From the IMG/VR virus record IMGVR_UViG_3300025626_002025: 64,000 bases of DNA. One strand, 5' to 3'. Positions 1-64,000 of the stretch are shown piece by piece; position 1 is the stretch's first letter, and each line of letters begins with the position of its first letter. The notes beneath the pieces were generated by a model. It was not told the DNA's origin. It made no database searches and worked only from the letters and a program-made list of their open reading frames with translations. The translations under genes were made by a program, and so were the position numbers. Origin of the DNA: a virus.

Positions 1-1627
1 CTTCTGATGTTCTTGAACGTTTTTTCGTTCTTTCTTTATCACCAAGTGGGTCTCTACCAAGTGGATGTTTATCTTTTCCATATGTTCCACCTTCTCTTGG
101 TCTACCACCTTTATCTTTTATTTCGTTCTTGATATCTTCAAGTTGTTCTTCAATATCACTTGGTTCATCATCTTCCATTGCAGGGTCACTACCTTCATCT
201 TCAATAGAACGGAATCTATATCTATCTTTTAAATCATCTAACATCGATACTCTTTGTTCATCTTGTTCACCACCACTTAGTTTGAATATATTTTCATATA
301 CCCAATCCTTAGATAACATATTTAATCCTTGAATATCTTGAGCTAATCTAATTTTCTCACTCCATAAGTTTACTTTTTCTTGTTCGTAAATTGTAGATGG
401 ATTAACTAATGATAATTCAAAATTAGTCATTTCAGAATCTGTAATTCCTTGTGCATATAAATGAACAATTGCAATTTTAGATAATTCTGAAACTACTGTT
501 CTTTGTATTCTTTCAATTGTTCTTGCAAATCTAACATCTTCTGCTGCTAATGTTGCTTTACCATTTACATTTTCTTCATATCCTAAATATGCTCTAGGAA
601 CTTTTAATGCTGCAAATAATTTGTTTTTTAGATAATCAATATCATCGATGGTTGCATACTCTAATCCTGCAAGATTATCAATAGATGTTCCACTATCACC
701 ACCACGAACAGGAAGATAGAAATCTTCTGTTAGGTTTTGCATATTATACTTTAAGTTATAATCACCAGTATTTCTATCAATAAATGGAACTTTCTTCATT
801 TTATTGATAATTCTTTGCATATAGTTATCTACCTCTGTTGGAGGAATGTTACCAATATCAATTTTGAAAACTCTCTTTTCAGGTGCTCTCATGATTCGGT
901 GAATCAACATTGCATCTTCCATTAGAGATAATTGTTTCCACAATCTTCTAGCATTTTCAATCATTGATTTTCCATATGGTAACCAGTTTGTATCTGCTAA
1001 TAATCTAAAGTGAGCAACTTCAAAGTTTTCGTATTGTTCTTTTCCATTTGGGTCTTCAGTAATTTTAAACTTTACTGAGTTTGGATTCGATGGGTCTGTT
1101 CTTTCTAATCTTTCTGTGTTGTAAACTGAATGAGGTGTTACGTTAACAATACCTTTACCTTCAGCGATTTCCATACCTAAGAAGAAATCTCCATACTTAC
1201 ACATATTTCTTACCCAAGGCCATAAGTTGAATTCAATATTAAGAACATCATAAAATAAGTTATTTAAAATATCTTGTACTTGTTGATTATCAGAGTGAAC
1301 CAATAAAGTATCACCAAATTCATTCTTTAGTGTTGATTCATCTGCATATATATCAAGAGCTGATGCTAATATTGGGTCATTATCCATAGCATCATAATCT
1401 CTAAAAACTTCTCTACGAACTTGTTGGTATGCCATTGACTGAGCACCACCTGCTTGTTCGAAAAAACTTTTTTGTAGTTTCGTGTACCTATCTCTTAAAG
1501 AAGATAGATTTGTTTGTTGTCTTTCATCGGTATCGAAAACTTTTCTCTTACCATCTTTATCGACAGTAACGACTGCCTGAGCTCTGAAGAGTTTAGTTAA
1601 CCTACCAAAAAATGAAGTATCTGCCAT
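1..1627 (-). CDS. gp20: Portal vertex protein (T4 gp20-like), 3' end runs off the window
   Basis: Not in the ORF track because it is open at the edge. Manual translation from ATG at 1627: MADTSFFGRL...YDAMDNDPILASALDIYADE...LMEDAMLIHRIMRAPEKRVFKIDIGNIP...EDFYLPVRGGDSGTSIDNL...LFAALKVP. These are hallmark gp20 motifs, and the gene lies close to terL. Confidence 0.95.
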   Translation of the reverse strand, partial: MADTSFFGRLTKLFRAQAVVTVDKDGKRKVFDTDERQQTNLSSLRDRYTKLQKSFFEQAGGAQSMAYQQVRREVFRDYDAMDNDPILASALDIYADESTLKNEFGDTLLVHSDNQQVQDILNNLFYDVLNIEFNLWPWVRNMCKYGDFFLGMEIAEGKGIVNVTPHSVYNTERLERTDPSNPNSVKFKITEDPNGKEQYENFEVAHFRLLADTNWLPYGKSMIENARRLWKQLSLMEDAMLIHRIMRAPEKRVFKIDIGNIPPTEVDNYMQRIINKMKKVPFIDRNTGDYNLKYNMQNLTEDFYLPVRGGDSGTSIDNLAGLEYATIDDIDYLKNKLFAALKVPRAYLGYEENVNGKATLAAEDVRFARTIERIQRTVVSELSKIAIVHLYAQGITDSEMTNFELSLVNPSTIYEQEKVNLWSEKIRLAQDIQGLNMLSKDWVYENIFKLSGGEQDEQRVSMLDDLKDRYRFRSIEDEGSDPAMEDDEPSDIEEQLEDIKNEIKDKGGRPREGGTYGKDKHPLGRDPLGDKERTKKRSRTSE

Positions 1628-1665
1628 GTTGTTCCTATTTTTAAATTATAACCTTTATTTTATTA

Positions 1666-2058
1666 TTACCACTTTCTACAAGACCAGTATCTTGCTTTAT
1701 GTCTTGGACCGGGTGAATCACAATTGTGTCTAGCTCTGAATGCTTTTCTTGCATCTGGATTATTCTTTCGAATAGACATTGTTTTTTCTCCTGATTTCTT
1801 TGCTGAACTACCACCATGTCCAAAATTAACTTTTACAACATTACCTTGAGGGTTTTTAACATATACTTTAAATTTTTTCACATCACCTTGCATTGGTTTT
1901 CCAAGTTTAACTTTTCTACCTTGATACTCAGCTTCATTTATGTCAGATTTATATTCTTTCATGAACTTCGAAAATTCTTGTATATCATCATAGTTTTCTA
2001 CTATGTACTCATTACAGTAGTTTTCGTTTTCATTTATTAAATCTATCATTGAAATCAT
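1666..2058 (-). CDS. Conserved small basic phage protein with acidic N-terminal propeptide-like segment
   Basis: Basic domain KKFKVYVKN..VKVNFG...RKAFRARHNC...ARYWSC preceded by an acidic leader with LINE/IVE/INE motifs; own ATATTTATA motif and AAGGAG upstream. Confidence 0.75.
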   Translation of the reverse strand: MISMIDLINENENYCNEYIVENYDDIQEFSKFMKEYKSDINEAEYQGRKVKLGKPMQGDVKKFKVYVKNPQGNVVKVNFGHGGSSAKKSGEKTMSIRKNNPDARKAFRARHNCDSPGPRHKARYWSCRKW

Positions 2059-2076
2059 AGTTATTTCTCCTTATAT

Positions 2077-2085
2077 TATAAATAT
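2077..2085 (-). promoter_or_regulatory. Putative late promoter motif ATATTTATA
   Basis: Intergenic, 18 nt upstream of ATG 2058; the same 9-mer sits before eight other genes. Confidence 0.65.
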
Positions 2086-2089
2086 ATAA

Positions 2090-3682
2090 TTATTTAATTA
2101 ACCAAGTTAAATCCTCATGGTTATCACCAACTCGCATTTTCCAAGGGTCATCATCCATTGAAGTATTACCACCAAAACCCATTCCACCAATATCTAATTG
2201 ATGTGCACCGATTCCACCCAATGCTTGTTTTGTTAAATCAATTCCCTCTTGTCTTAATCTAAGTGCAGTATCTCTAACCCACAATCCGATTGATAATGAC
2301 ATTGTTAAATCATCATTATAACCTCGCATTGCTTCTGCTCTATTACCATTCCATATAAATGTAAACATTTCATCTATTGTTCTTTGTGAACGAATTGTTA
2401 CAGATTTTTCTCTAACATATTGTTCTAACTTAGAAATGATTAAAGGTCTTGTTTTAGATGTTGTACTAAAACCAGCAGTTAAACCTCTATCTTGTGCTCT
2501 GTATTTATTTGATAATTGATTTTCAGTATCTACATACTTTAAATCTTTACTCATATAAAAAGTATTTTGATAACCTCTATCAATTACTTGTTGTAAAACT
2601 GCCCAACCAATATTTGCATTTTCAACTACAAGTAAGGCGTTATTATATTCGGTTGCCAATGCAACTAAAAAGTTTCCAAAATCTTTTGTATCTAATTTAC
2701 CTTTGTATTCTGCAACTTGAGAAGATTCTTCTATATCGATAACATGACACGCTGAGTAATCCGTTGAATCTCCACGAGCAACATCCGCTACAACCATATA
2801 AGATTTGGTATAGTTTGGATATTCCCATTTCCATAGGTTTCCATCGAACCCAGTCTTTTCCATTGGTTCTTGTACAAATGATTCTTTATAAAACATTAAA
2901 AGTTGTGGGTCTATTACTGTATCACCAGAACTAACAAAATCACAATCACATTCTTGTGCTGCTCCCTTTACCCCAAGTAGTACCTCTTGCTCATCTCTCC
3001 AATCTTGATTTCTTTCAGGATGTACACTCCAATGTAGTCGTATTGGATTAAATGTATTTGTTTCATCTTCTGCTCCCACCCAAGTTTTGTGGAAAAAGTT
3101 TCCAACACCATTTGGAGTAGAAAGTATAATTGCATTACCACCCGTTGATAAGGTAGATTGTGATGATACCCATATATCTTCAATCTTATCAATAAATGCT
3201 GCCTCATCAAATACTAATAAGGATAATGCCTCAGAACGACCAGCATCTCCTGCTGCAGAAGTTGCTTTTATCTGAGAACCATTTGAGTATCTTAAGGATA
3301 GTTTGTTATCCTCTACCGTTGTTTGTTTTAACCACGATGGTAAATACTGATTCATCACACGAACCTTCGTTACAAGGTTCTTAGCAACTTCTTGTTTAGT
3401 TGCAATTACCAATACATTAAAATCTTGATTGAATAACATCTTCCAAAGTGAAAATCCCGCAGTTAAGGTTGAGATACCTGTTTGTCGAGATTTAAGAATG
3501 ATGTTGTATCTGTGTTCTGCGAATTGGTCTAATGTTCTTTCTTGAAATTGATATAAATGAAAAGGTATCTTACCACGAACAGGATGTTGAATCATACAAT
3601 ACTTTTTCATAAAGTAGATTGGGTCTCCAGCACATTTCTGATACTCAAGTTTTATTATTTCTTTTAAAGATTGTTTAGCCAT
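2090..3682 (-). CDS. terL: Terminase large subunit (T4 gp17-like)
   Basis: Walker A KSRQTGIST, Walker B LLVFDEAAF, coupling motif STPNG, RNase-H nuclease motifs ADVARG...DYS and NDDL. Confidence 0.97.
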   Translation of the reverse strand: MAKQSLKEIIKLEYQKCAGDPIYFMKKYCMIQHPVRGKIPFHLYQFQERTLDQFAEHRYNIILKSRQTGISTLTAGFSLWKMLFNQDFNVLVIATKQEVAKNLVTKVRVMNQYLPSWLKQTTVEDNKLSLRYSNGSQIKATSAAGDAGRSEALSLLVFDEAAFIDKIEDIWVSSQSTLSTGGNAIILSTPNGVGNFFHKTWVGAEDETNTFNPIRLHWSVHPERNQDWRDEQEVLLGVKGAAQECDCDFVSSGDTVIDPQLLMFYKESFVQEPMEKTGFDGNLWKWEYPNYTKSYMVVADVARGDSTDYSACHVIDIEESSQVAEYKGKLDTKDFGNFLVALATEYNNALLVVENANIGWAVLQQVIDRGYQNTFYMSKDLKYVDTENQLSNKYRAQDRGLTAGFSTTSKTRPLIISKLEQYVREKSVTIRSQRTIDEMFTFIWNGNRAEAMRGYNDDLTMSLSIGLWVRDTALRLRQEGIDLTKQALGGIGAHQLDIGGMGFGGNTSMDDDPWKMRVGDNHEDLTWLIK

Positions 3683-3683
3683 T

Positions 3684-4373
3684 CTATTTTTTTCCTAGTT
3701 TCCAATACATAGAACCACCAACGAATGGTTTATACTCACCAAGTTGATTTGATATACCAACATTTAAACCATAAATTTTCATTTTCTTAGTTTTAAACAA
3801 GATGTTACCACTAATATTGTTAAATCCATTTGTTTGGTCAATTCCTGCACCAAATCCATAATAGAATTCATTCTTTGGTAATTCTTTTACTATTGTAGTA
3901 TTATAAACGGTTGGAATCTTAAAATACCAATCTATTTCTCTTGATTCAATTCTGTTTTGTGAAATGATATCAGTTAAAATACCGAATCCTAAATCTCCAC
4001 TTGGTTTGTTACCCAATGAATCGGTAACTACATCAGGAAAATCATATGCTAAACTTAATGTATCCTTAACTGTTATTTTTGCAAAGTAATCTTTTATAAT
4101 AGCAAGTGAATCTACATCTACTGGTATCTCTACTTCCTTAATTACTTCTTTTGTAATGTACTTTGGTACATACTTTGTTACCTTAACTTCTTTTTCTACA
4201 TATATGGTATCAGTTTTTGATTCTAACAACTCATATTGTTCTCCATCTACATCTACAATGGTTTTATCACCAGTATCATCTCCACATCCTCGTAAAAATA
4301 AAATAATTCCAAATAAAAGAAGGATTAATATTTCTCTCCACCTTTTAATTAATAAACTAAATATAATGCTCAT
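3684..4373 (-). CDS. Predicted lipoprotein/membrane protein with C-terminal amphipathic beta-strands (possible lysis/spanin-like)
   Basis: N-terminal hydrophobic stretch ending in a lipobox-like LRGC; C-terminus has ~4 Gly/aromatic strands ending YWKLGKK. Confidence 0.6.
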   Translation of the reverse strand: MSIIFSLLIKRWREILILLLFGIILFLRGCGDDTGDKTIVDVDGEQYELLESKTDTIYVEKEVKVTKYVPKYITKEVIKEVEIPVDVDSLAIIKDYFAKITVKDTLSLAYDFPDVVTDSLGNKPSGDLGFGILTDIISQNRIESREIDWYFKIPTVYNTTIVKELPKNEFYYGFGAGIDQTNGFNNISGNILFKTKKMKIYGLNVGISNQLGEYKPFVGGSMYWKLGKK

Positions 4374-5013
4374 AGTTTTTCTCCTTTAATACATCAAACG
4401 CTAAATTACGTTTCGATTCAAGTTCAGTAATTTCACCTTCTCCGGTATTTATCATGTCTTGAATTTCTTTTTTAGTATCTTCAACTGAATTTGGTAAATC
4501 CCATCTTTCGGTACTACCATTTTCATTTACATACTCATAAAAAGGTCTAACATCTAACAAAGATTGTTTTAGTTCTTCTAATTTTGTTTTACCAAATACA
4601 ATCATACGAGTCCATACCTTATAATTCTGATATTCTTCAAATACACCAGCAGTTCTTAAATCATGTTCTCTATCAACAGTACAATTTATACAAAATCCGT
4701 TATTTTGAATAAACTTTAAATCTTTTTCAGATTTAGATATTGTTTTACAATCAGAATTGTTACATTTTGATTTTTCTGCTAAATATTTTCTAATTTCTTG
4801 TAACGCTTCGGAATTTTTACCCGTCTTTAAAACATATCCTTCTTTTTTCTCATATTTGTTATGTTCATCTTCCCAAACATCACCAACATTACGAGCTTCT
4901 TCCTTCTTGGTATAACCAACGGTAGTATTTTTATCATACTTTCCAGTTTCTACCATATCTACCAACTTTCTACGAGTTGGATGCATATACTTCTTCTTAA
5001 ATTCTTTACCCAT
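4357..5013 (-). CDS. Hypothetical protein with Cys motifs (CxxxxC ... CxxC) and C-terminal helical region
   Basis: 218-aa ORF with its own ATATTTATA motif upstream; KCNNSDC...FCINC suggests zinc binding. Confidence 0.6.
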   Translation of the reverse strand: MGKEFKKKYMHPTRRKLVDMVETGKYDKNTTVGYTKKEEARNVGDVWEDEHNKYEKKEGYVLKTGKNSEALQEIRKYLAEKSKCNNSDCKTISKSEKDLKFIQNNGFCINCTVDREHDLRTAGVFEEYQNYKVWTRMIVFGKTKLEELKQSLLDVRPFYEYVNENGSTERWDLPNSVEDTKKEIQDMINTGEGEITELESKRNLAFDVLKEKNYEHYI

Positions 5014-5040
5014 TATTATACATTAGGTTATATTGTTGTA

Positions 5041-5049
5041 TATAAATAT
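5041..5049 (-). promoter_or_regulatory. Putative late promoter motif ATATTTATA
   Basis: 27 nt upstream of ATG 5013 (head of the terL unit). Confidence 0.65.
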
Positions 5050-5073
5050 ATAAAAATAGAGAAACCGAAATTT

Positions 5074-8000
5074 TTAGAAGAAAATACCGAGTATCTGATT
5101 TACGGATGCGAATGTACCTGTAAGTTTAAAAGTATTTCCTTTATATAAGAATACAATACCTTCATTTGGTACAATTTTCTTAGAACCACCAATAGATTGT
5201 AATCTACCAAGTTCCAATTTAAGTTTTTCTATCTTTTTTGGGTCACCTGATTTCCTAACATCTTTAATTGTCTTATCAATTCGTTTTTTCATATCACGAA
5301 CTGCTGAATCAGCGTTAACTGTTAGTGCAGATGAGGTAAACTCTAACACTTCTGCACCCAAACCTAAGAATATTTGTTCAAACTTCATTAAGTTCTTCTT
5401 ACCAATCTTCTTTTGGTCTTCTTTATCTGTTTTTTTAGCCCACTCTAATGTTTTTTCATCACTAAAGTTCTTTTTATCTAATCTAAATCCTTTATCCATG
5501 AACGCCCATCTCTTAACTAACCCCATTTTGGTTTTGTTATCAAGTGATGTAGGTGAATTCTTATCAACCCATTGTGACCACCACCCTTGGTGATAATCAG
5601 CAACACCATCAGTATCCTTTAAACTAAATTCTTTTTGTAATTTAGATATCTGTGATGAGTATTTACTACGTTTCTTAGATAAATCTTGTGATTTTGGTAA
5701 TTTTACAATAGGAGGTCCTTGAATAGTGTAATTATCTTGTACATCTTTGTTAACTTGTTTAATCATACCAGCTAATACTCTTGCTGATTCACCATTCTCT
5801 CCGATTGCAACACCATCCATGTTGAATTCCATAGTACCATGGAACACAAGTAACGCTTGACCATAAGGAATAACGTTTACTGATGTTGGGTATATCACTT
5901 CAAGGTTCATAAAACACGCACCTTGTTTAAATACCTTATCTCTTTGTTTATCCGATAACGATTTAATAGCATTTGAAAGGTCTTTCATTGCATAATTGTA
6001 AGCATCACTCAATCCACCTCTACCTTGGAACTTATCTGATACACCTTTGATATCTAAAGCATTCTCACCTCTGTTCTTTAGGTGGCCTTTGTTCCTCGCT
6101 GCTACTAACCTACCATCTCTCCATGAAATAGCTAATGCTTGACCATCTGTTTTCTCTCGTGTGAACTCAAGTGTACCTTCGAGTGCACGATTTACGATAT
6201 CTTTAAGTTGTCCAAAGGTTAAATTGATATCAGTATCAAATGGATGAGACATATGTCCATACGCACCACCTTCTTGGAGTAAGTTAGATTCGTTTATGTT
6301 TTCTTTGATTAGTTGTTGTGGTGTTTTAGTGTTTGGTAAAAACATTTCAACTAACTTATTATCGATATCACTTATTATCTGTTCTATACTATCCATATTT
6401 TTACTTTCTTTATTTTCACCCAAACCACCTTTATCGTGTTTAGAGAATTTACCTAATTTATCAAATGCTCTGAATGATTTTAATTTATCTTGCTTTGCAG
6501 GTCTCATATCAGATAGTTGTTTGTATCTCATGTGGTTTTTAACAATGTAAAATACATTTGCAGCATTACCATCAACTGATTCTATAAACTTTTTATACTT
6601 CTTTACTAATGAAGCAGATACTTTTTCATGTCCAAAGTGTGTGATGTGTCCTTTCTTTGGGTGAATACCCGCAGTTTCATCTTTTCCTATATCGTGAAAC
6701 ATTGCTGCTATTGCAATATCAATATCATCCTCTTTGATTGAACGATTCACAACCATAATAGTATGTTTAAGAACATTACCCTCTGGGTGTTTATCTACTC
6801 TTTGACCAAAGTTCTTTAGATTGTAAACTCTCTTTTGTAAATCAGAAGGCATCTTTTTGAATAATGATTTGAAATCTTTTATTCCTAATTCTTTTAATCC
6901 TTCTTTAACTGGTTTTGCTTTTAGAAATGCTTGGTCTACAACATCTTCATTCTTTTTTTCGAATTTTTCAACTTCCTTTGCTCGTAATGCTGGTAAGAAT
7001 CTGAATTTAGCTCTTTTTCTAACTCTACCTTTTTTTCTCACCACATTCTTATGAATTACCTGAGTTTGTGCAATCGATAAATCTGCTTTCTTAATACCAG
7101 GATATAATTCTTCCATGAACTCAGCGTAAACTTGTCTGTATGCCATCTTGTAAGCAATCTTCTTAAGTTTAGAAAGAGGTTTTCTTCTTTTCATCGTTCT
7201 TGCTCTTCTTCTTGCGATTTCCTTACTCTTTCCTGCCATTGCTGCTTTTCTTCTTAATCTATCAGCAGGTCTCATCTTACCTCGTTCATCCAAATCTTCG
7301 GATTCTATTGTGTATTTTGCATCAGATGATTTAAAATCATTTTTTCTCATTATGGTTTTAGCGATTAGTTTATTCGCTTGTTTCATAAATGGAATATTAA
7401 GGTTTGTTCTATTATCCTTTACTACAATTTGATTATATTGATTAAGAAATTTTACAAAATCTTTTTTCTTTTTTCCTAATCTTTTAAAGAATCCAATTAA
7501 TTCGGCTTGTGATATTTCCTTTCCGTTTCTTGGGTCATTTAACCTATCGAAGAAATGTTTTCCTGTAAGAACTGTATCTACCGGATTTAATTGTTTATCT
7601 GCAAACTTATCAATCTTTTGTAAGTCAGACATTGGCATCTCATTTAAGAAATTTTCTCTTTCTTTATTTTTTATCCACAATCCAATTTCTGCACCTTTGA
7701 TATCAGAGGGTACATCGTTTCCACCAACTGATAATTTAAAACTTACAAACTTCTTCATATCCTTTCCAATCGATTTACCAAAATCTACTATTTGGTTATC
7801 AGAAAGTGAAGTTTTTTGTTGTAGTTTTTTATAAACACCAACTTCTTCTGGTTTAAAATATTGTAATGATACTAAAAATACAATATCATTCTTTTCAGTA
7901 TTTGTATATGATAACTTATTTAATAGTTTTCCTAATAACGCTGGAGAATTCTTTTTTAGAAGTACTGATAGGAATACAATATAATCAGTAGTTTTAATAT

Positions 8001-11000
8001 ATGGTTTATTTATTTTAAGATTTGGTAAAATTTGAGAAGTGAATCCAATTTTATCACACAACTCCATATACTTCTTTGTATCCTTTGATGTTTTAAGTGA
8101 TTTTACAAATTCATCTCTAATTCTTTCAGCTGGAAGTGATTTTAGTGATGGGTCTTTTTGTAACGCATCTAATAACTCCTTATCTAAACTACCACCCATT
8201 CTTGATTGAAATCTTAAAGCTCTTAATTTTCTTAATGGGTCTTCATCAAATCTCTCAACAGCATTTCCAACTGTTCTAATGTTTTTCTTTTTAAGGTCTG
8301 CAATTCCACCAACTAAATCAACTATTTCTTTTCTTTCAATATCATAGAATAAAGCATTTATAGTTAAATCTCTTCGTTTTACATCTCCTTCAATATCTGT
8401 ATATTCTACTGAATCAGGTCTTCTACCCTTTCCAATATCCTTTCTAAATGTTGCAACTTCATGTCCACCAACGATTACAATTCCCAATCCCATTCCAGTA
8501 CCCACATCTTGTGATGTTTTGAAACCACCATCTTTACCAATCTTCATTGTTTCTTCTGGTTTAGCATCAGTTGCCAAATCAAAATCTTTTGGGGATTTAC
8601 CTAAAATAGCATCTCTAACTGCCCCACCTACTATATAAAGCTTTTTACCGTTTTTTTTAAATTGCTTTTGTAGTTTAACAATATCCGATGGTACTTTTAG
8701 TTTAAAATTTTTAGATTCATTTAAACCCATTTTTTCTTTCCATGAATCAAATGCATCGAAATCATATTCTTGTTTCTGAGAATCCCATCCACATGAATGA
8801 CATAAATATTTTTCACTATCATCAGATTCAATATCCCATGAGTGATTGCATTTTTCACATTTAATGTTTGTTCCTGCGATTTCGTTAACAGATTCTTCTT
8901 CTGATTGAGTAAACTTAATAAGAGCAGTTGATAGTATTTCATTAGATACTTCAACGTTTTCTAATTCTTTTATTATCAATTCAGAAAATTTATTTAAATC
9001 CGCCTCTAGTTCTTGGTCTTCATCTGCAAATATAGCAGCTCTACCTACTCCTTTTAATATTGTTTCAATAGCAACATGAGGTACAAGTTCTGCCATTGTC
9101 AATCCAGCAAGTTTTGCAACTCCAGTAACCGTTCCGGCAACTCCACCACTGGCAGCAAATGCTCCTGTGATTAAAATACTCTTTCCTACTAACTTTAGAG
9201 CTTTCTTTTGGTCATCCTCTAACTCTTTATATTTTTTACCACTACCAAGTTCTTTTAATGCACCACCTGCTTTTTTAAATTCATGATACTCGTGTTTAAG
9301 ACCATCTTTAATTGCCTTTCCAGCACCTTTAGTTTTATCTTTTAGTTTATCAATAAAACTTCGTTTTACTGCATCTGGATTTTTTACTACATCACTAAAG
9401 TATTTCTTTTCTTCGGATTTTAACTTTGGAAAATATTCTTTAATTTTCTTTTTAGTATTATCTCTTCTCTTTTTTATGATATCACTAGGAGAAACAACAT
9501 TAGTTGGTATATCTATCTTAATATCAGTTGCAAATCCATCCTTATCAGTATTTGCATCTTTTTTTGCAGGGTCATTATCTGGTAAACTATCTCTAAAAGA
9601 ATCCCCATCCTTTCCCTTAAAAATTCCTTTACTATCTTTTTTATCAGAATCATCAGAGTCCGTATTATCTGATGATTTTTCATGAGTACCTGATTTTATA
9701 GCACCATCTCTCGCATCCTTTGTTTTGAATACAGATGTTTTTCCTGATTTCTTGTTTGTAGCAGTGAACGTTTCATCATCTTCAAGTATAGAATATAATC
9801 CTTCTTGTACAATTCTAAAGGTAACCACTTTTCTACCATTGATTGTTGGCATTCCATGTTCATCTTTACCGATTGTTTTAACAACTGTTTTCTTATTCTT
9901 AAATCTACCAGTCATAATGGTATCTCCAACTTTAATTGGTAGTACTATATTTTCATTTAAAGATGCTTCGTATTCTTCTTGTGATTTCTTATCACCTTTT
10001 TGAGAATCTAATGATGCATCTTTGATATCCTTATTGGTATCTAATCCTTTTACTAATTCATACCCAACCATTGATGCTTTACGAGTTACGTGCTTAAACC
10101 ATTTAGAATAAGCATCACTTGAATAGATATCAACTTGGTTAGCGGCAGTTTGTGTACCAAGTACACCTGCTGGAAATGGGGTTACTGCTTTAACAGGTCC
10201 ATTTGGATATGTTGGATGGTCATAAAAATCTTCAATATCTCTAGTAGTAATCATATCAATTACCTCATAACCGATTCGTGTTGCTCTATCTACATTTATT
10301 TTAGAGAACACATCATAGTTAGGAAAAAAGAAATTTGGTCCATCATCTGCTTGACCACTTCCCATCTTAGAACTTTCGTTTAACAACCACTCCTCAATCA
10401 TCTCTTTAGAAATTTCAATTCCCTCATCGAGTTTATCAGTAATCATACTAAAGATAGTTGCATTAAACTTTCCGTAGGCTCTTTTCTTAAAGAAGTTCTT
10501 TTTCTGTTCATCAGAACCAACTGATAAACCATTTCTTACTTCCGTACCACTTACAGAATTACCAGACATTGGAGCTGCGTAAACATATCCTCTATCTCTA
10601 TATCCTTCTGATGGGTCTCCTTTGTATGGTTGAAAGTATTTACCACCTAATCGGTTTTTATCTTTCTCACCAACAACAGTTACAAATGCAGTTGTTTCTT
10701 CATCAAACTTTTTAAGAATTTCTGTGGGTTTGTATGGATTTTTAACTCTATGTATTTTGGATTTTGGAATTCCAAACATAGTAGTCATAATTTTTACCTT
10801 TTCTTTGAAGTTAAAAGGTGATTTAGGTAATTGTACCTTATCAGATGTACCTACATACACATTATCTTTACCAAACTTTTTTACAAGGTGCTGGTAAGTT
10901 CCATAGTGTCCTTTATGCATAGGTTGAAACCTACCCACATAGATAACTACTGTTTTTTTAATAGGATTTTCATCCCCCATTATACTCTCTACGAGAAATT

Positions 11001-11016
11001 TGGAAAGTTCATTCAT
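5074..11016 (-). CDS. 1980-aa multidomain protein: HxGH nucleotidyltransferase + Zn ribbon + CCA-adding-type nucleotidyltransferase + HD phosphohydrolase + RNA-ligase-like domain
   Basis: GRFQPMHKGH...SGTEVR (N-terminal); CEKC...CHSC; GGAVRD/DFDLATD/RRDLTINAL/EDPLR/ERIRDEF; HPEG..HT/FHDIGK/GHE/HM; EKTDG/AARN/NLEVIY/LVFH/EGIVF/FKLTG (C-terminal). Confidence 0.88.
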   Translation of the reverse strand: MNELSKFLVESIMGDENPIKKTVVIYVGRFQPMHKGHYGTYQHLVKKFGKDNVYVGTSDKVQLPKSPFNFKEKVKIMTTMFGIPKSKIHRVKNPYKPTEILKKFDEETTAFVTVVGEKDKNRLGGKYFQPYKGDPSEGYRDRGYVYAAPMSGNSVSGTEVRNGLSVGSDEQKKNFFKKRAYGKFNATIFSMITDKLDEGIEISKEMIEEWLLNESSKMGSGQADDGPNFFFPNYDVFSKINVDRATRIGYEVIDMITTRDIEDFYDHPTYPNGPVKAVTPFPAGVLGTQTAANQVDIYSSDAYSKWFKHVTRKASMVGYELVKGLDTNKDIKDASLDSQKGDKKSQEEYEASLNENIVLPIKVGDTIMTGRFKNKKTVVKTIGKDEHGMPTINGRKVVTFRIVQEGLYSILEDDETFTATNKKSGKTSVFKTKDARDGAIKSGTHEKSSDNTDSDDSDKKDSKGIFKGKDGDSFRDSLPDNDPAKKDANTDKDGFATDIKIDIPTNVVSPSDIIKKRRDNTKKKIKEYFPKLKSEEKKYFSDVVKNPDAVKRSFIDKLKDKTKGAGKAIKDGLKHEYHEFKKAGGALKELGSGKKYKELEDDQKKALKLVGKSILITGAFAASGGVAGTVTGVAKLAGLTMAELVPHVAIETILKGVGRAAIFADEDQELEADLNKFSELIIKELENVEVSNEILSTALIKFTQSEEESVNEIAGTNIKCEKCNHSWDIESDDSEKYLCHSCGWDSQKQEYDFDAFDSWKEKMGLNESKNFKLKVPSDIVKLQKQFKKNGKKLYIVGGAVRDAILGKSPKDFDLATDAKPEETMKIGKDGGFKTSQDVGTGMGLGIVIVGGHEVATFRKDIGKGRRPDSVEYTDIEGDVKRRDLTINALFYDIERKEIVDLVGGIADLKKKNIRTVGNAVERFDEDPLRKLRALRFQSRMGGSLDKELLDALQKDPSLKSLPAERIRDEFVKSLKTSKDTKKYMELCDKIGFTSQILPNLKINKPYIKTTDYIVFLSVLLKKNSPALLGKLLNKLSYTNTEKNDIVFLVSLQYFKPEEVGVYKKLQQKTSLSDNQIVDFGKSIGKDMKKFVSFKLSVGGNDVPSDIKGAEIGLWIKNKERENFLNEMPMSDLQKIDKFADKQLNPVDTVLTGKHFFDRLNDPRNGKEISQAELIGFFKRLGKKKKDFVKFLNQYNQIVVKDNRTNLNIPFMKQANKLIAKTIMRKNDFKSSDAKYTIESEDLDERGKMRPADRLRRKAAMAGKSKEIARRRARTMKRRKPLSKLKKIAYKMAYRQVYAEFMEELYPGIKKADLSIAQTQVIHKNVVRKKGRVRKRAKFRFLPALRAKEVEKFEKKNEDVVDQAFLKAKPVKEGLKELGIKDFKSLFKKMPSDLQKRVYNLKNFGQRVDKHPEGNVLKHTIMVVNRSIKEDDIDIAIAAMFHDIGKDETAGIHPKKGHITHFGHEKVSASLVKKYKKFIESVDGNAANVFYIVKNHMRYKQLSDMRPAKQDKLKSFRAFDKLGKFSKHDKGGLGENKESKNMDSIEQIISDIDNKLVEMFLPNTKTPQQLIKENINESNLLQEGGAYGHMSHPFDTDINLTFGQLKDIVNRALEGTLEFTREKTDGQALAISWRDGRLVAARNKGHLKNRGENALDIKGVSDKFQGRGGLSDAYNYAMKDLSNAIKSLSDKQRDKVFKQGACFMNLEVIYPTSVNVIPYGQALLVFHGTMEFNMDGVAIGENGESARVLAGMIKQVNKDVQDNYTIQGPPIVKLPKSQDLSKKRSKYSSQISKLQKEFSLKDTDGVADYHQGWWSQWVDKNSPTSLDNKTKMGLVKRWAFMDKGFRLDKKNFSDEKTLEWAKKTDKEDQKKIGKKNLMKFEQIFLGLGAEVLEFTSSALTVNADSAVRDMKKRIDKTIKDVRKSGDPKKIEKLKLELGRLQSIGGSKKIVPNEGIVFLYKGNTFKLTGTFASVNQILGIFF

Positions 11017-11037
11017 ATCTGGTATACCTTATCAGTA

Positions 11038-11046
11038 TATAAATAT
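11038..11046 (-). promoter_or_regulatory. Putative late promoter motif ATATTTATA
   Basis: 21 nt upstream of the 1980-aa gene start. Confidence 0.65.
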
Positions 11047-11060
11047 GGAAGAAAAAATAA

Positions 11061-11201
11061 TTAATGGTTTTTGTAGATAAACGGGTCTCGTTTACGCAAT
11101 TCCTCTAATTTTTTCTTATATTGTTTTTTTAATTTTCTTCGAACATACCAACTTTTGATATAAACATAAGGAACAATAAATATTTTTTTTAAAAATGTCA
11201 T
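11061..11201 (-). CDS. Small 46-aa basic peptide (below ORF-track cutoff)
   Basis: MTFLKKIFIVPYVYIKSWYVRRKLKKQYKKKLEELRKRDPFIYKNH. It fills the gap directly after the last glycan-cluster gene, and the KKLEELRKRDPFIY ending resembles small peptides I recall from marine phages (not searched). Confidence 0.7.
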   Translation of the reverse strand: MTFLKKIFIVPYVYIKSWYVRRKLKKQYKKKLEELRKRDPFIYKNH

Positions 11202-11205
11202 AATT

Positions 11206-11754
11206 TTAATTTTTATAATACAATTCAGGATACTCTACTAATATATGTATTCCACCCTGAGATAATGCTCTTTCATATGCTGGTAAAATCTTTTCAGCAG
11301 TATCTAATTTTTCGATAGTACAATTCGTAACCATTTGTTTAAATGCATCTGTATAATCTGCCTTATGTTGATGACCTGGGTCTAATGGTTTATCTGAACC
11401 CTTACCAACTCTTACAATTACGTTTGGTTTCCATTCACCATCAGACATCGCTTCCAATTTATCTAAATGATTTATTAATTGATTAACTGCAAGAATAACA
11501 AAATCCCATCTTGGATAAAATGTAACAACTCGGTGACCGGTCATTGCCAATCCCATTGTCATTCCCATTTGGGTTTCTTCCATTACTGGAGTTTCTATCA
11601 TTCTTTCTTTTGGTAAACCTTCAATTGTTTTACTCATTGGGTTACCATAATAAACTATCTGTTGTCCGATGAATATTGTTTTTTCATCTTCCATTGTAAG
11701 TTTCATTGCTTCCGTTAACGCATCTAAATACGGTGTATATTCTGGACTACTCAT
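11206..11754 (-). CDS. ThDP-dependent enzyme, E1-beta/transketolase pyrimidine-binding domain only
   Basis: IGQ...ETPVMEETQMGMTMGLAMTG, NQLINH, GHQH motifs; the usual C-terminal domain is missing (182 aa). Confidence 0.88.
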   Translation of the reverse strand: MSSPEYTPYLDALTEAMKLTMEDEKTIFIGQQIVYYGNPMSKTIEGLPKERMIETPVMEETQMGMTMGLAMTGHRVVTFYPRWDFVILAVNQLINHLDKLEAMSDGEWKPNVIVRVGKGSDKPLDPGHQHKADYTDAFKQMVTNCTIEKLDTAEKILPAYERALSQGGIHILVEYPELYYKN

Positions 11755-12721
11755 TACTCATTGTTTTTTTATAATGTTCATATGTTTTTCTAATACCTTC
11801 TTCGAATCCGAGTTTTGGCAACAATCTGTGATGTGCTTGTTTACCTGTATTCATTTTTCTTTTAGGTTCTCCATTGGGTTTACTTGTATCCCAATTGATT
11901 TTAATATCTTTACCACTAACCTTACATACCGTTTCAATCATTTCTTTAATTGTTATCTCAACACCACTTCCGATATTTACAATCTCACAATGTAATCTTT
12001 GTTCAGTAGCACTTAAACACGCTTCAGCAACATCTTCGGCATATACATAATCTCGAATTGGTGTACCATCTCCCCATGCTTCAATTTCACCATCCGATTC
12101 AAATACTTTTTTAATTGTTGCAGGTATTGCCATTGCATTTTCACCAAAGTTATCATATTCTCCAAAAATATTAGAAGGTCTCAAAATAGTCCAATTTATA
12201 AAACCATATTGTCTTTTATACGCCTCAAGTATTAATTCCGGAATTCTCTTACTCCATGCTGGATACCAATCGTGTTTTGATGGTAGTGTACTCCAAACCG
12301 TATCTTCTACAAATTCTTCAGCTGATGCATAAACACCTACCGATGAAAGAAAATTTATATACACACTATGGTGTTGACAATTTTTTATTAAGTTTATGTT
12401 TGCAGTTATAGATGGAACTAGAAAATCAACAGGATTAGATTCAGCTGTTTTTGGTGTTCCTTTTATTCCAAAGCAATTTATAACATCGTTTAAATTGTAA
12501 ATTTCAAATAAAGAACTTACTTTCCAATAATCAGTTAAATCTATATTATGAAATATAAAACTATCACCATATTGGGTACAATCATATGTTGGTTCTTTTA
12601 TATCAACACCAACAACCAAGTGATTCTCAGAAGCAGCTTCTATTAATTTTTTTACAACATGATATCCTACTAACCCACTACATCCAGTAACAAGTGTTGT
12701 ATGTACTATTTCTTTTTTCAT
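11747..12721 (-). CDS. NAD(P)-dependent sugar epimerase/reductase (GDP-fucose-synthase-like extended SDR)
   Basis: TGCSGLVG Rossmann motif, WGDGTPIRDYVY, WDTSKPNG; the canonical YxxxK is altered (YPAWSK). Confidence 0.85.
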   Translation of the reverse strand: MKKEIVHTTLVTGCSGLVGYHVVKKLIEAASENHLVVGVDIKEPTYDCTQYGDSFIFHNIDLTDYWKVSSLFEIYNLNDVINCFGIKGTPKTAESNPVDFLVPSITANINLIKNCQHHSVYINFLSSVGVYASAEEFVEDTVWSTLPSKHDWYPAWSKRIPELILEAYKRQYGFINWTILRPSNIFGEYDNFGENAMAIPATIKKVFESDGEIEAWGDGTPIRDYVYAEDVAEACLSATEQRLHCEIVNIGSGVEITIKEMIETVCKVSGKDIKINWDTSKPNGEPKRKMNTGKQAHHRLLPKLGFEEGIRKTYEHYKKTMSNE

Positions 12722-12733
12722 TTTTTAATAATT

Positions 12734-13372
12734 TTAAAACACTACCCACTTACCTGTTCCGTAATGTGGATATTTTGATTCATACTTATAATATATTACA
12801 TCTTCTGGCAATTCTCTCTGAATACCATTCCAAGTATCTAATGTTGGGGTGTTTGTACTTACACCATTATCTTCTACAATAAAATGAAGAGGTAAATCAT
12901 AATTTCTTGCATACTTGTGAACTTCGTAAAAGATTCCACTTTCAAATGACATATCTCCTATAAAAACCCAAACCTTATCATTACTACCTTTAAGTTTAAG
13001 TGATTTTGCAACTCCCAATGCAATTGGTAAAGTACCAGTTACAATTGCAGATGCATAAAAATTAGATTCTTTATCTACGATAGTAATTGATTTACCATCA
13101 AGTATTTTTTGTTTTAGTTTTGATTCTTCTACACCATGTAAAAGTGCATGATAATGAGACCTCCAAGTTGAGAATACCCAATCTGTTGGAGATATTTTTT
13201 TGAACACTTCTATAAGTTGTTCTTCATTTCCATTTGATAGATGAATGGGTCCTGTAATTTCCCCACCTTCCCAATGTGAAATTATATCATCTTCAAATTG
13301 AATGAGTTCTTCTTTTGTGTAATTACCCGATTCCCATCTATCTTCGTGGTAATCTAAATTTTTAATTATCAT
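12734..13372 (-). CDS. ThDP-dependent enzyme, E1-alpha-like subunit (short)
   Basis: GPIHLSNGNE, STWRSHYH, ThDP-binding GD...EDN motif (IGDMSFESG...VEDNGVS). Confidence 0.9.
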   Translation of the reverse strand: MIIKNLDYHEDRWESGNYTKEELIQFEDDIISHWEGGEITGPIHLSNGNEEQLIEVFKKISPTDWVFSTWRSHYHALLHGVEESKLKQKILDGKSITIVDKESNFYASAIVTGTLPIALGVAKSLKLKGSNDKVWVFIGDMSFESGIFYEVHKYARNYDLPLHFIVEDNGVSTNTPTLDTWNGIQRELPEDVIYYKYESKYPHYGTGKWVVF

Positions 13373-14538
13373 ATAAAAATATTTTTAATATAGTCTAAAT
13401 CGTTTTTTTTATTAATAATTTCACAGACTATTTTGTTATTGTTTATAAATCTATCCTTAAACATTACATAAAAATCTTTAATAACATCAGGATTATTTTT
13501 TATTAGTTCTAGTTGTTTAAATATAAGTTTCATTCGAATCAAAGGGTCTTCTTCGGAATCATATGAATGGTCTATAATATCATCAAACATATCAAATCCA
13601 TATATTTTTCTTAATTCACTTAAGTGATTATGTGGTGCTACAAATATTGGCAACTGATAATAATAAAATGGTTTTAATGATTTTTCTGTAATGTGAATAA
13701 CATCCTCTGAAAAATCTGTTTCAGTTACAATATTAACATAACTATTTTTAAATGTAGTAACATTTATAATAGGAGAATCAATTTCATCAAATGTAAATTT
13801 TTCATTTTCATAAAAACTTAACTTTGAACCATTTTGTATTATTGAGTTATATGAATCAGTAAATGTTTTATATTCTGTTTCAATACTTTTTAGCAATCCA
13901 TCGTTATCATGTGATACACTAAAATCTACACACGAATAATCAACATCTTTTAATATATTATTTTCTTTTAATAAAACAATAGTTGCCAATCTATGACCAA
14001 CCATTTTATTATTATGACACATAAACAAAAAGTTTCTATCATCATCAGATGGTTCAATAAAATTTGTTTGTAAAAGATTTGAGTGTTCTATTGATTGATA
14101 AAATGGAAAATAAAAATTAATTTTACTTTTCATATCACTCAAATATTTTTTAATTTTATTATTGTTTACAAATAAATAAATTTTACTTGTATCAATATTA
14201 TTATTTAAACAATATTCATTAAAAGAAAATACTTCAGATTCCAAAAAACATTCATTTAAATGAAATATAAAAACCTTTAACCCTTTTTTAATATACTTCT
14301 GTAATATATCTGAAAATATGTTTTGGTTATCAACTGTAAGATTATTTAAATTAACTATTGGATAAATTACTTCATTAAAATCATCAACATTATTTTCCGA
14401 AACAAATTCTATATCGATTCCTATTCTTTCAAATATAGTAGATACTACTTCATTTCTATGTCCCAATTCATTTTGATTAAAAAAATATTGATGGGGTAAG
14501 AAACTTGATAATATACTATCCAATACTTTTACTTTCAT
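13369..14538 (-). CDS. Putative glycosyltransferase (GT10-like C-terminal motif), paralog 1
   Basis: IVTET...HITEKSLKPF...PIF...GFDMFDDIIDHSYD, shared with three paralogs in this cluster. Confidence 0.6.
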   Translation of the reverse strand: MKVKVLDSILSSFLPHQYFFNQNELGHRNEVVSTIFERIGIDIEFVSENNVDDFNEVIYPIVNLNNLTVDNQNIFSDILQKYIKKGLKVFIFHLNECFLESEVFSFNEYCLNNNIDTSKIYLFVNNNKIKKYLSDMKSKINFYFPFYQSIEHSNLLQTNFIEPSDDDRNFLFMCHNNKMVGHRLATIVLLKENNILKDVDYSCVDFSVSHDNDGLLKSIETEYKTFTDSYNSIIQNGSKLSFYENEKFTFDEIDSPIINVTTFKNSYVNIVTETDFSEDVIHITEKSLKPFYYYQLPIFVAPHNHLSELRKIYGFDMFDDIIDHSYDSEEDPLIRMKLIFKQLELIKNNPDVIKDFYVMFKDRFINNNKIVCEIINKKNDLDYIKNIFI

Positions 14539-15131
14539 GGAGTATCTCTTTTAGAAAGAAGTGGGTTTTGGCATGGCCATTCTATATTGAATTTAGGGTC
14601 ATTCCAAAATATTGTACCTTGGTCTTCTACATCATTATATACACCAGGATATGCAAGTTTATAATAAAATACAGAATTATCTTCCATTACATAATGTCCA
14701 TTTGCAAAACCAGGTGGTATTAATACTTGTGTTTGTGTCTGAGGTGATATTATATAAGTTTCCCAACTACCATATTGTGGATTGGTTACAATATTTCCAC
14801 CCCTCACATCAAGTACAACTAAATATATTTTTCCTGAAATACAACTTATTAATTTCCAAGTTTTATCATCGTAATGCATTCCTCGTAAAACACCTTCTTG
14901 TGATTTAGAATATCTATCGTGTTTAAAATCAACTCCATTTTCTCTCTCACCAACAGGTATCATTCTATCATAATAATCTTGATGATATAGTGTTGCTATT
15001 TCCCCCCTAAGTTCATGGTAAACAGCCGGTTGGATTATTTTTACTCCTCCAGTTAAAACCTTCGAGTTGTATATATGAATATCATTCCATGCTCTTTCTT
15101 TGTAGTAAATACTTCTATTAATCGATGCCAT
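14535..15131 (-). CDS. rmlC: dTDP-4-dehydrorhamnose 3,5-epimerase family (cupin)
   Basis: GVLRGMHY, KLISCISGKIY.VVLDVR, IPPGFANG, WNDP...IEWP...LSKRD. Confidence 0.92.
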   Translation of the reverse strand: MASINRSIYYKERAWNDIHIYNSKVLTGGVKIIQPAVYHELRGEIATLYHQDYYDRMIPVGERENGVDFKHDRYSKSQEGVLRGMHYDDKTWKLISCISGKIYLVVLDVRGGNIVTNPQYGSWETYIISPQTQTQVLIPPGFANGHYVMEDNSVFYYKLAYPGVYNDVEDQGTIFWNDPKFNIEWPCQNPLLSKRDTP

Positions 15132-15886
15132 TATAACTTATTTTTATTAATTATCGAAACACCTCTTTTTTGAACTACTTGAGTTGAACACTTATTTGCA
15201 AATTCAATAGATTCTTCGATGTTGTATGTATGTATATATTTAAATATTAAACCTGCTAAAAAACTATCTCCGGCACCAGCAACATCTTTAACACTAACTT
15301 CCTTTGTTGGATAATTTTTTCCTCCAAAATCACACCCATTCGGTCCTCTAGTAATAATTGTTTTGTTTTTTAACCATTCGTTATTATCTATCTTAGTTTT
15401 ACTTCTAAGATATTCATGATAATTTATTTTTATAAAGGAAATATTCTTACACCATTCTCCAAGTTTCTTTTTTGTATCCAAGAATGTTGGGCAATTACAT
15501 TTCGATGAAATTTCTAATATATCACTTTTTGATAAGAATCCTTTATTATAATCTGCAAATACCACTAAATCAAAATCATCTAGGTTTGGTAATTCTGTTA
15601 ATTTAAGGGGAGAAACTTTATCATTTTCATCTATTCGTAACAAAATGTAATTATAAGAGTTATCAACATACCTTATTTTTACTACTTCTTCTGAATTACA
15701 TATTAGTTGTGTATCTACATCTAGTGATTTTAAATTTAGTTCTACATTTTCTGCCATTCCTTTTGAGTAAACTTCTCTTAGTGGTTTTATGACAGGAACT
15801 GGTGCTTCTGGTGATAATCGTAAAACCTCACCATAAATAAAAACATCATCACAACTTTCTCCTATTACTAGTACCTTCATTACCAA
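15131..15886 (-). CDS. PfkB-family sugar kinase, HldE/RfaE kinase domain-like (heptose-7-phosphate kinase)
   Basis: VIGESCDDVFIYG...RLSPEAPVPV, DYNKG, DVAGAGDSF. Confidence 0.88.
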   Translation of the reverse strand: MVMKVLVIGESCDDVFIYGEVLRLSPEAPVPVIKPLREVYSKGMAENVELNLKSLDVDTQLICNSEEVVKIRYVDNSYNYILLRIDENDKVSPLKLTELPNLDDFDLVVFADYNKGFLSKSDILEISSKCNCPTFLDTKKKLGEWCKNISFIKINYHEYLRSKTKIDNNEWLKNKTIITRGPNGCDFGGKNYPTKEVSVKDVAGAGDSFLAGLIFKYIHTYNIEESIEFANKCSTQVVQKRGVSIINKNKL

Positions 15887-16281
15887 CTAATTTTCCAATC
15901 ATTAAACTCGGATGCAATACAATCTACTTTGTAATCTTTCCTACCACCATCAACTTCTTGTATTTTATTTTTTGCAGTATTTCGGATTCCATTCAATCCA
16001 TGTGTTAGCATTAATTGATTACCTACATTATCCCCACTTCTAGCATTATCTTCATTTACCCAGATATGAGTATTCATTTGAGCAAGTACAATTACTGCTC
16101 TAATAAAATCTCCATCAATTTTTAATTGTTTTGTTGTAGTTAATATTTCTGTAATATCATGTACAATTTCTTCAATCTCTTTTTGATATTCTTTTTTGTG
16201 TTGTGGTATTTTAACTTCTTTAAGTTGAACTATTGTTAGTCTATCTATTAGTTCCCCAAGAGTTGGTAGATATTTTCTCAT
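15880..16281 (-). CDS. Hypothetical helical protein typical of glycan clusters
   Basis: TLGELIDRLTIVQLK...N..IW..ED..R...N..R...KNKI pattern; coupled by overlaps to both neighbours. Confidence 0.6.
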   Translation of the reverse strand: MRKYLPTLGELIDRLTIVQLKEVKIPQHKKEYQKEIEEIVHDITEILTTTKQLKIDGDFIRAVIVLAQMNTHIWVNEDNARSGDNVGNQLMLTHGLNGIRNTAKNKIQEVDGGRKDYKVDCIASEFNDWKISW

Positions 16282-16919
16282 ATAACATATTTGGTATAAA
16301 TATTCTGTTTTCTTAAATCCCCATATTCTTCAGATGAACCACATGGTTCGTTAAATGGTTGTATTTTATCTGAATTGAATATTTTTAATCCATTATACGC
16401 TGCTTCTGGACTCATATACATATGCCAACCCACACATTCAAACTCATCTTCTTTATATAATCTATCCTTGTGTCTACCATCATAAATCATAGGTCTTGCC
16501 CATTCATTAAAATCATCTCTGTTTGTTAATATCATTCCACCTTGTCCAATATTTAATATTTTTTTTAAATGAAATGATAAAATCATAAATTTATCTTCAT
16601 ATCCTCTACCCATTCCTTCATAGAATGCAGTTGCAGAATCAATGATACTTGTATCTCCAATTGGATACAATCCTTTCCATTTTATATCTCTAAATTTAGG
16701 TCTGTTACCACTTAAGATAATTTGGTTTGGAACGGATACATAGGTATTTGCTGGTATCTCAATATCAGTATCAACAATATCTAAATAATGTAGAACCAAT
16801 CTTATTGCATTTGAATTGGAATCACACGCAATACCATATCTGTAACCAGTATAGTTTGCAACCTCATCTTCAAATCGTGTTACCCAATCCCATGGGTCAT
16901 TTATATTATAATCTTTCAT
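16278..16919 (-). CDS. DegT/DnrJ/EryC1/StrS-type PLP sugar aminotransferase (compact)
   Basis: FEDEVANYTG, P.NTY.SVP, IIDSA, SFHLKK.L..GQGGMILT (PLP lysine). Confidence 0.88.
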   Translation of the reverse strand: MKDYNINDPWDWVTRFEDEVANYTGYRYGIACDSNSNAIRLVLHYLDIVDTDIEIPANTYVSVPNQIILSGNRPKFRDIKWKGLYPIGDTSIIDSATAFYEGMGRGYEDKFMILSFHLKKILNIGQGGMILTNRDDFNEWARPMIYDGRHKDRLYKEDEFECVGWHMYMSPEAAYNGLKIFNSDKIQPFNEPCGSSEEYGDLRKQNIYTKYVI

Positions 16920-16947
16920 ATATTTGTATGTTTCATTTTCACTATCA

Positions 16948-16972
16948 TAGCTAACTGATAATCAGATAGTTA
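16948..16972. promoter_or_regulatory. Imperfect 25-bp palindrome (operator-like)
   Basis: TAGCTAACTGAT-A-ATCAGATAGTTA with 10/12 arm match, in the 66-bp gap between the oxygenase and aminotransferase genes. Confidence 0.4.
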
Positions 16973-16985
16973 TACAATTTAACAT

Positions 16986-17765
16986 TTATTGTTTTTTGTA
17001 TCCATAATCTTCTCCACCCTTTCCTACAAAGTGCCCATCCCAACTCTCTTCTTCATGCAATTTGTGATGCTCATACTCATTTGTTTTATAGGTACTTCTA
17101 TGTGGTGGATTATCTTTATCATATTCTGATGTTGATATATAATAGAAAAATCTAATAGCACATCTTGGTATATCATTCGGTGCATTTACTGCACTTACTC
17201 TATGATACGGACCATGTTTAATATTTTCATTAATAACCAATCGATTAAATTTTGGTGAAATGGATTCTATTAGATTTGAGTTAGGGTTAGTATCTATATT
17301 ATCATCATAATACTGAATATGTCCTCCCCATTTAGTTTTCCAATCTGGCGTAATGTATAATAGTGTAGTTAGTTTTCTATGTAGTCTGATTCTATCGTTC
17401 CAATTGAAATCATAATGACAACCCAAGTCCTTTCCATTTCTAATAATAGAATAACCTCCACCAACTAAGTGAGGGTCTGGTAGCAATCCTATAACACCTG
17501 TCATTTGTTCTAACTCATATAGAAATTCACCACTATGCATTATATCATAAGTAACCCTATGTGCAGTTGGTAATGAAATTAAATCATTAAATTCTTCCAT
17601 ACGAGAACCAGCACGAGTAAATACTGTCCAACCTCCCTTTGGTGCATTAATACACTCTTCGTAAAGTTTGTATACCGTTTCTTCATCTAAAAAGTTATCG
17701 ATTTTAGTTTTACCAAATCCATATTCTTTTTTACTATGTTCCCAATCGTATTTTTTATTTATCAT
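16986..17765 (-). CDS. 2OG-Fe(II) oxygenase
   Basis: HxD (HYD)...H (YHRV)...R facial triad; PDPHLVGGG and WGG motifs. Confidence 0.9.
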   Translation of the reverse strand: MINKKYDWEHSKKEYGFGKTKIDNFLDEETVYKLYEECINAPKGGWTVFTRAGSRMEEFNDLISLPTAHRVTYDIMHSGEFLYELEQMTGVIGLLPDPHLVGGGYSIIRNGKDLGCHYDFNWNDRIRLHRKLTTLLYITPDWKTKWGGHIQYYDDNIDTNPNSNLIESISPKFNRLVINENIKHGPYHRVSAVNAPNDIPRCAIRFFYYISTSEYDKDNPPHRSTYKTNEYEHHKLHEEESWDGHFVGKGGEDYGYKKQ

Positions 17766-17766
17766 A

Positions 17767-18963
17767 TCATTTACATAAAATATTTTTTATCTTCTGTACA
17801 TCTTTACTTTCTAAATTTACAAGTGTTTTAATTATTTCATGATTTTTTTCAAATCGTAATCTATTATCTACATAAAACTTAGATATTTGGTTTTTCATTT
17901 TATACAATCTTTTAATTTCATCAAATATCATACTATATCTCTGTTGATAATCTGATTCTAAATCATAATCATGGTTTATAAAATCACGAAACACATCTAA
18001 TCCATAATGTTCTTCTATAAACTTAACATGGTTTGAATTAGCAAAAAATAATGGTAATTGAAAATAATAAAATGGTATAAGTGTTTTTTCTGTAATATGC
18101 ATATGCATATTATCAAACTCATCGAACTTAGATTCATTTACTATGTTTATATATGAAAATTTATATGGATTTTTATCATAATAAATATTGTAATCTATTA
18201 CACCATTTTCATTTTCAAATTCATAACCCATTTCAAATTCACTTTTTTTAGGACAGATGGAAACTAATTTTTCATAAAATGACTCAATTGATTTAAATGT
18301 ATTACCAGTTATCCGTTCATACTTTGTGCGTAATATACCATCATCTGTTCTTTCTACGGCATCTAAATAATCTGGTCTTCTTAAATGAGACCAATCGATT
18401 TCATCCACCATTCCATGTTTTAATAAATCAACAATAACACAAGTTCTATATGCATTTACTGCTCTATTATAACATTGAAATATTTTTTTCTTAGAATCAT
18501 TATCAAAAATTGGGTCTTGGTTACTTATTACACACTTAGCACTTTCCCATAAAATCCGTTCTAGTGATTCTACCTGTATCTTATTATCATTTGTATATAA
18601 CTTACCATTCCACCTATTATTGTTTATTAAAACACTATTATTTAAATCACCATCACCATCAATAATAAACGATTCAAGTATATCTATGGAATTATTAAGA
18701 CCCGATTCATTATCAGATACATATAATATTTTAATATCATATTCTTTTTGTTTTTTCCATATAAGTTTATCGTATTCTGATAAACAAGTTTTCATATCTT
18801 GCCATACATGACCTTGAAAATATTTTACATAAACATATTTTTCATTTGTAGATAGGTTATCAATGGAAGTTAAATTAGTATAGTCAATACCATAGGTATT
18901 TTTAAAATCTAACAATCTTTCGAAGAACCAAGAATCTTCTCTTATGTAAAGTAATTTTCTCAC
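17767..18963 (-). CDS. Putative glycosyltransferase (GT10-like), paralog 2
   Basis: INIVNES...HITEKTLIPF...PLF...GLDVFRDFINHDYD. Confidence 0.6.
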   Translation of the reverse strand: MRKLLYIREDSWFFERLLDFKNTYGIDYTNLTSIDNLSTNEKYVYVKYFQGHVWQDMKTCLSEYDKLIWKKQKEYDIKILYVSDNESGLNNSIDILESFIIDGDGDLNNSVLINNNRWNGKLYTNDNKIQVESLERILWESAKCVISNQDPIFDNDSKKKIFQCYNRAVNAYRTCVIVDLLKHGMVDEIDWSHLRRPDYLDAVERTDDGILRTKYERITGNTFKSIESFYEKLVSICPKKSEFEMGYEFENENGVIDYNIYYDKNPYKFSYINIVNESKFDEFDNMHMHITEKTLIPFYYFQLPLFFANSNHVKFIEEHYGLDVFRDFINHDYDLESDYQQRYSMIFDEIKRLYKMKNQISKFYVDNRLRFEKNHEIIKTLVNLESKDVQKIKNILCK

Positions 18964-19970
18964 TATCTATTTAAAAATCTTCTACCTTTTTTAATTTCAT
19001 TTCTCCAATACTCTAAAAGGTCATTCATAGTTTCTTCGAAGGTGTATTTTGGTTTCCATCCTGTATGTTTTCTAAACTTTTCTGTATTTGGTACTTGTAA
19101 ATCGGCATCAATAGGTCTTAACCTGTCTTCATCAACCTCTACTTTAATATTTTTAACAGTTGATTGTGAAATTAAGTAGTTTAACATATCTCCAATCTTA
19201 CAAGTATATTCACCACCAATATTGTAGTACTCTCCACCAATTGGATTTTCAGTTACCAATAAAAAATAGGCTTCTACTGCATCTCTAACATCTGCATACG
19301 TTCTAAGTGAATCTAAGTTACCAACATATATTGTAGGTTCTTGTAACCCACCTTCAATCATTGCTATTTGTTTTGCAAAAGTAGATTCTGAGAACACATC
19401 TCCTCTTCTCGGACCTGTATGTGTAAACATTCGTGTAGTCATTATTTTAATATCAAACGCTTCTGCATAATACCTACCCAACAAATCCGTTCCTACTTTT
19501 GAAATTGCATATGGGGATGCTGGATGTACTGAACACTCCTCATCTATTGGTAATTTCTCTTTTGGTACTTTTCCAAATATTTCAGATGATGCACATACAT
19601 GGACTACAATATTATCGTTTCCATAATTACCAATTGATTCTAAAAGATTTGCAGTTCCTATGATATTTGTTTGTAAAGTTTCAAGTGGGGCTCTAAATGA
19701 TGTTTTTGGGTACGATTGAGCGGCTAAATGAAATACATAATCAGGTTCAGATTCATTAATAGCGGATTGTACTGATGGCAAGTCATTTAAATCACCATTG
19801 ATAAGAAATATTCTATCTTTTTTGTTAATTCTATCAAAATGATGTTCCAAATTATCTAATCTATCATTCCATCTGATAAATCCATAGATATTCCATTCAG
19901 TATTCTCAATAAGGTAATCTACCAAATGAGAACCAACCATTCCTGTTATTCCTGTTATTAGTGCATTCAT
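18963..19970 (-). CDS. gmd: GDP-mannose 4,6-dehydratase
   Basis: LITGITGMVGSHL, HLAAQSY, ASSEIFG, SPYAISK, GNLDSLR, RLRPID. Confidence 0.88.
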   Translation of the reverse strand: MNALITGITGMVGSHLVDYLIENTEWNIYGFIRWNDRLDNLEHHFDRINKKDRIFLINGDLNDLPSVQSAINESEPDYVFHLAAQSYPKTSFRAPLETLQTNIIGTANLLESIGNYGNDNIVVHVCASSEIFGKVPKEKLPIDEECSVHPASPYAISKVGTDLLGRYYAEAFDIKIMTTRMFTHTGPRRGDVFSESTFAKQIAMIEGGLQEPTIYVGNLDSLRTYADVRDAVEAYFLLVTENPIGGEYYNIGGEYTCKIGDMLNYLISQSTVKNIKVEVDEDRLRPIDADLQVPNTEKFRKHTGWKPKYTFEETMNDLLEYWRNEIKKGRRFLNR

Positions 19971-20923
19971 TTATTTCTCTTAAACCATTCAATTGTTTCT
20001 TCTATACCTTTTTCAAAGGAGTAACTTGGTGTAAATCCAAGATTATTTATTTTTTCAGTATCTACCATTCTAAATGGTATGGTTGTTGGTTTGGAATTAT
20101 CCCAAACTATCTCTGGTGTAAGACCAGATACCTTCTGAATTGTGTTTACTATATCTCCTATTGTAATTGGAGCTCCATATCCAACATTATACGGTTCCAT
20201 TGGATTACCATGTTCGATTATTGTTAATGCACCCTTAATCACATCCTTAACATACAAGAAATCTCTTACAACATCAGGTGAACCCCAAGCAGTGAATGGA
20301 TTTTCTCCACCTAACATACGATTTATAATTGCAGGTATCACATGACAAGTTTTTACATTAAAGTTATCGTTTGGTCCAAATATTGCCGAACCTCTACCTA
20401 AGAATATCTTTAATTTAGAGAAGTTTGAAGTATGTTCCATCAATTTTTCTCTATATCTTCTCATCCAACCATAACCAAAGTACGCAATGTAAGGTTCTTC
20501 ATCCCAAAACTCATCTTCCTTCACAGGATATCTTCTATCGGGATAACCAGTTGATGAATTTAGGTCAAAAAACGAATCTACTTCATTCCTAGCACACGCA
20601 TCAAGTACATTTCCAAGTAAGGTGATGTTTCCAAGCGAACCTTGTATATCAGTTCGTACTGAACCAGGATGTAAAACATGACCTGCACAATGAATTACCA
20701 AATCTGAACCTTTTGTTAATTTGATTGCATCATCAATATTATTCAAATCAATGTTTTCTAGTATTGTTATATCTTTTTGTATCTCTTCACTAACTTGTAG
20801 TGGTGAATTGTAAGTGTGAGTAGTAATATCTGCACCCAACTTATGTAGTTCGTTGATAAAGTGTGTTGCAAGGAAACCTGCTCCACCTGTAATCACTACA
20901 TTTTTATTTTTAAAGTAACTCAT
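19967..20923 (-). CDS. GDP-L-fucose synthase-like epimerase/reductase
   Basis: TGGAGFLA, SSTGYP, YGWMRR, GPNDNF...HVIPA, WG...RDFLYV.D; adjacent to gmd. Confidence 0.85.
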   Translation of the reverse strand: MSYFKNKNVVITGGAGFLATHFINELHKLGADITTHTYNSPLQVSEEIQKDITILENIDLNNIDDAIKLTKGSDLVIHCAGHVLHPGSVRTDIQGSLGNITLLGNVLDACARNEVDSFFDLNSSTGYPDRRYPVKEDEFWDEEPYIAYFGYGWMRRYREKLMEHTSNFSKLKIFLGRGSAIFGPNDNFNVKTCHVIPAIINRMLGGENPFTAWGSPDVVRDFLYVKDVIKGALTIIEHGNPMEPYNVGYGAPITIGDIVNTIQKVSGLTPEIVWDNSKPTTIPFRMVDTEKINNLGFTPSYSFEKGIEETIEWFKRNK

Positions 20924-20924
20924 A

Positions 20925-21668
20925 TTAATAATTTATATTGTTTATACCTTGTTTCATTAGTGTTTTTAAGTATTTGTATTGAATCTTTGGTTGATGTAAT
21001 CCAATTGGGTCATTATAGTATAAGTCTTCAACAGCAAATCTTTGTGCAACCTCAATTGGTGCAATCTCCTTATTGTCTAAATATTTGATAAAATAAATAT
21101 CCTCTTTAAAATACGAATCATTCGGATGTGTTTCAATGATATCAATCATTCTATTTTTGTTTCGTATAGATAGACCACCATTTCCTACATACTTTTCTTC
21201 TTTTGGTTTTAACCATGGTGCACCTACATAAGAATAATCCAAAAATTCATCAATACCTGATTTAATTAATATTGCATCTGTTTGGAATATTAAAATATTA
21301 TCAGATGTTATCATTTTCCAAAAATCAGTTGTTCTTAATAGGTTATCGTAATCATTTACTATCATATAATCATAATCTACATGATGTAGTTCTACATTAT
21401 CAATACCATCAACTATTTTTTTACAATATTCTTCATTTAGATTACCATGAAATAATTCCAATTTCCATTTTTTATTAGAATCTGATTCATTTAGAAAATA
21501 CATTGTGTTTTTTATAACAGTTTCTAAATGTGGATGTTCACGAGTTTCCAGTATAACAGCAGAATAGTTATCATCATATGATTTTATTTTATAATCACTT
21601 AACTTCTCTCTAAATAATTCTATATGAGTGTTCCATATGTTTTTATGTTCATTTGTTTGTATTCCCAT
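20925..21668 (-). CDS. DUF5672-like putative glycosyltransferase
   Basis: ILIFQTD, FLDYSYVGAPW, VGNGGLSIR, EDIYF, A.RFAVE, GLH. Confidence 0.8.
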   Translation of the reverse strand: MGIQTNEHKNIWNTHIELFREKLSDYKIKSYDDNYSAVILETREHPHLETVIKNTMYFLNESDSNKKWKLELFHGNLNEEYCKKIVDGIDNVELHHVDYDYMIVNDYDNLLRTTDFWKMITSDNILIFQTDAILIKSGIDEFLDYSYVGAPWLKPKEEKYVGNGGLSIRNKNRMIDIIETHPNDSYFKEDIYFIKYLDNKEIAPIEVAQRFAVEDLYYNDPIGLHQPKIQYKYLKTLMKQGINNINY

Positions 21669-22279
21669 TATAGTAATTTTTGTATTTCATTAAACATAAA
21701 GTCTGATATGATTTTGTATCCATTTAAGTTTGGATGATAGTCTCCCTCATAGTAGTTTTTCTCATCATTCCAAACAGATTTACTTCCATACTCCCAAACA
21801 CTAGTTCCCTTTTCTAATTCTTCTACTTGTAAGATGTAAGATAATGTTCCCTTTGGATTAATATAATTTTTTGGTAATTTAATAGATGTAGTATCATCTA
21901 ATAATGGATAAAACCCATTAAAATAAAATCTATTATATCCAATCAACGTATCTTCAAATTTTTTGTATAACTCAATTGGTGATAATCTATTATGCTTTTT
22001 GTATCGAAACGGATATGTAAAAACTACGATTATAATATCATCTTTGTGTAAAAACTCTTTACATGATTCAATCTTATTAAGAATAAATTCATTTCCAAAT
22101 CCACAATATCCCATATTAATATAAGGTATCCCCAACCTCTCGGATAACCACCTTGGCCAAGAGTTTTGTTCTCTCAGTTTTTGTATAAATTCAGGTGGTG
22201 TTGCATTTTCTTTATATGTAGAATTAGTTTCCACACCATGTCCAGCTGTCCAACTATCACCAAATGCAACTAATCTCAT
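21668..22279 (-). CDS. SGNH/GDSL hydrolase or O-acyltransferase
   Basis: FGDSWTAG block I and DYHPN block V. Confidence 0.85.
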   Translation of the reverse strand: MRLVAFGDSWTAGHGVETNSTYKENATPPEFIQKLREQNSWPRWLSERLGIPYINMGYCGFGNEFILNKIESCKEFLHKDDIIIVVFTYPFRYKKHNRLSPIELYKKFEDTLIGYNRFYFNGFYPLLDDTTSIKLPKNYINPKGTLSYILQVEELEKGTSVWEYGSKSVWNDEKNYYEGDYHPNLNGYKIISDFMFNEIQKLL

Positions 22280-23634
22280 ATAATAGGAGTATTGTGTATA
22301 TTTTGTTTATACTCGTTCATTGTGTTTTTAAAAAATTGAATATCTTTAATTTTATGCTTCCTTGCAGCTTTTATTAGTATTTCTCTGTTTTTATAAAACC
22401 TATCCTTATAACTTGAATAATTTTTTATAAATTCTGTCTTAATTTTTTCAATTCTATCTAATTCTTTACAAATTGCTTTAAACCGCAATCCATCATCTTT
22501 TATTAAGTCATATGAGTGGTCTATAATATCATCAAATAAATCTAATCCCATCTTTCTTAATTCATTCACATGATTTGGTGATGCAAAAAATATAGGATAT
22601 TGATAATAATAGAAAGGTCTATATGATTTTTCTGTAATATGTACAACTTCAGTAGATGAATTAAATTCAGATTCAGTAACCACATTCATATAAGAATTAG
22701 AAAATGCTTCATGTAACTCAGGTACTAGATATATTGGAGCAAGGTCTTTATGAATAAACTCTCCTCCCTCACCTATCCAATTTTTACCAGCTTCATAATC
22801 ATCTTCTTTGTAAAATTCCCTAAGTTCAAATATTTCTCTAGCATTATCTATTATAAACTGTGTTTCGAAGAATGGTTTTAGTTTTCTCACCAAATCTCCA
22901 TAATATACGTTTCCTATACAAGAATAGTTAGTATTTTCTTCTAAATCTTTATTAGCTCTAAGAAACGCTATTAAACCCATTCTATGTGGTTTAGCTCCTT
23001 TGTTTCTACACATGAAAAATTTACCAGTTTTTTCTTCATTAAACTCAAATTCATATGCGTTAAAGTCATCATTTTTAAATGCCATTACTTGGTAGGATGA
23101 CCATTGTAGAAAATTAAGTTTGTAAACTTTTGCTTTCGTATTAAAGTTATGTATTTTTTTTATTTTTTCAAGATTCTCATTTATATTACTATCATTATTA
23201 CAAATAATTACTTTATGGTCTATTCCAAGTCTGTTTAATTTATCAATCATCAAACCCAATCCACCTATCCTATCGGCCTCATGTTCTCGTAAATAGACTA
23301 AGTAAAAGTTTATATTTGTTTTTAATCGTTTAATAATCTGAGCAGATAATCCTAAATTAGGCAAATCACATAAATCATGATATGCTAATCCAGGATGCGA
23401 AACCATATAAAAATAAAGGTCAGTTGGATTTATTAGAATATTTTTTAAAGGATGCTTTAATACATTAAACTTCTCACCATCACCTAAATAATCAAAATCA
23501 TTTTCGCTATCATTTAGATATGACGAGAAAAAATTACTTGAATCAAACCATTTATTACTATTCCCATTTTTAGAACAATTTGCAAGTGGATATCCATCAT
23601 CCGAAAAATCATTATAAACAAAATTTACATTCAT
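22276..23634 (-). CDS. Putative glycosyltransferase (GT10-like), paralog 3
   Basis: KPHR, NVVTES...HITEKSYRPF...GLDLFDDIIDHSYD. Confidence 0.6.
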   Translation of the reverse strand: MNVNFVYNDFSDDGYPLANCSKNGNSNKWFDSSNFFSSYLNDSENDFDYLGDGEKFNVLKHPLKNILINPTDLYFYMVSHPGLAYHDLCDLPNLGLSAQIIKRLKTNINFYLVYLREHEADRIGGLGLMIDKLNRLGIDHKVIICNNDSNINENLEKIKKIHNFNTKAKVYKLNFLQWSSYQVMAFKNDDFNAYEFEFNEEKTGKFFMCRNKGAKPHRMGLIAFLRANKDLEENTNYSCIGNVYYGDLVRKLKPFFETQFIIDNAREIFELREFYKEDDYEAGKNWIGEGGEFIHKDLAPIYLVPELHEAFSNSYMNVVTESEFNSSTEVVHITEKSYRPFYYYQYPIFFASPNHVNELRKMGLDLFDDIIDHSYDLIKDDGLRFKAICKELDRIEKIKTEFIKNYSSYKDRFYKNREILIKAARKHKIKDIQFFKNTMNEYKQNIHNTPII

Positions 23635-24956
23635 ATTAAATTTGATTTTTGATTTATTTTAACAAAGTGGTCATATACTGATTGAAATGCATATGATATA
23701 TTTTTAGTTGTATTAATTTTTATTTGATTTCTGTTGTGGACTAGTACTTCTTCCATTTCTTTAAACCAACTTAGTTTATCATCTATTGATATTATCTTTT
23801 TTAAATTATCTATAATTTTTTCAAATCGTTCACAGTCTGATGATGCATCATATGATTCATCAATCCACTTATCAAAAGTTTTATATCCAAGTTTTTTTAA
23901 TTCAGTTAATGAGTTTTTATTACCCAATACCATAAATGGATGAGAACACATCATAACCTTGAATATTTTTTCACTTAAAAATATAGTGTTCTGTGTATCT
24001 TCATATTGTGCCTCACTAATTACGGAAAAGTAACTATCTAGGCAAACCTTATCATTAAATCTAGTTACATAGTAATTAGGGTCATGTGCTTCGTTTGATT
24101 TATCATAGATTAAACTTGGAAGTGTTTCTTTAATTTTTTCCGTTTCTGAATGTGATAATTGATAATCACAAAATTCAACAGATTCATGAAAAGTATTCAT
24201 ACTAACAAGACCATCTTTTAATAAATTATTTCTATGAAGTAGTGAATAAAAATTTATTCTATGTCTTCTTGGTTTTTTATTCAAGTTACAAAAACTAACA
24301 ATATCATTATTGTTCTTATATTTGATATGGTCATCAAATGTTGGAGGAAAGTTTTTATTTCCAGGTGGTAAATCATTTGAAAGTAAATAAGTATCAAACT
24401 CAAAATGAGAGTAGGGTACTACTTTAATGTGCTTGGGATGTGGATTATTTATTAACCAATTCTCATAACAAGTTTCTACTATTGAATTACCCGTAACGAA
24501 TATTATATGAGTTGGATTTATTTTTCGTTCTTTACATTCTTTATGAAAAAATTCAAATATCCAATCATCATGATAACCTTCAAAAGAACTATCAACTAAT
24601 AGTAGTGCCTTTTCGTTTTTTAAATCAGTTAAATAATCATCATCTAGTAAATCAAATAAAGATTCATAATTATCATGATTTGATGAACCACCACCTCCCC
24701 AATTATGTGGGTCATTATGAACACCAAGTGGTATTATATATTTTTCTGGTTTTGAATCTTTTGTAAAAGTATTTACTTTGAATAAATTGTGATTTATATT
24801 TCCACTAGAAATTCTCATAGCATTAAAAATAGGTGCAAGGGTAAACCTATTACCACCCAAGCTATTTTTAAATGTACCACCATCCATTACAATGTGATTT
24901 TCAGTATCACTTATAACAAAGTTCATATTAGTTTGGATTGTATTCGCCATCTTCAA
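23631..24956 (-). CDS. Putative glycosyltransferase (GT10-like), paralog 4
   Basis: NKKPRRHR, SVISEA...FLSEKIFK...HPF...GYKTFDKWIDESYD. Confidence 0.6.
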   Translation of the reverse strand: MKMANTIQTNMNFVISDTENHIVMDGGTFKNSLGGNRFTLAPIFNAMRISSGNINHNLFKVNTFTKDSKPEKYIIPLGVHNDPHNWGGGGSSNHDNYESLFDLLDDDYLTDLKNEKALLLVDSSFEGYHDDWIFEFFHKECKERKINPTHIIFVTGNSIVETCYENWLINNPHPKHIKVVPYSHFEFDTYLLSNDLPPGNKNFPPTFDDHIKYKNNNDIVSFCNLNKKPRRHRINFYSLLHRNNLLKDGLVSMNTFHESVEFCDYQLSHSETEKIKETLPSLIYDKSNEAHDPNYYVTRFNDKVCLDSYFSVISEAQYEDTQNTIFLSEKIFKVMMCSHPFMVLGNKNSLTELKKLGYKTFDKWIDESYDASSDCERFEKIIDNLKKIISIDDKLSWFKEMEEVLVHNRNQIKINTTKNISYAFQSVYDHFVKINQKSNLI

Positions 24957-26385
24957 AATGTGTTATATCACCCGGTCTTATTTCTACATCTGGTATTGTT
25001 TTATCAACATCTATGTTTTGATACCAAACAGCAAGTTCTGGAAACGTTTTACAAAAATCCTTTCCTCTTCTTTTATCATATTGTTCGTAGAATGATTTGA
25101 AATCATGAAATTGAATTTCATCCTCTCCCTCAGTAGTAACATGACCCGTTTTAACAACTTCTATATAATCAATTAATCTTTCTATCTGTGCAATTTCTCC
25201 TTCACTAAATAATTCATAGAAATCACTTTGTTTCTTTTGTACCTCAAACCAATTATTTAGTTTTTTGTGTAAAAACATTTTTACATCATTGGGTAACGCT
25301 AATGGTGACATAAATGCTGGCCATCTGAGTATATTAAAATCCACATTAGGTCTATTAGAACCATACTTCTTTTTTAATACAATCATATCATCTAAAAATT
25401 CAGTAATAGAAAATAAACATAATGAATTAATTGTCATCATGACTGTTAGTGAACGAAATATTTTTTGATTTACTCCTTCAAGAAAGGCAACCATATGACT
25501 TCTCCATTCAGGATAAATTAAACCATCTCTAATATATTCAGCATGAGGACCAAATGATTCGTTTGATGTATATAAATCAAACTCCTTAATTGGTAACTCA
25601 TACGATGCATCGATTAATCGTTGAATTCTTTTAAAATTACCACCAAGATTTGAATTTACAGCAAATCTAAGTTTATCAGATTTATGTCCTTTCATCTTTT
25701 CTAAGAAACTCCAAAAGTTTGGAGATGCACATGGTTCACCACCTGTAATTCTTATTTCTTCTAATCCACCTTCAATTAAATCAGGCCACCATTTTAAAAA
25801 TGCTTCTACATAAGGATTTTGGTCATTATATTTACCATTTGCATCTGCCCAAGAACCATTGTTTTGATATGCACCAGCTGATACTGATTTAAACTTTTGA
25901 TATGGTCCAAATTTATCAATATCCTTACCCCAAGTTGTAGAGTAACCAGCATTACAATATGAACATCCAAAATTACAAGTTCTATCAAAAGAAGCTTCAA
26001 TTGTTTTTGGTATAATATCAGCATCCCATGGTACATCTTTAATTGCAGCGATATCTTCTTCTTTATAAATCTTAGATTTGTAAATTCTATCTGCTATATT
26101 ATCTCTACCAATATCTTCAATCTTCCAACAATAAGAACACTCAGCAGGTCGTTTACCTTCTAACATCATCTTTCTTTGTTTTTTAGAAAAATCAGTATTA
26201 TGTAATTCAGATGGTCTATCTTTTAATTTATCTACATCAATTGGATGAGGTAGTGGTAAGTGACATGAGTTTTTAAAACCATGCCCCAGATGCAATGATA
26301 CATTGTACCATTTTGCTGCACAAAAACTTGGTGATATACTATTGAGATTATCATCTCTCCATTTTCTTAAATTTTCTGTTGACAT
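24928..26385 (-). CDS. Radical SAM protein with N-terminal twitch/SPASM-like Cys cluster
   Basis: FCAAKW...SCH...ECSYCW..E; CNFGCSYC (CxxxCxxC); ITGGEP. Confidence 0.92.
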   Translation of the reverse strand: MSTENLRKWRDDNLNSISPSFCAAKWYNVSLHLGHGFKNSCHLPLPHPIDVDKLKDRPSELHNTDFSKKQRKMMLEGKRPAECSYCWKIEDIGRDNIADRIYKSKIYKEEDIAAIKDVPWDADIIPKTIEASFDRTCNFGCSYCNAGYSTTWGKDIDKFGPYQKFKSVSAGAYQNNGSWADANGKYNDQNPYVEAFLKWWPDLIEGGLEEIRITGGEPCASPNFWSFLEKMKGHKSDKLRFAVNSNLGGNFKRIQRLIDASYELPIKEFDLYTSNESFGPHAEYIRDGLIYPEWRSHMVAFLEGVNQKIFRSLTVMMTINSLCLFSITEFLDDMIVLKKKYGSNRPNVDFNILRWPAFMSPLALPNDVKMFLHKKLNNWFEVQKKQSDFYELFSEGEIAQIERLIDYIEVVKTGHVTTEGEDEIQFHDFKSFYEQYDKRRGKDFCKTFPELAVWYQNIDVDKTIPDVEIRPGDITHFEDGEYNPN

Positions 26386-26393
26386 ATGTTATA

Positions 26394-27140
26394 TTATTTT
26401 ATAAATTCTGTTGGTACTTTTTCCACAAAGTATGTATTTTTTGAATTATCATATATAATTCCTTGATTATTTACTGTATTAAAGTCATAGTTAAATATTA
26501 CTTTATTATATTCATCGATTTTGTTTAAGTTATTGATATCAGTTTTATATATTTTTTTAATTGTTTCTATATCTGTAATATCTTCTACAAAGAGTAAATT
26601 ATCTATATCTACTGAACCATGGTAACGATGCTCAGGTACTTCAGTACCAGGATTACCAGTTCCTAGATACAATCCTTCTGTTCTATAATCATCTATTAGA
26701 TTTTTATCGAAATCAATTTCACCTACTTTTTCAAAGTTTTTATAAATTATAAACTCATCATTTTTTCTAACTATGGTAATTACAATACCATTTGAAATTT
26801 CATCATAATTTACTCCATGAAATGGTAGATAATGAAACTCATCATCTGCAACTTTAGTTGTTGCTTCCGTCCAAAATTCTAAAGCTAATGTATCCGCTTC
26901 ATGATTATATGTTAAACCAAAGTTTTTACCAGGTTTCCCAAATATACAAAATATATTATCAGATTCTAAATCTTTATCTAATTTAAATTCAATATTAATC
27001 GAGTATTCTAATTGATGAAACAAATTAGATATTTTTTCAGATTCACTTTTATTAAACTCAGTAACGTACTGATGGTCTTTATGTTCATTTAAATCCCATT
27101 CATATTTAATCCAATATGGTTCTTTATAATTTATTATCAT
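26394..27140 (-). CDS. Stand-alone LamG/concanavalin-like beta-sandwich protein
   Basis: Resembles the LamG inserts of the neighbouring GT7 proteins (KPGKNFGLTYN vs RPGYDYGFSYN; LYLG...YHGSVDIDNL; YDF...IYDNSKN). Confidence 0.6.
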   Translation of the reverse strand: MIINYKEPYWIKYEWDLNEHKDHQYVTEFNKSESEKISNLFHQLEYSINIEFKLDKDLESDNIFCIFGKPGKNFGLTYNHEADTLALEFWTEATTKVADDEFHYLPFHGVNYDEISNGIVITIVRKNDEFIIYKNFEKVGEIDFDKNLIDDYRTEGLYLGTGNPGTEVPEHRYHGSVDIDNLLFVEDITDIETIKKIYKTDINNLNKIDEYNKVIFNYDFNTVNNQGIIYDNSKNTYFVEKVPTEFIK

Positions 27141-28555
27141 TTTATATCATTTATAAATTCACTCATTTCAGGATAAGTTTCTTCACAATCCAATCCTCTT
27201 CTTTGTTTATAATCTTTAATGTAATGTTTAAATTTCTTTTTACCCAATGAGAAGTCAACATCAGATTTCGCATCTTCCAAAAACATATCCTTTATTCTTG
27301 TTATTTTTTCAATTTCTTTTAATGTGAATCCACTATCAGTTGGTTCTTGTAATTGATATGAATTTAAACTTCTATATGATGAGAAAAACTTCATATATTT
27401 TTCTAATTTTTCAAAATACGAAATATCTAAATATCCTTTTAATAATCTAAAACTTAAAAAGTCAGGATATCTTAAATAAGATGTATCTATTATTAGTGGA
27501 GAATTCCAATATCGTTTTGTATTAAAATGTTTAACTTTAAAATCATATATTTTTCTTAAAAGTTTTTCATAACTAAATGGTGAAAATATATTAAAGGTAG
27601 ACATTACAACAATTGTTAATTCAGGTATCTCCGTAAGTATTTTATCTATATTATCAAATAGTTGATTAAAGTTTAATCCAAATCTAATATATTCGGCTTG
27701 GTCTCCAAATGCATCTACTGACGTGTATAATATAAATTCTTTTACTCGTTTCTCCTTAATTATTAATTTAGCTTTTTCTATGAACTTATCTATTAGTTTA
27801 TCTTCTACACAAAGATTACTATTTATAGAAAGTTTTAAATTCTTATTAGGAGTATCTGTTTCTATAATTTCATCCAATACCTTAAATGTATCTTTAGAAA
27901 GTAAAGGTTCTCCTCCTGTTATTCTAAATGTATCCATACTTTTATAAAGTTCTGGCCACCATTTCCAAAAAGCTTCTATGTAAGGATTGTGTTCTGATTT
28001 TTTATAGGGAATCATATCTTCATTCTCTAATGTTTTCAATGAATTAAATCCATCTCCTGTTGAAAACTCTCCATGTTTTCTCATCTCCTCTACCCATTTA
28101 GAAGAATAAGATGGTCCACAATACCCACATTTAAAATTACAAGTATTAGAAAAAGATACCTCTACATACTTTGGTAAAAAATTATCCCTCCATTGAGAAT
28201 CTTTTATTTGTTCAAAAAATGGTTTTGACCAAGATTCCTCTGATTTAAAAATTCTATCTGAGTATGAATTTGAATTATCTTCTACTTTCCAACAATAACC
28301 ACATTCCTTTGGTCGTTTGTTTTCCAACATTTCTTTTCTAGCTTTCTTCTTTTGAGAACTATTATGTAATGCAGTATGGTCTTTTTGTATTTCTCTTAAT
28401 GAAATTTTGTGAGGTGCAGGATGATGACAAGAGTGAGTAGTTCCATCATGTAAATGCATTGTAACTTGTGTCCATTTAGCTAAACAAAACCCACATCCAA
28501 CAGAATCTAACTTCTGTTTCATTTGTTCAAAGTTGTTACCTATAACTTTACTCAT
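27137..28555 (-). CDS. Radical SAM protein with N-terminal twitch/SPASM-like cluster, paralog 2
   Basis: FCLAKW...SCHH...ECGYCW; CNFKCGYC; ITGGEPLL. Confidence 0.92.
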   Translation of the reverse strand: MSKVIGNNFEQMKQKLDSVGCGFCLAKWTQVTMHLHDGTTHSCHHPAPHKISLREIQKDHTALHNSSQKKKARKEMLENKRPKECGYCWKVEDNSNSYSDRIFKSEESWSKPFFEQIKDSQWRDNFLPKYVEVSFSNTCNFKCGYCGPSYSSKWVEEMRKHGEFSTGDGFNSLKTLENEDMIPYKKSEHNPYIEAFWKWWPELYKSMDTFRITGGEPLLSKDTFKVLDEIIETDTPNKNLKLSINSNLCVEDKLIDKFIEKAKLIIKEKRVKEFILYTSVDAFGDQAEYIRFGLNFNQLFDNIDKILTEIPELTIVVMSTFNIFSPFSYEKLLRKIYDFKVKHFNTKRYWNSPLIIDTSYLRYPDFLSFRLLKGYLDISYFEKLEKYMKFFSSYRSLNSYQLQEPTDSGFTLKEIEKITRIKDMFLEDAKSDVDFSLGKKKFKHYIKDYKQRRGLDCEETYPEMSEFINDIK

Positions 28556-30000
28556 AATTTTATGTTTATAAATTTAGCATTTGGTGTTATTTCTTCAACA
28601 CTTACTAATTCATATTTTAATGAATTCATTCCATCTGATTTGTAATCCCATGTACCTTGTTGCATTTGATGGACAAATCTTTTTTCATTTGCAGCAGTTG
28701 TTTCACCCTTAGCCCAAACTTCCTTACCATCACTATTTTTGACCAATCCCTCATCCTTATGTGGTAAACAATACATTTTACCAGGTACTCTATGTGGTAC
28801 GGTTGTGTATGGTATTTTTACAACATCTTTTTTGAATGTACAATTATGTACAATTGCATTGTTATCATTGTTAGTTTTATCCATCATTAACCCATCTTTA
28901 CAATCGTAATGTAGGATTAAACCATCATCTTCAACTTCGTTATGAATATTAGATACCTCATCCTTAGTTAACGCTCTGTTCCACATTCTCACATCTGCAA
29001 TATCACCTCTAAACCATTTTGATGGTTCTGTATCTGCAACTGATGTAGTTGTTCCAAGATAATAACTTGTATTACCATATCGTTTTAACATTCCCTCAAA
29101 TGATTGTGGTGAAGGTGTTCCTGTTCCCCATCTTGCATCAGATTCCTTTCCATTCATATAAAAATGAATATCATTTCCATCAACTACTAAGGTAATCCAA
29201 GACCATCTATCTTCATAGTTTTTCATCCATTGATAGATGTGTTCTCTTTGGTTGTTCCAAAGAGTTGCGGTATATGTTCTTGAGTTATTGTAACTAAATC
29301 CATAGTCATATCCTGGTCTACGAAGAATTGGATATTCACAAAATCTCCTATCCATATCACCAACTAACCAAATTGGAACTTTTTCTTCTTGTTGATGTGC
29401 TCTTACTAATACTGAAATAGTATGTGAACGAGATGTTAAATTTCGTAATTGTCTAGTACATGGTATTTCTGCATAAGATTTATATCCATCAAATGAAATA
29501 AAATCTTGTGGAGTTTTATCGAAATCCATATATTCATAATTAGCATATCCCTCTAAAACACATCTCCAAAACAAATCATCATCTTCCATTCCCCAATCCC
29601 AATAATCATTTGAATAACCATTGGTTCTTTCAACTTGTTCTTTAGAAAATAAAATTGCACCTCCAAAATACTCTTCATATTTTAGTTCATAGTTCATTTG
29701 TGAGATTTGAGTTGCAATATGTCTAGGTTTATCTTTTGGAAAAGAATAATCAGCACCTCCATCTTCTTCAGGAATCATATCAATATCATGATATACAACA
29801 TAATCACATCCTTCTTTGAACGCCCACTCAGCAGCGATGTTTTTAGTTGCTCCTCTGTTGAACAACTTATCATCTACTTGATGACCAAAATAAATTTGAT
29901 AATCAATTCCCCTATCCTTAAGGTATTTACCAATCTTTGGTATAAATTCTTTTAGATGTGATTCTCTGTTTCTATATGGTACACAAACTCCTAACTTCAT
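28552..30000 (-). CDS. GT7 (beta-1,4-galactosyltransferase-like) with inserted LamG domain, paralog 1
   Basis: VPYRNR, FNRG, HDID, YFGG, NGYSNDYWDWGMEDDD; LamG-like region (W..ITLV, FRGDIADVRMWNRALT); GT7 tail DGMNSLKY. Confidence 0.88.
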   Translation of the reverse strand: MKLGVCVPYRNRESHLKEFIPKIGKYLKDRGIDYQIYFGHQVDDKLFNRGATKNIAAEWAFKEGCDYVVYHDIDMIPEEDGGADYSFPKDKPRHIATQISQMNYELKYEEYFGGAILFSKEQVERTNGYSNDYWDWGMEDDDLFWRCVLEGYANYEYMDFDKTPQDFISFDGYKSYAEIPCTRQLRNLTSRSHTISVLVRAHQQEEKVPIWLVGDMDRRFCEYPILRRPGYDYGFSYNNSRTYTATLWNNQREHIYQWMKNYEDRWSWITLVVDGNDIHFYMNGKESDARWGTGTPSPQSFEGMLKRYGNTSYYLGTTTSVADTEPSKWFRGDIADVRMWNRALTKDEVSNIHNEVEDDGLILHYDCKDGLMMDKTNNDNNAIVHNCTFKKDVVKIPYTTVPHRVPGKMYCLPHKDEGLVKNSDGKEVWAKGETTAANEKRFVHQMQQGTWDYKSDGMNSLKYELVSVEEITPNAKFINIKL

Positions 30001-30410
30001 AGTGTATCCGCTATTAACTTTTTAAACTTAGTTGTACTCCAACCATGGTCTCTATTTAAATAATGAACTGGTACATCTAATTCGAAACCTGTGTATGTTT
30101 TACCACGATAATCATCTCCTAAAAATCTGATATCTGGATTTAATCTGTATATTAAATCTACCAATTCTTTTTCGTAAGTATAATACGCAATTCCATTTAT
30201 AAATTTTATTGAGGTTAAAATTTCTGTTCTTTCTTGTTTAGTAAGAATTGGTTTTAGTTTCTCTGGTCTTTCTATTGATGGGTCTATGTGTAAAAGAATT
30301 ATAAGTTGTTTACAATAAGTTTTACACTCTTTAAACATCTTAATATAACCTGGATGTATTACATCGAAGTTACCGGCAATCACTCCCATATTATATTTAT
30401 TATCCATCAT
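29997..30410 (-). CDS. Small cytidylyl/adenylyltransferase (TagD or HldE C-domain-like)
   Basis: GNFDVIHPGY, ER..IL, LGDDY, WSTT. Confidence 0.88.
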   Translation of the reverse strand: MMDNKYNMGVIAGNFDVIHPGYIKMFKECKTYCKQLIILLHIDPSIERPEKLKPILTKQERTEILTSIKFINGIAYYTYEKELVDLIYRLNPDIRFLGDDYRGKTYTGFELDVPVHYLNRDHGWSTTKFKKLIADTL

Positions 30411-31861
30411 AACTCTATTGATATTTTACTTATTATTCCGTTTTCTTCTTTTTTTACTTCTTTAAATCTAAGTGTATTGATTCCATCAATTCTAAAATCA
30501 TCTATGTTAGTTCTAACTTGATTATAATATTTTAATTGATTTTTTCTTGTTTCGTTATGTACCCACTTATTTCCAATAGAAGAATTGCTTTTATGTTTTA
30601 ATGACTTAAAACGAGATTCTCTACGATGTGGTTTTGGTAGAAAAGTTTTAAAGGATTCACTAGACTTATATAAATATATATTGTTTAAATAAACATCATA
30701 TTTTCCACCCAAATCGATTGATGTAGTTGATGTTGATATTTCTGGTAATATTTGTGTATGTAAAAATTCACTTGATTTAAAGTTTCCAAAATTTCTAAGT
30801 TTTGGTTTAGTTGGGTTTTGTGATATCTCAAAAACTTCATCATCATTAAGAGCAATATCATATATCTCGATACTCGATATTAATCCATAAAAGAAATCTT
30901 TATTTGATGGCTTACCATTTCCAATACCAATAAAAATTTCATCAGATGATAATTGTAATATTTCATTATTCATTTTTTCTGTACCAACAAGTTTACCATT
31001 CATGTATAATTTTATTGTATCTGAATTTTCATATACCATGGTTAGATGAACCCATCTCTCACCAACAACATCGGTTGAAACCGAATATGGTTTTTTATCC
31101 AAATCATATGATTGGCAGAAAAATCTTCTAAATGAATTATAAAATAAACCCGTATTGTAACCAGGTATTGATAGTATAGGAAATTCATCATATTCTTTAT
31201 TTTCACTCAAAGGTATATCTTCTGGCTTTACCATAACAGAAATAGTAAACTCATCTTCAAGTAAATGTAATTTTTTAGTAGAAAAACACTTTATAAAAGA
31301 ATTCGTCCCATTAAACTTAAATGATTCTATTTCTTTAATAGTTTCATTACCGAAAGATTCAGTATCAATTTCTAAATCTGATTCGATGCATCTAATTAAT
31401 AAATCATCATCTTCGAATCCCCATCCCCAATAATCATTTGAGAATCCATTAATAGTTTTGAAATCTTCTTTTGTAAACATTGTTACTCCACCGAAGTAAT
31501 CAAAGAATGTAGTTTCGTAATCGTGTTCTTGTAGGTGTGTTGCTAAATGAAGTGGTTTATCTGAATAAGAATAATCCACATCTTCAGGTAACATATCGAC
31601 ATCATGAAATACAAAATAATCGCACCCCTTATCCAAGGCATACTTATATCCTGCATTCAGAAGTTTACCTCTGTTAAAAGGTTTATCATCTGATTGTTCA
31701 ATGATGAAGATTTCGTAATCAATATCCTTAATATAATCTTTCATATGAGATAAGAACCTTTTCAGTTGTTGTTCTCTATCTCTATATGGAACTATTATAC
31801 CAAGTTTATGATTTACTTTCTTCTCCTTGAGTTTCTGTGTTCTCTTGGATTCTCTCAGCAT
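30407..31861 (-). CDS. GT7 with inserted LamG domain, paralog 2
   Basis: VPYRDR, FNRGKLLN, FHDVD, YFGG, NGFSNDYWGWGFEDDD; LamG WVHLTMVY...LYMNG; tail DGINTL. The start codon is uncertain (56-bp overlap with the upstream ORF). Confidence 0.88.
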   Translation of the reverse strand: MLRESKRTQKLKEKKVNHKLGIIVPYRDREQQLKRFLSHMKDYIKDIDYEIFIIEQSDDKPFNRGKLLNAGYKYALDKGCDYFVFHDVDMLPEDVDYSYSDKPLHLATHLQEHDYETTFFDYFGGVTMFTKEDFKTINGFSNDYWGWGFEDDDLLIRCIESDLEIDTESFGNETIKEIESFKFNGTNSFIKCFSTKKLHLLEDEFTISVMVKPEDIPLSENKEYDEFPILSIPGYNTGLFYNSFRRFFCQSYDLDKKPYSVSTDVVGERWVHLTMVYENSDTIKLYMNGKLVGTEKMNNEILQLSSDEIFIGIGNGKPSNKDFFYGLISSIEIYDIALNDDEVFEISQNPTKPKLRNFGNFKSSEFLHTQILPEISTSTTSIDLGGKYDVYLNNIYLYKSSESFKTFLPKPHRRESRFKSLKHKSNSSIGNKWVHNETRKNQLKYYNQVRTNIDDFRIDGINTLRFKEVKKEENGIISKISIEL

Positions 31862-32075
31862 CTCTTGATGGTCTATTTGATGTTCCTACTGTTTTTGATT
31901 TTGCAATTTGATAAAATTCGTTTAGATACCATTCAAATCTTTCTTGCCACATATCTGCATCCAAGTCATATATCCAATCGTTAATTTCACCAATTGATTT
32001 ACCAATTGATTCAAGAGCTTTTACACCTCTTTCCTCCAAGTTATCGTTACTTGTTGTTTTCGTTGTCTTTGCCAT
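31806..32075 (-). CDS. Hypothetical small protein
   Basis: 89-aa ORF overlapping both neighbours in the operon. Confidence 0.6.
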   Translation of the reverse strand: MAKTTKTTSNDNLEERGVKALESIGKSIGEINDWIYDLDADMWQERFEWYLNEFYQIAKSKTVGTSNRPSRDAERIQENTETQGEESKS

Positions 32076-32685
32076 AATTGTAATTTAGTTTTTTATTTTC
32101 TACTAATTCTGTTAATAATTTTTTAAACATCCATCCTTCGTGTGATTTAAAATCAATAGAGAACGATGCTTCTTCTATATAATCTTTAAGTTTTACTGGT
32201 TTCCATTTTAATTTTTCCAATTCTGATTCTAGTTTTGGAATATCCCACTTTACTTCTTCTAAGTAGTCTTTTATCTTTTTTGGCTCCCACTTTAACTTTT
32301 CAATCTTTGCTTTTAGTTCTTCTATCTTCCACTCTAATTCTTCTATTTCGTTATTTTTATCATCTAATTCAAATTCAAGTTTTTCCATTTCTGCAGTTTT
32401 TACAACTACATTTGTATTTGCTTCATCTAACCTAAAAGTTTTTTGTTTTATTTCTTCCTCGGTTTCATCTATTCTTGGTTGATTATCCCAATACCTTTCA
32501 AAGTATTCACCAATATGAGAATTATTATGTTTAGAAGTTTTAAGTAAAGTTTCTAAAATCATAATAATTTTTAAAAATATAGCATTATCCTTAACACCTG
32601 GTTCAATAATATCTTGTAGACTATTATCTATGTGCTCAAGGGTTCGTACTACCTTTTCGTTATGTAACAATTCTAATAAGTTCAT
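32047..32685 (-). CDS. Coiled-coil protein with internal duplicated EKLKWxPxKxKDYxEE repeat
   Basis: Heptad-rich segment and two copies of the repeat in the translation. Confidence 0.65.
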   Translation of the reverse strand: MNLLELLHNEKVVRTLEHIDNSLQDIIEPGVKDNAIFLKIIMILETLLKTSKHNNSHIGEYFERYWDNQPRIDETEEEIKQKTFRLDEANTNVVVKTAEMEKLEFELDDKNNEIEELEWKIEELKAKIEKLKWEPKKIKDYLEEVKWDIPKLESELEKLKWKPVKLKDYIEEASFSIDFKSHEGWMFKKLLTELVENKKLNYNYGKDNENNK

Positions 32686-34117
32686 AATCTTCTTTATCTT
32701 GTTTATCTAATATTTTATAAGTTAATGATGATAGTCCAATAGTGGTATAATCTAATTTATCTGTTAGTACCTCATGAAAAAATATATCAGCATTTTCTTC
32801 AATATCAGGATTATATTTATAATATTTTTTTATTATCTCAGTATCATCCTCATGTACTAATGATTTATATTCTCCTTGCAATCTTATTGGTAAATATATT
32901 GGAGTTGTTACATCTAAAGTAATTTCCTCTACATCAAATGGTCCTTCCAATTTTAAGTGATTTAAATTTTTACCCTTATCTAATAATAATCTATTTTTAT
33001 AAAAAGTTTTAAAGTCATATATACTACAAATATTAAACCCAAATTTATTTTTCAAATTATTAAATGAACTTTCTCCATCATAAAATAAAGCAGATACTAT
33101 TTCTTCATTAATTTTTGTATTTGAAGTTAATATTGATGAGATTTTAATATCACTTTGTGTATCTGAAATTTTAACTGTATGTTTTGTATAATCAAATAAA
33201 TCGAAATTTTCTTTTAGTTTAAGAGTTTCTAATTTATTATTGAGGTACATAAAGATACCATTGTTATTTTTACCAAATATAACATGATTCCATTTTTCTT
33301 TTTTATAATCATGAGATACCTCATAGTGTATTTCATCTTTATCCCATATCTGACCTAGTACATGCTTTCCATGTGATAAGAATACACCAGTATCACAACC
33401 TTCAAATGAAAATAAGTTTTTTACTTCTTCTGTATTCTTTGAATCTTTGAACCAAAATGAAATAAAAAAATCTCCATTTATTAATTCATTTGTCATATGA
33501 TTTATATTTCCATAAAATCTACTTTCAGCACCAAGTGATATTGTATTTATTTTATGGTTTCTTTTATCTGTACCTATTTCTACATTTTCTATCCTATATG
33601 GTAACACATCAGTAATATCATATCTTTCATATGTTTGATTTATATCATAAAACTTTTCTAAATACGCTCCACTTCTTTCTAATCTATAAAGTAAGTCTAA
33701 ATCATGAAAACCATAACCCCAATACTCATTTGAGTATCCGTTTGCATTTTCAAAATCTTCTCTACTGATAACATTAACTCCACCAAAATATTGTGGATAT
33801 GGCATCTTGTTATCATGTGCTTCAACATTAGTTGCTAAGTGAGTTGGTGATTCGGGATAAGTATAATCACACTCATCATTCATTGGTAACATATCTATAT
33901 CATGAAAAGCAAAGTAAGTGTATTCTTTACCAACTTCTTTACTAACAACATTACATAATTTACCATAGTTAAAAGGTCTATTATCTGTTTGTTCTGCAAT
34001 AAAAATAGTGTAATCGATTCCCTTATCTTTAAGAAACTCTTGCATATGAGGTATGAACACATCTAAGTGGTCTTGCCTATCTCTATAAGGAACAATAATT
34101 GCTAACTTATCTATCAT
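32660..34117 (-). CDS. GT7 with inserted LamG domain, paralog 3 (divergent active site)
   Basis: VPYRDR, FNYG, FHDID, YFGG, NGYSNEYWGYGFHDLD (EDDD replaced by HDLD). Confidence 0.85.
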   Translation of the reverse strand: MIDKLAIIVPYRDRQDHLDVFIPHMQEFLKDKGIDYTIFIAEQTDNRPFNYGKLCNVVSKEVGKEYTYFAFHDIDMLPMNDECDYTYPESPTHLATNVEAHDNKMPYPQYFGGVNVISREDFENANGYSNEYWGYGFHDLDLLYRLERSGAYLEKFYDINQTYERYDITDVLPYRIENVEIGTDKRNHKINTISLGAESRFYGNINHMTNELINGDFFISFWFKDSKNTEEVKNLFSFEGCDTGVFLSHGKHVLGQIWDKDEIHYEVSHDYKKEKWNHVIFGKNNNGIFMYLNNKLETLKLKENFDLFDYTKHTVKISDTQSDIKISSILTSNTKINEEIVSALFYDGESSFNNLKNKFGFNICSIYDFKTFYKNRLLLDKGKNLNHLKLEGPFDVEEITLDVTTPIYLPIRLQGEYKSLVHEDDTEIIKKYYKYNPDIEENADIFFHEVLTDKLDYTTIGLSSLTYKILDKQDKEDYELIRIVT

Positions 34118-34956
34118 ACTTTTATTATAACATTTGAAAGTTCATTCCACTTTGTATAATCAAAGTAAGAATTATCTTCCATTTTTTCAAACATAAATTC
34201 AGGATTATTTATATCGATTTTCCAATCATTAATCTGAATTCCTCTGTACATTTTTTTATATTCCTGCCAATAGGAATAATCTTTTTTTGTTTCTGATACT
34301 TCTTTTAATCTTTCAAGAACGGTTGAATCCCATTTAAAATGATGAACTTGTACAATCCCATTTTCTATTGGATATCTTTTAGGATGATTCCATCCTCGTT
34401 CTCTCCAAGTATCAGTATCACCGATTACTGCAAAATGTTGTCCATGTGTTACATCAACTGAACCTTTCATTACACAACATTTGTTTGGCATCGCTCCACT
34501 CATAGGATATCTAAAAAATCCTGCAAGTGGAAACGATTTCCAAATATTAGTTTCTTTTGTTACCAAAGGAAACTCTCCTCCCTCTCCTATCCTATCGAGG
34601 AATCCTCCTGTGATAAACTCCCATCCGTTTTCATCACACTCTGAAATCATTTCTCTGATATCAGTTGGATAAACATGAAGTTCATCATCATCCGAAACCA
34701 CCCACCATTCGTTTGGTTTGGTTTGTTTAACTTCGTTATATAATTGAGTTACTCTTTCCCAATTAAATTTTTCTTCGGTAACTATTTTGTAGGGTTTGAT
34801 ACCGAGATTTATTACATCTTCTAAAATACCATCTAAGGTATGTTGTCTATAAACTACTACATAAATTTCATCTACAATATCTTTGTAGTGATTTATCATA
34901 TGTGGTAGGATTGTTGTATTGTGGCCAACTACTGTGACCAAGTTTACTTTTGGCAT
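34114..34956 (-). CDS. GT-A fold glycosyltransferase (GT2-like)
   Basis: LPHMINHY, WWVVSDDDE (DxD), HGQH, HHFKW. Confidence 0.78.
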   Translation of the reverse strand: MPKVNLVTVVGHNTTILPHMINHYKDIVDEIYVVVYRQHTLDGILEDVINLGIKPYKIVTEEKFNWERVTQLYNEVKQTKPNEWWVVSDDDELHVYPTDIREMISECDENGWEFITGGFLDRIGEGGEFPLVTKETNIWKSFPLAGFFRYPMSGAMPNKCCVMKGSVDVTHGQHFAVIGDTDTWRERGWNHPKRYPIENGIVQVHHFKWDSTVLERLKEVSETKKDYSYWQEYKKMYRGIQINDWKIDINNPEFMFEKMEDNSYFDYTKWNELSNVIIKV

Positions 34957-35726
34957 TTCTGAAGAATTGTTAGACCCGTAGAAGATGGTCTAGTTTTAAA
35001 TATACCATTATTGAAAAAGTTAAAAATTTCCCAATCACTATCATCACTCAGTTCTTTTACTAATTTAGATGGTCCGTTTGTTATATTATCTTGATGATTT
35101 TGACTCTTAACATCTTCTGTAACTATTAAATCTTTTTCGAATGATTCATCTGTATCATGTATTGATATAATTCCATTTGGAGAAAGTATTTTAGAGTATA
35201 ACTCAAAGTCTTGTTTTACATCTTCATAAGAATGACCTGCATCAATATGTAAATAATCAATTTTAATATCTTCTTTTACAAAAAAGTTATAATATGCGTT
35301 TTCTGTTGTTTCTAATATAATTCTTGGAAAAAAGTTTTTTCTTAGAAAAGAATCCCCATTCTTCCAATCTACGTTTCCACCAATTCCATTTGCAGCATCA
35401 ACAAGATATGTACTTCCTATATCACCCCAATTAAAATCTCGGTTTCCTTCAAAGATTTGTGAATCATATAAATCAACTCTTGCTTGTGTCATTATTCTAG
35501 GAATGAATCCACCCCCACTACCCAAACAAACACAAACTTTTGCTCTCATATAATGAATTATAGAGTAAATTAATAAACCATCACCCAAAGTTAAATCAGT
35601 AGCCCCATGTGTCCAACGATATGGAACAGGAGTATGCTCATGAAATTCTTTTCCATTTACATCTAATTTTGGTTTTTGATTATTTGTTAAATATTCTCGA
35701 AGATAATCAAGATTTAGTAATGTCAT
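34944..35726 (-). CDS. Class I SAM-dependent methyltransferase (Methyltransf_24-like)
   Basis: CLGSGGG, IDYLHIDAGHSYEDVKQD, L..NGIISIHD. Confidence 0.88.
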   Translation of the reverse strand: MTLLNLDYLREYLTNNQKPKLDVNGKEFHEHTPVPYRWTHGATDLTLGDGLLIYSIIHYMRAKVCVCLGSGGGFIPRIMTQARVDLYDSQIFEGNRDFNWGDIGSTYLVDAANGIGGNVDWKNGDSFLRKNFFPRIILETTENAYYNFFVKEDIKIDYLHIDAGHSYEDVKQDFELYSKILSPNGIISIHDTDESFEKDLIVTEDVKSQNHQDNITNGPSKLVKELSDDSDWEIFNFFNNGIFKTRPSSTGLTILQKCQK

Positions 35727-35744
35727 AACTTTCTTATTGTCTTA

Positions 35745-35782
35745 TATAAATATAATAAAAAATAATAAATGTATATAAATAT
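35745..35782 (-). promoter_or_regulatory. Tandem putative late promoter motifs ATATTTATA (35745-35753, 35774-35782)
   Basis: Two copies in the 59-bp gap heading the glycan operon. Confidence 0.65.
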
Positions 35783-35785
35783 ATA

Positions 35786-36778
35786 TTAGTTAAATAGATT
35801 TACAACATCAGTTGTCCATCTTGATTTATCATCATATTTTTTTAAATATTCTTTTAATTTATAAAATTCATTTGTATGAACTGATTCACTATCGGATAAA
35901 ATTAATTCATATATTTTTTTAAACTCATTTTTTGATGATGCTCTATATCGATAATCAACATCTCCCCAATCAGAATGTATGATAGGTAACTTACCATAAT
36001 CAACTGATTGGAATATAGAATAACCAAATGGTTCTTTAGTATGACATGAATGTGAAATACTCCATTTAAGGTTCATAAAAGAGTTTAGTATATCGATACT
36101 CCATTTAAAATATTTAGTTCGTTTAAAATCATAATATCCACTTTCATTTATATTTTTCCAATCATAATATCCACTTAAAACATATGATGGAAGTGAATCC
36201 AAATAATGTACATTTTTCCTTGATTCTATTCTTGATGCAAATCCTATTTTATTATTTATTTTACCAAGTTCTATATTATGCTTAAATTCGTAAAAGTTTG
36301 TTATAGTTTCTGTTTCGAAATCATTAAATATTTCAGATGGATTATTTCCAATCCAAATTCTTTTTTTACAATAAGTAAGTAATTCTATTACATCATCTTC
36401 TACTACATTTGTACTAAACTGTCTAAGAGAATCTCCATATTGTAACATATCAGGTAGATATGCTTGTACAAAAATAGTTCCCCACTTATCTTTATATTTC
36501 CATAGATGGTCTCGTTTGTGATAATTTGCATGCAAAAAATGTATTTCACTACACATTTTTAAAATAAAATCTGTCTTTTTTGCATCTTCTAAGTGAAAGT
36601 GAAGTTTTCCTAGTTTTTCAAGATTGTAAGTATCTCTCCATCCAATTGGTTTTTTAGAATCTACCAAAATATAATATTCAGAAAGATGAGGCAAAACTAA
36701 TTCTATAAAATTATTAGTCCACATATCAGCACCACCTTGAATGATGTTACCACAACCTGTTGTTACAAAAACCTTCAT
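35786..36778 (-). CDS. GT-B glycosyltransferase (GT4-like)
   Basis: GGADMW near the N-terminus, R...RKN, EPFGYSIFQS.DYG.LP; likely start MKVFV at 36778. Confidence 0.78.
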   Translation of the reverse strand: MKVFVTTGCGNIIQGGADMWTNNFIELVLPHLSEYYILVDSKKPIGWRDTYNLEKLGKLHFHLEDAKKTDFILKMCSEIHFLHANYHKRDHLWKYKDKWGTIFVQAYLPDMLQYGDSLRQFSTNVVEDDVIELLTYCKKRIWIGNNPSEIFNDFETETITNFYEFKHNIELGKINNKIGFASRIESRKNVHYLDSLPSYVLSGYYDWKNINESGYYDFKRTKYFKWSIDILNSFMNLKWSISHSCHTKEPFGYSIFQSVDYGKLPIIHSDWGDVDYRYRASSKNEFKKIYELILSDSESVHTNEFYKLKEYLKKYDDKSRWTTDVVNLFN

Positions 36779-36789
36779 TAATTTTATTT

Positions 36790-39700
36790 TTAACCACAAT
36801 AGAGGTAACCATATACACCCACTGCTAATCCATTAGAATCAAATACAACATCCTCCATTGCTTTGGCAACAGTATAAGAACATTGTGATTGTCTTTCTTC
36901 GTACTGAGGATTACTATCTCCATCAAATGAAGTAATTACCCATTCAGATGGTTGTTTCATTAAATATCCTTCAGTATCAGAAGAACATAATAAATCACCC
37001 CTTGAAACATCTCCACCTTGGTTACATACTTTAAATCCTGGTAAATATGAAGTTGAACCCGAATCAAAACTATCCCCAACAGATGCAACTTTCCACATTG
37101 TTTTTGTATCTCTTTCATTTTCAGCAAACGTATCACCCAATGAGTCATATTCAGCCGAACCACTTTTTGGTTCTTTCCATAAGATACCAACAATCTCAGT
37201 ATCTTTAGCCGTAGTTGATTTTATTATTTGATTATTGGAATCCAACTTAACCAAATCACCAACATCTATACTTACATTATTTTGTTTTACATATTGGTGA
37301 CCGGATGTAAATTGCTGATTTATTGAAAGAATCTCATTGGCATTTGCAGTAGTTTTTGTTGTATTTGCTGAAATTAAACTGTTATACCCATCATAAGTTG
37401 CGAATCTTGTATTCAAACGAGTTGTACCAACTAATGCATTAGATTTTAATTTAATTTCTGTACTATCTAGTTCAAAAAGAGTACTCCATGCTTTTGTGTT
37501 AGTTCCATCACTTAACTTTGCCCCAGATTCAACAACACCTTTAAATGTTGCAGTACCAGCAGCCGATATTTTGAATTCAGGTGCTGAGATATATCCAGTT
37601 GAACCTAGTGTTAATGTACCATATGTATCATCTGCGGTTGTACCTCCTAATGTAGTTGAACCAATTCCCCATCCACCAACAGACCCAGCGGTTGCAGTAA
37701 TTCTATTTACATTTAATGTGGAAGTTCCAGCTGTCCAAGTAAGTGCTCCACTTGTACCACCAAGATAAAAGTTTCCACTACTATCCATGTAAGTTTTCCA
37801 ATTACTACCATCATTATATCCAAGTCTATTATTACCTAAATGTAAACCTGCACCTGTTCCTGCAGCTGATGTTGGTGTGAAGGTTGTTGGGTTTGGGTCT
37901 CCCGCTGACCAAGCAGCTGAGTTGTTTGATATTGTAGTGTTTGCGGTATTGGCCGCAGTTTGAGCGGCTGATGCCGAAGTTGCAGCATTTCCTGCTGCCG
38001 TACTAGCAAAGTTTTGAGCGTTTGTTTGAGCGGCGGATGCGGAAGCGGCGGCTCCTGCTCCAAAATCAACTTCAGATGTTGAACCTGCTGCAATTGTAAT
38101 AGCACCAGTCATTGATAAGTTACCATCTGAATTAAATGTTAATTTATCTCCAAGTGAAAATTGTCCATCACTATCAATATAAAGTTGAGTATTTGAGTTT
38201 CCAAAATCTGTTCCTGTTCCTACTTTAAATACAGTACTTGTTACAGATACAGGTCCGATGGTTGCTGAGTTCATTACAGCATCTCCACTCATGTTTACTC
38301 TAAAAGGAGCATCTCCAAATGTAGCATCACCTAATTGAATACCACTAGCACCAGCTTTAAATACATCATCACCAGAACCAATAGTTATTGAACCACCAAA
38401 TGTACCTGTTGCTGCTGATATATCACCATCAAACGAACCACCAGCTGCTGATAAAGTACCTGAGAATGAAGCATCACCATTACTTGTTATCTTAAATTCT
38501 TTAGCATGAATCGAACCAGAATCTAAATTAATTGCCATACCTGCTGCAGCATAACCAGTTGTATCTGAAATTCCATTGGTTGTACCAGAAGCTGAATCAT
38601 TCCAATTTGTAGATATAATCCTACCGGTTGAAATATTATCTCCATGGATTGCAGTTGTACCACTAGTTCCAAATGACAATGCATTTCCACTACCATTTGA
38701 AACCGAATCATCTGCGGTAAACGTTACTAAACCAGTAAATCCAATTGCTTGGTTAGCATCACCAAATGTTGGTGTACCTGTCCCACCTCCAGCAGTTGTT
38801 TCAACAACAGAATAGGTTGAGTACCAATATACATTATCATTACCACCCGAATATGTTGGTGCATCCAATCCCCAATCCGTTGTTAAACTAGTAAATGTAC
38901 CATTAGAAAAAGTATAAGAAGTTGCAGATGGCGTTGATGGTTGAGTTGAACCACTTTCTTGATAATGAACCATTCCAGTTGCAGTTCTTTTACCATCATT
39001 ACCGATAGCCCCATCATCACCTTGAACAGCAACACCCACATTAATTGTAATTGTTTTACCTGTAAGTGTAGTTCCTTCTGAATTCGTGTATGAAAGTGTT
39101 ACAACAGAAGTTGTACCATCACCATCACTTGGTGTATCAGGCGTAATCGTTTTATCATTATTATTTGTACCATTTGTTACACCAGTAATTCTAAATTTAT
39201 TTAAATCTATATCCCCACTACTATCATACTCATAATCCGAACCACCCTCATTTACAATAATTGTTACTGCAGATGGAGTACCAACTGTACTAAAATCAGA
39301 ATTTGAATCCACAGTTTGTGCTTGTGGATTTGCAGATATTATTGTAGTTGGTGTTGCTTTTTTAGATTTAGAAAGTGTAAATTTAATTGAAGTTGTACCA
39401 ATTGTACCCTCCGTATCTTTAAATGCTATTGAAGCAGTACCAGTTGCACTATCTCCACTAAAACCTGTAATATCAATAGTAGAACTAGATGGTGTTGTAT
39501 CTGAAACAGTTACACCAGTTACATTAGTAATTTTATATTGACCAGGACTAAGAGTTGCGTTTTGATTATATGTTAAAGCAGTATTACCATCAAACCCATC
39601 AATTGTTACATCTTGTATTGTACCAGTTAAAGTACCATCTGAATTAGCAGCAATTGTTTGAGCTGCAGGAGTAACTGAGAAATTTGTATTTGGTTGAGCT

Positions 39701-42700
39701 AATCTAACTCGTGATACCGTTGCTTCAATTGTTTTAGTACCAGTAGTTCCCTCACCATCTGTAAAGTTTACTGGTATTGATACAGTTCCTGTATCTGATG
39801 TCATATCTGATGCATCCGAAGAAAATGTAAATATTTCAGTTGAATTATCACCACTACCATCAAGTCCTCCAGTAAAGGCAATTGTACCAAATGATGTAAA
39901 TCTATTTGTACCACCTTCTCTTGCATCAATCCTTAATGAACTTGGTACATCCGAACCACTACCAACTGAATTTGCGTTGATTGTTTGTGCTTGAGGTGTT
40001 ACAAAAACTTCCACATTTGGAACGGCAGCAGTTGCTTTTGAAAAACTAAATTTAACTTGTTGTGTTCCTAGTGTTCCTTCAAAATCTTTAAAAGAAATTG
40101 AAGCTATACCTATTGCAGAATTTCCACTAAATGAAGTTACATCTATTGTAGATGTACTTGGAGTTGTATCTGCAACAGTTACACCAGTTACATCAGTTAT
40201 TTTAAATTCACCTGCACCAAGAGTTCCTTGATTATATGTTAACTCTGTATTACCATCTGCACCCTTTATAGTTATATCAGTAATATTACTATTTAAACTA
40301 CCCAATGAATCTGCATCTATTGTTTGTGCTTGTGGGTCTGCTTTAAAGTTTGAACTTGGTTGTGCCTTTCTTACTCGTGTAACAACCACCTGTACATCTT
40401 TTTGACCAAGTGTTCCTTCTCCATCTGTAAATTTTACAGGAATTAGAATAGTACCTGTATCATCAGTCATATCAGATGCAGTTGATGTAATAGATAATGT
40501 GTTTGAAGATATAGAACCCGTTAACCCATTACTAAATGTTGGAGTGTGTATTGAAGTAAATCTATCCGTACCTCCTTCAGTTGCTTTAACTAAAATATTT
40601 TGTGGAGTTGCTGAACCACTACCTAGTGAGTTAGCTTCTATTGTTTGTGCCAATGGTCTACCAGAAACTTCTACGTTTGGTTGACCAACTCTTGTTCTTG
40701 AAATAGTAGATACAATAGTTTTAGTACCTTGAGTACCTTCACTATCAGTAAAGATTACAGGTATTGTTATTGTTTCAGTATCCGATGTCATATCAGATGC
40801 AGAATCTGTAATCACAATGGTATTTGTAGATATAGAACCCGTTAATCCCCCACTATATGTTGGATTACCAATTGAACCAAATCGTGAAGTACCACCCTCG
40901 GTTGCACTTAATGTTAAGTTATTTGGTGTTGCTGAACCAGAACCTCTTGAGTTTCCAGCAATTGTTTGTGCAATAGGAGAAACAGCAAGTTCTATATTTG
41001 GTACAGAATTTTTAGCTTTAGTATAGGATACTATTTTTTGAAATGATTGAGATGTTGCATTATCACCTGCAAGATATTCAATATTTAATGTTAAAGAACC
41101 ACTATCCTTCGTGTTTGAAAACGCAGATATTCCATATGAATTTGAAGTTGGTGATGTACTGATAGGAGTTACATTAGTACCACTAACACTTGTTATATCA
41201 AATGTATTTTTTGCTCTACCATCTCCTACATCATCATGTGTTATTTGTGAAGAACCAATATTCATTTGAACAGTTCCTACCGATGATGCCAATCCACCAA
41301 TTACAACACCAGTTGATTTTGCTGGAAATGTTGTGGATTCGTTTGATAGTACAAGTGAAACTGCATCAAAGTTAATTACTTTAGATAATGTGATTTCATC
41401 CGATTGTTTATTACCGAAAACATCAGAACCTGTAAATGAATATGTTACCTCATCAAAGTTATTTGATGCAAATGAGGCAGAGAACTGATTAGATGTTATA
41501 CTATATGAATCAATACCATTTACAGTTTCTACAAAATTAAGTGGTGGTCTATTACTTCCACTATTTACTTCAATTGGTGTTATCAATGAAGCTAAGTTTT
41601 TTCTTTGTGCTCTTACAGTTATACTTTGTCCACTTGGTTTTGAAGAAAGAGTTGTTGGTTCATATGTAAATTGATTTGCATTAGAAGTTACAATAAGTTG
41701 AGGTGCATTATCACCATCTTCTAATCTATATACAGTTTCGAATTCTTGTTCACTTTCCAAAGAAGCAGTATAAACAACAGAACCTACAAATGGTTCATAT
41801 AATCCATCTGTTCTTGAACCAGTAAAGTTGTTAATAGTAATAATACCACCTGCAGGATTTACACTTGTTAGTAAACCTGGATATTGTGTATAATCACTAG
41901 GATTTAAATAGTTACCATCCGTATCAAATGCAGATGATTCAAATAAAGTAGAACCTGTTAAGTTGTTCTGTGTTAGTTTAAATTGTATTTGTTGTCCTTT
42001 TGGATTTTGTACTGAACCACTTGAGAATCTAAATGCGTTTCTATCAGATTCAAATGTTAGTAACTTAGCACTCGTTGGAAAGTCATTACCACCATCAAAT
42101 ACACCAACTGCTAATACATCAACAGGTATGTAATTATTATTTATATCATAAAACTCAAATTTAAAATCAAAAGTTTCTGATATTGTTTTTCTTGGTATAT
42201 CTTGTATTAAAGTAAACTCATCTGGTGAAAATGATGTATCTTGTGCATTTCTTAAAGATGCATTTGAAATATACCAATCATCTCCTTGTACTTCAAATAC
42301 TAATTTTGCATCACCTGTATTTTCTGATATTATATTTTGAGATACCGATTGTCTTGCTCTATAAATTGCAGAACCATCGATTGTTAAAAAGTTTTGTGTA
42401 AAATTAGATGAACTAAAATATGCAGTAATACTCTTATCGGTATCATCGAGAGCCCCACTTAATATTGTTTTAAAGTTAAGTGTATATTCTACATCTTTAG
42501 ATACTGAAAGTGATTGTGATGTTATTAATTTTTGAACTCCACCAGCAGTAGTATTATAATCGAATTTTAATGCTTGAGATAATGTATCTGAATCTACACT
42601 TACTACATGGTCGTTTGAAGAAGTAATCCAATAATTTGAAAGGTTACTTTCATCAAATCTACCATATGATAATTCAGTATCAGAGTTTGTTGTAATATCT

Positions 42701-43692
42701 CTAAGTAATTCGGATGATTCTAATTTTGATTCTTGAACGAATTGGAAATCACCAACTGCATTTCTTGATTTTCTAAATACCTTAACACGAGCAACATCAC
42801 CCACAAAAGTTTTAAGTTTTGAAAAATCAATTTTTGCAAAAGAACCAGTTAATGAAGTTTCTCCAATTACTTGATTTTGAAAATCAGTATAACTTACAGA
42901 ATAAGAACCAGATTCAAACTCTTCTACGATGTTATTTACAGTATATGGTACATCAACAAGAACTTGTTTAGAATTTAATACTTCTATAATTCTAGGAGAA
43001 TAGTTTAAACCGGCAAGATTAATTACATTTTCATCTACATCAACATCCCAAGAACCACTTGTTCTTTCTAAACCATATGATACTCCAGCTCTCCATGTAG
43101 ATAAATCAGAACCAACATCTGGTACTAGTGCAAATCCATGTACATGACCAGTTTCAGTTACGGTTGGAATACTTTTTGAAAATATAGGTTTTATTAACTC
43201 TGTAATTTCAACAGTAGGTCTTTTATAGAATCTTACAATACTTTCGTTTGATAGATTTTTGTTTACTTGAAATGTTTTTTCCCACTTAACATTATAAACA
43301 CCCTTCCATTCATTTGGTACATCTACTAGAGCTCCAAAAGAATCTCTATATTTTTTTAATTCACCAAGTATGGTTATTTTTCCTGCTCCAATTGGGGTAT
43401 CATCATAGATATGAACTGATATTAATTTAGATGTACCTTCATAATATTCTGGTACACCATTACCAGGTTCAAAGTATATAGGATTTCCTTCTACATCGAG
43501 TAACTCTATTTTAACGTCAGAACTTTCTTTTAATTCAGGACAACCTTCTATAAGAAATCCATTTTTTCCACCTGTTAATGTTTCCCTAAGTTCAGTAATT
43601 TTGAAATATTCCGAATTTGGGTTATCATCATTAACAAATGTTGAAAAATTAGTAAGATTTTGAAAAGGTGAGAATTTTTTAATAATTGCCAT
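36790..43692 (-). CDS. Long tail fibre/tail protein with tandem ~100-aa beta-sandwich repeats and C-terminal intramolecular-chaperone (peptidase G2-like) domain
   Basis: S/T/G-rich 2300 aa; repeats P...P.AQTI.ANS.G; Ala-rich coiled coil; C-terminal VGDLV...IVGI...VASVG...KVC..GG.V.RGDLLCSS...GY. Confidence 0.82.
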   Translation of the reverse strand: MAIIKKFSPFQNLTNFSTFVNDDNPNSEYFKITELRETLTGGKNGFLIEGCPELKESSDVKIELLDVEGNPIYFEPGNGVPEYYEGTSKLISVHIYDDTPIGAGKITILGELKKYRDSFGALVDVPNEWKGVYNVKWEKTFQVNKNLSNESIVRFYKRPTVEITELIKPIFSKSIPTVTETGHVHGFALVPDVGSDLSTWRAGVSYGLERTSGSWDVDVDENVINLAGLNYSPRIIEVLNSKQVLVDVPYTVNNIVEEFESGSYSVSYTDFQNQVIGETSLTGSFAKIDFSKLKTFVGDVARVKVFRKSRNAVGDFQFVQESKLESSELLRDITTNSDTELSYGRFDESNLSNYWITSSNDHVVSVDSDTLSQALKFDYNTTAGGVQKLITSQSLSVSKDVEYTLNFKTILSGALDDTDKSITAYFSSSNFTQNFLTIDGSAIYRARQSVSQNIISENTGDAKLVFEVQGDDWYISNASLRNAQDTSFSPDEFTLIQDIPRKTISETFDFKFEFYDINNNYIPVDVLAVGVFDGGNDFPTSAKLLTFESDRNAFRFSSGSVQNPKGQQIQFKLTQNNLTGSTLFESSAFDTDGNYLNPSDYTQYPGLLTSVNPAGGIITINNFTGSRTDGLYEPFVGSVVYTASLESEQEFETVYRLEDGDNAPQLIVTSNANQFTYEPTTLSSKPSGQSITVRAQRKNLASLITPIEVNSGSNRPPLNFVETVNGIDSYSITSNQFSASFASNNFDEVTYSFTGSDVFGNKQSDEITLSKVINFDAVSLVLSNESTTFPAKSTGVVIGGLASSVGTVQMNIGSSQITHDDVGDGRAKNTFDITSVSGTNVTPISTSPTSNSYGISAFSNTKDSGSLTLNIEYLAGDNATSQSFQKIVSYTKAKNSVPNIELAVSPIAQTIAGNSRGSGSATPNNLTLSATEGGTSRFGSIGNPTYSGGLTGSISTNTIVITDSASDMTSDTETITIPVIFTDSEGTQGTKTIVSTISRTRVGQPNVEVSGRPLAQTIEANSLGSGSATPQNILVKATEGGTDRFTSIHTPTFSNGLTGSISSNTLSITSTASDMTDDTGTILIPVKFTDGEGTLGQKDVQVVVTRVRKAQPSSNFKADPQAQTIDADSLGSLNSNITDITIKGADGNTELTYNQGTLGAGEFKITDVTGVTVADTTPSTSTIDVTSFSGNSAIGIASISFKDFEGTLGTQQVKFSFSKATAAVPNVEVFVTPQAQTINANSVGSGSDVPSSLRIDAREGGTNRFTSFGTIAFTGGLDGSGDNSTEIFTFSSDASDMTSDTGTVSIPVNFTDGEGTTGTKTIEATVSRVRLAQPNTNFSVTPAAQTIAANSDGTLTGTIQDVTIDGFDGNTALTYNQNATLSPGQYKITNVTGVTVSDTTPSSSTIDITGFSGDSATGTASIAFKDTEGTIGTTSIKFTLSKSKKATPTTIISANPQAQTVDSNSDFSTVGTPSAVTIIVNEGGSDYEYDSSGDIDLNKFRITGVTNGTNNNDKTITPDTPSDGDGTTSVVTLSYTNSEGTTLTGKTITINVGVAVQGDDGAIGNDGKRTATGMVHYQESGSTQPSTPSATSYTFSNGTFTSLTTDWGLDAPTYSGGNDNVYWYSTYSVVETTAGGGTGTPTFGDANQAIGFTGLVTFTADDSVSNGSGNALSFGTSGTTAIHGDNISTGRIISTNWNDSASGTTNGISDTTGYAAAGMAINLDSGSIHAKEFKITSNGDASFSGTLSAAGGSFDGDISAATGTFGGSITIGSGDDVFKAGASGIQLGDATFGDAPFRVNMSGDAVMNSATIGPVSVTSTVFKVGTGTDFGNSNTQLYIDSDGQFSLGDKLTFNSDGNLSMTGAITIAAGSTSEVDFGAGAAASASAAQTNAQNFASTAAGNAATSASAAQTAANTANTTISNNSAAWSAGDPNPTTFTPTSAAGTGAGLHLGNNRLGYNDGSNWKTYMDSSGNFYLGGTSGALTWTAGTSTLNVNRITATAGSVGGWGIGSTTLGGTTADDTYGTLTLGSTGYISAPEFKISAAGTATFKGVVESGAKLSDGTNTKAWSTLFELDSTEIKLKSNALVGTTRLNTRFATYDGYNSLISANTTKTTANANEILSINQQFTSGHQYVKQNNVSIDVGDLVKLDSNNQIIKSTTAKDTEIVGILWKEPKSGSAEYDSLGDTFAENERDTKTMWKVASVGDSFDSGSTSYLPGFKVCNQGGDVSRGDLLCSSDTEGYLMKQPSEWVITSFDGDSNPQYEERQSQCSYTVAKAMEDVVFDSNGLAVGVYGYLYCG
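39030..41010 (-). repeat. Six tandem ~100-aa protein repeats within the tail fibre
   Basis: Units start PNIELAVSPIAQTI, PNVEVSGRPLAQTI, PSSNFKADPQAQTI, PNVEVFVTPQAQTI, PNTNFSVTPAAQTI and PTTIISANPQAQTV, each ending with an F/Y.[DN].EGT motif. Confidence 0.85.
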
Positions 43693-43715
43693 ATATAATT
43701 TCCTATTATTCTTAC

Positions 43716-43724
43716 TATAAATAT
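43716..43724 (-). promoter_or_regulatory. Putative late promoter motif ATATTTATA
   Basis: 23 nt upstream of the tail fibre ATG 43692. Confidence 0.65.
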
Positions 43725-43771
43725 ATTTAAATTATATTTACTAATATATATTCAATAGAAATCTATACACT

Positions 43772-43945
43772 ATGGGAAAATACACTACAATACAAGTAAA
43801 ACGAGAACTATATAAGGAATTACATAATTACTGTTGTGAGAATGGTTATTCTAAAAGTGGGTTAATTGAAAGATTAATAAAACAAAGAATCAATCAACCC
43901 AATCAACCAAAGCCTACAAATGCCTTAAGAGTTTCTAAAACTTAA
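43772..43945 (+). CDS. Ribbon-helix-helix DNA-binding protein (57 aa, below ORF-track cutoff)
   Basis: MGKYTTIQVKRELYKELHNYCCENGYSKSGLIERLIKQRI...: alternating beta-strand, helix, G-x-S-x-S turn, helix. Divergent from the tail fibre gene and convergent with sbcDC. Confidence 0.75.
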   Translation: MGKYTTIQVKRELYKELHNYCCENGYSKSGLIERLIKQRINQPNQPKPTNALRVSKT

Positions 43946-46900
43946 CGTTTGAGAATCCTTTTTCTTTTTTAATTGTAATCAAGTCATCTACTACATCTCT
44001 CATAGAATCTATGTGTGAGATAATCATTACGAAATCAAATTGAGTTTTAAGGTATGTAAACAACATAAATAAAGATTGTAAGTTCTCACTATCTAAAGTA
44101 CCAAATCCTTCATCTATAACGAGGAAATTAGGTCTAGGAAGGTTACATACATTTATAAGTGCAACTCGAATTGCCAATCCACTAATAAATCTTTCCATTC
44201 CACTACACATTTCTAAACTCCATCTCTGGTCTCCATACACTAAATACGCATTAATGTTTTTACCATCCATTTCAAGTTGCATTCCAAATTCAACGATTTG
44301 AGCCAAGATATTGTTTACCTCACCTTCAATCATTGGTAATGCCTTTTCAATTAATTCATAAGAAACACCATCTTTAGAAAGAGCATTTAAGTAGAAATCA
44401 AATAACCTACTCTGAGTTTCCATTTCTTTAACCTCGTTGATTCTATCTTCAATAGTTTCCTTTTGGTTCTGTAATGCCGATACTTTACCATTTAATTTAA
44501 GAACTTCTGTATTTACTTTTCTTAAATCATCTTTAGTAACATTCAGTTTTTCTCTAACCGATTGTATTTCAGTTCGTATCTCTTTATTCTTTATAATCTG
44601 CTTTTCATTCTTATAATATTCCTTTATAAGTTGGTCCTGTTGACTAATTTGTTGTTTATTTCGTAATTCTTCAGTTTCAATTGTTGATAACTTGTTGATA
44701 AGTTGTGATATCTCTCTATCAATTTTATCTTCTTTATCTTTTGCATCTAAATAGTTATTCCACTCATCAGCATATCCTTTTAAAGAATCAATCACCAACA
44801 TCAATTGCAATCGTGTCTTATCATTATCTGTAAATAACTCTTGATAATGAGATATATCGGCTTCTACCTTTTCTTTTTGTTGTAGAATAGTTTCAGAGTT
44901 TTCCATACAAATATCACACTCTTCATTATATTTGTGTTTATCTAAGTGGTCTTTTCTTTCATATAAAGAATCTTTTTTAATATTGATTTTATCAATTGTA
45001 GATTCAATATCTCTTAGTTTATCCTTCGAATCTTTTAATTTACCAATACCATCTTCTAATTCTTCTTCATCAAATTTATCAACGATTTCATCTAAAGTGA
45101 TTTGTAATTCTTCTCTATGGGTAATTCTATCTTGTGTAGATTTTTTATCCGATTCAATTGTATCTCGTTTGGTTTTGAGTAATTTAAATCTTTTTTCAAG
45201 TTCTTCAATAGCTACACCACTATCTGCGTTTAATTTTACAACCTTCTCATTTAGAGATATAATCTTTTTATTTAAAACATCTTCCTCATCTTTAAGAGAT
45301 TTTTGATTCATCTCATAAAGTTTATACTCGTTTTTATTTGATTTTAAATCAGTGTCGATTCCCGCTAATTTTGTGGTAAAATCATCACTCTTAAATTTTC
45401 TGATAAGTGTTGCATTATCTCGGTTCTCATCAGATGCTTTCTGATGGAGTTTATCAAAGATGTTGACTCCAATAAATTGGGAAAGTATTTCTTTTCTTTC
45501 ACTTTGTGATTTATCTATAAAGAGTGCATTGTTTCCTTGTAAGGATAGTGCAGTTAGAACAAAATCTTCGAATTTACCCAAATACTTCTCTATCTCCTTA
45601 TTAGTATCTTTTCGTTGTTCACCATTAAGTGATTCAATAACTCCGTTGTTATCTCTCCAAAAATCTACATCTACTTTTACCGATGTTGCTTTTCTAACAT
45701 ATTTGGCTCTTCTTTCAATATAGTAATTGATACCATCTATCTCGAAGTTAAACTTACAATAGAAGTTTGTCTTACGATTATTAATGATGTTTTTAGAGAT
45801 GTTTGTACGAGAAGTCTTATCGTAGATACAAAAAGATAATGCATCGAAGAGAGAGGATTTACCAGAGGCATTTGGAGCAAAGATACCAACGATACCTTGA
45901 GCTTTATCAAACCTTACTTTATTATCCTCACCATAAGAGAACATATTAGAAAACTGAAACTCTTTAGGTGTCCATAAAATATTACCCATCATATCTGATT
46001 CATCAATATGTGAATTCAATTCTGAGTTTATTTCTGCTATCTTATCTAATTCATCATCTTCTAAAAGATATTGTCTTTCTAAGTAATCTCTAATGAGTTG
46101 GTTTTGGAATGTTTCATTCTTAACATCACCAACAATATTTTTGTTTACCTTTTGATTTGTTTTTAATTGTCCGATTGTATCGGTTCTTGTTACAGTAACT
46201 TCAGCAACTTTGAATAACTTCTTTAATTCAGTTATTCTTCTTTTCATATCAGAAGCTTCTGTCTTTGTAAACCTTAATCTCAATCGTGGATACCTTGGTA
46301 GTTTAGTATCAATTTCATCATATACCCATTGAGGTATCTTACCATTAACCACATCAACTGTAAGAAATCCATAATCATTATGTAAGTGATGTTCTGTGAA
46401 AGTTCTTGTAGGAATATCCCAAAGTAAGTAACCATGATTTTCTAGCAACTCCCCATGATTCTGTTGAACCATAGAACCAGCATAAGCAATATGTTCGTAA
46501 CCTTCTCCGAAAGTTTGTCGTTTGTGGATATCACCCAACATAGCCATATCGAATCCATCGAACATATCCACTTGGAATGAGTTAGAGGAAACGGTATAGC
46601 CAATATCTGTTTGAGCTTTGTTTACTGGTCCATGAAAAAGGCAGATTGTATTTTCTCCATCAACGGTATTTCCTTTAGGCCAATTTTCCTTGTTATCCAA
46701 TATAGAATAAACAACAAAAGTAAGATTGTGAATAGGGTAAACACCAGTATCACGAAGATAATGAATTCTATCATTTCCAAGATTTTCGATAATAGGTGTG
46801 AGTACATCAAGTCTGTGGGAATTATTTAAATTACAATCGTGGTTACCTGTGATTAACACAGTTTCTCTTAACTTCGCACACTCGGTGAGAAACCAAGATA

Positions 46901-47093
46901 TTTCGTGTACGAGTTCAGGTGACATCTCTGTTTTAGCATGAGCAATATCACCGGCAATATAAATGAGGGAATCCTCAATTTTATCTTCTTTAACTTTTTT
47001 TAGGAATTTTTTGAATACTATTCTATATTCTTTGTGCCTTTGGAGATTTCTAATGTGTAAATCTGCAAGGTGGTAAACCTTATTTATTATCAT
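43935..47093 (-). CDS. Fused Mre11/SbcD nuclease - Rad50/SbcC ATPase (T4 gp47-gp46-like)
   Basis: ADLHI, GDIAH, GNHD, GDIH phosphoesterase motifs; Walker A APNASGKSS; coiled coil with CDIC zinc hook; signature CSGMERF; Walker B VIDEGFGTLD; ISH. Confidence 0.95.
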   Translation of the reverse strand: MIINKVYHLADLHIRNLQRHKEYRIVFKKFLKKVKEDKIEDSLIYIAGDIAHAKTEMSPELVHEISWFLTECAKLRETVLITGNHDCNLNNSHRLDVLTPIIENLGNDRIHYLRDTGVYPIHNLTFVVYSILDNKENWPKGNTVDGENTICLFHGPVNKAQTDIGYTVSSNSFQVDMFDGFDMAMLGDIHKRQTFGEGYEHIAYAGSMVQQNHGELLENHGYLLWDIPTRTFTEHHLHNDYGFLTVDVVNGKIPQWVYDEIDTKLPRYPRLRLRFTKTEASDMKRRITELKKLFKVAEVTVTRTDTIGQLKTNQKVNKNIVGDVKNETFQNQLIRDYLERQYLLEDDELDKIAEINSELNSHIDESDMMGNILWTPKEFQFSNMFSYGEDNKVRFDKAQGIVGIFAPNASGKSSLFDALSFCIYDKTSRTNISKNIINNRKTNFYCKFNFEIDGINYYIERRAKYVRKATSVKVDVDFWRDNNGVIESLNGEQRKDTNKEIEKYLGKFEDFVLTALSLQGNNALFIDKSQSERKEILSQFIGVNIFDKLHQKASDENRDNATLIRKFKSDDFTTKLAGIDTDLKSNKNEYKLYEMNQKSLKDEEDVLNKKIISLNEKVVKLNADSGVAIEELEKRFKLLKTKRDTIESDKKSTQDRITHREELQITLDEIVDKFDEEELEDGIGKLKDSKDKLRDIESTIDKINIKKDSLYERKDHLDKHKYNEECDICMENSETILQQKEKVEADISHYQELFTDNDKTRLQLMLVIDSLKGYADEWNNYLDAKDKEDKIDREISQLINKLSTIETEELRNKQQISQQDQLIKEYYKNEKQIIKNKEIRTEIQSVREKLNVTKDDLRKVNTEVLKLNGKVSALQNQKETIEDRINEVKEMETQSRLFDFYLNALSKDGVSYELIEKALPMIEGEVNNILAQIVEFGMQLEMDGKNINAYLVYGDQRWSLEMCSGMERFISGLAIRVALINVCNLPRPNFLVIDEGFGTLDSENLQSLFMLFTYLKTQFDFVMIISHIDSMRDVVDDLITIKKEKGFSNVKF

Positions 47094-48034
47094 AAACCTT
47101 TTAATTTTTGTGATATAATATCACCGAATCCTGTTTGTTTGGATTCTTTTAATTTATTATTTACTTCTGTGAATCCCATATCAGATGCATCTTTATCTGT
47201 GGGTTTAATATTTTTTGTAGTGATTCCTTGATTTTGGAATTGCATAGTATAACGCAATGCTTGTTGTTGAGCATCTTCATCTAATAAGATGTTAATACTT
47301 TTTACTTCGTTTTTATAAATAGCTTCATTTAATTTAGTAGGAATAAATTTACCTAAAATTGGAATAGAATTTCTCTTAACAGCCATTGCATCAAATACAC
47401 CTTCTACTAATGTTATTGGTTCATTCCAATTTATTTGATTTTCAAACATGATAACATTCTTCGAAACTGGTGGATTTTTATATTTAAACTTTTCCTCAGG
47501 ATGTACAGACCTTGCGATGAAGTAATTGAGTCTATTGTCCAAATCATAGGAAGGAATGATAATACGATTGGAATACATACCACCATCACAATAACCGATA
47601 TTGTACTTTGTAATATCTTCTTTAGTAATACCTCTATCTTCAGCATACTTAAGAGCCTTTCTGTACACAGGATTTACTTTACCCTCTGGTACTTTTAGAA
47701 GTGATTTAAATTCAATTGGTAATCGTAACTCTACTTTTTCTTCTTCAGTATCTTTTGAGTAAACTATATAATCATCTCCATAGATTTCAAATAACTTTTT
47801 TAATCTACGAGCATCTACATGAAGTCTTTTTAATAACCTCTGTATCTTTCTTCCTTTTGCATCACATACCCAACAATGCCAATATTGTGTTTTTAAGTTA
47901 ACCTGTAACTTTTTCTTGTGGTGGTGACAGAATGGACAATGATGAGCTTGTTCATCATTTTTCATTGGTGTACCAACACCCAATACATCATTTAGTATGT
48001 TTATAACTTCTTGTTTCTCGTGATGTGAGAGCAT
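47090..48034 (-). CDS. dnaG: DNA primase (Zn finger + TOPRIM)
   Basis: CPFC...HCWVC zinc finger, RIIIP, YF.AR, KYKNP, LVEGVFDA, LDEDA. Confidence 0.92.
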   Translation of the reverse strand: MLSHHEKQEVINILNDVLGVGTPMKNDEQAHHCPFCHHHKKKLQVNLKTQYWHCWVCDAKGRKIQRLLKRLHVDARRLKKLFEIYGDDYIVYSKDTEEEKVELRLPIEFKSLLKVPEGKVNPVYRKALKYAEDRGITKEDITKYNIGYCDGGMYSNRIIIPSYDLDNRLNYFIARSVHPEEKFKYKNPPVSKNVIMFENQINWNEPITLVEGVFDAMAVKRNSIPILGKFIPTKLNEAIYKNEVKSINILLDEDAQQQALRYTMQFQNQGITTKNIKPTDKDASDMGFTEVNNKLKESKQTGFGDIISQKLKGL

Positions 48035-48053
48035 AATTACACTTTTAACAATA

Positions 48054-48084
48054 CAAATATACGAAAAATATTTTAATTTTCCAA
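48054..48084 (-). promoter_or_regulatory. Bacteroidota-type housekeeping promoter (-33 TTG, -7 TAnnTTTG) upstream of primase/sbcDC
   Basis: Minus strand reads CTTGGAAAATTAAAATATTTTTCG-TATATTTG-TA: TTG, 20-nt spacer, TATATTTG, 19 nt before the primase ATG. Confidence 0.7.
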
Positions 48085-48519
48085 GTCTTTTCTAAAAAAC
48101 TTTCCTAAAAGGTTATCATTTAGTGATAACTCATCTCCTAATACATTGTGAGAGAACTGTTCTTGTAGTTCATAATAGGTTAAAGCCTTCTTTCCTTTAC
48201 AGAATCTAAGTATTTCTAACTTTAATGTATCGTTTATCTTTCCCCTAGGTTCTTCTTCCAATGCCATAGCATTTGAATGAAACCAAAGTTGTACTGAAGC
48301 ATTTGATGAACGATAATCTAACCACTTAGATTCTTTTACTACTTTTCTTTTTCGTTTATAACCTTTTAATGGCGGTAATGTTCTGTGTGAATATAGGGAT
48401 TTTTTCCCAATATAATATTGACCAGTTTCTCCGTTGGTTATTTTGTATATGAATCCGATAGTACCTTCTGGCATATCTGATATCTCTGTTATACATTTTC
48501 CTTTATATGTCCATCCCAT
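48073..48519 (-). CDS. GIY-YIG-like domain protein
   Basis: GFIYKITN..TGQYYIGKK...W.DY.SS...EIL...E...N; likely start MGWTY. Confidence 0.78.
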   Translation of the reverse strand: MGWTYKGKCITEISDMPEGTIGFIYKITNGETGQYYIGKKSLYSHRTLPPLKGYKRKRKVVKESKWLDYRSSNASVQLWFHSNAMALEEEPRGKINDTLKLEILRFCKGKKALTYYELQEQFSHNVLGDELSLNDNLLGKFFRKDLEN

Positions 48520-49075
48520 AGTTAAAAATCTTGAAATCATTATAATACCTCTCTCTAACCCACTCTTTCATCCACTCTTCAGAATACAAATATTTGTAGT
48601 ATTTATGTTGATTTAAGTTAGGGTGTTTTTCGTAAATTGGATTACGGTTTATATGAGGAATATCTTCTTTTATATTTAATTTATTAAAAACATAATCAGT
48701 ATCTTCTTTAAAGTTTTCATATCTACCAATAAAGGTCATTTCTTTATCATTGGAATCTATCTGATGTGTGTAGTATGATTGGTTCAAAAACCACAAATCA
48801 TATGCATTTGCATTTTTTAAAAAATGCTCAAAACTCATATGTTGTGTTTTTCTAGTTTCATGAAAGTATGCTGATGCTATTCTTGTGAATGGATTTCTCA
48901 CAAAAGTAAATTTAAAATATTCCATCATGTTATACTCTAATATTCTTAGAGAATCGTGACCGGCAGGATTAGTAGTATTTGGTTGAACTCTTAATACCTG
49001 AGAAATACTTGTACCACCTGTTTTAGGAATATGAACATATGCCCATTTATCCTTCGAGTTAATATATAAACCCAA
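48503..49075 (-). CDS. Carbohydrate sulfotransferase (Sulfotransfer_2 family)
   Basis: 5'-PSB motif HIPKTGGTS, 3'-PB motif FVRNPFTRIASAY, IGRYEN, Y.NDF..FNY. Confidence 0.9.
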   Translation of the reverse strand: MGLYINSKDKWAYVHIPKTGGTSISQVLRVQPNTTNPAGHDSLRILEYNMMEYFKFTFVRNPFTRIASAYFHETRKTQHMSFEHFLKNANAYDLWFLNQSYYTHQIDSNDKEMTFIGRYENFKEDTDYVFNKLNIKEDIPHINRNPIYEKHPNLNQHKYYKYLYSEEWMKEWVRERYYNDFKIFNYGMDI

Positions 49076-49086
49076 AATCTAAGGTT

Positions 49087-49266
49087 TTAGCGTGAAACAG
49101 AATCGGAGTATTTTTTCTCGTTGAGTTTTCCACCCCTAGCTTTAGCTAAGTTTTCTTCATTTGATAAATCTTTACCACCATCCAAGTCGATTGGTGTTTT
49201 ATCATTTTTAGATTTGCCTACTTTTGCGAATTCTGATTTGTTGTATAGTTCTTCTATTGATGCCAT
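49087..49266 (-). CDS. Small 59-aa hypothetical protein (below ORF-track cutoff)
   Basis: MASIEELYNKSEFAKVGKSKNDKTPIDLDGGKDLSNEENLAKARGGKLNEKKYSDSVSR; AAAGGAG and ATATTTATA motif upstream; fills the gap. Confidence 0.75.
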   Translation of the reverse strand: MASIEELYNKSEFAKVGKSKNDKTPIDLDGGKDLSNEENLAKARGGKLNEKKYSDSVSR

Positions 49267-49289
49267 AATTTAGTATCTCCTTTGTATAA

Positions 49290-49298
49290 TATAAATAT
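49290..49298 (-). promoter_or_regulatory. Putative late promoter motif ATATTTATA
   Basis: 23 nt upstream of ATG 49266. Confidence 0.6.
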
Positions 49299-49301
49299 AG
49301 A

Positions 49302-50435
49302 TTAAGTATCGAAACGAACAATAAAGTTCATATCCATATCTGGTAAATTCTTAATTGGTGTTGGTAATTTTGCTACTGCAACCATATCTCCATCATCATC
49401 GTATAATGCAATAGTTGTAATAAATGGTGCTAGATAAGAACCGGTTGGGTCGGTTTGTCTATATGTATCATAATCATCCCAACTACCAGTTGAAGTTCCT
49501 ATTGAACCATAGAACTCACTTTTTTTGCTAATATCCAACACTTGTTTTATTTTTATACTACCATCTCGTGAATGTGTGCCTGTTCGAGTAACCTCATGAA
49601 ACTCAGGTGTAGCAAATAACTGAACATCTACTGCTGATGGATTTTGTGAGGTATTAAACTCACCTGCCTTAACACTAACAAGTACTTCAGTTTCATGTAT
49701 TGTTTTAGTACTTCGATATCCCATAGTATAATTATCAATAGGATAATCCCATACAACAAGTGTTCCATCTGAATAGAATACATTACCATATCTTGCTTCA
49801 TCGATTTCTAATCCATCGAAATCCATTGGTACTGCAGTAGTAATTGATGAATTGGTTAAATCTAATATGCCTACACTTACTTGGTCTGTATCACCATTAA
49901 AAGTCATTGTACTAACACCCGTATCAAAATCAATTCCTAAAAAACTACCTGAAAATAATTCGTTATCCGCATCTTTTAAAAGAATATCACCTGTTTCAAA
50001 ATCAATTGATTCTAGTCCATAGAGAGGTACAGATGATACAATATTTCCTTGCCCATCATCAGCAAAATCTATACTATTAGTAGGGTCTTTTAATGTAAGT
50101 GAATTCCTTTTTATTGCTTCACCATACTTTTCTTGGTCTATTGAAATAACATATGCAGTAGAACCAGTAACTCGGTATTTATCAATTCGGCCGATATCAG
50201 GAACTTCACCAAATAAAGTAAATGGATTTGTATCAGGATGATAATACTTAGAAGTTATAGATTTTAATAAAGGATGTGTAAATATCGTTCCTTGTTTATT
50301 AAATGAACCAGTATCAAAATCCCCTACCTCAAGTGAACCAGAAATTACTTCACTATCCTCTTTGGTTAGGGTGAATTTCTTGTACACAGGAAAACTCTTC
50401 CTCCATACCGCTGATTTAGGTATATTCTTTATCAT
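49302..50435 (-). CDS. Virion structural protein (baseplate/tail-associated)
   Basis: C-terminal EFN.SQNPS...ITTIALYDDDGDMVAVAKL..PI...FIVRFD, paralogous to 51149-52378; structural gene context. Confidence 0.7.
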   Translation of the reverse strand: MIKNIPKSAVWRKSFPVYKKFTLTKEDSEVISGSLEVGDFDTGSFNKQGTIFTHPLLKSITSKYYHPDTNPFTLFGEVPDIGRIDKYRVTGSTAYVISIDQEKYGEAIKRNSLTLKDPTNSIDFADDGQGNIVSSVPLYGLESIDFETGDILLKDADNELFSGSFLGIDFDTGVSTMTFNGDTDQVSVGILDLTNSSITTAVPMDFDGLEIDEARYGNVFYSDGTLVVWDYPIDNYTMGYRSTKTIHETEVLVSVKAGEFNTSQNPSAVDVQLFATPEFHEVTRTGTHSRDGSIKIKQVLDISKKSEFYGSIGTSTGSWDDYDTYRQTDPTGSYLAPFITTIALYDDDGDMVAVAKLPTPIKNLPDMDMNFIVRFDT

Positions 50436-50453
50436 AGTATTATTACTCCTCTA

Positions 50454-50462
50454 TATAAATAT
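50454..50462 (-). promoter_or_regulatory. Putative late promoter motif ATATTTATA
   Basis: 18 nt upstream of ATG 50435. Confidence 0.65.
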
Positions 50463-50475
50463 GATGAAATTAAAA

Positions 50476-51069
50476 TCATAGAAGTTCTTTGGATATTTGA
50501 TAATCTAACAAAGAAGTTATATCAGAATCAGGAGCTCCCATTCGTTGAGTAAAGTATTCATCACTCAAACTTTCTTCTCTTAGATAACCAGTATCTTTTA
50601 TAATATGCCACATATCATCCAGTCCTTTTATTAATCCACCTTTTTTATCTACACATTTTATTAGCTTTTTAGCTCCCGTAGGCCAAACCATATAACAAAG
50701 TATAGATGATTGTTTAGGCATTAACCAAAACACATCCAAATCTTTTTTTACGATATCTTCAAATTTAAAATCAATAGGTTTTATTATTTCAGTATCATCT
50801 TCAAATATAATGTAAGGGATATTATCTGATATACATTGTTTTAACATTAAGATATGTGATTTATTTGCACATACTAATGATGGTATGTGTATTTTATAAT
50901 GAGCATATATGTTACCATCAATCCAATTAGTATCGTATTCAGATAAGGTGTAATTTTTACCATCTAATCCATAAAAATATTCATATTGAAAATCAGAAAA
51001 TCTTGAATCAAAGAGTTCTCTTCTATCGTTTCTTCTTTTTAATGATAATACTTTTATTTTATAACTCAT
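50476..51069 (-). CDS. GT25-family glycosyltransferase
   Basis: VLSLKRRNDRR, GLDG, C..SH, IIFEDD, Y.V.P.GAKKL, D; likely start MSYKIK at 51069. Confidence 0.82.
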   Translation of the reverse strand: MSYKIKVLSLKRRNDRRELFDSRFSDFQYEYFYGLDGKNYTLSEYDTNWIDGNIYAHYKIHIPSLVCANKSHILMLKQCISDNIPYIIFEDDTEIIKPIDFKFEDIVKKDLDVFWLMPKQSSILCYMVWPTGAKKLIKCVDKKGGLIKGLDDMWHIIKDTGYLREESLSDEYFTQRMGAPDSDITSLLDYQISKELL

Positions 51070-51079
51070 GGGTAACAAC

Positions 51080-51104
51080 AAAAAACCCCACTCGTGGTGG
51101 GGTT
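51080..51104 (-). terminator. Rho-independent terminator
   Basis: Minus strand AACCCCAC-CACGA-GTGGGGTT followed by TTTTGTT, downstream of the 51149-52378 gene. Confidence 0.8.
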
Positions 51105-51148
51105 ATATTCGTGAACGTTATGTTTGCAACCACAACAATTCGTGTTTA

Positions 51149-52378
51149 TTAAAAGTCAAGTTTTACTTTGATTAATACTTCCTTATCAAATGATTTAGGA
51201 ACAGGTTGTGATGTTTTAGCTACTGCTAATATTTCATTTGAATCATTAAATAATCCAATTGTTGAAATAAAAGTTTTAGGGTCTGTTTCAAAAGTTGATT
51301 CAGCAAATGAACCATCTGAACCAGTTACAAATGTAGGATTGTTTGAGAAGTTAAATTCTCTGTTTGTTGCTCTTATGAAGTAATGTGAAGTAGAAACATT
51401 TTCTGTTCTTCTTGCTTCAAAATCATTACCACCTCGAATTGCTTCATGCAATAAGAAATGATTTTTACCTTCATATGCTTGTGATGTTGAAATACTTTTA
51501 CCACTATTTGAACCACTATCGATTGATGTTCCAATTATACTATGTACTGCTGATGGATTAAGTATTACTAATCCTTGGTCAGGATAAAATAAACCTAAAC
51601 CTTGACCAGTTGAAGCAGTAAGTGTATTTACAGTTGCTTCATTTTCAGTTCCTAAGTTAAGTGAACCACTACATACATTAAATACTCTACCTGATTTTCC
51701 AACACTATCTGAGAATTTCTTTCCACTATCATCAATAAAGGTTGAAATTCCATTAGAACCACTTAATTTTAATGACCAGTTTCCTGCATCCATTTTCTCT
51801 TTGTAACGGGCACGAGCTACATTGATTACATAGATATCATCGGAATCATGGATTCCTGCTGCTGATGAAGAAAAGAAAGTAAATTTAGTATCATCGTTAT
51901 CTAATAAGATTGAACGATATTGTGCATAAGTTGCTTTTGATGCTAAAGTTGATGTATCTGAGTTTGCTAACGAGATTGAACCACTACCTAGTATCTCACC
52001 ATATGCAACTGCATATTGTACAGCTGCTGATGTATCACTTGATGGATTCTTATCATATACATTTATATAATAATTTGAACTTCCTTGTCCAACTTCAGTT
52101 GATGAAGTAAAGAATGAAGTTAAACTTCCAGTATCACCACTCCAAAGTCCAGTTGTAACAACTTCTACTTTACCAGTAATTTGGTCAAATTCACCAAATC
52201 GTTTATAGATACCTTGTGCAATTGCTCCACCACTTGCACCCAATTTATCACCACCAGTTAAATACTGATTTACGATAGATGCTAATTGTTCAGAAGTAAG
52301 TGTACCTTGATTATCTGCCAAATAGGTAGATAACTCCGTTGTTAAATTTACTCCAGCTTGTCCTGATATTTGTGCCAT
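51149..52378 (-). CDS. Virion structural protein (baseplate/tail-associated)
   Basis: S/G/T-rich; C-terminal EFNFSNNPTF...ISTIGLFND.NEILAVAK.SQP..K...IKVKLDF. Confidence 0.7.
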   Translation of the reverse strand: MAQISGQAGVNLTTELSTYLADNQGTLTSEQLASIVNQYLTGGDKLGASGGAIAQGIYKRFGEFDQITGKVEVVTTGLWSGDTGSLTSFFTSSTEVGQGSSNYYINVYDKNPSSDTSAAVQYAVAYGEILGSGSISLANSDTSTLASKATYAQYRSILLDNDDTKFTFFSSSAAGIHDSDDIYVINVARARYKEKMDAGNWSLKLSGSNGISTFIDDSGKKFSDSVGKSGRVFNVCSGSLNLGTENEATVNTLTASTGQGLGLFYPDQGLVILNPSAVHSIIGTSIDSGSNSGKSISTSQAYEGKNHFLLHEAIRGGNDFEARRTENVSTSHYFIRATNREFNFSNNPTFVTGSDGSFAESTFETDPKTFISTIGLFNDSNEILAVAKTSQPVPKSFDKEVLIKVKLDF

Positions 52379-52407
52379 TTTTTATTTTCCTTTGTTTTAC
52401 TTTATTA

Positions 52408-53061
52408 TTAACCTAAGCTTCGTGTTGGTCTTACTAACTGTCTTAAATCTGTTACGGTTAGTGGAATAGTTTGTGAACCACCCGTTTCGTTTCCATAAAC
52501 AGTTATAGTTGTTTTAACTGAACCTCTTAAACTTGGGTTTGGTATGAATTGGAATGTTAATCCTGTTTCAATAGCTGCAGTTGCAGTTATTTCATCTCCT
52601 AAGAATGATGGTGTAGTTGCTGCTCCAGCTGCTAAACCACTACCAACGATAGTACCTGCATTTTTATTAGCTAGTATTACGGTATATCCACTTTGTGTAT
52701 TACCACTTGGTGAAGTTGTTGGTGATAACTGTACTTGTCCAGAATCTGAAGTTACTGCTATCGAAGGGATACCAAATTCTACTTTTGGAATTTTTGTAGT
52801 ACCTTTTGGTAAGGTAACTAATTTATGTCTCAATACTTGAGTTTCATCTGGTGAAGCTTCAGTAATTGGAATAGCTTTGATAGCGGCATCATAATATGCA
52901 CTTCCTTTTGGATGTGCGGGTTCGTAAAGGGTATAATCTATTTCATCATCGCCCAAAGCAAACTTTGTGATGTTTAAACCATCACCAGCTGCTAATTTCT
53001 CTCTACCCTTCTTCGTGAGAATCGCATCTACTGTGATTTCTGTATTATTTAAATAAGCCAT
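52408..53061 (-). CDS. Virion structural protein (tail/baseplate)
   Basis: MAYLNN..ITVDAILTKKGRE.LA.G..ITKFALGDDEIDY, resembling tail-fibre/baseplate N-terminal anchors; late-type motif upstream. Confidence 0.7.
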   Translation of the reverse strand: MAYLNNTEITVDAILTKKGREKLAAGDGLNITKFALGDDEIDYTLYEPAHPKGSAYYDAAIKAIPITEASPDETQVLRHKLVTLPKGTTKIPKVEFGIPSIAVTSDSGQVQLSPTTSPSGNTQSGYTVILANKNAGTIVGSGLAAGAATTPSFLGDEITATAAIETGLTFQFIPNPSLRGSVKTTITVYGNETGGSQTIPLTVTDLRQLVRPTRSLG

Positions 53062-53092
53062 AATTTAAATTCCTTGTTATTGTTGTTCAATA

Positions 53093-53101
53093 TATAAATA
53101 T
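53093..53101 (-). promoter_or_regulatory. Putative late promoter motif ATATTTATA
   Basis: 31 nt upstream of ATG 53061. Confidence 0.65.
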
Positions 53102-53131
53102 AAGTATTTTAAAAATTAGATAATATTTCTA

Positions 53132-56100
53132 CTAATCTACTTCTAAAATTGGTTCTCCACTTCCCCTTCCGCTATCAGATACCTTAAGAGTATTAGGATT
53201 AGTAGTAAATGTAACAATTGGCGAACCACCATCTAAAGTAGTTGCCGCAGTTTGTTTAGAGCCATTAAAAAATGAATTTTCCAATCCACTTGTTAAATCT
53301 CCAACGTTTCTATAATGTGTTGGGAAATATCCATTTAATGGAGTAACACCAACAACATCCCCACTTACAGTTGGGTCTACTGATTCATTTCCATCTGAAC
53401 CAGTAAATGGTAAAATATTTACAACTTCTTTAAATTTAGTTGTAGTTACAAATCGTGTACCTTGTGATGAATCTTGAGTTATGTTCTCAGGAATATCAAC
53501 TGTATATGATTTTTTTAGTAAAAATACTTTTACTCTTTCTTTTACAAGTTGTTTACTAGAATCAAATCTAGTTCTGATAGCGTTTGCATCATTTCCAAAT
53601 AATCCAAATCCTGCTACTGAAAGAGAATCTGGTCCTGTTCCTATCTGTGTGAACATATCAGACTCAAATTCACCACTAAGTGATTGACCAATTTCTGTAT
53701 TATTAATCGAAAGTGATAACCCAATATTTTCACCAGATAAAACGGTATTATCTTGAGTTAATATAGTACTATCTATTCCTATATTATCTGCAGATAATTC
53801 TCCAGATGTATCTAATGGTATAACTCCAGTGAAATCCTTAGATTCTGCCGAAAGATTGGTACTATTTTTAGTATCTATTACAGTTAGGTAATTTTTAGTT
53901 TCACCACTTGGTACTAAATCATTTACATTAATATTAGTTTTGTAATCTTTTTTAACCGCAGTTGATGGTTTCCATTCTGTTTTACTTCTTTCAAGAATAT
54001 GTGGTTCAATTAATAAACCTTCACTTGTTTGTGCTCTAACAGGTATTAAAGATAATATAATCTTAAATAATGATTGGTCAATATATCTAACTAATTGTAT
54101 ATATTCGTAAATATTTAAAGTATATCGGTCAAAGTAGTAGTTTCTTAATTGATTAAGTCTATTGTATGTTGGTTTATAATCATCAGATGGGTCTCCAATA
54201 TAATCATCTATATTAAACTCACCAAGTGAACGAATTATATCCATATTTATCTCTTTTGTTGGAGAGAAAAATAATCCTAATCTGTTTGAATCAACAGGAG
54301 ATTGGTCAAATGATTTTTTAGTAGCTCTACTTCTATAATTTAAATCCGATACTAATGTTTGTGTTTCAAATCTAACTTTATTTCCAAGACTATTACCCGT
54401 TGATGGTACAACTGCAGTTACTTCTCTATCATATGATTTATATTGAAATGGATATGAACTAATATCTGTAAAATTAGAAGCAATCGATTCAGTAACATAT
54501 GTTTGTATTATTGATACGTTTTTAATAGAGGTACTTGAGTATCTGTTTTTAGGATACTCATAATCATTTCTAAATAATAAATCAGTAGATGATGCAGATA
54601 TATGATTTCCATCTACTGCATCTGGTAATAATGTATGATTATCAATTCTTGATTGTGATAATGGAGTTCTCCATAATCTATACTCATCAACCGAAGCAGT
54701 TAAGTTAGTACCACCTAACGTTAGTAAACTACCACTCTTCCACGAATTTGTTCCTGAACGTATTTCTAAACTTGAACTAAGTTTAGTTCTAATTCTTCCT
54801 TGAAATGATTCCTGTGCATATACATCAAATTTATCAAATGAACCAGATACTACTTTTTGTACTACTATTTGAGTATATTCATCATTAAATAAAGAACCAG
54901 TTCCAGTTGAAGATGAAAGTATAGTATTACTTCCACTAATTTTAAATTGTACTTCTGCAAGAGAACCTGTATTTGCGATTAAATTCAATGACCACCCATC
55001 GGTACTCACTATCTCTTGGTCTTGTCTTTGTTCTGAGTTTATTCTTAGTTCAACTGCATTAGGATAATCATCACTAAATACTGATGTGTGTTCTTTCCAA
55101 GGTAAAGTAATAGCTGCAGAACCACTTAGTAATATTGAAGCAGTTCTATCATCATATGTGAATTTGGTTGGAGTATCTCCATCCGGGTCACTAGGTCCTC
55201 CAAATTCCATCACAGTCAGTAATGAAGCAGGAACACCATAACAACTTAACGCTGCGGATATTGCTCGTTTTGTACCTTTATGTTTATACAAATATGGTAG
55301 ATTGTTTAATAATCTTCTCCATATTTCATTTTGTCTATCCTTACCACTTAAGGAAGTTGTTTTATTACCATCCTTATCTTTACCAAATGCATATTCCCAA
55401 AGTGCTTGTCCAGAAACACCCATATCCGCATTCCATCCCAAGGATTCTAACATATGATATAACATAGTATCATCTATACCATATTCATGGGTATTTTCAA
55501 TTCTATTACTTTTAGATATTGCTTTGATATGTGTGTATATAACATCAAAGTGTTGTCCAATCATATCAGAGAATAAAATGAAATCAGAATTGTTTTCATC
55601 ATCTTTAATATGTTTTGGTAAATTAAATGATAATCGAGATGTGTTATTATAATCAAATGATTGAGCTGAATTTAATATTCCAGCAAACCAACTTATAGTA
55701 GATGAGTCATCTGATGATGAAAGTGTATTCTCTCCCGCTCCAGGATACGTTAATGAACCTGTTTCGTTATATAGATATTTTTCAAAAGAATCAAATCCCC
55801 TTCTTACTTCACCTATTTTAAATTGTATATTTTTAGCTTCTTGAGTTGTTGCAATTGATGAAGTTAGTGAATTTACAATATCATATTTAGATTGATATGA
55901 TTCTAATAATTTTACTTTATAGTAAAAATTTTGAACTCTCTCATCTGCAGATGAATATTTAATAAACTCTTTCCAATTATAATCTTCATCACCAGTTTGT
56001 TCTAATATTAGTCCAGTACCAACTTCATTTATTATTGAAGATTGGCTTACAAATTCTATATTTAAATTATCTAATGAAAAATTACTAGATGATACAAATT

Positions 56101-58744
56101 GATTTACAACATCGGTAGATGAGGTAGAACCACTTGTTATTAAATCATCCATTATTTGATATCCAATTGTATCAGTAACATCTAATTCAAAGTTAGGAGT
56201 TAATGGAGTACAGTTGTTAACTATATCATCTGTAATTGTTATTCTATCAATTAATGGAATTGATTGTATTTTGGATATCCAAATTTTATCATTAGGATTT
56301 ATATTTCGTGGTAATGGGTCATATAGTTTTAAAACTAATGATTTCTGTACCTCACCATATAATTCTTTTTTGTTAGTTGCTGGATTAATTCTAAAATCTG
56401 AAAATGTTGTTTCATCGATTCCCCATGTACCAATTAACCTATTATCACCATCACCTAGGTGCAAATAGTGTGTTAAAAATGGAGATGTATGTTCATCAAG
56501 TCCTTTATCTTCAAATTCACCAACAAATGCATTTCTTATATCACCAACAACTCTTCCTCTACGAAGTGTTAAATCTCCCTTATCAAAAGTAATATTTATT
56601 GATTCAACTTTACCTTTTGTTTTAGAATCACCTTCTGTATTATAAGGAATTAGTAATATTTTAAATTGTAATAAATCTCTATTATTTCTTAAAGTTTGAA
56701 ATCTTCTACCTTTTCTAATAATATCTTGTATATTAAGTTGAGAAACTCCCTGTGGTTCGAATTTACCTAAGAAAGATTCTCTTCTTGGAGTATCAAGATA
56801 TATTTCAACATAGTTCGTATTAATAGATTGCCAAGATATATTAAAATCTGCATCATATCCTTTAAAATCCGCTCCTTTAATTACTTGTGGATAGTTTATA
56901 TGAGTAATATCTGGACCAGGTAAATATGATTTACTTTCTACTGCAATTACTACCTTTTGAGTTTCACCACTTCCTCCTCGTTTTGAAACAGGCTGAACGT
57001 ATAATGTATAATTTCCTGCACCATTGGGGAAATCACTAGGTGATAATGAAATAGTACCTCGTAATGGTATTGTTTTTTTGTTCTTACCAAGGATATATAA
57101 TAAACTATCTGCATCAATTGACTCGTATGATATCTTAACAGAGTTTCTATCCGCTAGATTTAACTTAACACTACTTCTATTTAATTTAACTGCTGGTTGT
57201 GTAGGTACACTTGCAATAGGATTTTTAAATACTTGAACTTGTATATCGGTTTGACCACCTACAAGTTGAATTGTTGTTTCCAATCCCTTTCTTGAAGTAA
57301 CTTTTTTACCATTAGATGAATATTGAAATTCTCCCCTATGTGTAAAATCAGTTATACCATTTGCATAAAATGAAATACTTGGTATAGGGTCTCCTTCTTG
57401 TCTTTCAATTTTAAATGTTACAATATCATCATCATCTAATACACCCCCAACTTGTCCATAATTAGTTTTCCAAAGAATGGTATCATCCGTTGGTACATCA
57501 CCAATTATGCTAACTGAATAGCTTTCTTCAATGATAGGTGGTTCTATAATTTCAACAGATGATTTTCTTAAACTAAATCCACATCGTAGTGCGTGTGATT
57601 TAGGTCTTATAGATACATCTGCAATTTTAGCATTTGAATTCGGTTGTTGTACCCATTTACCATTTATTTTTCTCTCTAATACAATTTCGAAATAATTAAA
57701 TCCAACTTTACCTAATGATAGTTTTGGTGGTGCTGGTTTTGGTAAAGACTTTCCCTTAACAGGCGAACCTAGTGGCTCAATACCAAGATAATTGTTAAAA
57801 TTAATTTTTGGAGATGATGGTTTAGGAGCTCTTCTATTAAAGGCATTAAAAGTGGGATTAATTCGTCCCGCTCTTGTTTCAAAGGAATTGTTTCTTCCGA
57901 AGTTGATATTTCCTCCTCCTCTACCAAATTGTTCAGTTATTGGGTCAAGGAAGTCCACATCCATGTAATCTCTAAACTGACCACTACCATCAGTAGTTGC
58001 AGTGATTGTAGGAGTGTTATTTCTTACATTACCTCTAGTTGGTTGTGGATTAGTACGAATTGGTGGTGGTAAATCAGGTCGTACAATATCAATAACTGGT
58101 TTTACATCTTTATATAAAGTTTTTTGTTTAGAAGATATTCTCCACTCATCTCTTGATGTAAATCCTGATTTTTCTACTGTTATTGTCTTTCTACTAAGTA
58201 ATTCTTTTTCTGTAAAATTTAAAACTTTGGAATGAAAATCACCTGAACCATTTGTTGTACCCACAGATTTACCATTTACTTTAACTTCAGCTGGTCCTCT
58301 ATCACTAGCTATGGTCACAGTAACTGGTGCATTTTTATCTTTTACCACAGGTTTAATCTCTGGTTTTGGATATCTACATTTACCATTATCGTAAGTTGCT
58401 CTTCTATCAAAGTTAGTTGCCTTCGAATCCATACACCCACCTTTTACAAACACAAGAGGTGGTATTTTTATTGGGATAATTGGATTTGGTGGCAAATCAG
58501 GTTTTATTGGTGCTGGTGGTGGAAGTATCGGTTTTACGAAACGAGGTTTACTTATTTCTGGCACAGGACGTTTTGGTACAGTTATAGGTGGAGTAGGTCT
58601 TGATACTCTACCTCCACCTCCACCGTTACCAATAGGACGAAGTACCTCTGGTTCATATCCGAAAGGATTTTCCCCATTAGCTCTTCCAAAGTTATCCTCG
58701 TAACCTCTGAAATCATCGTAATTAAATTCTCTTCTATTTCTCAT
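53132..58744 (-). CDS. Large baseplate wedge-like structural protein with Pro-rich disordered N-terminus
   Basis: 1870 aa; L.YLYKHKGTKRAI wedge-type motif; LamG-like segment (DEYRLWRTPL); N-terminal ~350 aa rich in P/R/G. Confidence 0.68.
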   Translation of the reverse strand: MRNRREFNYDDFRGYEDNFGRANGENPFGYEPEVLRPIGNGGGGGRVSRPTPPITVPKRPVPEISKPRFVKPILPPPAPIKPDLPPNPIIPIKIPPLVFVKGGCMDSKATNFDRRATYDNGKCRYPKPEIKPVVKDKNAPVTVTIASDRGPAEVKVNGKSVGTTNGSGDFHSKVLNFTEKELLSRKTITVEKSGFTSRDEWRISSKQKTLYKDVKPVIDIVRPDLPPPIRTNPQPTRGNVRNNTPTITATTDGSGQFRDYMDVDFLDPITEQFGRGGGNINFGRNNSFETRAGRINPTFNAFNRRAPKPSSPKINFNNYLGIEPLGSPVKGKSLPKPAPPKLSLGKVGFNYFEIVLERKINGKWVQQPNSNAKIADVSIRPKSHALRCGFSLRKSSVEIIEPPIIEESYSVSIIGDVPTDDTILWKTNYGQVGGVLDDDDIVTFKIERQEGDPIPSISFYANGITDFTHRGEFQYSSNGKKVTSRKGLETTIQLVGGQTDIQVQVFKNPIASVPTQPAVKLNRSSVKLNLADRNSVKISYESIDADSLLYILGKNKKTIPLRGTISLSPSDFPNGAGNYTLYVQPVSKRGGSGETQKVVIAVESKSYLPGPDITHINYPQVIKGADFKGYDADFNISWQSINTNYVEIYLDTPRRESFLGKFEPQGVSQLNIQDIIRKGRRFQTLRNNRDLLQFKILLIPYNTEGDSKTKGKVESINITFDKGDLTLRRGRVVGDIRNAFVGEFEDKGLDEHTSPFLTHYLHLGDGDNRLIGTWGIDETTFSDFRINPATNKKELYGEVQKSLVLKLYDPLPRNINPNDKIWISKIQSIPLIDRITITDDIVNNCTPLTPNFELDVTDTIGYQIMDDLITSGSTSSTDVVNQFVSSSNFSLDNLNIEFVSQSSIINEVGTGLILEQTGDEDYNWKEFIKYSSADERVQNFYYKVKLLESYQSKYDIVNSLTSSIATTQEAKNIQFKIGEVRRGFDSFEKYLYNETGSLTYPGAGENTLSSSDDSSTISWFAGILNSAQSFDYNNTSRLSFNLPKHIKDDENNSDFILFSDMIGQHFDVIYTHIKAISKSNRIENTHEYGIDDTMLYHMLESLGWNADMGVSGQALWEYAFGKDKDGNKTTSLSGKDRQNEIWRRLLNNLPYLYKHKGTKRAISAALSCYGVPASLLTVMEFGGPSDPDGDTPTKFTYDDRTASILLSGSAAITLPWKEHTSVFSDDYPNAVELRINSEQRQDQEIVSTDGWSLNLIANTGSLAEVQFKISGSNTILSSSTGTGSLFNDEYTQIVVQKVVSGSFDKFDVYAQESFQGRIRTKLSSSLEIRSGTNSWKSGSLLTLGGTNLTASVDEYRLWRTPLSQSRIDNHTLLPDAVDGNHISASSTDLLFRNDYEYPKNRYSSTSIKNVSIIQTYVTESIASNFTDISSYPFQYKSYDREVTAVVPSTGNSLGNKVRFETQTLVSDLNYRSRATKKSFDQSPVDSNRLGLFFSPTKEINMDIIRSLGEFNIDDYIGDPSDDYKPTYNRLNQLRNYYFDRYTLNIYEYIQLVRYIDQSLFKIILSLIPVRAQTSEGLLIEPHILERSKTEWKPSTAVKKDYKTNINVNDLVPSGETKNYLTVIDTKNSTNLSAESKDFTGVIPLDTSGELSADNIGIDSTILTQDNTVLSGENIGLSLSINNTEIGQSLSGEFESDMFTQIGTGPDSLSVAGFGLFGNDANAIRTRFDSSKQLVKERVKVFLLKKSYTVDIPENITQDSSQGTRFVTTTKFKEVVNILPFTGSDGNESVDPTVSGDVVGVTPLNGYFPTHYRNVGDLTSGLENSFFNGSKQTAATTLDGGSPIVTFTTNPNTLKVSDSGRGSGEPILEVD

Positions 58745-58767
58745 GTGTATCCCAACAATATTCCTAC

Positions 58768-58776
58768 TATAAATAT
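58768..58776 (-). promoter_or_regulatory. Putative late promoter motif ATATTTATA
   Basis: 23 nt upstream of ATG 58744. Confidence 0.65.
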
Positions 58777-58798
58777 ATAGTTATTTTCTTCTTATAAT

Positions 58799-61030
58799 TT
58801 AGTTGAATCTACCTCCAAAGGATTCTCTAAATGTATTACTCTGATTACCACGTCCACGGCCAACTCCTCCAAATTCAATACCTCCTTGTTCATCCATTGC
58901 TGCTAATATTTCGTTCACACCACCGCCGCCGCCTCCGCCACCGTTTCCACTACTAGTGATTCTAGGTGGTGTATTTTGAACTATTTGAATTGGGTTATCC
59001 ACAACATCAACAAAAATTGGATAAGTACATACCCCGTACTGTTGATAATTATCTGCATTAGGGTCAAGACACCTCTTTCTTGGCGGTGGTGGAGGTGGTG
59101 GAGGTGGTAGTATTGGGTCCTCAGGTTTTGGTGCATATTTACACACACCAACTTCACCAAAGTTTATCGCTCGTGAATTATTACATTTATATTTTGGTTT
59201 AGGTACGGTAATTACTTGTGGATATGTTCCTCCACAGGTTCCTACTCGTGTTACTTTAAGACCAGGTACACTTGATATTGAATTTTCAACTGCACATATT
59301 ATTAACGAATCATTCGGTTCTATTGTAGAACTTGTTTTTTGTTGATTTAACTTATTCTTATAAGAAAAAGATAAAGAAGAACCCGCAAATATTTCTTCAA
59401 ACTCTTCAATTACATTTGGATACTTTTGTAAACTATTGTTACGGCGATTGTATCCTTCTCTATCACCAAATGGATGAATATCATTAAAACGTTTTCTTTC
59501 TAAGAAAATTGGTCTTTGCCTTGTTACCTTACTTTGGTTCTGAACTCTATATTCAACAACAAGTGGTGGTGTAATTTTTATTTTTGGTATTTCTCTTACA
59601 TCATTAACAAACTTCGGAGGTCCATCATCTCTAAAAGTTATTTTTAGAGCATCGTATTCAATACCAGATGATACAACCTTTCCTCCAGTTCTATCGGTAT
59701 AATTTATTGAACCAGTTTCTGACCAAATATAGTATATTTTTGTTGTATATTTGTACACTGGTTTTGGTGGTGGAGGTGGTGGAGGGTCAACTACAACCTC
59801 TGTATCGGTATCAAGTCCTCCTCCTAAATCAGCAAAATCTTCAACCACTTCTTGATATTTACAACTACCATCATCTTTATTTGCATACTGATTATAGTTT
59901 ACTGCACTCTTATCAGTACAACCCTCTACAACAGCAGCTGCTACTTCTGTTTCTTTATATCTACAACTACCATCGTTTTCTTTTGCTCGTGGATTATAGT
60001 TAAGTGCTTCTTTATCTGTACAACCTCTAACTACACCTCCTACTTCAGATGGTATGGTACTTGGAAATTTTTGATTTGCTTTAATAGTTTTTAATATTTT
60101 CTTAACCTTATCAAACGTAATTTGTTCATCTGCGGTTAATTCAATACTATTTTGTATTTTACGTTTTGGTAAATAATACTCAACCGAATTTCGTATAGCA
60201 GTTTCTGCTACTCTTTTTATTTTTGAAATTGTTAATTCTAATAAATCAGGATTATTAATTGATTTACCATAAGTGTTTGATGTTATATCCCAATCTTTTC
60301 CAACTATGAAATAATCCATAGACTCAAGATATCTAGCTTTTATATCATTTAACAAATTATCAAATGAACCTACTTTAAATTCTTGTTGAACTAGTTTTTG
60401 ATATCGTCTTCCATCACGAATTCTACCCTTACTTCTTATAAATCTATCAACAACCTTAAAGATATCAATACTATCAATAAAGTTTCTAACATAATAAATG
60501 GTATCATCTCTAAAGTTTCCTTCATCGGTGAATAACCCATACCTTCTTAGTAAATCTTCATTGGGTTTATTTGTATTTTTTAAAGGAACAACTCTTATTT
60601 CGGTTCGTGTTGGTGATATTTCATGTATCCATAATTTATCAGTTTCTCCTTCTTCTGAACCGACTCTTCTGTTTAGTAATGTTATTTGAGTCTTGAATAT
60701 ACCATTAGAATATCCAGCTTCTCTAATTAATCTTTCTAAATCAATTATAAACTCAGATGCATCATTTGTCTTTTTAGTTTCTTCATTTCTTGTTATTAAA
60801 AAATAATCATTAATGTTTTTATCATCTATATGAATATATCTAACAAGTTTTGCATCCTCTCCTTGTGGTAGTTGATTATCATTTGAATCATATAAAATGA
60901 ATTCAATCATATCAGACGCACCTAGTCCGAAGTTAGATTTCTTAATTTCCTTTTCGAAAATTTTTCTATCTTCATTTTCTACGAGATATCCTTTTCTCTC
61001 TACTATTTCTTTAAATGTTTCTAAAGCCAT
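58799..61030 (-). CDS. Structural protein with Cys-rich GCTD..A.NY...A..DDGSC repeats and poly-Pro/poly-Gly tracts
   Basis: IHEISPTRTEIR N-terminal domain; two full and two degenerate Cys repeats; two poly-Pro runs; GGGGGGGG. Confidence 0.65.
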   Translation of the reverse strand: MALETFKEIVERKGYLVENEDRKIFEKEIKKSNFGLGASDMIEFILYDSNDNQLPQGEDAKLVRYIHIDDKNINDYFLITRNEETKKTNDASEFIIDLERLIREAGYSNGIFKTQITLLNRRVGSEEGETDKLWIHEISPTRTEIRVVPLKNTNKPNEDLLRRYGLFTDEGNFRDDTIYYVRNFIDSIDIFKVVDRFIRSKGRIRDGRRYQKLVQQEFKVGSFDNLLNDIKARYLESMDYFIVGKDWDITSNTYGKSINNPDLLELTISKIKRVAETAIRNSVEYYLPKRKIQNSIELTADEQITFDKVKKILKTIKANQKFPSTIPSEVGGVVRGCTDKEALNYNPRAKENDGSCRYKETEVAAAVVEGCTDKSAVNYNQYANKDDGSCKYQEVVEDFADLGGGLDTDTEVVVDPPPPPPPKPVYKYTTKIYYIWSETGSINYTDRTGGKVVSSGIEYDALKITFRDDGPPKFVNDVREIPKIKITPPLVVEYRVQNQSKVTRQRPIFLERKRFNDIHPFGDREGYNRRNNSLQKYPNVIEEFEEIFAGSSLSFSYKNKLNQQKTSSTIEPNDSLIICAVENSISSVPGLKVTRVGTCGGTYPQVITVPKPKYKCNNSRAINFGEVGVCKYAPKPEDPILPPPPPPPPPRKRCLDPNADNYQQYGVCTYPIFVDVVDNPIQIVQNTPPRITSSGNGGGGGGGGVNEILAAMDEQGGIEFGGVGRGRGNQSNTFRESFGGRFN

Positions 61031-61036
61031 AATCTA

Positions 61037-62332
61037 TTAGGTTTTTCTTCTACGTCTTGCTTGCCAATAACGAGTTTTCATTTTAAATTTCTCATTAGTG
61101 GTTGTGTTTGTCCATTCTATTTCTGTTTCATAAGTTCCCTTACCTATACTTCCCCTACCAAAAGTAACTGTTTTCTTACCAGGTGTTGAACCACCATCAG
61201 GACTTGCAGGAATAGTAAGTGAACTAGGAACACCTGTTAACCATTTTTTGTTGTTAATTACAGTTTCCGTTACGCTAAGTGTGATTGCTTCTTCACCTAA
61301 GTTATACCAATCATATTTAAGACCAGTTAATCTTCCCCTATCACCTTTCTTTCTATCATCCCATCTAGCAGCTTGTTCTGTTTTTCTATTTTTACTTGAT
61401 GGATGAAGTGCCCAACCAACTGTACCCTTAACTTGGAATTGTCCTTTATCCTCAACTAACCCCAATAAACTTGTTTGTTTAGCTGCCTCAACTTGTTGTT
61501 CCGCTGCTTCTTGTTGTTGTTCGGCAACTTGTGCCTGTATCTCTTGTTGATTTTGTAACGATTTTACAATATCTTGTTGTGATGCTAATTGTGCTTGTAA
61601 GGTTTCTTTTTGTGCTTGTAATCCCTGAGCTTGTGCAGATAAAGATGCTCGTTCAATACCTTCCTTTGTACCCTTTATTAAAGAAGTCTGAAAATCTTTT
61701 AGTAAATCACTATATCTATCGGTTGCTTTTTCGGTTTCTATAATCTGTGCATCAAGTTGAGCTTGACATGAATCAAGTTGTGATTGTAAAGATGATATCT
61801 CCCCCTCAAGTGAAGCAATACTAGATAACGCATTATCTCGTTGTGAGGTTATTGTCTTTATTTGTTTTTGTGCATTTTCATACTTTTTTTCTAAACTAGT
61901 ATATCTTGGTTTAGGAACAAAATCACCTCTTTGAACTTTTTTGGGTTTTATTAACTCATCAACTTTTACATCAATTGCCTTTTTAAGTTCACTTTCATCA
62001 TAATTAGGTTTTTCAATGAAACCAGATGTTTCTCCCCCAAATGATTTTTGAGCTTCTAAATCCGCAAGACTCTTTAGTGGAGGCAATGTATCTACAAAAT
62101 CAGCTTTGAATTTTTTTGTATCGTTTGGAGATTTGATTGGCTTTTTACCATATGGTATAAATTTCTCTGGTAATTTTACTGGATATTTATAACCCTCTTT
62201 GAAAGAGTATCCCGGTGGTAACGGTTTACCATCTCTTTTGCGCACTCGGATTCCACCTCGTTCATCACGAGGAATTGCTTTAGAACCTTTTTTAACAAGT
62301 TCATCAATTCGAAATCTATCTTTTAACCCCAT
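61037..62332 (-). CDS. Coiled-coil protein
   Basis: Long Q/L/E heptad region (aa ~140-290) between a basic N-terminus and a beta-rich C-terminus. Confidence 0.65.
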   Translation of the reverse strand: MGLKDRFRIDELVKKGSKAIPRDERGGIRVRKRDGKPLPPGYSFKEGYKYPVKLPEKFIPYGKKPIKSPNDTKKFKADFVDTLPPLKSLADLEAQKSFGGETSGFIEKPNYDESELKKAIDVKVDELIKPKKVQRGDFVPKPRYTSLEKKYENAQKQIKTITSQRDNALSSIASLEGEISSLQSQLDSCQAQLDAQIIETEKATDRYSDLLKDFQTSLIKGTKEGIERASLSAQAQGLQAQKETLQAQLASQQDIVKSLQNQQEIQAQVAEQQQEAAEQQVEAAKQTSLLGLVEDKGQFQVKGTVGWALHPSSKNRKTEQAARWDDRKKGDRGRLTGLKYDWYNLGEEAITLSVTETVINNKKWLTGVPSSLTIPASPDGGSTPGKKTVTFGRGSIGKGTYETEIEWTNTTTNEKFKMKTRYWQARRRRKT

Positions 62333-62333
62333 G

Positions 62334-63401
62334 TTATTTCTCTACGGTAAATGTTAAATCTTTATCACTAAAATATTCTACTACACCACTTCTTATTGTT
62401 TTTATTTCAATATAGTAATCTCTATTATATTCAAAGTTAGATAAATCTAATTTAAAATAATTACCATTGGTATCACAACTAACTTTTGTATAGTTATCAT
62501 TGAATGGTATTATTACATCACCTGTTACGATATCTTTTATTTGATAATATGTTGTAGATGGTAAATAATATAAATCATTATAAGCGTATGTATTTGTATA
62601 GGTTTTAAGAGGATACTTTTCTCTACCAAAAACTCTAATCATTGGTGTACTCCCTACCTTATATCTTACTTTTAATCTTTTAAACGTTACATTAATTTCT
62701 TCAGAAGTTAATTCTGTTAATGAACCTGTTGTAAATACCGAATCATCCCAGCCAATTCTAATTTTAGGTTGGTATATTGTTGCAGTTTCTTTACCGAAGA
62801 ATTTTAATTCTCCATAATCAACTGTATCTGCTTCTTTTGCATCTGAATGTTTTACTATAAATCCTTCATTTGGTAGTGTACCACCAATCCAACTATTCAT
62901 TGAACTGAGTACATTCATTTCTATATCACTCGATTGATATGAAAAATCTTGTGAACCAACCGAACCGGTGTACCATGTACCACCCTTTCCGTTAAAAGAA
63001 CCACTCGTACCACTCGCATATCCACCATCTCCTAGCCAACTTTCTGTGGATGTTCCTCTGTTTTCCCAACTTACACCATCGGTTGATATATCATCAAATC
63101 GTGTTCCAATGCCCATATCCCATGATTGTGATATAGGATATGCATAAATTGTGTAATCCATAGGAATCTCATTTGCATCAGATTCTTTTAATAATAAATG
63201 AGCAGAACTCATTGTGATATCTCCACTAGCAATTGATTGTGATAATGGAGTAGTATCAAATTTTATTAATGCTCTTGCATTATCTTTAAGATTACCATAG
63301 AAAGTTTTAGATACCTCAATTATCTCATCCAATCCAGTGTTTTGACTTGGTTGTTGTAAATAAATTGTTGAATCTTTGGATGATGTTACGAAATGATACA
63401 T
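62334..63401 (-). CDS. Structural protein with DNRLRE-like beta-sandwich domain
   Basis: KDSTIY...NTGLD...RALIKFD...SAHLLL...SW..G...W...NEGFIVK...PKIRIGW pattern. Confidence 0.6.
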   Translation of the reverse strand: MYHFVTSSKDSTIYLQQPSQNTGLDEIIEVSKTFYGNLKDNARALIKFDTTPLSQSIASGDITMSSAHLLLKESDANEIPMDYTIYAYPISQSWDMGIGTRFDDISTDGVSWENRGTSTESWLGDGGYASGTSGSFNGKGGTWYTGSVGSQDFSYQSSDIEMNVLSSMNSWIGGTLPNEGFIVKHSDAKEADTVDYGELKFFGKETATIYQPKIRIGWDDSVFTTGSLTELTSEEINVTFKRLKVRYKVGSTPMIRVFGREKYPLKTYTNTYAYNDLYYLPSTTYYQIKDIVTGDVIIPFNDNYTKVSCDTNGNYFKLDLSNFEYNRDYYIEIKTIRSGVVEYFSDKDLTFTVEK

Positions 63402-64000
63402 TATACTACTCTCCCTTTTAAATCTTTATTTGGAAACTTAACCTCAAATACAGAAGGGTCTACTGATGGATACACCATTTTACCCTTTGTTGCTGCTTGT
63501 ATATCATATGAATGTTCTGAGTATTTTCCTAAACACTTATTAGTAACTTCACATTTTGGTACAGATTGTACTCCCTCAATACTTGCTAGTAAAATTTCTA
63601 TTGCAGATATATTAATTGGCATATTAAACGTCCAATTATCTATATTAAAATATTGCTTTAATTCTGATATACATTTTGCAAGTACTTCTCTTTTATTATA
63701 TCCACCATAAACTCTTATTTCAAAATCAAGTCCTATGTTTATAACATACCCATCAATAATATTAATTCCATCTGTTAACATTCTATATTCTCCAATATAT
63801 GTTTTCAGATTTTCTTTAACTGCTCTATTCAATATAGATAAATTTTTATCTGAGTTATATCCAAGAATATATAAGTTAATTGCAAATGGATTATTTTTTT
63901 CACCAGGACTACCCTTTTTACTTTTTAATAATCTTTTAACTTCTTCTCGTGTTTCTGCATCTGATAGGTTTTGGTCTTTAACCATGTTAACCACACCCAT
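63401..64000 (-). CDS. Baseplate wedge subunit (T4 gp6-like), C-terminal part; start lies outside the window
   Basis: NLKTYIGEYRMLTD.INI.DGY.INIG..F...F.I.NW.FN.PI.I...IEGVQSV...YPS.DPS.FEVKFP..D..GRV. Confidence 0.75.
   Translation of the reverse strand: MGVVNMVKDQNLSDAETREEVKRLLKSKKGSPGEKNNPFAINLYILGYNSDKNLSILNRAVKENLKTYIGEYRMLTDGINIIDGYVINIGLDFEIRVYGGYNKREVLAKCISELKQYFNIDNWTFNMPINISAIEILLASIEGVQSVPKCEVTNKCLGKYSEHSYDIQAATKGKMVYPSVDPSVFEVKFPNKDLKGRVV

What the first reader, a model, noticed from the sequence alone, without database searches (positions are those of the whole stretch)
5074..11016. Candidate new system: a single-gene tRNA heal-seal-rebuild polyprotein
Seen in one ORF: (i) class II CCA-adding-type nucleotidyltransferase (~7640-8715; GGAVRD, DFD, RRD, EDPLR, ERIRDEF, without the poly(A) polymerase GRRF signature); (ii) HD domain like that of multifunctional CCA enzymes (~6420-6900; HPEG...HT, HDIGK, GHE); (iii) covalent-nucleotidyltransferase/RNA-ligase-like domain (~5074-6270; motif I EKTDG, III NLEVIY, IIIa LVFH, IV EGIVF, V FKLTG); (iv) HxGH nucleotidyltransferase (~10420-10960). 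Known: the E. coli CCA HD domain has 2',3'-cyclic phosphodiesterase/phosphatase activity; T4 Pnk plus Rnl1 repair PrrC-cut tRNA; several defences cleave tRNA anticodons or 3' ends. Inference: end-healing, ligation and CCA re-synthesis are combined into one anti-defence RNA-repair kit. I do not know this architecture as a described system.
Basis: partly seen in the sequence, partly recalled or inferred. Interest (0 to 1): 0.92.

Follow-up and report, generated by a model that had tools for sequence, protein, structure and literature searches.

The report
Phage cargo polyprotein of RNA-repair enzymes
A marine T4-like jumbo phage encodes a real 1980-residue protein that chains an NMN-adenylyltransferase-like enzyme, a complete tRNA CCA-adding enzyme, an HD phosphohydrolase and an unmodelled RNA-ligase-like enzyme, and its leader and seams suggest the head protease cuts it into pieces that are packed in the capsid and injected with the DNA.

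Summary
All four domain calls hold at the stated coordinates. The ORF 5074-11016(-) is open. Its exact sequence lies on two independent contigs, and a 1983-aa near-twin lies on 12, so it is not a chimera.

- **N-terminus:** a NadM/NMNAT-like HIGH nucleotidyltransferase.
- **aa 768-1126:** a complete class II CCA-adding enzyme.
- **aa ~1400-1530:** an HD domain of the kind attached to tRNA nucleotidyltransferases.
- **aa 1583-1980:** a covalent nucleotidyltransferase with no Pfam model. Its best structural matches are RNA ligases, and K/R/E/EG/K are invariant.

The architecture is not unique. More than 1000 long relatives share the same N- and C-terminal domains around a variable middle (CCA, HD, PNK-like kinase, GNAT and others).

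The protein starts with a T4-type 10-residue capsid-targeting-like leader. All six internal (L/I/V)NE sites fall on module seams. Close relatives carry a gp21-type S77 prohead protease a few genes downstream. Stand-alone ligase homologues carry leaders that end in LxE directly before the invariant GG.

Best reading (about 0.55): a capsid-loaded, protease-processed cargo polyprotein whose products mend tRNA ends. Cleavage, packaging and all enzyme activities are inferred, not shown.

This scan has reached the same reading on relatives in other genomes.

The parts
5074..11016 (-). Whole ORF, 1980 aa (P0001), stop codon included
   Evidence: The identical protein lies on two independent contigs.
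10987..11016 (-). aa 1-10, MNELSKFLVE: a leader like the T4 capsid-targeting sequence (hydrophobic at positions 4 and 7, L-x-E at 8-10)
   Evidence: Sequence. Among 197 relatives that start with this domain: L4 in 137, F/Y/I7 in 156, L8 in 132, E10 in 122. The T4 CTS rule and the gp21 motif L/I-X-E are from PMC9026906.
10375..10986 (-). aa 11-214: NadM/NMNAT-like HIGH (HxGH) nucleotidyltransferase, ending at LNE(212-214)
   Evidence: Pfam CTP_transf_like, E 5.6e-6. PDB 1f9a NMNAT, E 1.3e-4. G-R-F-Q-P, the second His, and T and R of SGTxxR are at least 90% conserved in 32 relatives.
9952..10374 (-). aa 215-355: module B, unknown fold, often follows the NTase in relatives; ends at LNE(353-355)
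   Evidence: BLAST map. No Pfam, PDB or Atlas lead.
9781..9951 (-). aa 356-412: small, widely reused module of about 50 aa, followed by VQE/ILE sites
   Evidence: HSP clusters q348-355 to q401-423. The module sits at varied positions in relatives.
8881..9780 (-). aa 413-712: a 34-aa tag shared with a head-module protein, then a D/K-rich low-complexity linker, then a Gly/Ala-rich hydrophobic segment (aa ~600-655); ends at VNE(710-712)
   Evidence: P0001 aa 407-447 is 63% identical to the N-terminus of the 451-aa protein encoded next to the S77 protease (E 6e-11). Hydropathy.
8716..8880 (-). aa 713-767: CxxC...CxxC zinc ribbon, ending at LNE(765-767)
   Evidence: CEKC(720) and CHSC(739). Weak HypA/Zn-ribbon Pfam hits. 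The flanking linkers have pLDDT below 50.
7639..8715 (-). aa 768-1126: complete class II CCA-adding-type tRNA nucleotidyltransferase (head, neck, body, tail), ending at LNE(1124-1126)
   Evidence: This domain has zero [LIVM]xE sites against 4.7 expected (P 0.003).
7291..7638 (-). aa 1127-1242: module M, the commonest middle cassette in relatives; function unknown
   Evidence: Many HSPs span q1124-1239. phrog_14518, unknown function. The AF2 model is low confidence and there is no PDB or Atlas lead.
6892..7290 (-). aa 1243-1375: strongly basic helical segment, net charge +28
   Evidence: Composition. No family hit.
6289..6891 (-). aa 1376-1576: HD phosphohydrolase, ending at INE(1574-1576)
   Evidence: Pfam HD, E 6.8e-9. 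HDIG 2.9e-5. PDB 3wfp HD region, E 4.5e-4.
6271..6288 (-). aa 1577-1582, SNLLQE: second L-x-E site directly before the invariant GG of the ligase-like domain
   Evidence: 102 of 129 relatives have [LIVMF]xE immediately before GG. Stand-alone homologues have 7-37-aa leaders ending there, or start at MGG.
5077..6270 (-). aa 1583-1980: RNA-ligase-like covalent nucleotidyltransferase. Motif I K1622, motif IV E1952-G1953, motif V K1964. A ~175-aa helical insert lies between motifs IIIa and IV.
2090..3682 (-). Context: large terminase, two genes downstream
   Evidence: phrog_2, E 2e-45.
2..1627 (-). Context: T4-type portal protein, which runs off the window
   Evidence: phrog_213, E 8e-63. Portal_T4 in the colinear relative.

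Best explanation
The gene encodes a late, capsid-targeted cargo polyprotein of a T4-like-headed marine jumbo phage.

Proposed mechanism:
1. A 10-residue T4-type leader takes the chain into the prohead core.
2. The phage's gp21-type (S77) prohead protease cuts after Glu at L/I/V-x-E seams, here mostly (L/I/V)-N-E.
3. This releases separate products: an NMNAT-like nucleotidyltransferase, a CCA-adding enzyme, an HD phosphohydrolase, an RNA-ligase-like enzyme whose mature end is GGAYGHM..., and several small or basic modules of unknown role.
4. The products stay in the head and enter the next host with the DNA.
5. There the HD enzyme would clear 2',3'-cyclic or 3'-phosphate ends, the ligase-like enzyme would reseal broken tRNA, and the CCA enzyme would rebuild trimmed 3' ends. 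The NMNAT-like enzyme may rebuild NAD+ or serve the ligase.

Shown here: domain identities, conserved catalytic residues, family-wide modularity, gene context, and the placement and conservation of sites.

Inferred: cleavage, packaging, injection, every enzymatic activity and the substrates.
For: Domains.

Modularity: the Mel-JY01 639-aa protein equals aa 20-207 joined to aa 1561-1979. There are 1764 representatives, nearly all with the ligase-like domain at the C-terminus of proteins of 400-1930 aa. Middle cassettes vary.

RNA-repair theme: P0034 has an AAA_33 kinase, HD, CCA enzyme and ligase-like domain in one chain.

Protease and head context: the colinear relative (85.6% nucleotide identity over 7.1 kb) has the gene order polyprotein, two small genes, TerL, one small gene, Portal_T4, four genes, Peptidase_S77..., Gp23 major capsid protein, gp13. 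Mel-JY01 and LR756500 also carry S77.

Cleavage sites:
- All six internal [LIV]NE sites (212, 353, 710, 765, 1124, 1574) sit on module seams defined independently by BLAST breakpoints.
- Sites 710 and 765 lie in linkers with pLDDT below 50. Site 1124 lies at the end of the last CCA helix. Sites 1574 and 1580 lie in the disordered first 26 residues of the ligase model.
- [LIVM]xE is depleted inside the four catalytic domains (4 against 11.3 expected, P 0.006) and enriched outside them (25 against 15.6, P 0.006).
- Two other giant proteins in the window have one [LIVM]NE each.
- Head-core proteins of the relative carry repeated ESVNE-type sites, and the protease itself has VNE near its N-terminus.

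Leaders: MNELSKFLVE fits the T4 CTS rule. Stand-alone ligase homologues carry leaders ending LxE|GG, for example a 10-aa MRNIGPYLIE|GG. An internal 34-aa tag is shared with the N-terminus of a head-module protein.

Published proteomics: a homologue of the N-terminal domain (S-SZBM1_140; 30% identity, E 3e-7) was detected in purified virions of a T4-like cyanophage (PMC9146016). A 'cytidylyltransferase' was also virion-associated in S-CREM2 (PMC10665884; homology not checked here).
Against: - No proteomic or biochemical data exist for this protein or its close relatives.
- The S77 protease gene lies outside the window and is inferred from a relative at 85.6% identity.
- L/I/V-x-E is short and common. 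The LxE before GG is also conserved in proteins where it could simply be part of the fold.
- The (L/I/V)NE preference is not seen in distant relatives.
- Many counted relatives are close kin, so the conservation counts are not independent.
- The ligase assignment rests on a predicted structure with middling Z (8-9) plus motifs. Profile comparison with T4 Rnl1 is not significant (E 0.11).
- No 5' kinase is present, so HEPN-type breaks (5'-OH) could not be sealed by this protein alone.
- GNAT, SET, SprT and Zn-finger cassettes in relatives show the family is not devoted to RNA repair.
Confidence: 0.55

Rival explanations
1. An uncleaved, cytoplasmic multi-enzyme. The 1980-aa chain works as one scaffolded tRNA repair and maturation machine during late infection. 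The seam motifs would be only linker composition.
For: One open frame is conserved as a whole across many contigs. The catalytic domains are intact. Fused RNA-repair enzymes are known, such as Trl1 and bacterial Pnkp (established knowledge).
Against: The T4-type 10-aa leader. Seam sites lie in disordered linkers. LxE is depleted inside the domains. Stand-alone homologues have cleavable-looking leaders. The gene sits at the head-gene block next to TerL, portal and S77. Unrelated cassettes (GNAT and others) in relatives are hard to fit into a single machine.
Confidence: 0.2
2. Packaged or not, the constant NMNAT-like plus ligase-like pair does something other than tRNA repair. Options are NAD+/nucleotide-signal metabolism against NAD-depleting or cyclic-nucleotide defences, adenylylation of a protein or DNA end, or a morphogenetic role like the tail-fibre attachment function of T4 gp63 (Rnl1). 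CCA and HD would then be independent add-ons.
For: The pair is conserved without any RNA-end-healing partner in the ~640-aa forms. The N-terminal domain is closest to NMN adenylyltransferases. T4 rnlA is annotated as both an RNA ligase and a tail-fibre attachment catalyst. The gene lies in the structural block. No 5' kinase is present here.
Against: The top structural neighbours are RNA ligases rather than DNA ligases or capping enzymes (Z 8-9 against 5-7). The middle cassettes recurrently include CCA, HD and PNK-type kinase. The full set of nucleotidyl-transfer motifs is invariant.
Confidence: 0.2
3. An assembly chimera or a read-through of several adjacent genes.
For: The ORF is unusually long and the modules look like separate genes.
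Against: The identical 1980-aa product lies on two contigs from different sources, with near-identical 1983- and 1980-aa forms on 13 more. Dozens of related full-length forms lie on contigs up to 275 kb. There are no stops in the frame.
Confidence: 0.01

Closest known systems
T4 internal head proteins (IPI-III, Alt) with a capsid-targeting sequence, processed by the gp21 prohead protease
   Same: A 10-residue N-terminal leader with hydrophobic residues at positions 4 and 7 and L-x-E at 8-10. An S77 (gp21-family) protease, Portal_T4 and a Gp23 capsid protein in the colinear relative. A late-gene position beside the head genes. Cargo enzymes meant for the next host, as with Alt (PMC9026906).
   Different: T4 cargo proteins are single proteins that lose only their terminal propeptides. 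Here up to about ten modules are chained, with internal sites at every seam. The cargo is RNA- and nucleotide-handling enzymes rather than an ADP-ribosyltransferase or an anti-restriction protein. Processing is not shown.
Polyvalent proteins of phages and conjugative elements (Iyer et al. 2017, PMC5512222)
   Same: A very long protein that joins disparate enzymatic domains, encoded next to portal and terminase genes, with a variable domain make-up between relatives. Such proteins are predicted to be injected with the DNA.
   Different: None of the anchoring or typical domains of that survey (MuF, portal fusion, MPTase and others) was found in this protein. The paper has no occurrence of CCA or cytidylyltransferase, and states that RNA ligases were not seen with its 2H domains. 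Release here would depend on the head protease rather than on a built-in peptidase.
T4 Pnkp + Rnl1 (gp63) tRNA heal-and-seal pathway against the PrrC anticodon nuclease
   Same: A phage-encoded end-healing phosphoesterase candidate (HD) plus a lysine-nucleotidyl ligase-like enzyme. A sibling (P0034) adds a PNK-type kinase. The fold neighbours include T4 Rnl1 (Z 8.2).
   Different: This protein has no kinase. HD replaces the HAD phosphatase. The ligase-like domain is not an Rnl1 family member. The T4 enzymes are early cytoplasmic proteins, not head cargo.
Multifunctional bacterial CCA-adding enzyme (E. coli Cca: NTase + HD)
   Same: A class II NTase with motifs A-E, and an HD domain most similar to those attached to tRNA nucleotidyltransferases.
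   Different: In Cca the HD domain directly follows the NTase. Here about 250 residues (module M and a basic segment) and a putative cleavage site separate them, and relatives carry either domain without the other.
ATP-dependent RNA ligase families Rnl1, Rnl2/REL1, Rnl3 and Rnl5
   Same: The predicted nucleotidyltransferase fold, and the ordered motifs I (KxDG), Ia (R), III (E), IIIa, IV (EG) and V (K).
   Different: No sequence-profile link to any of them. A ~175-residue helical domain is inserted between motifs IIIa and IV instead of a C- or N-terminal accessory domain. The chain ends 15 residues after motif V. A conserved GGxxGHxxHPFD element precedes motif I.

Membership tests
Covalent nucleotidyltransferase superfamily (ATP-dependent ligases and capping enzymes) | Motif I KxDG with the nucleotidyl-accepting lysine | tested here: met
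   EKTDG at aa 1621-1625. K, D and G are invariant in 38 relatives. hhalign puts this lysine opposite K99 of T4 Rnl1 (the alignment is not significant).
Covalent nucleotidyltransferase superfamily (ATP-dependent ligases and capping enzymes) | Motifs Ia, III, IIIa, IV and V in order | tested here: met
   R82, E147, H167 (FHG), E393-G394 and K405 (domain numbering) are invariant or at least 90% conserved.
Covalent nucleotidyltransferase superfamily (ATP-dependent ligases and capping enzymes) | Nucleotidyltransferase fold | tested here: met
   AF2 pLDDT 91. The nine best VIA matches are ligases, Z 7.3-8.9, with 175-211 aligned residues spanning model residues ~10-421. The Foldseek top hits are all RNA ligases, but E is about 1e-2. 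This is a predicted structure and the scores are middling.
Covalent nucleotidyltransferase superfamily (ATP-dependent ligases and capping enzymes) | Self-adenylylation and strand sealing | not testable with these tools
   Needs biochemistry.
T4 Rnl1 family | Sequence-family membership and a C-terminal all-helical tRNA-specificity domain after motif V | tested here: not met
   No Pfam hit. hhalign E 0.11. The chain ends 15 aa after motif V, and the helical domain is inserted between motifs IIIa and IV.
Class II CCA-adding enzyme | Head-domain motifs A-E, including the EDxxR nucleotide template | tested here: met
   GGAVRD, DFD, RRD, EDPLRKLRALRF and ERIRDE. PolyA_pol, E 7.7e-31.
Class II CCA-adding enzyme | Full head-neck-body-tail architecture | tested here: met
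   Model aa 768-1128 aligns with 6qy6 over 370 columns, target TM 0.70, E 1e-17. E. coli poly(A) polymerase scores lower (TM 0.52).
Class II CCA-adding enzyme | CCA specificity as opposed to A-adding, CC-adding or poly(A) polymerase | tested here: inconclusive
   The NCBIfam CCA model (6e-50) and PcnB model (3e-49) score alike, and both fall below their cut-offs.
HD phosphohydrolase of the Cca type | H...HD...H...D metal site, and kinship with NTase-attached HD domains | tested here: met
   Pfam HD, E 6.8e-9. HDIG. Best PDB match is the 3wfp HD region, E 4.5e-4. Phosphodiesterase or phosphatase activity is not testable here.
NadM/archaeal-type NMN adenylyltransferase | GRFQPxHxGH and SGTxxR motifs | tested here: met
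   Substrate is not testable. Mel-JY01 has a degenerate first His.
T4-type capsid-targeted internal proteins | A 10-aa leader ending L/I-x-E, with targeting residues at positions 4 and 7 | tested here: met
   MNELSKFLVE. Conserved in relatives. The rule is from PMC9026906.
T4-type capsid-targeted internal proteins | A gp21-family prohead protease in the same genome | tested here: inconclusive
   Peptidase_S77 is present in the colinear relative L003/L004 and in Mel-JY01 and LR756500. The corresponding region of this genome lies outside the window, and the assembly is not held.
T4-type capsid-targeted internal proteins | Presence in virions and cleavage at the leader | not testable with these tools
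   Indirect evidence only: S-SZBM1_140, a homologue of the N-terminal domain, was found in virions (PMC9146016).
Polyvalent proteins (Iyer et al. 2017) | Many disparate domains in one chain, in a virion-gene context | tested here: met
Polyvalent proteins (Iyer et al. 2017) | Characteristic anchoring or processing domains (MuF, portal fusion, MPTase) | tested here: not met
   None found in P0001 by Pfam or PHROGs. SprT-like was seen in 1 of 32 relatives.
Pnkp/Rnl heal-and-seal kit | A 5'-OH polynucleotide kinase | tested here: not met
   No kinase family in P0001. It is present in the sibling P0034 (AAA_33, 2e-19).

The most novel reading that the evidence does not exclude
T4-like marine phages use the capsid-targeting-leader plus head-protease system as a general loading dock. 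They concatenate interchangeable enzyme cassettes between cleavage sites, and so pre-load the capsid with a tRNA-repair and NAD-restoring set that acts at the moment of DNA entry, before any phage gene is expressed. The set includes a CCA-adding enzyme, an HD end-healing enzyme, sometimes a PNK-type kinase, and a new topologically rearranged RNA ligase family. That ligase-like family, with 1764 clusters at 50% identity and no existing model, would be a major undescribed RNA ligase clade.
Probability: 0.4. Interest if true: 0.8.

Novelty: new variant of a known kind. Interest (0 to 1): 0.66.

Why it matters
If the model holds, three things follow.

1. It shows a way for phages to deliver counter-defence enzymes as protein. 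They could answer tRNA-cleaving and perhaps NAD-depleting abortive-infection systems before transcription starts.
2. It turns the T4 capsid-targeting principle, so far known for single small proteins, into a modular polyprotein design. Cassettes bounded by protease sites can be shuffled freely.
3. It defines a large, abundant RNA-ligase-like family that is not in Pfam and has an unusual domain insertion. Such an enzyme could also be useful as a reagent.

Every step can be tested directly with standard virion proteomics and enzyme assays.

Tried and rejected
- **Nucleotide search:** megablast of the ORF against the phage collection found nothing.
- **Own assembly:** it is not held, and the nearest record G001 does not contain the ligase-like domain or Gp23.
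- **Ligase-like domain by sequence:** searches against Pfam and the PDB, by single sequence and by profile, found no ligase. The only profile hit was a weak likeness of the helical insert to ribosomal protein eS6 (E 1.7e-4), which is probably compositional.
- **T4 Rnl1:** hhalign of the family profile against T4 Rnl1 gave the right register but is not significant (E 0.11).
- **S-SZBM1_139:** this virion protein, encoded next to the cyanophage 'cytidylyltransferase', is not a ligase homologue.
- **Modules B (aa 215-355) and M (aa 1127-1242):** no Pfam, PDB or Atlas lead, and the AF2 model of M is low confidence.
- **130-aa ORF:** the ORF between TerL and portal is not related to the small module at aa 356-412.
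- **Chimera:** rejected on independent contigs.
- **Literature:** searches for a description of this architecture, or of Mel-JY01, found none.

Full report
**1. What is there**

The minus-strand ORF 5074-11016 is open under the standard bacterial code and encodes 1980 residues. The window is a phage. All long ORFs lie on one strand, G+C is about 30%, and the genes just downstream are a large terminase and a T4-type portal.

The exact protein is on record from two contigs of different sources (longest 202,973 bp). A 1983-aa form lies on 12 contigs, and another 1980-aa form on a 92,857-bp contig. An assembly chimera is therefore excluded as far as contigs can show. The read-level check could not be run.

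**2.

- **N-terminus.** This is a HIGH-motif nucleotidyltransferase: Pfam CTP_transf_like at E 5.6e-6 on the isolated segment. Its nearest solved relatives are archaeal NMN adenylyltransferases (1f9a, E 1.3e-4). It has GRFQPMHKGH and SGTEVR. Both motifs are conserved in relatives, and the remote phage matches are NadM-type NMNAT/Nudix proteins.
- **aa 768-1126.** This is a complete class II CCA-adding-type enzyme: PolyA_pol at E 7.7e-31 and CCA-adding enzymes 6ibp/1miv at E 4e-33 and 4e-30. The model has pLDDT 85-97 and aligns over the whole length of CCA-adding enzymes (target TM 0.70, E 1e-17). HMMs cannot separate CCA-adding from poly(A) polymerase here. The fold ranks CCA enzymes above E. 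coli PAP.
- **HD domain.** Pfam HD at E 6.8e-9. It is closest to the HD region of a class II tRNA nucleotidyltransferase.
- **aa 1583-1980.** There is no Pfam or PDB sequence match. The confident model (pLDDT 91) has RNA ligases of several families as its best neighbours: REL1 Z 8.9, Naegleria Rnl Z 8.5, T4 Rnl1 Z 8.2, Trl1 Z 8.2, Rnl2 Z 7.8. DNA ligases and capping enzymes score Z 5-7. The lysine motif KxDG and motifs Ia, III, IIIa, IV and V are invariant or nearly so in 38 relatives.
- **Unusual features of the ligase-like domain.** A helical domain of about 175 residues is inserted between motifs IIIa and IV. The chain ends 15 residues after motif V. A conserved GGxxGHxxHPFD element precedes motif I. 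A profile comparison with T4 Rnl1 finds the correct register for motifs I and III but is not significant (E 0.11). I file it in the covalent nucleotidyltransferase superfamily as RNA-ligase-like, but not in any named Rnl family.

**3. The architecture is common and modular**

An exhaustive search found 1764 cluster representatives (50% identity) with the ligase-like domain. It is almost always at the C-terminus of proteins of 400-1930 aa. A length-matched search found more than 1000 long relatives on contigs up to 275 kb, some from Tara ocean samples.

In Microcystis phage Mel-JY01 a 639-aa protein equals aa 20-207 joined directly to aa 1561-1979 of this protein. The NMNAT-like and ligase-like domains are therefore the constant frame, and about 1350 residues are inserted between them here.

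The inserts differ between relatives. They include CCA (sometimes twice), HD, GNAT, DUF5661, a P-loop kinase of the AAA_33/Zeta type, ROS/MucR zinc fingers, SprT, an intein, and the unknown modules B and M. One relative, P0034, has NTase, DUF5661, AAA_33 kinase, HD, CCA enzyme and ligase-like domain in one 1930-aa chain. That is a complete kinase/phosphoesterase/ligase set plus CCA, and it supports an RNA-end-repair theme for part of the family. The protein studied here has no kinase.

**4. Evidence that it is a head-loaded, protease-cut polyprotein**

This idea was also in notes by other first readers of the same genome. I tested it.

- **(a) Protease and head context.**
  - A contig colinear with the window (85.6% nucleotide identity over 7.1 kb) continues past the portal into a T4-type head module. 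That module holds a Peptidase_S77 (gp21-family) prohead protease, core proteins, a Gp23 capsid protein and gp13.
  - Mel-JY01 and the huge phage LR756500, which also carry the family, have S77 too.
  - T4 gp21 cuts after Glu in L/I-X-E. T4 loads internal proteins through a 10-residue leader in which residues 4 and 7 target and residues 8 and 10 direct processing (PMC9026906).
- **(b) Leader.** The protein begins MNELSKFLVE, with L4, F7, L8 and E10. This pattern is conserved in the 197 relatives that start with the NTase.
- **(c) Seam sites.** All six internal (L/I/V)NE sites (212, 353, 710, 765, 1124, 1574) fall on module borders. Those borders were defined independently by where BLAST alignments to relatives start and stop. 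In the models they lie in low-confidence linkers or at domain ends.
- **(d) Site distribution.** [LIVM]xE is depleted inside the four catalytic domains (4 against 11.3 expected, P 0.006; none in the 353-aa CCA core) and enriched outside them (25 against 15.6, P 0.006). Two other giant proteins of the window have one (L/I/V/M)NE each.
- **(e) The site before GG.** 102 of 129 relatives have [LIVMF]xE immediately before the invariant GG of the ligase-like domain. Stand-alone homologues either begin at MGG or carry 7-37-residue leaders that end exactly there, for example a 10-residue MRNIGPYLIE|GG.
- **(f) Shared tag.** Residues 407-447 are 63% identical (E 6e-11) to the N-terminus, leader included, of a 451-aa protein encoded beside the protease. 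Head-core proteins and the protease itself carry the same ESVNE/VNE-type sites.
- **(g) Published proteomics.** A homologue of the N-terminal domain was detected by mass spectrometry in purified virions of the T4-like cyanophage S-SZBM1 (PMC9146016). A 'cytidylyltransferase' was also virion-associated in S-CREM2 (PMC10665884; homology not checked).

None of this shows cleavage or packaging of this protein. The motif is short, many relatives are close kin, and the protease gene of this genome is outside the window.

**5. Most likely mechanism**

The chain is made late and enters the prohead core through its leader. The S77 protease cuts it at the seams. The pieces remain in the head and are injected with the DNA.

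In the new host:
- the HD enzyme would remove 2',3'-cyclic or 3'-phosphates,
- the ligase-like enzyme (mature N-terminus GGAYGHM...) would reseal tRNA,
- the CCA enzyme would rebuild 3' ends,
- the NMNAT-like enzyme may restore NAD+ or act with the ligase,
- the basic segment, the zinc ribbon, the hydrophobic Gly/Ala segment and modules B and M have no assigned role.

I put this at about 0.55. The rivals are an uncleaved cytoplasmic multi-enzyme (0.2), a constant pair with a non-RNA-repair role, including a gp63-like morphogenetic one (0.2), and an artefact (0.01).

**6. Comparison with known systems**

- It works like T4 internal proteins and Alt in loading and processing, but as a multi-cassette polyprotein.
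- It fits the polyvalent-protein concept (PMC5512222), but has none of that survey's anchoring domains. Its domain set is absent from that paper.
- It resembles the T4 Pnkp/Rnl1 pathway in logic, but lacks the kinase, uses HD, and has a ligase outside the named Rnl families.
- Paper searches found no description of the architecture. Public annotations call these proteins only 'tRNA nucleotidyltransferase/poly(A) polymerase' or 'cytidyltransferase-like'.

**7. Verdict**

The finding is a new variant of known kinds (head-cargo or polyvalent proteins, and phage RNA repair), and it contains an unmodelled RNA-ligase-like family.

Follow-up agents of this scan reached the same reading on relatives in other genomes. 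Those are AI notes, not independent evidence.

- the leaders of stand-alone ligase homologues,
- the depletion of cleavage motifs inside the catalytic domains,
- the kinase-bearing sibling P0034,
- the S77 check in three relatives,
- the link to published virion proteomes.

Noticed in passing
L004:13992-14297 (relative colinear with the window, beyond window base 1): A ribosomal protein bS21 homologue (Pfam Ribosomal_S21) sits inside the T4-type head module, between core proteins and the scaffold-like acidic protein.
   Followed up: no
window 36790-43692 (-) and 53132-58744 (-): Two further giant ORFs (2300 and 1870 aa) have no PHROG match at E 1e-5. Unlike the 1980-aa protein, each has only one (L/I/V/M)NE site and no CTS-like leader.
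   Followed up: partly
window 5077-6270 (-), aa ~1775-1885 of the protein: The helical insert of the ligase-like domain gives a weak but repeated profile match to the C-terminal rRNA-binding region of eukaryotic ribosomal protein eS6 (E 1.7e-4 to 1e-3). This may be compositional, or it may hint at RNA binding.
   Followed up: no
window 11206-15131 (-); L003:1402-9827: Directly upstream of the polyprotein lies a block of nucleotide-sugar genes: an epimerase, a dTDP-4-dehydrorhamnose 3,5-epimerase, and in the relative also CMP-sugar transferases, NeuB, a radical SAM enzyme and an aminotransferase.
   Followed up: no
relatives P0004, P0135, P0149, P0151: Module order is not fixed. P0004 carries two CCA modules. 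In P0135, P0149 and P0151 the ligase-like domain comes before an NMNAT-like domain. One relative holds an intein/Hint element.
   Followed up: no
L003:15741-16445 (homologue of window ORF 3684-4373): The small protein between the polyprotein and the terminase starts with a hydrophobic segment followed by Cys, which looks like a lipoprotein signal. The 218-aa ORF before it has no family hit and might be the small terminase.
   Followed up: no
L012:2992-5478 (Synechococcus phage S-SZBM1): The virion-detected 'cytidylyltransferase' (gene 140) is followed by gene 139, a 457-aa protein that was also detected in virions. Gene 139 is not related to the ligase-like domain.
   Followed up: partly
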